A stretch of DNA of 34,057 bases from Trueperaceae bacterium (GTDB lineage: Bacteria; Deinococcota; Deinococci; Deinococcales; Trueperaceae). A model generated the notes under the pieces. The model was not told where the DNA came from and ran no database searches. It worked only from the letters and a program-made list of their open reading frames with translations. The DNA is taken from positions 256,256-290,312 of the forward strand of contig JBBDRK010000049.1 in assembly GCA_040905465.1 (NCBI GenBank), written 5' to 3'. Below are positions 1-34,057 of this stretch, in pieces; position 1 is the first letter of the stretch, and each line of letters begins with the position of its first letter. The position numbers and the translations under genes are program-made.

Positions 1-40
1 GTTCGGGCTGGGCCGCTGACAGCGTCGCTTCTACTGCCCG

Positions 41-1003
41 TTATGGTTGGGTGTAGTTTACCTCGTTGGCCTCGTCGATAGTCCGGATGACGGCCCAGTA
101 GGTCTTGTAGTCGATCGGGAGGAACTGCGACTCTCCGCTCTTGCTGAACTCCGCTTCCAGGGCGGTGCCTTCCCAGTCGTAGGAGAAGAACGCCTCCCGG
201 ATACTCTCGGCCAGCTCGGGGCGGAGGTTGTAGACGGTGCCGTAGGCGGTGGTGGGGAAGGTGCCGGAGCGGTAGATCATCTTGTAGTCGTCTTCGCTTA
301 CCACCCCACGGGCGACCATCCGCGCCAGGACCGAGTTGGCGATGGAGGCCGCCTCATAATCCCTGTTCGCCACTCCCAGGATCGAGTTCTCGTGGGAACC
401 GGAGAACGCCGGCTCGAAGTCCTCGTCCGCGACCAGTCCGAACTCTCCCTTGAGCAGGGCGCTGGGCGCCTTGAAGCCCGAGTTGGAGGTCTGTGACGTG
501 AAGGCCAACTGCCGGCCTTCGAGATCTTCGGGGCTCTCGATGTCGCTGTCGGCGGGAACGATGATCTCCATTTCGTAACCGAACGATCCGTCCTCGCTGG
601 CCATGATCGTGAACGGATGGAAACCGGCCACGTTGACCGCGAACGGCACGCTGCCGGTGTTGAAGCCGGCAACGTGCAGACGGCCGGCTCGCATCGCTTC
701 GAGCTGCGCGGCGTTGGAGTCCACCGGGAAGAACTGCACCCGTTTGCCCGTCACGTCCTCCATGTGCGTCAGGAAGTCGGCCCAGACGTCGGCGTAAACG
801 GCCGGGTCTTCCACCGGGGTGTAGGCGAAGATGAGTACGTTCGGATCGGCGAGTTCCGCCGCGTCGCTCGGCACGTCGGCCAGCAGGTCTCCATCCGTGT
901 CACAGAAGCGTGCGTCCAGTGTTCCTCTCGGACAGTCCTGTTGGGCAAGCGCCATGCCCAGCAGCGCGAAGAGGAGGGCGAGTGCCGCCGTACGTAAAGC
1001 CAT
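41..1003 (-). CDS. phnD: Phosphate/phosphite/phosphonate ABC transporter substrate-binding protein (PhnD family)
   Basis: ATG at 1003 with GGAGG upstream; signal peptide MALRTAALALLFALLGMALA; motifs YTPVEDP, QLEAMRAGRLHVAGF, TSNSGFKAP, FSGSHENS. Confidence 0.85.
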   Translation of the reverse strand: MALRTAALALLFALLGMALAQQDCPRGTLDARFCDTDGDLLADVPSDAAELADPNVLIFAYTPVEDPAVYADVWADFLTHMEDVTGKRVQFFPVDSNAAQLEAMRAGRLHVAGFNTGSVPFAVNVAGFHPFTIMASEDGSFGYEMEIIVPADSDIESPEDLEGRQLAFTSQTSNSGFKAPSALLKGEFGLVADEDFEPAFSGSHENSILGVANRDYEAASIANSVLARMVARGVVSEDDYKMIYRSGTFPTTAYGTVYNLRPELAESIREAFFSYDWEGTALEAEFSKSGESQFLPIDYKTYWAVIRTIDEANEVNYTQP

Positions 1004-1138
1004 GATAGCCTCCAGCCTTTCGGCTCGGGACGACGAAACAGGGCAGCGCCGACGGTCGTCTACAACCGTGGTCAATGCGGCTCCAGCAACTCGGCTCGGC
1101 GCGCGCCTGACGTCCCGCTTGGAATGTTCTGCTTGCTT

Positions 1139-1168
1139 ACTATAGGCCTTCGCGCCCTGCCGGTGCAA
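1139..1168 (-). promoter_or_regulatory. Putative sigma-A promoter for phnD
   Basis: Minus strand TTGCAC (1168-1163), 18 bp spacer, TATAGT (1144-1139). Confidence 0.45.
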
Positions 1169-1243
1169 CGGTCTGGAGTCGTTCGGGTCCTCCGGCAGGA
1201 TCTCCCGGCACCTCGCGCAATCGCACCGATTTCGGCGAGACGT

Positions 1244-2053
1244 CTACCGGAAGTACTCCGTGAGCTGCGCAAACCGTGCAATGTCCAGGTCGGGGACAGG
1301 CGGTTGGGCCAACCTCGAGTAGCGGCTGCCGCCGACGAGCACCGTCTTCAACCCGGCACGCTGCCCGCCGAGGATGTCGGAATCGACAGTGTCCCCGACC
1401 ATTACGGTGCTGTCTGCGTCCGCTTCGAAGTTACGCAGTGCACTGTCGAAGAAGAACCGGCTCGGTTTTCCTACGACCGCTGCTTCCACGCCGGTCGCTT
1501 CGTGGAGAGCCGCGACTATCGCCCCGGTGCCGGGCATGATCACGCCCCCCTCCATGGGCACGCGGGAATCGACGTTCAGCGCCAGCATTCGCGCCCCGGA
1601 ACATAGCGCCAGGGTGGCATCGGCCAGCGCCTGGTACGTCATGTGCGGATCCCGGCCCACCACCACCACGTCGGCACCCGCCGGCTCCTCGGTCACGGCG
1701 ATTCCCAGCTCGCCAATCGCCTCGCTCACGCCGGCGGCACACAGGGCAAACACCCTGACATCCTTGCCGGCGAGGTAATCGTGCTGCGGAAGCAGCTCGA
1801 GCGGCGCCTGGACGTCGTCGGCCGTGGCCGGGACTCCCAGGGCCGACAACTTGGCGGCGATGCCGTGGCGGGTCGCGTTCGAGACGTTGGTGACGAAGAG
1901 TATTCGCTTTCCGCGGTCTCGCAACCGGGCGATCGCTTCTCCGGCTCCTTCGGCCAACGCGCCTCCGAACCAGACGCACCCGTCCAGGTCGAGGAAGAGC
2001 GTCTCGATGCGCCGACACCAGTCGGGTATGAAGGTCTCGTTCTCGCTCACCAT
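1244..2053 (-). CDS. HAD-IIA (NagD-like) phosphatase
   Basis: Motif I DLDGC, FVTN, GKPS, VGDTVDSDI; start trimmed to ATG 2053 (MVSENETF). Confidence 0.85.
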   Translation of the reverse strand: MVSENETFIPDWCRRIETLFLDLDGCVWFGGALAEGAGEAIARLRDRGKRILFVTNVSNATRHGIAAKLSALGVPATADDVQAPLELLPQHDYLAGKDVRVFALCAAGVSEAIGELGIAVTEEPAGADVVVVGRDPHMTYQALADATLALCSGARMLALNVDSRVPMEGGVIMPGTGAIVAALHEATGVEAAVVGKPSRFFFDSALRNFEADADSTVMVGDTVDSDILGGQRAGLKTVLVGGSRYSRLAQPPVPDLDIARFAQLTEYFR

Positions 2054-2226
2054 GGCGCCAGCGCAATAAGTGCGCGCAAGCGCCGGTCGGCCGGTGGCGT
2101 CGGCACGACGAAGGCGTCGCTTTGGGCAACTGCGGGACGTGCAAGCACGCCAAAGAGAGTAACCCGACTGGCGGCGAGGACCGTGCAGCTCCGGGAACGG
2201 ACGGGCCGGCAACGGCTCAGCGAAAT

Positions 2227-2260
2227 GCCGCCGCGCTCCGAGATTCCGGAGCGCGGCGGC
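2227..2260 (-). terminator. Stem-loop terminator downstream of the S8 peptidase gene
   Basis: Perfect 14-bp stem GCCGCCGCGCTCCG/CGGAGCGCGGCGGC, 6-nt loop, about 30 nt past the stop codon. Confidence 0.6.
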
Positions 2261-2291
2261 AAACAGAGGGCGAGCGATTATCGTGCCTGGG

Positions 2292-4454
2292 TCAGAACGG
2301 CACGTTGGAGGTCTGGTACGACGCCCAGGGCACGCGCACCGACTGCCCGTCGCAAATGATGGTCAGGTAACCTTCGGCGTCGCCGGAACGAGTATCGGCA
2401 TCGGCGAGAGAGACGTTCACTGTCGCTGCTGGAGAGGGATTGAACGATGGGGAGTCGACACTCACATCGCCGCCGTCGCTGGTAGCCGTGCAGTTGGCTG
2501 CTCCATCGAGCGCCGTGACAGTGAGTTCCACCGAACGTACCTTCGAGCGGCCGCCGAAATTGTGATAGCCGAAGGAGGCGGTGGGCGGGCTCACGACGAA
2601 GTCGAGGTCGTTGGCGGCGGCAGCGTCGAGCCGGCCGTTGCCGACTTCGTGGACCGCGTATTCGCTTCCACTCTCCGGATCGACCAGCGAAACGGCACTG
2701 TTGACCAGCGCCGCCTTCACCTGTTCGGCACTGAGCTCGGGGCGAGCGGCGAGCAGCAGCGCTGCCGCGCCGGCCACGTGCGGCGACGCCATCGAGGTGC
2801 CGTTGAACATGGCGAACTCGCCGTCGAACACCGACGACAGGATGTTGACGCCGGGGGCCGCGAGTTCAGGCTTGATGACGCCGGTGAAAGGCGCCGGACC
2901 GCGAGACGAGAACGACGCCAGCAGGTCGGCCGTGGCGGCGCCTTGGACGAGCGCGCTTCCGTCGATGGTCACAGTCGTGTCACCGGTGAGGAAACCCGCC
3001 AGGATCTCGGTTCCGGCTTCGAAGCTGATGCCGACCGCAGGAATGGTTCCCTCCCCGGCCATGGCTATCGGCCCCTCCGATGGGTTGACGTTGTATACGA
3101 CGGCGCCGAACGCCCCGGCATTGGCTGCGTTGGCGACCTTGGTGGTAAAGGTGCAGGCGCCGCGGCTGATCAGGACGACCGATCCGGCCGGCACCGGGTC
3201 GAGGGCGCTGCAGGCGAGCTCGTCGCCGTGGGCGCTGGCCAGTACCAACGGCTGCTGGTCGGCCGGCTGCTCCAGGAACGGATCGAAGTCGCCCTGGGCC
3301 GCCTCGAACTGCGCGTCTTGCGAGCCGTCCCCGTCGTAGTCGACCCGCAGCGGGAGCACCAGGGTATGGGCGTTGGTCGTGGCGGCCACGGCGAGCACTT
3401 TCGCAGCCGAGCCGGGGGAACCCACCGTGTACTGGCCGGGACCGCTGTTTCCTGCCGAGGAAACCACGACGACTCCGGCATCCACCGCCGAGTTAGCGGC
3501 CTCGGCGAGGAAGTCGTGCGGGCCGGTAACGCTGCCGCCCAGGCTCATGTTGATCACCTGCATGTCGTCCAGCACCGCGTCTTCGATCGCCGCTGCGATG
3601 TCGTGACTGAGGGCGCTGCCACCGAAGGCGACCCAACCGGCGCCGTAACCGGGAAAGACGTTGTAGTCGTAGAGCTCGGCTTCGGGCGCCACCCCGCTGA
3701 GCACCAGGCCCAGTGGACCCTCCGTCCCCGTGCAGCCGGCGACCGTTCCCGCTACGTGGGTTCCATGGTCGTTGACGAACACGTTGCTGGGGTCGAACGC
3801 CGCCCCGCTGGCGTATGCCTTTGGTTTGGCGAAGCTCTTGCAGTCGAAGAAGGGGCTGGCGCGGTCGATGCCGGAGTCTATGATCGCCACTCTCACACCG
3901 GCTCCACGAAGTCCCGTGTCCAGCCAGAACTCGTCGGCGCCTACGAGTCCCACGCTCTCGCTCATGGTGGGCCGGTAGAGCGCCGAGTAGTCGGACGCTC
4001 GAACGTCGGGGCCGCGCTCCAACTGCGAAAGAGTTGCGCCATTGAGCTTCACGGCCACCGCGTTGAGGGTGACGAAGAGCTCGTCGACGATCTCCGCCGC
4101 CCGCGCCTCCCTTCTCAGGAAGGAACGGAAGTTGGCGTGCTCGTTCTCGAGGTGCCGCAAGTACGCCCGCGCTTGCGGACTGTTCTCGTCGAACCGCTGA
4201 CCCGGCTCGGGCCGGGTGCGCCGCAGGTCGCCGATCCCGCCTCGGTAGCTCGCCGCGGGAGGGCTCTTGAAGGTGACGATCGCATACTCGGTCTGGGTGA
4301 GCTGAACCGGGTCCTCGGTGTAGTCGGTCTTGGTTTCTCCGGTACCGTCCTGACGAAGGGTTCCTTGCGGGTCCAATTCGGGATTGGGCTCGAACTGCCC
4401 GCATCCGGCGACGAGCAGCAACACAGCGACGACAAAACCTACGAGTCTCTTCAT
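2292..4454 (-). CDS. Subtilisin-like S8 serine protease lipoprotein (Vpr-like; I9 prodomain, PA insert)
   Basis: Lipobox MKRLVGFVVAVLLLVAGC; catalytic IIDSG, HGTHVAG, GTSMASPHVAG; PA motif LISRGACTFTTKV. Confidence 0.9.
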   Translation of the reverse strand: MKRLVGFVVAVLLLVAGCGQFEPNPELDPQGTLRQDGTGETKTDYTEDPVQLTQTEYAIVTFKSPPAASYRGGIGDLRRTRPEPGQRFDENSPQARAYLRHLENEHANFRSFLRREARAAEIVDELFVTLNAVAVKLNGATLSQLERGPDVRASDYSALYRPTMSESVGLVGADEFWLDTGLRGAGVRVAIIDSGIDRASPFFDCKSFAKPKAYASGAAFDPSNVFVNDHGTHVAGTVAGCTGTEGPLGLVLSGVAPEAELYDYNVFPGYGAGWVAFGGSALSHDIAAAIEDAVLDDMQVINMSLGGSVTGPHDFLAEAANSAVDAGVVVVSSAGNSGPGQYTVGSPGSAAKVLAVAATTNAHTLVLPLRVDYDGDGSQDAQFEAAQGDFDPFLEQPADQQPLVLASAHGDELACSALDPVPAGSVVLISRGACTFTTKVANAANAGAFGAVVYNVNPSEGPIAMAGEGTIPAVGISFEAGTEILAGFLTGDTTVTIDGSALVQGAATADLLASFSSRGPAPFTGVIKPELAAPGVNILSSVFDGEFAMFNGTSMASPHVAGAAALLLAARPELSAEQVKAALVNSAVSLVDPESGSEYAVHEVGNGRLDAAAANDLDFVVSPPTASFGYHNFGGRSKVRSVELTVTALDGAANCTATSDGGDVSVDSPSFNPSPAATVNVSLADADTRSGDAEGYLTIICDGQSVRVPWASYQTSNVPF

Positions 4455-4737
4455 GCATACCCCCATAGAGCGCATTGCTCGCGGTCCAGGACGTCCCGGA
4501 ACCCGTGTCAGCCCTTCGGGCGAGCCCCTCTGCTGCCACGCCCCGGAGCTGTCCTGCACCTTGAGTGGCAGCAGTTTACTACAGGCCGGCAGGTGGGGAG
4601 TTCGGGTCAGAACCGCCCTGGGCAGGGAGTGAAACCGACGCCGGCGCTGACGAAATTCTTACCGTTCAGCACAAGCGCACGCGGCGCAGTGGCTGCCTCG
4701 GCGCCCGGACCGGCAAGGGTACGCACCTTCCCGGCCG

Positions 4738-4782
4738 CGTGACACTTTCGTGACATTTGACCCGCCTGCGCCGGACTAAGAT
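4738..4782 (+). promoter_or_regulatory. hem operon promoter: 11-bp-period direct repeat plus -10 element
   Basis: CGTGACA at 4738-4744 and 4749-4755; TAAGAT at 4777-4782, 9 nt before the hemA GTG; no Shine-Dalgarno. Confidence 0.5.
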
Positions 4783-4791
4783 GAGAATTCG

Positions 4792-5952
4792 GTGGAACGG
4801 CTGGCGCTAATCGGCGTATCTCACAAGCGGGGCGGGGCGGGAGCGCTCGAGGCCTGGCAGGCCGCCTTCGGCAACGACGGCCGTGCCGGGCTTGCCGCGC
4901 TGGGCCTCAGCGAGTTCGTCCCCATCGTCACCTGTAACCGCTGGGACGTGGTGGCGCTGCTGCCGGACGGCATGTCGGCGGAGGAAGCGCGAGGCCGCCT
5001 CACTCCGGTCGGGGTCGCCCGCAAGCCGTACGCCTACTTGGGCGACGCCGCGCTCGAGCAGCTCACCCGCATCGCCGCATCGCTCGACTCCCTGAACCCC
5101 GGTGAAGACCAGATCATGCGCCAAGTCCGTGAGGCTTACGCCGAGGCGCAGGAGTGCGGGACCATCGGACCCACCACCGCTTTCGCGTTCGAAAGCGCAT
5201 TGCGTATCGCCAAGCGAGTTCGGCGGGAGGTCGCCCTGGCTCCCACGCGCACCTCGCTGTTCTCGCTGGCCAGGCCGGAGTTGGAGTCGGCGCTGCGACC
5301 GGGGGACACCGTCGCCGTATTGGGCGCCGGCGAGATGGGGACTCTGGCCGCCAAGAGCATCGCCGCCATGCCGAACGTGCGGCTGCTGATCGTCAACCGC
5401 TCGGAGGATCGTGCCCGGCAGCTCGCGCGCCACCTGGGCGGCGAGCACCGGCCGCTGGAGGAGTTCCTGGGATCGCCCGGCCCGGTGGCCGTGCTGGTGG
5501 GGGCTACCCCGGTGGCTCAAATCGTCGGCCGAAAGACGCTCGAGCGGTTGCCGGGGCTGCGGCTTGCGATAGACCTGGGCATTCCACGAAACATCGATCA
5601 TCACGCCGCGGCCACGCTGGGCCTGCGCATCCTCGACGTGGACACTTTGCAGCTCGCCGGCGCGCGCCGCCGGGAGGAGCTGGGCAGTCGCCTGGGCGAT
5701 GCGGAGCGGATCGTTCGCGCAGAGCTGGAAGCAGCCGTAGACGAGTGGTCGGAGCGCCAGCTGGGGCCGTCGATCCGCCGGTTGCGCGAGTGGTACCTGG
5801 AGACCATCGGCGACTCCCTTCCCGCCGAGGAGGCGCGCCGTCTCGCCCACAAGTTCGCCCACGTGCCGGTGAAGGGCCTGCGCGCCGTGGCGCGCGAGCA
5901 CGGCCTGGAGGCGGCGAAGACCTTTCTGTCGGAAACGGGGCTGATGGAATGA
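4792..5952 (+). CDS. hemA: Glutamyl-tRNA reductase
   Basis: Catalytic TCNR, SLDSLNPGEDQI, NADPH site GAGEMG, DLGIPRNID. Confidence 0.93.
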   Translation: MERLALIGVSHKRGGAGALEAWQAAFGNDGRAGLAALGLSEFVPIVTCNRWDVVALLPDGMSAEEARGRLTPVGVARKPYAYLGDAALEQLTRIAASLDSLNPGEDQIMRQVREAYAEAQECGTIGPTTAFAFESALRIAKRVRREVALAPTRTSLFSLARPELESALRPGDTVAVLGAGEMGTLAAKSIAAMPNVRLLIVNRSEDRARQLARHLGGEHRPLEEFLGSPGPVAVLVGATPVAQIVGRKTLERLPGLRLAIDLGIPRNIDHHAAATLGLRILDVDTLQLAGARRREELGSRLGDAERIVRAELEAAVDEWSERQLGPSIRRLREWYLETIGDSLPAEEARRLAHKFAHVPVKGLRAVAREHGLEAAKTFLSETGLME

Positions 5953-6896
5953 GCGAGGGCAACCGCCAGAGTGCCGTCTGGGACGGCGGGCCGATCCGCA
6001 TCGCCACTCGCAAGAGCGCGCTGGCCTTGTGGCAGGCGGAGTTCGTACGTTCGCGCCTGGTCGCCCTCGGCCACCAGGTGGAGCTGGTACCTGTTGTTAC
6101 CCAGGGAGACGTCGACAGCCGGCCGTTCAGCCGGATCGAGGGTCAGGGGTTTTTCACCAAGGCGGTGCAAGACGCTGTCCTGGACGGCAGGGCCGACCTG
6201 GCGGTGCACTCCCACAAGGACTTGCCGTCTCAAGAGGCCCCTGGCCTGGAGGTGGCGGCGGTTCCCGAGCGAGCCGATCCCCGCGATGTCCTGCTGGTCA
6301 ACCGCTCGGCATTCAGCGGCAACGACCGGCCGTTGCCGCTGGAGCCCGGCGCGCGCGTAGGCACCAGTGCCGCCCGTCGCCGCAAACAGCTCGCCGCGCT
6401 CCGGCCCGACCTCGAGCTGGTCGAACTGCGCGGCAACGTGCCGACCCGTGTCGCAAAGCTGCGCAACGGCGAATACGACGCGATCGTACTGGCGGCGGCC
6501 GGCTTGAGCAGGTTGCAGTTGGAACTGTCCGGACTGGAGACTCTGGTGCTGGCGCCCGAGGTACTGGTGCCGGCCCCGGCCCAAGGCGCGCTGGCGCTGG
6601 AAATCCGGCGCAGCGACTACCGCTTGGCCTCTGTCCTCACCGACCTGCATTCGGTCGCCGACTACCGGGCGATATCGGCCGAGCGCGGCCTGATGGCGAT
6701 GCTGCAGGGAGGCTGTCAACTGGCGCTGGGTGCACATGCCGAACTCGTCGGCGAGAACGTGAAGCTGCGCGGTTGGTACGAGGGAAGTTCGGTGTTGGTC
6801 GAGCATTCATCACCGGAGGGCGCCGCCATGCTGGCGTTCGACGCCCTGGGCCGGCCCGACGGCCTGGCAGCGCGCAGCGAGCTGAGGACGCAGTGA
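5949..6896 (+). CDS. hemC: Hydroxymethylbilane synthase (porphobilinogen deaminase)
   Basis: ATG overlaps hemA stop (ATGA); IATRKSALALWQA, AVHSHKDLP, LRGNVPTR, cofactor Cys in QGGCQ. Confidence 0.95.
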   Translation: MSEGNRQSAVWDGGPIRIATRKSALALWQAEFVRSRLVALGHQVELVPVVTQGDVDSRPFSRIEGQGFFTKAVQDAVLDGRADLAVHSHKDLPSQEAPGLEVAAVPERADPRDVLLVNRSAFSGNDRPLPLEPGARVGTSAARRRKQLAALRPDLELVELRGNVPTRVAKLRNGEYDAIVLAAAGLSRLQLELSGLETLVLAPEVLVPAPAQGALALEIRRSDYRLASVLTDLHSVADYRAISAERGLMAMLQGGCQLALGAHAELVGENVKLRGWYEGSSVLVEHSSPEGAAMLAFDALGRPDGLAARSELRTQ

Positions 6897-6927
6897 TGAC
6901 CTGGCGCCGCGATTCGGCAGCACTGCG

Positions 6928-7626
6928 GTGAAGCGGCCGCGCATAGCGCTTACGCAGTCGGCCGGCCGCCTGGAAGGCCTTGCCCCACTGCTGGAAGCGC
7001 GCGGATTCGAGGTCGTGCGGCGCCCGCTGATCGAAACGGTTCCCCGCACCGACGCGCGCACCAGTTCCGCCGCCGCCAAGCTGTCCGCGCTGCCCTGGTT
7101 GCTGCTCACCAGCCCCGCCACGGTGGAAGCGCTGAATGCTCTCGGGGTCGACATGAGCACTGCCAGAATCGGCGCCGTGGGACCGGCGACCGCCGAGGCG
7201 GCCACCGAGGCGATCGCGGGATCGGGGGGCCGGGTCGAACTCGTCGCGGTACCGAACAATGCCGACGGCCTTGCCCGCGCCTTCCTGGCTCATCCCCAGG
7301 CGTGTGGCCCGGTCGGCCTGCCCCGCGGGAACCGGGCTCTCGACACGCTCGAGCGCATTCTGGGAGAAGCCGGAATCGCAACTTTCCCGGTGGTGGTCTA
7401 CGACGCACGCACTCTGGTTTGGCGCGACGGGGCCGTAGACGCGGTTGTCCTGGGAAGCCCTTCGGCGGTGGAGGCGTTACCGGACGAGGTGGCTCGCGGC
7501 GGCCGTGTGGTTACCCTGGGAGGGACGACTTCGGTCGCGGCCAGGGCACGTGGCTGGCTGTGCGAAGAGGCGCAGGCGCCGACGGCCGAGGCGACGCTGG
7601 CAGCCGTGGAAAGGGTGTTGGTATGA
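6928..7626 (+). CDS. hemD: Uroporphyrinogen-III synthase
   Basis: RPRIALTQ, PLIET, LTSPATV, AVGPATAEA, VYD, GSPSAV; lies between hemC and hemB. Confidence 0.82.
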   Translation: MKRPRIALTQSAGRLEGLAPLLEARGFEVVRRPLIETVPRTDARTSSAAAKLSALPWLLLTSPATVEALNALGVDMSTARIGAVGPATAEAATEAIAGSGGRVELVAVPNNADGLARAFLAHPQACGPVGLPRGNRALDTLERILGEAGIATFPVVVYDARTLVWRDGAVDAVVLGSPSAVEALPDEVARGGRVVTLGGTTSVAARARGWLCEEAQAPTAEATLAAVERVLV

Positions 7627-8717
7627 CGACTTCCGGTTCGAAACCCGTGGCGAGGTCCAGCGCGGTAGCCGACCTCCCACTGCCGCGCGAGCGTCCCCGG
7701 CGGCTGCGTGGCAGCGCCTCCCTGCGCGCCCTGGTGACCGAGACGCGGCTTGCCCCGGAACAGCTCGTGGCGCCTTTTTTCGTTGTGCCTGAAAGCGGCC
7801 AGGAGCAACCGGTCGCCTCGCTGCCGGGGGTATCGCGCTTCTCGGTCGACCGGCTGCTACCGGAGCTCGAGCGCGCCCTGAAGCTGGGGGTGCGCTCGGC
7901 GGTGCTCTTCGGTGTGCTGCCCGACCGGGATAAGAACGATTGGGCCGGCCGTGCCGACGATCCCGACGGTCCTGTCGCCAGCGCCTTGCGCGAGGCGCGC
8001 CGGCAGTTCGGAAACGACCTGGCGCTGATAACCGACGTGTGCCTGTGCGGCTACACCGACCACGGCCACTGCGGCCTGCTCGGTCACTCGCCGCGGGGCG
8101 TTCACATCGATAACGACTCCAGCCTGGGGAGGCTTGCCGAGATGGCGTTGGCCCATGCCGAGGCCGGCGCCGACCTCGTCTCACCGTCCGACATGATGGA
8201 CGGGCGGGTGGCGGCGATCCGCACCGCGCTCGACGGTGCCGGCCACAGCGACGTGGGGATCCTGTCGTATGCCGTCAAGTATGCCTCGGCGTTCTACGGA
8301 CCGTTTCGAGAAGCGGCAGGTTCGGCGCCCAAGGGCGACGCGGCGCTCGGGTCCACCGCCGGCAGCGGCGGCGTTCCGAGTGACAGGCGCAGCTATCAGA
8401 TGGACCCCGCCAACGCCCGCGAGGCGATGCGCGAGGCGGCGCTCGACGAGGCTGAAGGCGCCGACATGCTGATGGTCAAGCCCGCTCTGCCGTACCTGGA
8501 CGTGCTGGCGCGGCTGCGTCCGGCAACCGATCTGCCGCTGGTCGCCTATCAGGTGTCCGGCGAATACGCCATGCTCAAGGCGGCCGCCGCGGCTGGGGTC
8601 TTGCAGGAAGCCGACGCCGTACGCGAGAGCCTGCTTGCCATCAGGCGGGCGGGCGCCGATCTGATCCTCAGCTATTACGCCGTCGAGGCACTCGAGAAGG
8701 GGTGGCTGAACAGCTAG
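7623..8717 (+). CDS. hemB: Porphobilinogen synthase (ALA dehydratase), Zn-binding type
   Basis: RPRRLR, DVCLCGYTDHGHCG, SPSDMMDGRV, YAVKYASAFYGPFREA, MVKPALPYLD; ATGA overlap with hemD. Confidence 0.96.
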   Translation: MTTSGSKPVARSSAVADLPLPRERPRRLRGSASLRALVTETRLAPEQLVAPFFVVPESGQEQPVASLPGVSRFSVDRLLPELERALKLGVRSAVLFGVLPDRDKNDWAGRADDPDGPVASALREARRQFGNDLALITDVCLCGYTDHGHCGLLGHSPRGVHIDNDSSLGRLAEMALAHAEAGADLVSPSDMMDGRVAAIRTALDGAGHSDVGILSYAVKYASAFYGPFREAAGSAPKGDAALGSTAGSGGVPSDRRSYQMDPANAREAMREAALDEAEGADMLMVKPALPYLDVLARLRPATDLPLVAYQVSGEYAMLKAAAAAGVLQEADAVRESLLAIRRAGADLILSYYAVEALEKGWLNS

Positions 8718-9943
8718 TGTCCGCTCCGCCCACGAAACGGAACAAGGCGCGGAACGCGTCAGGGAGCGAGCCGCGCACGGCCGACCGGCCCACGGCAAGG
8801 ACCGCTTCACGTCGCGCGCCCGCTTCGCAGATGGCGACCCGCATCGCGTTCACGGTCATCATCCTGTTCGTGTTGGCACAGGTCGGCTGGTGGCTGATCT
8901 TCCAGGAGCGTTACCTTTCCAGCGTGACGAGCGAGAGGCTGGAGTCGTGGCAGCGCGACGCACTAACCGCCACAACCGCTCTGCGCCTCGCCGAGAACGA
9001 TCCGGCGGTTCGAGGCGAGTTGGCCGAGCGCTACCCGCATCTGCGGCTGCAGGGCGACGACTTCGTGATAGACGGCGACGCGCGGGCAGAGTTCGTTCGC
9101 TCTCAGCGCGGTTTCATGCGCATGTTTGCGTTCGAGGTGCCGTTCTTCGCTCTGGTGATCCTGTTGAGCCTCGTTTTCATCGCCGCCAGCCTGCGCAGCG
9201 AGCGGGAGCTCAAGCGCCGCCAGCAAAACTTCATGTCGGCAGTGACGCACGAGTTCAAGACCCCCATCAGCACGCTGCGGCTGCTGATCGAGACGGCGCT
9301 GCTCAGGCCGCTTCCTGCCGAGAAGTTGCGCGAGTACCTTCAGCGGATGACGGCGGAAGTCGCCCGCCTGGAACGGACATCGGACCAGGTGCTCGCCAGT
9401 GCCCGGCTCGAACAGTCACCCGAGGCGCGGCTGCTCGAGCCGCACGACCTCGCGACACTGGTGCGGAGCGTGGTGGCCAGCCAGCGCCAGGGGCTGGAGG
9501 CTCGCGGCGCGGTCATCGAGATTTCTACACCGGCAGAGCCCCTGCCGGTGTCCGTAGACGAGGACGCCTTCGCGATGGTGCTCGGCAACCTGCTGGACAA
9601 CGCAGTCAAGTACAGCCCGGAGGAGCGCAAGCCGGTAACGGTACGAATGGAACAGAGCGGTGATTTGGCGCTGCTGCATGTCGAGGACGAGGGAATCGGG
9701 ATCAACCCGGGGGAGCAGACAAGGGTGTTCGACCGCTTCTATCGCTCGGGCGACGAGATGACCCGGGAGTCCTCCGGCATGGGCCTGGGGCTGCATCTGG
9801 TAAGGAGCACGGTGGAAGCCATGAACGGCTGGGTGCGTTGCGGCAATCGCGAGGAGGGTCGGGGGGCGCGCTTCACGGTAGTGCTGCCACAACGACTCGC
9901 GCCGGCGCCAGCTCCCGGTCGGCAGGAAGCGACGAAAGCTTGA
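8717..9943 (+). CDS. Membrane sensor histidine kinase (two TM helices, HisKA and HATPase domains)
   Basis: GTG overlaps hemB TAG (start uncertain: 8702, 8717 or 8831); H-box VTHEFKTP, NLLDNAVKYS, DEGIG, FDRFYR, GMGLGL. Confidence 0.9.
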   Translation: MSAPPTKRNKARNASGSEPRTADRPTARTASRRAPASQMATRIAFTVIILFVLAQVGWWLIFQERYLSSVTSERLESWQRDALTATTALRLAENDPAVRGELAERYPHLRLQGDDFVIDGDARAEFVRSQRGFMRMFAFEVPFFALVILLSLVFIAASLRSERELKRRQQNFMSAVTHEFKTPISTLRLLIETALLRPLPAEKLREYLQRMTAEVARLERTSDQVLASARLEQSPEARLLEPHDLATLVRSVVASQRQGLEARGAVIEISTPAEPLPVSVDEDAFAMVLGNLLDNAVKYSPEERKPVTVRMEQSGDLALLHVEDEGIGINPGEQTRVFDRFYRSGDEMTRESSGMGLGLHLVRSTVEAMNGWVRCGNREEGRGARFTVVLPQRLAPAPAPGRQEATKA

Positions 9944-10695
9944 TGGCGGCGGGCGGCAAGGAGGCGGCCAGGTTCGCGGGGAACGAAACGGGCGCAAGCG
10001 TCCTGGTGATCGAAGACGAGGCCACGCTGGCGGAGGTGCTAGCCGACAACCTGGTCGACGAAGGTTACCGGGTCGAAGTCGCCCGCGACGGGCTCGCCGG
10101 TCAGGCGGTCTGGCGCGACCGCCAGCCTGACCTGGTGGTACTGGACGTCATGCTCCCCGGGCTCAACGGCTACGAGCTGTGCGAGTCGATGCGCCGCGAC
10201 GGCGACTCCACACCGGTGCTGTTCCTGTCGGCGCGAGGCCAGGCCGACGACCGGGTGCGGGGCCTGCAGGCGGGCGGCGACGACTATCTGCCCAAGCCGT
10301 TCCACCTGCCGGAGTTCCTGCTGCGCGTCAGCAACATGCTGCGCCGCCGCGGTTGGGGCAGCGCCCGGGAATCGGAGCTGGCCTTCGGCGGACACCGCGT
10401 CGACCTCCGTGGTTGGACGGCCGAGCTGGCCGACGGCAGGCGCGAGCTGCTGGGCGAGCGGGAGCTGGCGATCCTGCGGCTGCTGGCGCGCCGGCCGGGA
10501 GCGGTGGTGAGCCGCGACGATATCCTCGATGAGGTCTGGGGCGACGACGCCTTCCCGTCGAGCCGCACCGTGGACAACTTCGTCGTACGCCTGCGCAAGC
10601 TGTTCGAGCCGGACCCGGCAGAACCTATCTACTTTCACACCGTCTGGGGGGTGGGCTACCGCTTCACCCCTGATGGAGAGGAGACAACAGCGTGA
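9943..10695 (+). CDS. OmpR/PhoB-family response regulator
   Basis: TGATG overlap with the kinase; IEDE, LDVMLP, KPF receiver motifs; winged helix SRTVDNFVVRLRK...TVWGVGYRF. Confidence 0.93.
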   Translation: MAAGGKEAARFAGNETGASVLVIEDEATLAEVLADNLVDEGYRVEVARDGLAGQAVWRDRQPDLVVLDVMLPGLNGYELCESMRRDGDSTPVLFLSARGQADDRVRGLQAGGDDYLPKPFHLPEFLLRVSNMLRRRGWGSARESELAFGGHRVDLRGWTAELADGRRELLGERELAILRLLARRPGAVVSRDDILDEVWGDDAFPSSRTVDNFVVRLRKLFEPDPAEPIYFHTVWGVGYRFTPDGEETTA

Positions 10696-11825
10696 GCCTG
10701 TTCCTGCGCGCCCTCAGCGGCGAAGACACCGCAACGGCACCGATCTGGGTGATGCGCCAGGCCGGCCGCCACCTGCCCGAGTACCGGGCGCTGAAGGAGA
10801 AGCACACCTTCTGGGAGCTCGCCCGTACGCCCGAGCTGGCCGCCGAGGTCACCCTGCAGCCGGTGCGGCGCTACGCCATGGACGCCGCGATCCTCTTTTC
10901 CGACATAATGACGCCCTTGCCCGCCATGGGCATGGCGATCGACTTCCAGCCCGGGCCGGTGTTCGAAGAGCCGATACGCGACCCACGCCAGGTGGAGCGT
11001 CTGCGCATCCCGCACCAGGACGAGATCGCACCGTTCGTGGCAGACGCACTGCGGCTGATCCGACGGGCCTCGAAGGTGCCGGTCATCGGCTTCGCCGGCG
11101 CGCCGCTCACCTTGGCGACCTATGCGATCCAGGGCGGCGGCTCCAAGGACTACGCCGAGTTCCGGGCGTTCCTGCGGCAGGAGCCGGTGGCCGCGCACGC
11201 CCTGCTCGACCGCCTTACCGAGGTGACCATCCGCTACCTGTCGTTGCAGATTGCGGCCGGCGCCCAGGCGGTGCAGTTGTTCGACTCCTGGGCGGGCCTG
11301 CACGACGCGCGCTCCTACGCGGAGTTCGGCCTGCCTTACGCCCGCAGGGTGCTGGAGGCGCTGGCGGAGTACAGGATCGCCCGTATCTACCTGGCGGTCG
11401 ACGCCGCGCATCTCTACGAAGAGATCGCCCGGTTACCGGCCGAGGGGGTGAGCGTGGACTGGCGCTTGCCGCTGTCGACGGTGCGCGAGCGGCTGCCCGG
11501 CAAGGCGCTGCAGGGCAACCTGGACCCCGCCCTTCTGCTTGCCCCACCCAAAGTGCTGGTTGCAGAGGCGGAGCGGGTGTTGCGTGCCGGCCTGGGCGGG
11601 CCGCACGTCTTCAACCTCGGTCACGGTATCTTGCCGCAGACCGACCCCGGCGCGGTAGGGCTGCTGATAGACACGGTAAAGGCGTTCGACCGAAGCGCCG
11701 AGCAAGCCGCCGTGCACGACGCGCCTGTTCACAGAGGCTTGCGGCCGATCGGCTCATCGGTATTTCTCGACGGCCTGGAAGTCGAGCCTGCGGGTCCCGG
11801 AGGCGAGCGGGAAGACGAGTCGTGA
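10692..11825 (+). CDS. hemE: Uroporphyrinogen decarboxylase
   Basis: PIWVMRQAGRHLPEY, AILFSDIM, GFAGAPLTLATY, QGNLDP, FNLGHGI; low-conservation C-terminal tail. Confidence 0.96.
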   Translation: MSLFLRALSGEDTATAPIWVMRQAGRHLPEYRALKEKHTFWELARTPELAAEVTLQPVRRYAMDAAILFSDIMTPLPAMGMAIDFQPGPVFEEPIRDPRQVERLRIPHQDEIAPFVADALRLIRRASKVPVIGFAGAPLTLATYAIQGGGSKDYAEFRAFLRQEPVAAHALLDRLTEVTIRYLSLQIAAGAQAVQLFDSWAGLHDARSYAEFGLPYARRVLEALAEYRIARIYLAVDAAHLYEEIARLPAEGVSVDWRLPLSTVRERLPGKALQGNLDPALLLAPPKVLVAEAERVLRAGLGGPHVFNLGHGILPQTDPGAVGLLIDTVKAFDRSAEQAAVHDAPVHRGLRPIGSSVFLDGLEVEPAGPGGEREDES

Positions 11826-12799
11826 CGGGTCGGCGCGAGCAGGTGACCGAGGCGCTGCAACTGGGCCAGAGCCGGCTGATGGAGGCGTTCGAGGGGATCG
11901 ACGGCGAAGGCCGCTTCCGGGAACACGACTGGCAGCGGCCGGGAGGAGGCGGGGGCCGGGCGCGCATCCTGGAGGGCGGCGCCGTTTTCGAGAAGGCCGG
12001 TGTCAACATGAGCGCCGTGCACGGGGAGCGGGTGCCGCCGTCGCTGGCCAGGCAACATCCCGAGGCCGAGGGAAAGCCGTTCTTTGCCACCGGAGTCTCG
12101 CTGGTTCTGCACCCGCGCAATCCGTACGTGCCGGCCTTCCACGCCAACTTCCGCTACTTCGAGGTGGGGGGCAGCGAGGATGAAGGTGATCTCTGGTGGT
12201 TCGGCGGGGGCGCTGACATGACACCGAACTACCCGTCCGAAGCGGATCCGGCGCACTTCCACCTCACTCTCAAGGCGTTATGCGACCGGCACCCGCAAGC
12301 CGACTATCGGACCTTCAAGGAGACCTGCGACGAGTACTTCACGATTCGCCACCGCCAGGAAATGAGAGGCGTGGGCGGCATCTTCTTCGACGAGCTGTCG
12401 CCTCCCGGCCGCGGTTCGTTCGAGGCCGACCTGGGATTCACGGCCGACGGGCTGGCAAGCCTGATCCCGGCATACCTGCCGATCGTGGAGCGGCGGATGG
12501 ACGCGCCTTACGGCGAGCGCGAACGGGAGTGGCAGCTCTACCGGCGCGGCCGCTACGTCGAGTTCAACCTCGTCTACGACCGCGGCACCCTGTTCGGACT
12601 GCAGACGCAGGGGAACATAGAGGCGATCCTGATGAGCATGCCTCCCTACGCCCGCTGGGAGTTCGACTACCAGCCGGCCGCGGGAACCCCGGAAGCCCGG
12701 ATGCTCGAGTTGCTGCAGCCGCGCGACTGGGTGGGCTCGGCCGAAGGCATCGGCAGCGGCATGGAGAGTACCGCCGCCGCAGGGAGTTCAGGCGAGTGA
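11822..12799 (+). CDS. hemF: Oxygen-dependent coproporphyrinogen III oxidase
   Basis: GTGA overlap with hemE; FEKAGVN, GVSLVLHPRNPYVP, WWFGGGADMTP, RRGRYVEFNLVYDRGTLFGL. Confidence 0.95.
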   Translation: MTGRREQVTEALQLGQSRLMEAFEGIDGEGRFREHDWQRPGGGGGRARILEGGAVFEKAGVNMSAVHGERVPPSLARQHPEAEGKPFFATGVSLVLHPRNPYVPAFHANFRYFEVGGSEDEGDLWWFGGGADMTPNYPSEADPAHFHLTLKALCDRHPQADYRTFKETCDEYFTIRHRQEMRGVGGIFFDELSPPGRGSFEADLGFTADGLASLIPAYLPIVERRMDAPYGEREREWQLYRRGRYVEFNLVYDRGTLFGLQTQGNIEAILMSMPPYARWEFDYQPAAGTPEARMLELLQPRDWVGSAEGIGSGMESTAAAGSSGE

Positions 12800-13551
12800 A
12801 CGATCGGGTGGCGATAGTAACCGGCGCCAGTCGCGCCTCCGGGATCGGCGCGGCGATAGCCCGTGAGCTGGCGGTCGCTGGCTGGAACCTTCTGCTGACC
12901 GGTTGGGCCAGCTACGACGTCGAGCAGGGCCTGGCGACCGTCGGCTCGAGCCACCTGGCGGATCCGGCAATGATGGAGGAGCTTCGTGGCCTCGGCGTCG
13001 CCGCCGACGTGCTGGAGTGCGACCTGGCCGACCCGCAGTCGCCCGATCGGGTGCTGGAAGCGGCCGAGCGCCTGGGCCCGGTTACCGGACTGGTGAACAA
13101 CGCGACCCACTCGGAGCGGACTGCGCTCGACCAGCTCGACGCAGAGACTCTCGACCGGCACTACGCCATCAACCTGCGCGCCCCGGCGCTCCTGTCGCGG
13201 TCCTTCGCGAATCGCTTGCATGGCGGCTCCGGCCGCATTGTCAATCTCACCTCCGGGCAGGGCCTCACGCCGATGCCGGGCGAGCTGGCCTACGCGGCGA
13301 CCAAGGGCGGCCTGGAAGCATTCACCAGCAGCCTGGCTGCCGCACTGGCGCCGCGCGGCATAACCGTCAACGCCATCGACCCCGGCGCCACCGACACCGG
13401 CTGGATGAGCGACGAGCAAAGGCGGATGCTGGCTGCGCCCATGGGCCGGCTGGGCGAACCCCGGGACGCCGCCCGGCTGGTGCGCTTCCTCATGTCGCCC
13501 GAGGCCGGCTGGATAACCGGTCAGGTAATCCGTTCACGCGGCGGGCTATGA
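12796..13551 (+). CDS. Short-chain dehydrogenase/reductase
   Basis: GTGA overlap with hemF; TGASRASGIG, LVNNA, catalytic YAATK, VNAIDPG, WITGQ. Confidence 0.9.
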   Translation: MNDRVAIVTGASRASGIGAAIARELAVAGWNLLLTGWASYDVEQGLATVGSSHLADPAMMEELRGLGVAADVLECDLADPQSPDRVLEAAERLGPVTGLVNNATHSERTALDQLDAETLDRHYAINLRAPALLSRSFANRLHGGSGRIVNLTSGQGLTPMPGELAYAATKGGLEAFTSSLAAALAPRGITVNAIDPGATDTGWMSDEQRRMLAAPMGRLGEPRDAARLVRFLMSPEAGWITGQVIRSRGGL

Positions 13552-13684
13552 CTATCGCCGCGCTCGCGACCTACAAGAGTTCTCATAGTCTACGAAGAGG
13601 CATCATGGTCGATGTACACGGCTTCAGGGACCGCAAGTCGGCAGCCGCTGGGCTTGACAAACCAGCCCGCGGTACGATTCGAGC

Positions 13685-14809
13685 ATGAGTTCACCGACCG
13701 GAATCGCGATGATGAACCTCGGCGGGCCGAAGAGCCTCGACGAGGTCCAGCCGTTTCTGCTGGAACTGTTCGCCGACCGGGAAATAATCCAGTTGCCGAT
13801 GCAGGACTGGATGGGGCCGTACATAGCCCGCCGCCGGACCAAGGGCGTGCAGCAGAACTATCAGGACATCGGCGGCGGCTCGCCGATCCTCCAATGGACT
13901 GAGGAACAGGGTCGCGGGATGTGCGAGCGGCTCGACGTGCTGTCACCCGATACCGCCCCCCACAAGTTCTACGTTGCGTTCCGCTATGTCGAGCCCAAGA
14001 GCGAAGACGCCCTGCGCGCGATGCAGCGCGACGGCGTCAAGCGAGCGGTGGCGTTTACCCAGTACCCGCAGTTCTCCTGCTCCACCACCGGCAGTTCGCT
14101 GAACGAGTTGTGGCGGGCCGCCCGCCGGCTCGACCTGCACGACCACTTCGACTGGAGCGTCGTCGACCGCTGGCCGACCCATCCGCGCTTCATCGAGGCA
14201 ATGACGGAAACGGTGAGGCAGGGGCTCGAGCAGTTCCCGGAGCCGGAGCGCGACGACGTGCTGATCCTCTTCAGCGCGCACTCGCTTCCCCTGGACGTGA
14301 TCAACCGCGGCGACGCCTATCCCCAGGAGGTCGGCGCCAGCGTCCACGAGGTGATGAAGCGGCTCGACTTCTCGCACGAGTACCTGCTCAGCTACCAGTC
14401 GGACGTCGGTCCGGTCCCGTGGCTGGGCCCGTCGACCGAGTCGGTCATCGAGCACCTCGGCGAGAAGAAGCGCCGGAACGTCCTGGTAGTGGGGATCGCC
14501 TTCACCAGCGACCACATCGAGACGCTTCACGAGCTCGACATCGAGTACGGCGAGCTGGCGCACGAGTCCGGGATCAGCAACTACAAGCGCGCGCCGGCAC
14601 TCAACGGCCTGCCGCTGTTCCAGGACGCGCTGGCGGAGATCGTGGCTAGCCACCTGGAAAGTGGCGAGGCCTGCTCGAGCCAGTACGGGCTGCGCTGCCC
14701 CGGTTGCGTGAACCCGCAGTGCCGCAACATCTTGAATCCCGTGGCGCCCTTCCGCCGCACCAACGTGAGCATCTCGAAGGAAAGCAGGAAGTACGCGGCC
14801 GCCAAATAG
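13685..14809 (+). CDS. hemH: Ferrochelatase, eukaryotic-like with predicted [2Fe-2S] cluster
   Basis: NLGGP, IGGGSP, FSAHSLP (H199), QSDVGPVPWLGP, FTSDHIETL (E279); Cys132 plus C-terminal CPGCVNPQC. Confidence 0.96.
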   Translation: MSSPTGIAMMNLGGPKSLDEVQPFLLELFADREIIQLPMQDWMGPYIARRRTKGVQQNYQDIGGGSPILQWTEEQGRGMCERLDVLSPDTAPHKFYVAFRYVEPKSEDALRAMQRDGVKRAVAFTQYPQFSCSTTGSSLNELWRAARRLDLHDHFDWSVVDRWPTHPRFIEAMTETVRQGLEQFPEPERDDVLILFSAHSLPLDVINRGDAYPQEVGASVHEVMKRLDFSHEYLLSYQSDVGPVPWLGPSTESVIEHLGEKKRRNVLVVGIAFTSDHIETLHELDIEYGELAHESGISNYKRAPALNGLPLFQDALAEIVASHLESGEACSSQYGLRCPGCVNPQCRNILNPVAPFRRTNVSISKESRKYAAAK

Positions 14810-14831
14810 GCCGGGGTCGAGATGACAAGTC

Positions 14832-14858
14832 GAGAGGCGCTGCAGCGCAGCGCCTCTC
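14832..14858. terminator. Hairpin between convergent hemH and the NHL-protein gene
   Basis: GAGAGGCGCTGC / GCAGCGCCTCTC inverted repeat. Confidence 0.55.
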
Positions 14859-14877
14859 CCTGCTTCTCGTTCCTGAG

Positions 14878-16704
14878 CTACCGGCCTTGCGGCAGCGACT
14901 CGAAGATCAGGTACCTGGCGTTGTACCCGTCGGCGATGACGAGGAGCCCACCGTCGAGGTGGACGCCTGCCGGGGCGTACAGCATATGCTTTCCGACCTC
15001 TTCTCCGTAGGAGTAATTGCAGTAGCCATAGTCGACCGACGTGGAGTTCTCTATGGTGCAGAAGAGGTCGCCTTGTCCCAACGCGTAGTCCGCAGGGGCT
15101 CCGTTGGATTCCGGGATCACGTCCCAAACGAGCATGCGATTGTTGTAGGTGTCGGCAACGAACAACTGGTTTCCGTTCGAGGCAAGGTAAGTGGGGAAGT
15201 TGAGCCGGTACTCGCCTGCGCCGGCACCGCCTGTATCGAACCGGTCCTGCCCCACGACAACGTCGGCCGAAGCGAAATCGGTTGACGGGAAGCCGTGCCA
15301 GCTCAGCACTCGATTGTTCCCGGAGTCGGCGACGATCAAGCGGTTTCCGTCGGCCCAGGCGTCGATCGGGTTCCTCAGAGTGGCTTGGCCCGGCCCGCCC
15401 CCGCCATTCTCCTCGCAACTCTCGAAATCGCGTTGACCTATGACCATGTCCGCGGGAACCCCGTGCTCGGATGGAATGCTATTCCAGACGAGGACACGAT
15501 TGTTGCCGCTGTCGACCACGATCAATCTGCCGTCTGCCATCACAACGCTCGCCGGCGAATCGAGGCGCCCTCGTCCGCATGCGGGAGTCGAGTGGCCGAA
15601 GTCGGCCTGTCCCACCACTACGTCCGCTACCTCGTTGTCGACCGGCACACGGTTCCATATAAGTACGCGGCTGTTACCACCATCGGCCAGCGCCAACATC
15701 CCATCGGCTATCGACACGCTGCCGGGCCTGCTTAAATCGTTTGCCCCGTTACCCGGGGTTGGGAACGTTCCAAAGTCATCCTGGCCTATGGCGAAGGTAG
15801 CGCTGGCGCCATCACTGCTCGGCTCGGGGTCGAAGACGAGTACCCGGTGGTTGTACATATCGGGCAGATACAATGCTCCCCCGTCTGAAACCGGGTTACC
15901 GAAGAGCGGCGTCTCGAACTGGTTGTCGCCGTAGCCGGACATGAAGTAGTTCCAACTGTGGTTGTACTTGCCGATGTACGTCTTTGCCGACTGCCCGGTT
16001 TCGAGCCTGAAGTAGGGGTAGCTGACGCCGAGGGACGCGGACCCCTCCTTGCCCGCTTCGTTCCTGGCCACGACCTCGAGCCGGTTGTCATCGTTGTCGC
16101 GGAGCTCGACTTCGACACCGAACCCGGTCTGATCCCAAAGGAGGGGGGGAAGTTCGATTCCGTTGTGCCTGACGGTCACTTCAGTTATGGTGGCGCCGCT
16201 CGAAAGCGTGCCGGAGAGAACGACGGTGCGAGGCCCAAAAACCTGCTGCCCGTCTTGGTGCGACACCACCTCGACCGAAACGATCGGGTCGGGCTGGGTG
16301 GTGAACGACCAACTGTGGGTGAAGTCGCGCGGCGGCTGGCCGCGGCCGCGGCTCAGTTCGCTGGCGTCTACGGTGGCACTGTATTCAGTGCCGTAGCTCA
16401 GGAACTGCGCGGGCACGAAGGTAACGGCTCGGCCGTCCTCCGACAGCGTGACCTCGCCTTCGACCGCGGTCCCATCGGGCTCCGCCAGGTTGAGCATATC
16501 CTCCGGGGAGTCGGATCTGACCTCACCGTTGAACGTGACTCGCACGTGGGCGTCGACTGCGACATCGGCCTCGCCACTCGCTGGCGCTACCGAGGTAATT
16601 CGGCCGGTCGGACCGGCCAAGGCCGACACGTCCGATTCGGACGGGACGGAGCAGGCGACGAGGACCAGCGCTGAGAAGAAGGTGATGACGAATAGTCTGC
16701 GCAT
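14878..16704 (-). CDS. Lipoprotein with Ig-like (Big_5-type) domain(s) and NHL-repeat beta-propeller
   Basis: AGGAGG then MRRLFVITFFSALVLVAC lipobox; VTFNGEV...TFVPAQFLSYGTEY; repeated (A/V)DxxNNRVL(I/V)W...AD(V/M)V(V/I)GQ units. Confidence 0.82.
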   Translation of the reverse strand: MRRLFVITFFSALVLVACSVPSESDVSALAGPTGRITSVAPASGEADVAVDAHVRVTFNGEVRSDSPEDMLNLAEPDGTAVEGEVTLSEDGRAVTFVPAQFLSYGTEYSATVDASELSRGRGQPPRDFTHSWSFTTQPDPIVSVEVVSHQDGQQVFGPRTVVLSGTLSSGATITEVTVRHNGIELPPLLWDQTGFGVEVELRDNDDNRLEVVARNEAGKEGSASLGVSYPYFRLETGQSAKTYIGKYNHSWNYFMSGYGDNQFETPLFGNPVSDGGALYLPDMYNHRVLVFDPEPSSDGASATFAIGQDDFGTFPTPGNGANDLSRPGSVSIADGMLALADGGNSRVLIWNRVPVDNEVADVVVGQADFGHSTPACGRGRLDSPASVVMADGRLIVVDSGNNRVLVWNSIPSEHGVPADMVIGQRDFESCEENGGGGPGQATLRNPIDAWADGNRLIVADSGNNRVLSWHGFPSTDFASADVVVGQDRFDTGGAGAGEYRLNFPTYLASNGNQLFVADTYNNRMLVWDVIPESNGAPADYALGQGDLFCTIENSTSVDYGYCNYSYGEEVGKHMLYAPAGVHLDGGLLVIADGYNARYLIFESLPQGR

Positions 16705-16868
16705 TGGACCCTCCTGGAGCCGACTACGGCCCCAGCTGAATGGTAGGGGGCGCCAATGCACCGGACATATGTCATTTCCCTCACCGCTCGTTCACAAATG
16801 CGCTTAGTGTTTCGAAGCACCGTTCAGCACGTCCTTCGGCCGCCTTCCCCCAATTGGGGGTGTGCCGG

Positions 16869-17191
16869 TCAGGCGATCGCTGGGAGTGGTTCGGGAGGAT
16901 CGAAGCTCGATTCGGCTTCGACCGACCGCTCCAGCTCGATCGAGCGGGCAGTGGCCTCCAGCACTTCCACCACATGGGCCGCCTGCTCCCCGGTCACCCG
17001 GTGCGGTCGCTCCTCCAGCATCGCTTCGATCATCTCCTGCACCCCACGGCTCCAGGTCGGCGACGCCGATAAGGTCTGCGCTTTGGTACGCCGGCAGGCT
17101 GGTTGGCGTACGGACCGGCGATTTTTCCGCAGCCGACGATGGCTACGCCTACCCGCTCGCCGTCTGTTCGCTCAGGCTTCTGCTGTTTCAT
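16869..17191 (-). pseudogene. Frameshifted, internally deleted Gfo/Idh/MocA-family oxidoreductase remnant
   Basis: AGGAG + ATG; frame A MKQQKPERTDGERVGVAIVGCGKIAGPYA; frame B TSLPAYQSADLIGVADLE; frame C WSRGVQEMIEAMLEERPHRVTGEQAAHVVEVL...FDPPEPLPAIA-stop. Confidence 0.7.
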
Positions 17192-17619
17192 CGGCACGCT
17201 CCTGTGGAGGTAAACCAGGGTTGCGGCATCTTAGCGTTTCCTGAAGCCAGCGCATCGAAGCTAAGGGGCATACCTTCGAGCAGCGCGGCACGCTGCCGGC
17301 GTGAACGTTTCGACTTGAAAACCGCCATCGCGGTTCGACCGACACTGCGAGGTGACGCGGATTCGTGGCGATGGCGTCTATTACACTGTGAGGAGGTTCG
17401 CGGGCGGGGGCCCTGCTGGGACGGAAAGGACGATTCGTGACTCACGCTTTCGAACAGTTCGCCGCGGTACGGCTCCTGGCTATCTGACCGAGAGGCTGGT
17501 CGCAGACAGCGGCCGGAGGGTGGCGGAAGGGGCGACTGCCGATTGAAACACGGCAACGGCGGGCCACCGGAACGCCGGTCCCGGAATCCAGCGGATCCGA
17601 AGGGAGGAGCTGGCAGGCG

Positions 17620-18375
17620 GTGAAGATAGTCACCTACAACATCAAGTCCGGTATCTATCATCCCGAGGGCCTCGAGGCGGTTGCGCGGGTCCTGGAGGAA
17701 GCCGCTCCGCAGGTGATCGCACTGCAGGAGGTCGATCGCAACACGCGGCGCGCCAGGCACGAGGATCAGACGGCCTGGCTGGCCAACCGACTGGGGCTGC
17801 CGTACCACTGCTTCGGCGCGGCGACTCCCTGGGAAGGCGGCGGCGACTACGGCGTTTCGCTGATCAGCTCCTACCCGCTCGTCGACACCAAGGTTACCCA
17901 CCTGTGGGTGCCGCACGGGGCCGACGTACCGCACGGCGCCCGCGAACCACGCGTGGTGCTGTCGGCTGTCGTCGAGGCCGACAACCCCTTTACCGTGATG
18001 GTGACCCACCTGGGACTGACCGGCGAACAGCGCCGCCGGCAGGCCGAGCAACTGCTCGAGTGCGCGCGCGGTGTAAACGGCAACCGCGTGGTGGTGACCG
18101 GCGACCTCAACGGCCATCCCGATTCTCCCGAGTTGCGGGTCCTGTCGGAGTCGTTGCGCGATGTGCTGGCGGAACTGCCTGAGTCGGAGCGGATAACGTT
18201 CCCATCCGGCGATCCGGAGATGCACGGCGACGACTTCCTGGCCCGCACCATCGACTACATATTCGTGGGCGGCGGAGTTCGGGTGGAAAGTGCTCGGGTT
18301 ATAGCCGACTACTCCTTGGCTTCCGACCACAATCCCTGCGAGGCGACGCTGCTGTCGGCGGCGAGCCCCGCCTGA
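17620..18375 (+). CDS. Endonuclease/exonuclease/phosphatase-family protein
   Basis: GGAGGAG upstream; TYNI, ALQEVD, VTHL, GDLN, IDYIF, SDHNP. Confidence 0.9.
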   Translation: MKIVTYNIKSGIYHPEGLEAVARVLEEAAPQVIALQEVDRNTRRARHEDQTAWLANRLGLPYHCFGAATPWEGGGDYGVSLISSYPLVDTKVTHLWVPHGADVPHGAREPRVVLSAVVEADNPFTVMVTHLGLTGEQRRRQAEQLLECARGVNGNRVVVTGDLNGHPDSPELRVLSESLRDVLAELPESERITFPSGDPEMHGDDFLARTIDYIFVGGGVRVESARVIADYSLASDHNPCEATLLSAASPA

Positions 18376-18390
18376 GCACGACGAGCTCGC

Positions 18391-18735
18391 TCACGGCTCC
18401 TTGAACGCCGCGTTAGCCTCCTGCATCACCGTCATGGCCATGTCGCCACGCTCGCCATCGGCTTTCACCACCACCACGACACTGTCGTCACCGAGCTCCT
18501 CCTCGTAGAACTCGGCCTCCTCGCGGTCGAGTCCAAGGCGCATCAACTCGCTCGAGACCGCACCGTCGCCGGGCCTTATGGCTCGCGCGAAGGCGGCGAA
18601 GAGCGAGCTGTCGCGATTCAGTTCACCGCGGCTGAGAACGTGAATGCTGCCCTCGTCGAGGCCGAGAGCGTCGAGCCCGTTCACCGCTTGCTGCGCCTGC
18701 AGCTGATCGTCGAACATTCCGACTATGGTGCTCAT
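18391..18735 (-). CDS. Small hypothetical protein, general-stress (YflT-like) type
   Basis: GGGAGGA RBS; MSTIVGMFDD...AQQAV...LGLDREEAEFYEE...VVVV. Confidence 0.7.
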   Translation of the reverse strand: MSTIVGMFDDQLQAQQAVNGLDALGLDEGSIHVLSRGELNRDSSLFAAFARAIRPGDGAVSSELMRLGLDREEAEFYEEELGDDSVVVVVKADGERGDMAMTVMQEANAAFKEP

Positions 18736-18882
18736 TTCGTCCTCCCTTGGGTCGTCGTTCTTCCTGCCGGATGATTGTCTCCATCATGGTCGGCGCGCGT
18801 GGTGCGGCACCGTGGCCTGAGTTCCCGTCCCAGGTGAACCGGGACGGCTGCCCCAGTAGCGGTTTCTGCCGGGTAGCGCCAA

Positions 18883-18952
18883 CGGTCGATCGCCGCCTAC
18901 CTGTACCGCCGTTCGCTCAGCGCAGGCCGTAGAGGTAGGCGGCGATCGACCG
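18883..18952. repeat. 20-bp perfect inverted repeat spanning the 3' end of the cytochrome c gene
   Basis: CGGTCGATCGCCGCCTACCT (18883-18902) / AGGTAGGCGGCGATCGACCG (18933-18952). Confidence 0.85.
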
Positions 18953-19357
18953 GGCGTCCGCCTCGGACACCCGCAGGTCCGGCATGGCCGTGCCCGGCTC
19001 TACCCCCTGCGGATCCATGATCCACAGCACCAGGTTCTCGGGGGTGGTGGGGAGGTTGCCGGCGATGTATGCCCGCTCCGACATGGTCGTGAGCTCCGGC
19101 CCGACCTTGCCGCGGGCGCTCCGTATCCCGGCTATCGTGTGACAGCCCCCGCAGCCGTACTTGACCACCGCCCGCGGACCCTGATCGGGCAGGCCGCCCG
19201 CCACCTCGAAGGCCGGCGTCGTCGCCACCCCGCTGCGCGAGACGGTGATGGTGAAACCGATGGCGAACAGGGCGGCCGCTATCGATCCGACGAGAAGCAG
19301 CCTCGGAATAAGTCCTCACCCCTCCCGGCCGCGGTCGGCCATCCGATGGCCGCTCAC
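18917..19357 (-). CDS. Membrane-anchored monoheme cytochrome c; N-terminus interrupted by an in-frame TGA at 19316-19318
   Basis: CGGCH, GPELT, PGTAMP axial Met; in-frame TM segment LLLVGSIAAALFAIGFTITV upstream of the called ORF; true start uncertain. Confidence 0.75.
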
Positions 19358-19785
19358 GGAAGGCCGCAGCCGATCAGCAGCAGCGGCAACGATTCCAGCA
19401 CGATAAGCAGCACGAAGAACACCGACAGCGCCGTGATCACGGTAGCCAGCCCGGCGGCCCGCTCGAGCCCCGGGCCTCTTCGCTCGAGCGACCTGCGCCG
19501 ACCCCAGGCGAACACGACCGACGCCAGGGCGATGCCGGCGGCGATCACCGTCAGCACCGCCAGGGCCGCTACGACCCAGCCCTGCCCGGAACCGGCTGCA
19601 GCGCTCGTCGGCGCGTCCATGGCCGCGCTCATGGCAGCAGTTGCCGCTACGGGAGCGCAGGCGGCCTCCACCAGGAAGTGGCTGGTGACCAGGTGAAGCG
19701 TCCACGCGCCCGCGCCGGCCAGCAGCGCACCCCACAGCGGGGCACTGGCTCTCGCCCCCTCCTCCCGTGTCACGTTCTCCACCAC
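19354..19785 (-). CDS. Hypothetical membrane protein in the oxidase operon
   Basis: Three hydrophobic segments, WTLH...EAAC motif; lies between subunit I and cytochrome c genes. Confidence 0.7.
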   Translation of the reverse strand: MVENVTREEGARASAPLWGALLAGAGAWTLHLVTSHFLVEAACAPVAATAAMSAAMDAPTSAAAGSGQGWVVAALAVLTVIAAGIALASVVFAWGRRRSLERRGPGLERAAGLATVITALSVFFVLLIVLESLPLLLIGCGLP

Positions 19786-19821
19786 TACGCCACCACCACT
19801 ATGCCTTCACCATCTCACCCC

Positions 19822-22317
19822 CTAAACCAGCGGCACCAGGTACAGGACCACGAAGGAGACGATCGCCAGCCCCGTCGTGACGTACCAGTAGAGTGCGGCG
19901 TTGGCCAGCGGCCTTGCCGAGCGACCCTCCAGCAGACCGTTCAGATGCCGCACCAGAGCCGCGGCCAGCAGAGCAACACCCACCGCCACCGCCAGCAGGA
20001 CGAAGCCGTTTACCGCGAAGAAGGCAGACGCATAGGCGTCCGCCTGCGGCGAGAACCCGAGCCGTGAGAGCGAGTAACCGTGCAACACGAGGAACGCCAG
20101 TCCCAGCAGCATGGCCACTGGCAGCGCCAGCGCAAGCCCGGGGCCGCGCCCGGTTCCGGCGCCGCCGACGGCAAACGCGACCAGGATCGCCCCGGCCAGC
20201 AACGCCGCCGCCGAGATCGCCGGCAGCAGGATTGCCGGGCCCTGAGCCGGGCCGGCGATGCCAACCAGATAGAGGTAGCTGAACAGGAGTACCGCCTGGA
20301 CGATGGCGACGACCAAGGCGAACAGGCCGGCACCGAGAGCGCCCACCTCGTTTCCGCCCGGCCACGGGTGCCTCTCCTCGGGGTCCGGCAAGCGGTCGGA
20401 GCGCCACACGAGGTCGCGCATCCGGGCGTTGGGCCACAACCAGAAAGCAACCGCCAGCGCCGCCAGGGCCAGTCCGAAGACTCCCAGCCAAACGAGCTTG
20501 ACCAGCACGGCCAGCGCCGCCAGGGCAACGCCCAGTGCGGCCACGAACGGTACATAGGTGGGTCCCGGGTAGAAGATGACGCCTCTGACCTCGCCCCCGA
20601 AGGCCGAGGTGACCAGACCGGCCCGCCAGCCGACCGGTCCGCCGTCCAGGGCGCGAGCGGCCTCGCGCAGCCGCTCCTCGTCCGGCTCGCGCCGCTCCCC
20701 CTCGATCCAGAGCGGTTCGACGCTGTGCACCACGGCCGGCGTCTCCACCGAATAGCTGGGCGGCGGCGAACTGCTCTCCCACTCCAGGGTTCCCGCCTGC
20801 CACGGGTTGCGATCGGCCCGCCGGCCCGACCGCAGGCTCCACAACACGTTTGCCGTGAAGAGCAGGAAGCCCAATGCGAGCGCATAGGCGCCGATGGTCG
20901 AGACCAGGTTGTAACCGTAGAGGCCGGTACCCTCCTGATAGGTGTACACCCTGCGCGGCATGCCGAGCAGCCCGGAGATGTGCATGGGGAAGAAGCCCAC
21001 GTTGAACGAGACGAACACTATCCAGAAGGTGATCGCTCCCAGCCGTTCGTTCATGAGCCGGCCACTTATCTTGGGAAGCCAGTAGGTTATGGCGCCGAGG
21101 ATCGGCAGGACAACGCCGCCCACCAGGACGTAATGGAAGTGGGCGACGATGAAGAAGGTGTCGTGAGCCTGCCAGTCGAACGGGACCGCTGCGACCATCA
21201 CCCCTGTCACCCCGCCGAGCGTGAAGACGACGACGAAGCCGATCACGTAGAGCATCGGCACGCTCAGCCGTGGCCTGGTGCCCCACAGCGTCGCGATCCA
21301 GGCGAAGATCTGGGTGCCGGTGGCGAGCGCGATCATGAAGCTGGTGGCGGTGAAGAAAGACGCCGCCAGCTCCGGCAACCCTGTCGTGAACATATGGTGC
21401 ACCCACAGCCCGAAGCTGACGAAGCCGGTCACCAGCAACGCCAGCACCACCAGCCGGTAGAGCGCCAGCGGCCGCCGGGCGAACGTCGGGACGATTGTCG
21501 ATACGATGCCGGTGGCCGGGATGAACATGATGTAGACCTCCGGGTGCCCGAAGATCCAGAACAGGTGCTGCCACAGGAGCGGGCTGCCGCCGCTATCGGG
21601 GTTGAAGAAGTGCAGGCCGAAGGTGCGCTCGAGCTCGAGCAGCAGCGTCGCCACGAACAGCGTGGTAAACGCGAACACCATCGAGAAACCGGTTATCACC
21701 ATCGCCCACACGAAGATCGGCATGCGGGTTATCGCCATGCCCGGCGAGCGTGTCTTGAGTGCGGTGACCACCAGCTCGGCGCCGGCGGTGATGCCGGAGA
21801 GCTCGGTGAGGCTGAGGCCGATCAGCCAGAAGTCCTGCGCTATCCCCGGCGCGAACTCCTTGCCGGAGAGCGGAGTGTAGGCGAACCAGCCGGTGTCGGG
21901 CACCTGGCCGACGAAGAACGAGGCATAGAATGTGACGCCGCCGAACAGGTAGATCCAGTAACCGAAGGCGGTGAGCCGCGGGTAAGCCATGTCGCGAGCG
22001 CCTATCATCGCCGGAACGAAGTAGATCGCCAACCCCTCGATGAAGGGCACGACGAACAGGAACATCATCGTCGAGCCGTGCATGGTGAAGAGCTGGTTGT
22101 AGAGGACCGGGTCGAGGAAGTCGTTCTCGGGAACCGCCAACTGGGTGCGCATCAGCACCGCCAGCAGGCCGCCTATCAGGAAGAAGATGAACGCGGTGAC
22201 CATGAAACGGATGCCGACTATCTTGTTGTTGACCGGGGCGAAGGCCCGCCCGAGCAGGCCGGCCGGTGGCGCCCAGGTGCGCTCCAGTTGCTCCAGGCGT
22301 TCCAGGCGCGTGCTCAC
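19822..22317 (-). CDS. ctaD: Cytochrome c oxidase subunit I (A1 type) with C-terminal subunit-III-like extension
   Basis: TMHG, FGHPEVY, WVHHM, AHFHYV, GMPRR; additional hydrophobic C-terminal region. Confidence 0.93.
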   Translation of the reverse strand: MSTRLERLEQLERTWAPPAGLLGRAFAPVNNKIVGIRFMVTAFIFFLIGGLLAVLMRTQLAVPENDFLDPVLYNQLFTMHGSTMMFLFVVPFIEGLAIYFVPAMIGARDMAYPRLTAFGYWIYLFGGVTFYASFFVGQVPDTGWFAYTPLSGKEFAPGIAQDFWLIGLSLTELSGITAGAELVVTALKTRSPGMAITRMPIFVWAMVITGFSMVFAFTTLFVATLLLELERTFGLHFFNPDSGGSPLLWQHLFWIFGHPEVYIMFIPATGIVSTIVPTFARRPLALYRLVVLALLVTGFVSFGLWVHHMFTTGLPELAASFFTATSFMIALATGTQIFAWIATLWGTRPRLSVPMLYVIGFVVVFTLGGVTGVMVAAVPFDWQAHDTFFIVAHFHYVLVGGVVLPILGAITYWLPKISGRLMNERLGAITFWIVFVSFNVGFFPMHISGLLGMPRRVYTYQEGTGLYGYNLVSTIGAYALALGFLLFTANVLWSLRSGRRADRNPWQAGTLEWESSSPPPSYSVETPAVVHSVEPLWIEGERREPDEERLREAARALDGGPVGWRAGLVTSAFGGEVRGVIFYPGPTYVPFVAALGVALAALAVLVKLVWLGVFGLALAALAVAFWLWPNARMRDLVWRSDRLPDPEERHPWPGGNEVGALGAGLFALVVAIVQAVLLFSYLYLVGIAGPAQGPAILLPAISAAALLAGAILVAFAVGGAGTGRGPGLALALPVAMLLGLAFLVLHGYSLSRLGFSPQADAYASAFFAVNGFVLLAVAVGVALLAAALVRHLNGLLEGRSARPLANAALYWYVTTGLAIVSFVVLYLVPLV

Positions 22318-22393
22318 CCGACCCCTCTCCCCCGGTCGCTCGTCACTGCAGCCGCGTCACGAGCGGCTCCAGAACGCCTTTCCCGTCGCCGGC

Positions 22394-24271
22394 TCACTCG
22401 AGGCTCTCGAGGTAGGCAAGCAGCGCCTGAAGGTCCGCGGATTCCAGGTACATCGGCGGCATCCGGTTCCCCGGCTTGATGGCCTGCGAGTTCACTATCC
22501 AGCCCCCCAGGTTGCCGCGGTTGTTGGCAACGGTGCCGGCGCCCAGGGTCATGCGGCTCGCCAAGTGGGTGAGATCCGGCCCCACCTCGCCGCTGGCGCT
22601 TGTTCCCGCTACCGTATGGCAGTTCACGCAGGCGGAGCTCAGGAATACCTCCTGTCCCTTGCGCAGCACCTGTTCGCGCGGCGGCGCCGGCGTCTGCGCG
22701 CGCCGGGAGAGCCACTCGCCGAGGCTCTCCTCCGATTCGGCCACCACCAGCAGGCGCATGTTGGCGTGCTGAGCGCCGCAGAACTCCGCGCACTTGGCGC
22801 TGTGGATGCCTACCTCGTCGACCTCGATCCACAGGTCGTTGACGGTGCCGGGTATGAGGTCCATCTTCCCCTGCAGCCCGGGTGCCCAGAAGCTGTGGAT
22901 CACGTCGGCCGACGTCAGGCGCAGCCGTACCGGCCGGCCCGCGGGAACGTGGATCTCGTTGGCGCCGACCACTCCGGAGTCCGGGTAGCGGACCTCCCAC
23001 CACCACTGGTGACCGATCACCTCGATGGTGACGGCGTCTTCGGCCGGCCGGACCAGGCCGGCGGTGATGCCCAGCGAGTATAGGAGCAACGGCACCAGGA
23101 TCACGATGGGGATGACGATTCCGCCCAGCACCACGAACGGCCCGTCGCCCAGCGGTGCTCGGCCCCCAGCGGGGCTGCGTGGCCGGAATACGGCAAGCAG
23201 CAGCAGGGCGAACACCACCAGGCACACGACCGAGGCCAGCACCAGCATGACCCACCAGAGCGAACTGATCGACCGGGCCGCCGGACCGGCCGGGCTGAGC
23301 ACCTGCGCCTCGCTCGTGCCTGCGACCAGGCCAACGGCGATAGCGACGAGCGCGGCGAGCGCGGAGTTCAGGTTGCTGCCGGCCGGCCTGGACCGATCGG
23401 CCGCGTAGCCGTCTCGCGCCGGCTGGCTCACGGGCTGGCGGGCGGTGTCGACGCGCACCAGCCCGCGGTAGAGCAGCAGGCAGGCCATCGCCAGGTAGAG
23501 CGTGCCGGGCGGCACCCACATCAGCAGGCCGGCAAGCTGCTGGTCTCGCAGCGCGGAGAAGCCGGCCGCTTCGGCCACCCGCTGGTAGTGCGGGTACCAG
23601 GCGGTGGGCGAGAGGGTGATCATCGCGCCCAGCACGCCGCCCTGAACGGCGGCGATGAACAGTAACAACGGGGCGCCGAACGGGCTGAGCCGCCGTCGGC
23701 CGAGCGGCTGGAGCAAGGACCACCAGAACAAGCTGGCGGCCGCGAGCAGGCTGCCGTGCTCGAGCGCGTGAACGGTCGTGCTAGCCAGCGCGGACTGGTA
23801 CGCGGCAGGCAGATGCCAACCCCACAGCAAGGCAACGAACGAGGCAAGCGCGACGACCGGCCGGCTGAGGGCGTGCCACCCCAGCCGTAGTGGGTGGCAA
23901 CCTCGCCAGCCGGCCACCAGCCGCCGGCGCAGGCGGATCGGCGGGAGCCACAAAAGCGCCAGCAGCGGCACGCCGGCAACCAGTAGCGGAGCGGCAACCA
24001 GCACCAGCAGCAGGTGCTGCGCCATGTGCGCGGAGAACAGCAGTGCCGAGAGCGGCTCGAGCGGGGACGCCAGCGCCACGGCCAGGGCAAGCAGGCCCAA
24101 GCTGCCCGCCACCGCCTGGGCGACGCTCACCCCACGACCGACACCGGCAGCGAACCAGGCGCGAGTCACCCCCGCAAGATATAGAACGGTCGTCAACGCC
24201 AGCCCCAGCAACAGCGCCGGTTCGAACGGCCAGAGGCCGGCAACCATCACCACTGCCGGCGTCGCGCTCAT
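22394..24271 (-). CDS. coxB: Fusion of CtaG-type caa3 assembly factor, cytochrome c oxidase subunit II (CuA) and cytochrome c
   Basis: LFSAHMAQH, WHLP, HALEH, DQQLAGLLMW (CtaG); QWWW, DVIHSFW, CAEFCGAQHANM (CuA); CVNCH...PGNRMP. Confidence 0.88.
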   Translation of the reverse strand: MSATPAVVMVAGLWPFEPALLLGLALTTVLYLAGVTRAWFAAGVGRGVSVAQAVAGSLGLLALAVALASPLEPLSALLFSAHMAQHLLLVLVAAPLLVAGVPLLALLWLPPIRLRRRLVAGWRGCHPLRLGWHALSRPVVALASFVALLWGWHLPAAYQSALASTTVHALEHGSLLAAASLFWWSLLQPLGRRRLSPFGAPLLLFIAAVQGGVLGAMITLSPTAWYPHYQRVAEAAGFSALRDQQLAGLLMWVPPGTLYLAMACLLLYRGLVRVDTARQPVSQPARDGYAADRSRPAGSNLNSALAALVAIAVGLVAGTSEAQVLSPAGPAARSISSLWWVMLVLASVVCLVVFALLLLAVFRPRSPAGGRAPLGDGPFVVLGGIVIPIVILVPLLLYSLGITAGLVRPAEDAVTIEVIGHQWWWEVRYPDSGVVGANEIHVPAGRPVRLRLTSADVIHSFWAPGLQGKMDLIPGTVNDLWIEVDEVGIHSAKCAEFCGAQHANMRLLVVAESEESLGEWLSRRAQTPAPPREQVLRKGQEVFLSSACVNCHTVAGTSASGEVGPDLTHLASRMTLGAGTVANNRGNLGGWIVNSQAIKPGNRMPPMYLESADLQALLAYLESLE

Positions 24272-24572
24272 GACGCCACCTGGCGATTCGGTGCCGGGGC
24301 GACCCCGAATCGGTGCTGTGAGCTGGTCATCGTCCCCCCGGATCGCTCGCCGTTGCTGAACCTGGGCATCTGCGATGCCCCGAGTCGAGTCCGGCCGGCC
24401 CGCGGCGGGCCCGAGCCGCTGAGTATCGCAGTCCTCACCCAGGTATAGCAGAGGTTCAGCGGCGCCGAAGGTACGTGGCTCTCAATTTTCCGGGAAACGA
24501 GCGTGGCGAATGCCGGACGTCATGAGCGCGCCACGGTGGTCGGTGCCTCTCTGCCGTCGGCAGCTATCGGCC

Positions 24573-25121
24573 TCAGCGCCTCACCGCCCACGGCGGCCCT
24601 GCCGCCAGCGCACGGGCGGCCGCCGGACAGCCCTCTCGGTGCGCGCCTGCCAGGTAGCCGGTGCTGACCAGGAACTCGTTGACGATCTCGCCTCCCGTGA
24701 ACAGGAAGGTCTGCTTGAACAGCTTGGTCCACTCGGCGCGAGTCAGCGGGTGCCTGGTGTCGAGCCAGCCCTTGAACGAGCCGTATTCGCTTCGCAGCGC
24801 CAGGATCCGGCGGGCGTTCTCGATGGCGGCGTCGACCTTCTTGCGGTTGCGGATGATGCCCGCGTCGGCCAGCAGCCGCGCCCGGTCCTCCTCGCCGTAA
24901 GACGCCACCCGCTCGATATCGAACGAGTGATAGGCGCGCTCGAATCCCTCTCGCTTGCGCAGGATGGTGAGCCAGGAGAGTCCGGCCTGGTTTATCTCCA
25001 GCACCAGTCGCTCGAAAAGCCGGTCGTCATCGACCACCGGAAAGCCGTACTCATTATCGTGATAGGGCCCGTGGAAACGATGGCCGGTTGCGATATCGCA
25101 GTAGCTGGGAGGCTGGTCCAT
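24573..25121 (-). CDS. tag: DNA-3-methyladenine glycosylase I
   Basis: YHDNEYG, LFERLVLEINQAGLSWLTIL, IIRNRKK, GAHREGC. Confidence 0.9.
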   Translation of the reverse strand: MDQPPSYCDIATGHRFHGPYHDNEYGFPVVDDDRLFERLVLEINQAGLSWLTILRKREGFERAYHSFDIERVASYGEEDRARLLADAGIIRNRKKVDAAIENARRILALRSEYGSFKGWLDTRHPLTRAEWTKLFKQTFLFTGGEIVNEFLVSTGYLAGAHREGCPAAARALAAGPPWAVRR

Positions 25122-25177
25122 CGGCCGAGCATAGCGCGCGTTCGAGGCGCCCGGCCATATGCGCGTATCCTGAGTCG
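25122..25177. promoter_or_regulatory. Back-to-back leaderless -10 promoters for tag and hemY
   Basis: Minus TATGCT (25133-25128) 6 nt before tag ATG; plus TATCCT (25166-25171) 6 nt before hemY ATG; no SD for either. Confidence 0.6.
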
Positions 25178-26557
25178 ATGGCGTTTCGAGTTGCGGTGAT
25201 AGGTGGCGGGGTGGCGGGTCTGGCTGTGGCGTTCGAGTTGCGTCGCCGTCGACCCGACTGGTCGGTGGTGGTTCTCGAGAAGGAGCAGGCGCCGGGCGGC
25301 AAGGTCCGCTCGAGCGCGTGCGACGGCTTCATCTACGACTGGGGGCCCAACGGTTTTCAACCGGCACCACGCACGCTCGAGCTGGTGGAGCAGCTGGGGC
25401 TGACCGCGAGCCTGGTGCCGGCCTCGGATAACGCCCGTTTCCGCTACCTGTTTCGCGACGGTGGGCTGCGTCGGGTGCCGGCGAAACCGCAGGAGTTCCT
25501 CACCAGCGAGCTGCTCTCCCCCGCCGGCAAGCTTCGCGCAGCTCTCGAGCCGTTGCTGGCGCGGCGATCCGCTCGAGCAGCCCACCTCGAAGAGTCGGTT
25601 CACGACTTCGTGGCACGTCACTTCGGTCGGGAAGCGGCCACCGTCCTGGCCGGCCCGCTGGTCCTCGGGGTGACTGCGGGCGATGCCCGCAAGCTCAGCG
25701 TCGACTCGCTGTTCCCGGGACTGCGCCGGCTGGAAACGGAGCACGCCAGCCTGCTCCAGGGCATGGCCGCGTCGCGGGGGCGGCGCCCGGCCGGCCCGGC
25801 TCTCTACAGTTTCCCGGGCGGAATGGGAACCCTGACGACCGTCCTGGCCGAGCGGTTGGGCGGCGCGGTGCGCTATGGCGCCGGGGTCGAGCGCCTCGGC
25901 AAGCCGCCAGACGGCGGTTTCGAGCTGTTCCTGGCGGGCGGTGAACGACTGTTGGCCGAGCGGGTAGTCATGGCCGCGCCGGCCTATGCTGCGGCTTCGC
26001 TGCTGCAGCCGCTGTCGCCGGCCGCCGCGGCTTCGCTGGCGGAAATACCGTATGCCGACGTCAGCATGTTGGCGTTCGGTTTCCCGCGTATAGACGTTCC
26101 GCATCCCCTGGATGGGTTCGGTTTCCTGGTGCCCAGAGGTGAGCTGGTGCGCAGCCTGGGCGTTCTCTGGACCTCGGCGCTCTTCGGCGACCGCTCGCCG
26201 GAGCGAACGGTTCTGTTGCGCGTGATCGCCGGTGGGACGCTCGACCCCGGCTTCGCCGACCTGAGCGACGAGGCGGCCATCGTTCAGGTGCGGCGCGACC
26301 TGCGGGTGACTATGGGGATCACCGCCGAGCCGCTTCTGGCGCGCAGGGTCCGGTTGGCGCGGGCGATTCCGCAGTACGAGCTCGGCCACGCCGGGCGAGT
26401 TGCCCGGGCGATGACGGCGGTTCGAGAACTGGGCGCCGTGGTGCTCGCCGGCAACGCTTACAGTGGCGTAGCTGTGAACGATTGCGTGCGTGACGCCGAC
26501 CGAGTGGCGAACGAGATCCTGGGAGAGGACGCGGATGGCGGCTCCTCGCTCTCCTGA
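25178..26557 (+). CDS. hemY: FAD-dependent protoporphyrinogen oxidase (HemY family)
   Basis: VIGGGVAGL, WGPNGF, GFGFLVP, IPQYELGH, GNAYSGVAVNDCV. Confidence 0.92.
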   Translation: MAFRVAVIGGGVAGLAVAFELRRRRPDWSVVVLEKEQAPGGKVRSSACDGFIYDWGPNGFQPAPRTLELVEQLGLTASLVPASDNARFRYLFRDGGLRRVPAKPQEFLTSELLSPAGKLRAALEPLLARRSARAAHLEESVHDFVARHFGREAATVLAGPLVLGVTAGDARKLSVDSLFPGLRRLETEHASLLQGMAASRGRRPAGPALYSFPGGMGTLTTVLAERLGGAVRYGAGVERLGKPPDGGFELFLAGGERLLAERVVMAAPAYAAASLLQPLSPAAAASLAEIPYADVSMLAFGFPRIDVPHPLDGFGFLVPRGELVRSLGVLWTSALFGDRSPERTVLLRVIAGGTLDPGFADLSDEAAIVQVRRDLRVTMGITAEPLLARRVRLARAIPQYELGHAGRVARAMTAVRELGAVVLAGNAYSGVAVNDCVRDADRVANEILGEDADGGSSLS

Positions 26558-26569
26558 GCCCACTCTCCG

Positions 26570-27187
26570 ATGAAGCCGTTCAGCATCATCCTGCAGAACC
26601 TGGCAGTGCTGGCCGTGTTCGTGCTGGCCCTCGTCGGCTACGGCTTGTGGCGTTCGGACGCGCGGCTGGTCGACCGCGACCTGCCCGTGCACTATCCGGA
26701 GGCGCCCGCGCGCGGCGCACTGGGCGAAGTGGTGGAGTCCGCTGGCGTCACCGTCACCGTACTGTCGGCCGAGCGGCGGCGCTCCAGCGAGGGAACCGGC
26801 GGCCTGGTTCTCAGCAGTCGGGCAAAGATCGACGACCTGACCGACTTCGTCACGGTGACAGTGGCCGTAAGCAACGGTTCCGATGAGCCGGTCTCGCTCG
26901 ACTATTACGGAACCGGTCAGCGTGCCGACGTGCTGCTGGGAGCTCGCAAGCCCGCCCCGCGCGCGGCGCTGCCGCTACTGCCCAACGACGTGAGGCGCAT
27001 GGGGGCGGCGGAGCCGCTGCCGGCGCGTGTCCTGGAGCCGGGCGAGAGCGTGTCGGGGAGCCTGGTCTACCCCGTCAACCGCCAGGCGAGCGAGCTGGCG
27101 CTGGCCATACTGCCCGCCAGATCCCTGACCGCAACCGGTCACACGCTGCCGTCCTTCGAGATCGACCTGGAGCCGCCGTCCCGTTGA
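26570..27187 (+). CDS. Membrane-anchored hypothetical protein (DUF4352-like Ig fold)
   Basis: N-terminal TM helix; GVTVTV, VTVAVSNGSDEPV, LEPGESVSGSLVY. Confidence 0.65.
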   Translation: MKPFSIILQNLAVLAVFVLALVGYGLWRSDARLVDRDLPVHYPEAPARGALGEVVESAGVTVTVLSAERRRSSEGTGGLVLSSRAKIDDLTDFVTVTVAVSNGSDEPVSLDYYGTGQRADVLLGARKPAPRAALPLLPNDVRRMGAAEPLPARVLEPGESVSGSLVYPVNRQASELALAILPARSLTATGHTLPSFEIDLEPPSR

Positions 27188-27244
27188 GTTGTCACCTTGA
27201 GTTGACGCCGTGGTTCCCGGGGATGCCGGGGCTTGGCGCATCCG

Positions 27245-27443
27245 TGCTAGAATCGTAATTTGCCGCTTTGAGCGGCGAGCCTACGCTGGAGAGAGCGGTA
27301 ACCTCTCGTTTTCGGCACGGGTGGACCGTCCGGGTCCGGAGCGCATGGGAATCGTGTGAACGATCCCCTCGGTGCTGCCCCGGCTTCGCGCCGCCCACAC
27401 CGCCCGGCGGGAGCCGCTACCAGCCTCGAAAAGGAGGTGACAC
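27245..27443 (+). promoter_or_regulatory. rpsF operon extended -10 promoter and structured 5' leader
   Basis: TGcTAGAAT at 27245-27253; several hairpins; GCCGCT motif upstream of SD AAGGAGGTGA (27431-27440). Confidence 0.5.
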
Positions 27444-27791
27444 ATGCCGAATACCGGTCAATACGATCTGAACCTGATCCTCGACCCGAACCTCAGCGAA
27501 CAGCAGCTGCAGACGGAGAAAGAAGCCGTAGCCACGCAGATCGAGCGCGCCACGGGCGAGATCGTCGAGGTAGACGAGTGGGGTTCTCGCCGGCTTTCGT
27601 ATCCGATACGCAAGCTGAACGAAGGCTACTACATAATCTATCGCCTAAACCTGCCGGGCGATAAGCCCAAGGTGATCGAAGCGGCCCTGCGCCAACGTGA
27701 TAACGTCATGCGTGTGCTGGTCGTGAAGGACCGTCCGGAGTGGAGGACAAGAAAGCCCGCCGCTCCTCAGGAAGCACAAGCCACCGATTGA
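27444..27791 (+). CDS. rpsF: 30S ribosomal protein S6
   Basis: YDLNLILDP, WGSRRLSYPI, NVMRVL. Confidence 0.96.
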   Translation: MPNTGQYDLNLILDPNLSEQQLQTEKEAVATQIERATGEIVEVDEWGSRRLSYPIRKLNEGYYIIYRLNLPGDKPKVIEAALRQRDNVMRVLVVKDRPEWRTRKPAAPQEAQATD

Positions 27792-27836
27792 GACCAGCAA
27801 AGAGTCGACCGCGTCGTAACGGCGTAGGAGATGATC

Positions 27837-28673
27837 ATGGCACGAGGACTGAATTACATCTTCCTGGCGGGTACCCTGACCCAGGCTCCGGAGCTGCGCT
27901 ATACGCCCAGTGGTCTGGCCATTCTCGAGTTGAATCTCGGGGGCAACGACCACGTGATCGGCGATGACGATCAGCAGCGCGAGTTGGCTTGGTACCACCG
28001 GGTAACGGTCTTCGGGGCGCAGGCGGAGTCGCTGGCCACCCAGCTCGAGGAGGGCACCCCGGTGTTCGCCGAAGGCAGGCTCGACTATCGCTCGTGGGAG
28101 AGTCAGGACGGCCAGCGCCGCAGTGCGTTGGACGTCAAGGCGACCCGGGTCGAAGTCATCGGCTTCGGCGTGCGGACCGCCGGCTCTAACCCAGAGAGCG
28201 CTACGGTGACCGACGCCAAGGGGCAGCACCGTCTTCGCAACGCCCTCAACGAAGTCATGATCATCGGCAACCTGACCCGTGACGCCGAACTGCGCTACAC
28301 CCCTTCAGGAAGCGCCGTAACGCGCTTCAGCGTGGCGGTCAACGACCGCTTTCGCGACCGCAGCGGCGCCGATCAGGAGCGCACCCACTTCGTGGAAGTG
28401 AACGTGTGGCGCAGCTTGGCCGAGGCGTGCGGCGAGCTGGCCAAGGGAGACGCGGTGTTCGTCACCGGTCGCCTGGTAAAGGATTCCTGGACGGACAAAG
28501 ATGGTAACAGCAGAATTACGACGCGCATCGAAGGGTCGCGCGTCGAGTTCCTGACACGCGGTCCCGGCGTTGGTGGAGCCGGAACCCGCCCGGAGCCAGT
28601 GGCTTCGCGCGCCCAGGCGAGTCAGCTAGATATCGACGAAGAATTTCCACCGGAAGAGGATCTACCCTTCTAA
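27837..28673 (+). CDS. ssb: Single-stranded DNA-binding protein, Deinococcus-Thermus type with two OB folds
   Basis: Two ELRYTPSG repeats; acidic tail FPPEEDLPF; AGGAG 6 nt before ATG 27837. Confidence 0.96.
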   Translation: MARGLNYIFLAGTLTQAPELRYTPSGLAILELNLGGNDHVIGDDDQQRELAWYHRVTVFGAQAESLATQLEEGTPVFAEGRLDYRSWESQDGQRRSALDVKATRVEVIGFGVRTAGSNPESATVTDAKGQHRLRNALNEVMIIGNLTRDAELRYTPSGSAVTRFSVAVNDRFRDRSGADQERTHFVEVNVWRSLAEACGELAKGDAVFVTGRLVKDSWTDKDGNSRITTRIEGSRVEFLTRGPGVGGAGTRPEPVASRAQASQLDIDEEFPPEEDLPF

Positions 28674-28964
28674 ATGGCTAGAGAGAGCAGAGGAAAAGAC
28701 TCACGCGCCAAGGCACGTGACAAGCGGGGAGGGGGCCGTAGAGGCCGTCGACCCAAGGTTTGCCAGTTCTGCACCGGCGACCTCGAAATCACCGCATATC
28801 ACGACAGCAGGATGCTGCGGCGCTACATCAGCGACACCGCCAAGATTCTGCCTCGTCGCCGCACCGGCACGTGCGCCAAACACCAGCGTAGGCTCGCTAC
28901 CACTATCAAACGTGCCCGCATGCTCGCGATAATTCCAATCACGGAGAAGTTGGTCCGCCGATGA
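28674..28964 (+). CDS. rpsR: 30S ribosomal protein S18 (Zn-binding form)
   Basis: CQFC...KILPRRRTGTCAKHQR...IKRAR. Confidence 0.96.
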   Translation: MARESRGKDSRAKARDKRGGGRRGRRPKVCQFCTGDLEITAYHDSRMLRRYISDTAKILPRRRTGTCAKHQRRLATTIKRARMLAIIPITEKLVRR

Positions 28965-29407
28965 ACGTCATCCTGCTCGAGCCGGTCGACAAGGTGGGCG
29001 ACGCGGGCGAGATGGTGAACGTGCGGCCGGGTCACGCCCGTAACTTCCTGATCCCGCAAGGACTGGCTCTGCCGGCAACCGCATCGAATCGGGCGGAGCT
29101 GCAGGCCCGTCTGGCGCAGCGGGCCCGTCAGCTGTCCGCGCGCAAGGGTGATGCCGAGCGGCTGAAGGAGATGCTTGCCGAAGCCGTAATCGAGATCAGG
29201 GTGAGAGCCGGGGAAGAGCGAATCTACGGTTCGGTCGGCAATCGAGACATCGCCGAAGCGGTCAACACCGCATACGACGTCGACATCGATCGTCGCAAGA
29301 TCGACCTTTCCGACCCGATCAAGACGCTGGGCGAATACGCGGTGCCTTACCGGCCCCATCCCGAGGTGCAGATCGACCTGCAGGTGAGGGTCGTAGCCGA
29401 GGACTGA
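28961..29407 (+). CDS. rplI: 50S ribosomal protein L9
   Basis: MNVILLE, VRPGHARNFLIPQGLA, IYGSV, PIKTLGEY. Confidence 0.96.
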   Translation: MNVILLEPVDKVGDAGEMVNVRPGHARNFLIPQGLALPATASNRAELQARLAQRARQLSARKGDAERLKEMLAEAVIEIRVRAGEERIYGSVGNRDIAEAVNTAYDVDIDRRKIDLSDPIKTLGEYAVPYRPHPEVQIDLQVRVVAED

Positions 29408-29446
29408 ACCGATACTCAACTGCGGTTCCCTCGCGGAACCGGCCAG

Positions 29447-29482
29447 ATGCGGGCGACCCCGGTGTATCGGGGTCGCCCGCAT
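29447..29482 (+). terminator. Strong hairpin downstream of rplI
   Basis: Perfect 15-bp stem ATGCGGGCGACCCCG/CGGGGTCGCCCGCAT, 6-nt loop. Confidence 0.65.
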
Positions 29483-29513
29483 GCCGTTCATGGTTCCTTA
29501 TGCGCTATCGCAC

Positions 29514-29617
29514 GCTGTCTTGGCGCGCTGAATAAGCGCACCGACCTCGCGCGCTCACCTCGCGCACTGAATTAGCGCACCGAATTAGCGCAACGACTTC
29601 ACGCGCCGAACTCGCGC
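29514..29617. repeat. Degenerate 13-bp tandem array, 8 copies
   Basis: gctgtcttggcgc, gctgaataagcgc, accgacctcgcgc, gctcacctcgcgc, actgaattagcgc, accgaattagcgc, aacgacttcacgc, gccgaactcgcgc. Confidence 0.85.
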
Positions 29618-29670
29618 ACTTTCGTTTTAGCACTGCCCGGTCCGCCCGGGCCGGTCGTTCGAAAGGCGTG

Positions 29671-32432
<2,762 letters not shown>

Positions 32433-33521
32433 CTATCCTGTACGGAGCGGGACTACCATCGCCAGGTAACCCGGATGAGCCGGGTCTACCATCACGCTCG
32501 GGGCGGTCTCTCGAGATAGCGAGATGCAGACCTGGCCCGAAAGCGGCGACAGCGCGTCGACCAGATACTTTGCGTTGAATGCGACCGCGATCTCGTGGTC
32601 GCTTCCTTCCTGAAGCCCGGATACCGCCTCTTGCGAGCGACCGAACGCCCCCTCGGCGGTAATCTGCATCACCCCGTCCTTGACGAACATGTCGATCCTG
32701 TTGTTGGTGGTCCGGTCGGCCATCAGCGCCACCCGCGAGACAGCTTCCGAAAGCTGCCGGGCGTCGGTGGACACCGTCACCGGAAACGATGACGGGATCA
32801 CCCTCTCGTAGTCGGGGAACGAGCCGTCCATCAGTTTCAGATTGAGTCGCACCGACAAGCTGGCCAGCATGACCTGCCCCTCGCCCACCGCCAGCTTCAC
32901 CGGGCCCTCGTCCAGTATCCGCACAAGCTCTTCGACACTTCGCGCCGGCAGTACCAGGTTCGCGTCCAACCCACTGGTGCTGCTGAGGTGATAGTAGGCG
33001 AGCCGAAATCCGTCACTGGCGACGGCTCTCGTGCGGCCATCACCGAGCTCGAGCTTCACACCCCGAAAGATCGCCTGATAGTCGGCTGTTGCGGCCGCGT
33101 AACGCACGTGTCCCAGGGCAGCCGCGAGTTCCTCCGCGGCAAGCTCGCCGGAGTACTCGGAGCTGAATGTAAGTGCCGGAGCCTGAGCCGCATCGACCAG
33201 TTGCAGCCGGGTCGAATAGGAGCCGGAGACTATCTCCATCTCCTTCTCGTCCAGGCTGAGCTCGACCTGATCCCCGGGAAGGGCACGTACCACCTGGCCG
33301 AAAACCTGAGCCGGCACAGCGACGAGGCCGTCGCCGGACACGTCGGCGTTCACTCTCGCCTCTATGTCGATATCCATGTTGGAGCCGCTGAAGATCAGCG
33401 CATTGTCCGCCATCTCGATGCGGACGAGGCTGAGCCCCGGATTGGAGGAGCGTGCCGGCACAATTCGCTCGACGTGTCCCAGCACGTCGGCGAGTTGGTT
33501 TTTAGATACGTGGACCTTCAT
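32433..33521 (-). CDS. dnaN: DNA polymerase III beta sliding clamp
   Basis: AGGAG + ATG 33521; SDGFRLA, GSFPDYERVIP, AFNAKYLVDAL, MVVPLR. Confidence 0.95.
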   Translation of the reverse strand: MKVHVSKNQLADVLGHVERIVPARSSNPGLSLVRIEMADNALIFSGSNMDIDIEARVNADVSGDGLVAVPAQVFGQVVRALPGDQVELSLDEKEMEIVSGSYSTRLQLVDAAQAPALTFSSEYSGELAAEELAAALGHVRYAAATADYQAIFRGVKLELGDGRTRAVASDGFRLAYYHLSSTSGLDANLVLPARSVEELVRILDEGPVKLAVGEGQVMLASLSVRLNLKLMDGSFPDYERVIPSSFPVTVSTDARQLSEAVSRVALMADRTTNNRIDMFVKDGVMQITAEGAFGRSQEAVSGLQEGSDHEIAVAFNAKYLVDALSPLSGQVCISLSRETAPSVMVDPAHPGYLAMVVPLRTG

Positions 33522-33721
33522 CAAGTCACTCCTGCGGCACTGCCCTGCCGTGCCGCCAAGAGCATAACCTCTGGGCAAGGGTGATGTCTCGCCCTCTCGG
33601 CTCGTGCCCACCCCAGCTGAGTGAAAGGTATCTCCTCCCGGGGTGTCCGGGTTCGGTTCGCGTGGCGATCAGTCAAAGGCAGCGGGGGTGAGAATGTAAG
33701 TCGATCAGAGGGGGAAAGGGA

Positions 33722-33929
33722 GTAATAGTAGGCGCTGTGGAAACTGTGGAAAAGCGGGTTCGAGCCTGTAACCGACGGAAATCCGGGTGGGGAGAACGCT
33801 GTGGATAACACGGCGTCGACTGTGGAGAAGATCCGAAGTTTTCCACACCGATTCACAAGCCCGGAGAGCCGCTGTTCTCCACAGCCCGGTCCACAAGTTT
33901 TCCACACCTTGTAGGCAAGGTTATCCACA
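33722..33929. other. oriC: Chromosomal replication origin oriC (DnaA-box cluster with DnaA-trios)
   Basis: Perfect TTATCCACA at 33800-33808 (rc) and 33921-33929; near matches at 33736, 33745, 33821, 33839, 33875 and 33898; lies upstream of dnaN. Confidence 0.9.
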
Positions 33930-34057
33930 GCCGTCCCGTCGAGGCAGTTTTCGCCGCCACGACATGGGCCAGTTGACGACATGGGCAAATGGAAGGCTAC
34001 CGGCCGGCGGGGTGGCTTCCGGGTATCGCTGAGGCCTCGCCTGTACAGCGGCGGGGT

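Follow-up and report, generated by a model that had tools for sequence, protein, structure and literature searches.

The gene ppfC (hemH), at 13685..14809 on the forward strand of the window (the whole stretch of 34,057 nucleotides analysed here), encodes a putative protoporphyrin ferrochelatase (PpfC) of the human type, and we consider it very probable that this enzyme was gained laterally from another bacterium and accompanied a switch of haem route in Trueperaceae. The source genome is a Trueperaceae (Deinococcota) MAG of 81 contigs, 95% complete, with a single ferrochelatase. The reading frame has an ATG start and gives 374 aa with a C-terminal extension carrying a [2Fe-2S] ligand motif. 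In profile searches the product scored 357.5 bits against PF00762 (cut-off 27, residues 5-323 covered) and 355 bits against TIGR00109 hemH (cut-off 124.6); judged by these whole-protein matches over curated cut-offs it is a ferrochelatase, that is, a class II chelatase. Its codon usage is host-like, as the sequence-only reading of this DNA had stated, with a GC3 of 0.90 and an RSCU correlation of r=0.96 against the nine neighbouring genes, within the range of 0.86-0.97 shown by those genes themselves. A promoter/terminator scan of 13400-15000 detected nothing.

Searched with phmmer against PDB chains, the product matched 38 distinct sequences at E<=0.001, and the best 17 of these are 'Ferrochelatase, mitochondrial' chains, which apart from 1hrk we take to be human variants. 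The chain 1hrk is human ferrochelatase (PMC8529089). The best match, 2qd3_A (E 3.6e-133, 447.5 bits), aligns residues 4-348 of the query with 4-349 of the chain, giving 345 aligned residues and a single gap, one residue long, that follows query residue 289; this bears out the near gap-free match to human FECH reported earlier. Chains of the yeast enzyme score lower (364 bits for 1l8x) and the bacterial coproporphyrin ferrochelatases reach at most 131 bits. With human/metazoan FECH (1HRK, 2QD3) the product shares the fold family, the catalytic His/Glu, the four Cys positions with their spacing and the C-terminal extension. It differs in lying within a bacterial haem array, in a tail of 26 residues beyond C346 without counterpart in the human chain, and in lacking the mitochondrial presequence; conservation sets in at residue 4 and no N-terminal extension is seen in the alignment, in agreement with the earlier claim. 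The product likewise lacks a one-residue insertion seen in human FECH; this insertion is present in P0123 (crayfish) and P0133, both of the animal-containing subclade, and in neither the bacteria nor four other rows of the eukaryotic clade. Human FECH is a homodimer. From the strong, near-gapless human match, a homodimer stabilised by the C-terminal extension is expected for the product as well.

Adding 64 to the chain index of 2qd3_A presumably yields the human precursor numbering, the chain having 359 aa and the precursor 423. On this numbering C132, H199 and E279 of the product correspond to C196, H263 and E343 of human FECH at an offset of 64, and C338/C341/C346 to C403/C406/C411 at an offset of 65, exactly the values that had been given. 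The cysteines of the product are at 80, 132, 330, 338, 341 and 346, which includes every one listed before (Cys132, C330 and C338-x2-C341-x4-C346), and the motifs QFSCSTTGSSLN and CPGCVNPQC are present; C330 pairs with a human Cys that is no cluster ligand. The spacing of the four candidate ligands is C-x205-C-x2-C-x4-C. On the forward strand, the codon of Cys132, the internal fourth ligand position, is at 14078..14080, that of His199, the catalytic metal-side histidine, at 14279..14281, and that of Glu279 at 14519..14521, while CPGCVNPQC spans 14696..14722 with the Cys codons starting at 14696, 14705 and 14720. On dividing the alignment by group, the C132 column holds Cys in 16/16 Deinococcota, 25/25 Gemmatimonadota and 31/34 eukaryote-clade rows, and in the 104 ordinary ferrochelatase rows the commonest residues are I, R, K and T. 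The three C-terminal Cys are complete in all 16 Deinococcota rows of the mitochondrial-type clade. All four ligand Cys occur together in 16/16 Deinococcota, 23/25 Gemmatimonadota, 4/4 Chloroflexota and 26/34 eukaryote-clade rows as against 0/104 ordinary ferrochelatases. In the two Gemmatimonadota exceptions the three C-terminal Cys columns are empty, one frame stopping at a contig end and the other differing there. Only two rows of the mitochondrial-type clade, and none of the 104 ordinary ones, depart from His in the His199 column; the Glu279 column is invariant in the ordinary rows and nearly so in the clade. This pattern suggests that the product most probably holds a [2Fe-2S] cluster through Cys132 and Cys338/341/346, the human ligand set.

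The careful ML tree was built from 66 rows and 378 columns with LG+C20+F+G4 PMSF, after exclusion of the long branches P0164, P0157, P0149, P0163 and P0158 and thinning out of L055, L036, L033, L022, L016, P0127 and P0141; a 190-row tree takes representatives of 310 to 600 aa and locus proteins of at least 300 aa. In the careful tree the product groups with eukaryotic FECH, not with the ordinary bacterial ferrochelatases, in a mitochondrial-type clade of bacterial rows and all eukaryotic mitochondrial FECH (support 100/96), and this clade is still recovered (SH-aLRT 96) from an alignment stripped of the C132 column and the C-terminal tail. Within it the 23 eukaryote rows, which include a jakobid, a rhizarian, oomycetes, Fonticula, yeast and a crayfish, form a clade of their own that excludes every bacterium (99/95), the 24 named bacteria are grouped at 86/90, and Trueperaceae join three Gemmatimonadota rows at 99/96. 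The bacterial members are Trueperaceae, many Gemmatimonadota, some Chloroflexota and a few Myxococcota. On this tree no known sequences stand closer to the eukaryotic mitochondrial ferrochelatases as a whole than the ppfC clade, and the product is not eukaryotic FECH proper, since the eukaryote clade excludes it and the N-terminal extension is missing. Nor is it closer to opisthokonts than to the oomycetes or the jakobid, so that the 'animal/fungal type' label given to it earlier, also in view of the missing human insertion, is too narrow. Its nearest relatives are Gemmatimonadota, with 60-75% identity over 27 loci; the best named eukaryote match, the crayfish P0123, has 53%. Among the loci with at least 60% identity there is no alphaproteobacterial record except one Roseobacter-labelled MAG contig. 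Public genomes hold many relatives of ppfC, whose annotation never goes beyond 'ferrochelatase', and a protein-atlas search likewise returned generic ferrochelatase clusters only. Trueperaceae are nested inside Gemmatimonadota with high bootstrap support; an AU test in which nine Gemmatimonadota rows plus the Chloroploca and Bradymonadia rows were made a clade without Trueperaceae gave a delta lnL of 19.3 and a p-AU of 0.077, which is not a rejection, and therefore the donor phylum is not proven. Trueperaceae are accordingly placed either beside Gemmatimonadota or within them. A topology uniting Trueperaceae with eukaryotes as one clade was also tried, and the AU test rejects it (delta lnL 62.6, p-AU 0.00024).

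The gene context points to the pathway. On the forward strand, the early haem genes hemA (4792-5952, Pfam GlutR_N), hemC (5949-6896, Porphobil_deam), hemD (6928-7626, HEM4) and hemB (7623-8717, ALAD) are followed by a histidine kinase with HisKA and HATPase_c (8702-9943) and an OmpR-type response regulator (about 9940-10695, with OmpR/PhoB-family matches that are all below equivalog cut-offs). Next on that strand come hemE for uroporphyrinogen decarboxylase (10692..11825; TIGR01464 369.4 bits, cut-off 303), hemF for oxygen-dependent coproporphyrinogen oxidase (11843..12799; NF003727 399.2 bits, cut-off 297) and an SDR-family oxidoreductase (12796..13551; NF009389 294.3 bits, cut-off 286) that lies between hemF and ppfC. 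The start candidates of hemF are 11843 (GTG) and 11879 (ATG). The gene ppfC thus lies in a same-strand run of haem genes, among which stops and starts overlap, and hemF marks the protoporphyrin-dependent branch. A PgoX-like protoporphyrinogen oxidase, hemY, is found 10 kb downstream of ppfC at 25187..26557, again on the forward strand (listed ORF from 25088; TIGR00562 260-261 bits, cut-off 97.85); its best solved relative is 2ivd with 258 bits, against 167 for 3i6d and 139 for 3nks. Across the 17 Trueperaceae-clade loci, HemF is upstream of FECH in 13, HemY is downstream in 9 and a response-regulator match precedes hemE-hemF-FECH in 8; an SDR match between HemF and FECH also occurs in loci L006, L009 and L045. 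Because FECH mostly stands alone in the Gemmatimonadota loci, the hemE-hemF-FECH-hemY cluster did not come from them by simple copying.

We compared this with a Deinococcota sample of 201 genomes, made up of 40 genomes of the window's own family, which the names of the closest proteins and loci indicate to be Trueperaceae, and four other families. The product has a match at 71-86% identity in 35 of the 40 own-family genomes and is unmatched in five, four of which belong to one genus; the orthologue of Truepera radiovictrix is 81% identical. In the four other families every match is at 28-37% identity, and PF00762 matches are found in both control genomes (other Deinococcota). ChdC (PF06778) is found in none of the 40 own-family genomes as against 91/92, 57/57, 6/9 and 0/2 in the other families, and HemF in 3/3 of the own family and in the source genome as against 0/39, 0/34 and 0/4 elsewhere in the phylum sample. 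The source genome itself has the PgoX-like HemY, and neither ChdC nor HemJ was found in it, an absence that is weak evidence on its own because this genome is only 95% complete. With HemF and without ChdC, coproporphyrin III would be a dead end there. By this context (HemF adjacent, PgoX-like HemY, no ChdC found) the product is most probably a PpfC and not a CpfC.

The account we favour is then as follows. The product would be the terminal enzyme of a protoporphyrin-dependent haem pathway and would insert Fe2+ into protoporphyrin IX, with His199/Glu279 as the conserved site used for the insertion. The ancestor of Trueperaceae would have acquired ppfC laterally from another bacterium, the nearest relatives being Gemmatimonadota-like lineages, would have come to carry hemF and a PgoX-like hemY next to it, whether gained or assembled there, and would have lost the coproporphyrin (CpfC/ChdC) route used by the rest of the phylum; within Deinococcota ppfC would be confined to Trueperaceae. 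The human-type ligand Cys would be present because the enzyme belongs to the bacterial family closest to the mitochondrial one, and not through acquisition from an animal or fungus.

Known systems may be set beside this. The Deinococcus/Thermus CpfC belongs to the same phylum and the same chelatase superfamily, but is only 28-37% identical to the product, lacks the four Cys and is paired with ChdC, which Trueperaceae do not have. The characterised bacterial cluster ferrochelatases given in PMC8529089, which are not among the sequences of our trees, are those of Caulobacter, Mycobacterium, Myxococcus and Pseudomonas syringae. The Caulobacter crescentus PpfC has been characterised with a C-terminal [2Fe-2S] cluster (PMC8529089) and is likewise a bacterial protoporphyrin ferrochelatase with its cluster in a C-terminal extension, a likeness by description. 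The Myxococcus xanthus PpfC is also a bacterial cluster enzyme of an organism with a PgoX-type HemY, but carries all four ligands in an internal insertion (PMC8529089), which the ppfC product lacks, having the C-terminal arrangement instead. C-terminal three-Cys extensions are reported for 'many prokaryotic PpfC' (PMC13564367). The FeCH of Gemmatimonas aurantiaca, a member of the same clade as the ppfC product, was the only bacterial sequence in the 'blue' eukaryotic clade of Nagayasu et al. 2013 (PMC3596385), where the passage on this placement is one sentence long and draws no conclusion. Relative to that text the clade has grown to dozens of members in four phyla, with Trueperaceae added. 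Going by these sources, the Gemmatimonas homologue and PpfCs with a C-terminal cluster are already in print, which makes the enzyme less of a novelty.

Other explanations can be weighed against these results. That the gene is an artefact of assembly or binning, a foreign contig or a chimeric join, may be thought of for a MAG of 81 contigs; yet the longest contig is given as 311,673 bases in the record of the protein, ppfC sits in the same-strand haem run described above with host-like codon usage, and the orthologues in 35/40 family genomes (71-86%) include several in closed or near-closed assemblies with the same neighbours. The window also encodes a 280-aa SSB with two SSB domains, a Deinococcus-Thermus trait. 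We regard an artefact as practically negligible. It is very unlikely, too, that the product is an ordinary cluster-less ferrochelatase or a coproporphyrin ferrochelatase with its Cys structural or in disulfides: Cys-to-Ser variants of bacterial cluster enzymes do remain active (PMC8529089), so the cluster may be unneeded for catalysis, but the four ligand positions are conserved in about 50 bacterial rows of four phyla and in none of the 104 ordinary rows, and a source genome with HemF and no detected ChdC does not suit the coproporphyrin substrate. Vertical inheritance, by which the mitochondrial-type enzyme and the protoporphyrin route would be ancestral in Deinococcota and replaced by CpfC/ChdC in the other families, agrees with a gene that is nearly universal (35/40) and syntenic in its own family and hence old there. 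Against it, the Trueperaceae rows are among Gemmatimonadota rows (99/96) and form no separate deep branch, no intermediate is seen, the matches of the other four families being at 37% identity or less, and ChdC is present in three of these four; we would give this explanation little credence.

The origin of the clade as a whole is less one-sided. The earlier reading had offered two options, an old transfer from a eukaryote to a bacterium and a bacterial clade with kinship to the source of the eukaryotic enzyme. The latter part stands with the clade at 100/96, whereas a transfer from eukaryotes to Trueperaceae falls. The score of human FECH (447 bits against 364 for yeast) and its almost gapless alignment could speak for a crown eukaryote, be it an animal, a fungus or another, as direct donor to Trueperaceae at a fairly late date. 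But the eukaryotes are monophyletic with no bacterium among them (99/95), Trueperaceae plus eukaryotes as a clade is rejected (p-AU 0.00024), Gemmatimonadota reach 75% identity against 53% for the crayfish P0123, and the human one-residue insertion, shared by P0123 and P0133, is missing from the product, which together make such a transfer extremely improbable. An older event is conceivable in which a stem eukaryote before LECA gave FECH to one bacterium, all bacterial members descending from it by later bacterium-to-bacterium transfers. A tree that unites the 28 mitochondrial-type bacterial rows in a single sister clade of the eukaryotes is worse by only 11.4 lnL units and is not rejected (p-AU 0.129), the patchy bacterial distribution across four phyla is as for a mobile gene, and the bacterial paraphyly is due to rows without a taxon label (P0137/P0392 and P0136/P0142). 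However, the free ML tree puts P0137/P0392 outside eukaryotes and the other bacteria (97/95), none of these four rows has an N-terminal extension, and the best 120 relatives of P0137 carry no eukaryotic names, those labelled by organism being all bacterial. In a core-only tree, too, the eukaryotes emerge from within successive branches of named bacteria, supported at 72-81: Bellilinea, Gemmatimonadota/Trueperaceae, Chloroflexota and a Myxococcales MAG. We therefore hold the stem-eukaryote donor to be unlikely. The opposite direction, in which eukaryotic mitochondrial FECH arose from the stock of this bacterial clade (Gemmatimonadota, Chloroflexota, Myxococcota, Trueperaceae and the deeper rows without a taxon label) already with a [2Fe-2S] site of the C196/C403/C406/C411 type, we put forward tentatively, as a serious possibility somewhat short of an even chance.

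If eukaryotic FECH did arise from that bacterial stock, the last eukaryotic haem enzyme and its cluster would come not from the alphaproteobacterial ancestor of mitochondria, which has been supposed to be the source (PMC8529089), but from another bacterial lineage, and the human cluster site would survive in its ancestral form in bacteria that can be cultured, Truepera radiovictrix among them. The ppfC gene does not show a eukaryote-to-bacterium transfer, and its enzyme class is already known; what it adds is bacterial sampling for the question of eukaryotic FECH origin. What the human cluster is for has been a puzzle since 1994, and the bacterial clusters are described as far more stable than the human one and dispensable (PMC8529089). 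The clade offers bacterial enzymes with the exact human ligand set in a nearly gapless match to the human enzyme, and Truepera radiovictrix, being cultured and radiation-resistant, would be a convenient model for the role of the cluster. For the family itself, ppfC would represent a clean case of pathway replacement in one phylum, from the coproporphyrin to the protoporphyrin route.

The open reading frame at 13685-14809 (+), of 374 codons from an ATG start, was assigned as a ferrochelatase (ppfC) on its matches to Pfam model PF00762 (357.5 bits) and NCBIfam model TIGR00109 hemH (355 bits, cut-off 124.6). On searching the sequences of all solved structures, mitochondrial ferrochelatase chains were found to be the top 17 of the 38 matches, the best being 2qd3_A (E 3.6e-133, 447.5 bits), whose residues 4-349 align with query residues 4-348 with one gap of one residue; besides 1hrk, the remaining mitochondrial chains among the 17 are presumably human variants. 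Yeast chains scored 364 bits and bacterial coproporphyrin ferrochelatases at most 131 bits. The protein has cysteines at residues 80, 132, 330, 338, 341 and 346. C132, H199 and E279 align in 2qd3_A with human C196, H263 and E343, and C338, C341 and C346 with human C403, C406 and C411, in what we take to be human precursor numbering; these are the offsets to human FECH that the sequence-only reading had given for the cysteine ligands, the histidine and the glutamate. Structure 1hrk is given as human ferrochelatase in the text of PMC8529089. The lack of a presequence and the host-like codon usage claimed earlier were also borne out: there is no N-terminal extension, and codon usage matches that of the neighbours, with a GC3 of 0.90 and an RSCU correlation (r = 0.96) inside the 0.86-0.97 span of nine nearby genes. 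The sequence observation is confirmed in each detail open to testing. The lowest codon-usage correlation among the ten genes compared (r = 0.86, GC3 0.775) belongs to the gene for a 627-aa NHL-repeat/Big_5 protein at 14878-16761 (-), convergent and directly downstream of ppfC.

The MAG holding the window has 3.53 Mb in 81 contigs and is 95% complete; the record of the ferrochelatase gives 311,673 bases as the longest contig. Among the best 120 of 6998 matches (8000 candidates scored), the closest public proteins are 78-92% identical, are in every case annotated plainly as ferrochelatase and, where an organism name is given, belong to Truepera radiovictrix (81%) or to MAGs of Trueperaceae, Deinococcales or Deinococcota. 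In the window ppfC is the last gene of a same-strand haem run made up of hemA (4792-5952), hemC (5949-6896), hemD (6928-7626), hemB (7623-8717), an included histidine kinase and OmpR-type response regulator (8702-10695), hemE (10692-11825) and hemF (11843-12799), all on the + strand. An SDR-family oxidoreductase (12796-13551, +; NF009389, barely above cut-off) stands between hemF and ppfC, and an SDR match is seen at the same position in three other loci of the genome scan (L006, L009 and L045); we know of no role in haem synthesis for an oxidoreductase of this type. A HemY-type protoporphyrinogen oxidase lies 10 kb beyond the run (25187-26557, +), with 2ivd, presumably Myxococcus xanthus PgoX, as its best solved match (258 bits; 3i6d 167, 3nks 139). 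The haem pathway on the + strand (4792-14809 and 25187-26557) is almost complete, with stops overlapping starts; no hemL was seen within the window. Two other features of the window may be mentioned. A 280-aa SSB at 27831-28673 (+) carries two SSB/OB domains in one chain, as is typical of the Deinococcus-Thermus phylum, and so marks the host lineage independently. A 625-codon ORF at 22394-24271 (-) combines CtaG (caa3 assembly factor, 16-194), CoxB (326-520) and a c-type cytochrome domain (546-621), and represents either a fused gene or an ORF called too long; the 830-aa CoxA beside it has a C-terminus that is subunit-III-like too.

The genome has a single ferrochelatase, and neither ChdC nor HemJ was found in it at 95% completeness. 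Together with HemF and the PgoX-like HemY, this points to the oxygen-dependent protoporphyrin branch, whose enzymes are those that mitochondria also use, and from this gene set the window enzyme is best read as a predicted PpfC inserting iron into protoporphyrin IX. The presence of all four cluster cysteines was scored in an alignment of 190 rows. Every Deinococcota row (16) and every Chloroflexota row (4) has them, as do 23 of 25 Gemmatimonadota rows, the one Roseobacter-labelled row, 3 of 3 further MAG rows, 2 of 3 deep-branching rows and 26 of 34 eukaryotic-clade rows; none of the 104 ordinary ferrochelatases has all four. The two Gemmatimonadota misses have no aligned residues at the three C-terminal cysteines; one frame ends at the contig end and the other differs. 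This pattern indicates that selection acts on the four ligands throughout the family, and the window enzyme is predicted to carry a [2Fe-2S] cluster ligated as in the human enzyme. Past the last ligand cysteine a tail, C-R-x-I-L/x-N-P, is common to the Trueperaceae-type rows. It also occurs in the eukaryote-clade representatives P0121, P0122, P0125 and P0128, all outside the animal-containing subclade, and is absent from crayfish P0123 and P0133 of that subclade and from the human chain.

Relatives were sought across prokaryotes, each species being represented by a single genome, with patterns derived by aligning the window protein with its eukaryote-like relatives; the scan returned 599 pattern hits, and 586 relatives were confirmed. 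The best 80 of these 586 form 79 loci, grouped by record title: 17 Trueperaceae/Deinococcota loci (3 placed there by tree; 74-82% identity), 27 Gemmatimonadota loci (60-75%), 4 Chloroflexota loci including Chloroploca, Roseilinea and Bellilinea (60-72%), 1 Roseobacter-labelled MAG contig (64%), 3 loci on Bradymonadia, 'delta proteobacterium' and 'bacterium' fragments (62-64%), and 27 loci from ordinary bacteria and one archaeon (at most 46%). The identity gap from 60% to 46% marks a distinct family. The Roseobacter-labelled contig (L028) has a FECH-HemE-HemF cluster at 221-4523 that groups tightly with a Chloroflexota MAG (99/96), and is either mis-binned or a recent transfer into an alphaproteobacterium. 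Among 50%-identity representatives the best matches are 38-59% identical to the query and have N-terminal extensions, and those bearing organism names are all eukaryotic: the crayfish Cherax (P0123, 53%), Fonticula alba (48%), the jakobid Andalucia godoyi (47%), the rhizarian Guttulinopsis (45%), the yeast Ascoidea (42%), and a myxozoan and an orthonectid (38% each). When P0122 (55% identical and extended at the N-terminus) was used as the query, its relatives included oomycetes and EukProt transcripts.

Three trees agree (FastTree, 190 rows; quick IQ-TREE, 76 rows; careful IQ-TREE, 66 rows by 378 columns, LG+C20+F+G4 PMSF, support as ultrafast bootstrap/SH-aLRT). The sequence-only reading had looked to such a phylogeny, and in the careful tree the window protein falls with eukaryotic FECH in a mitochondrial-type clade of 51 rows, apart from 15 ordinary outgroup rows (100/96). 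The pair P0137/P0392 branches first, the rest being held together at 97/95; 23 eukaryotic rows form a single clade (99/95) and 24 named bacterial rows a separate one (86/90), in which 7 Trueperaceae rows join three Gemmatimonadota rows (99/96). The pair P0136/P0142 goes with the eukaryotes without support (51/16). When the entire C-terminal tail and the C132 column were removed, a further quick tree kept the mitochondrial-type clade (SH-aLRT 96), so the clade is independent of the cluster motif; P0137/P0392 stayed basal (90), and the eukaryotes were nested in a grade of named bacteria at weak support (72-81). P0158, a 341-aa protein on a 111-kb contig and lacking an N-terminal extension, is a long branch inside the eukaryotic clade of the 190-row and 76-row trees and was left out of the careful tree; its source could be a bacterium with a gene taken from a eukaryote.

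It had been proposed that the gene reflects either an old eukaryote-to-bacterium transfer or a bacterial clade related to the source of eukaryotic FECH. The second part stood, in that a bacterial clade does group with eukaryotic FECH, but a direct eukaryote-Trueperaceae link did not: constraining the two to one clade costs 62.6 lnL units and is rejected (p-AU 0.00024). Two other constraints are not rejected: one that unites the 28 bacterial rows of mitochondrial type (delta lnL 11.4, p-AU 0.129), and one that unites nine Gemmatimonadota rows with the Chloroploca and Bradymonadia rows to the exclusion of Trueperaceae (delta lnL 19.3, p-AU 0.077). The topology tests therefore exclude the direct link and favour, short of proof, a Gemmatimonadota-like lineage as the donor of the Trueperaceae gene. 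The free trees suggest that eukaryotes may have gained their ferrochelatase from this bacterial group; that a stem eukaryote instead gave it to bacteria seems to us the less probable reading. The basal lineages (P0137/P0392 and P0136/P0142) have no presequence, and the organism-named proteins among the best 120 matches of P0137 are all bacterial. The sequence observation is both genuine and striking, but the explanation of the window ferrochelatase is more ordinary than eukaryote-to-bacterium transfer.

Within the phylum, ferrochelatase and ChdC, the latter a signature of the coproporphyrin route, were scored in 201 Deinococcota genomes, the window's own family being taken as Trueperaceae from its closest proteins and loci. 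A ferrochelatase match of 71-86% identity is present in 35 of 40 own-family genomes; matches in the other four families (22/92, 57/57, 9/9 and 2/2 genomes) are all at most 37% identical. ChdC was found in none of the 40 own-family genomes; in the other families the counts are 91/92, 57/57, 6/9 and 0/2. Thermus thermophilus and Deinococcus radiodurans, used as named controls, have it. Among 81 genomes sampled for HemF, this enzyme is present in 3 of 3 from the own family and in the window's own, and in none of the other families (0/39, 0/34, 0/4). It lies directly upstream of the ferrochelatase in 13 of 17 Trueperaceae-clade loci, 8 having the order regulator-HemE-HemF-FECH and 9 having HemY downstream; at Gemmatimonadota loci FECH mostly stands alone. 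The simplest account is that the Trueperaceae ancestor would have exchanged the phylum's CpfC/ChdC route for a protoporphyrin route centred on the laterally acquired ferrochelatase. The response-regulator match immediately upstream of hemE-hemF-FECH in those 8 of 17 loci suggests that late haem synthesis has a dedicated regulator. Five own-family genomes at 92-98% completeness (G141, G162, G167 and G186 of genus g8, G183 of g17) have no ferrochelatase match, and three further g8 genomes do; gene loss, masked bases or haem auxotrophy could explain the five.

Weerth, Medlock and Dailey (2021) report the C-terminal motif in one of two Gemmatimonadetes and suppose the alphaproteobacterial ancestor of mitochondria as the source of the eukaryotic motif; Deinococcus-Thermus is unmentioned in the main text and missing from Table 1, which covers motif-holding phyla only (PMC8529089). 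A 2026 review places the three-Cys extension in many prokaryotic PpfC (PMC13564367), and Cihlar et al. (2016) term the mitochondrial enzyme 'eukaryotic in origin' (PMC5115734). One bacterial member of the clade linked to eukaryotes has already been published, the Gemmatimonas aurantiaca enzyme, which is the only bacterial sequence in the eukaryotic clade of Nagayasu et al. 2013 (PMC3596385). With cluster PpfCs and a eukaryote-linked bacterial homologue both in print, the kind of enzyme is therefore already known. Our literature search found no paper linking ferrochelatase to Truepera or Trueperaceae, nor the Trueperaceae membership of this clade, its bacterial breadth with strict human-ligand conservation, or the pathway switch within Deinococcota. 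The window enzyme has some bearing on the origin of eukaryotic ferrochelatase and a practical use as a bacterial model for the human cluster site.
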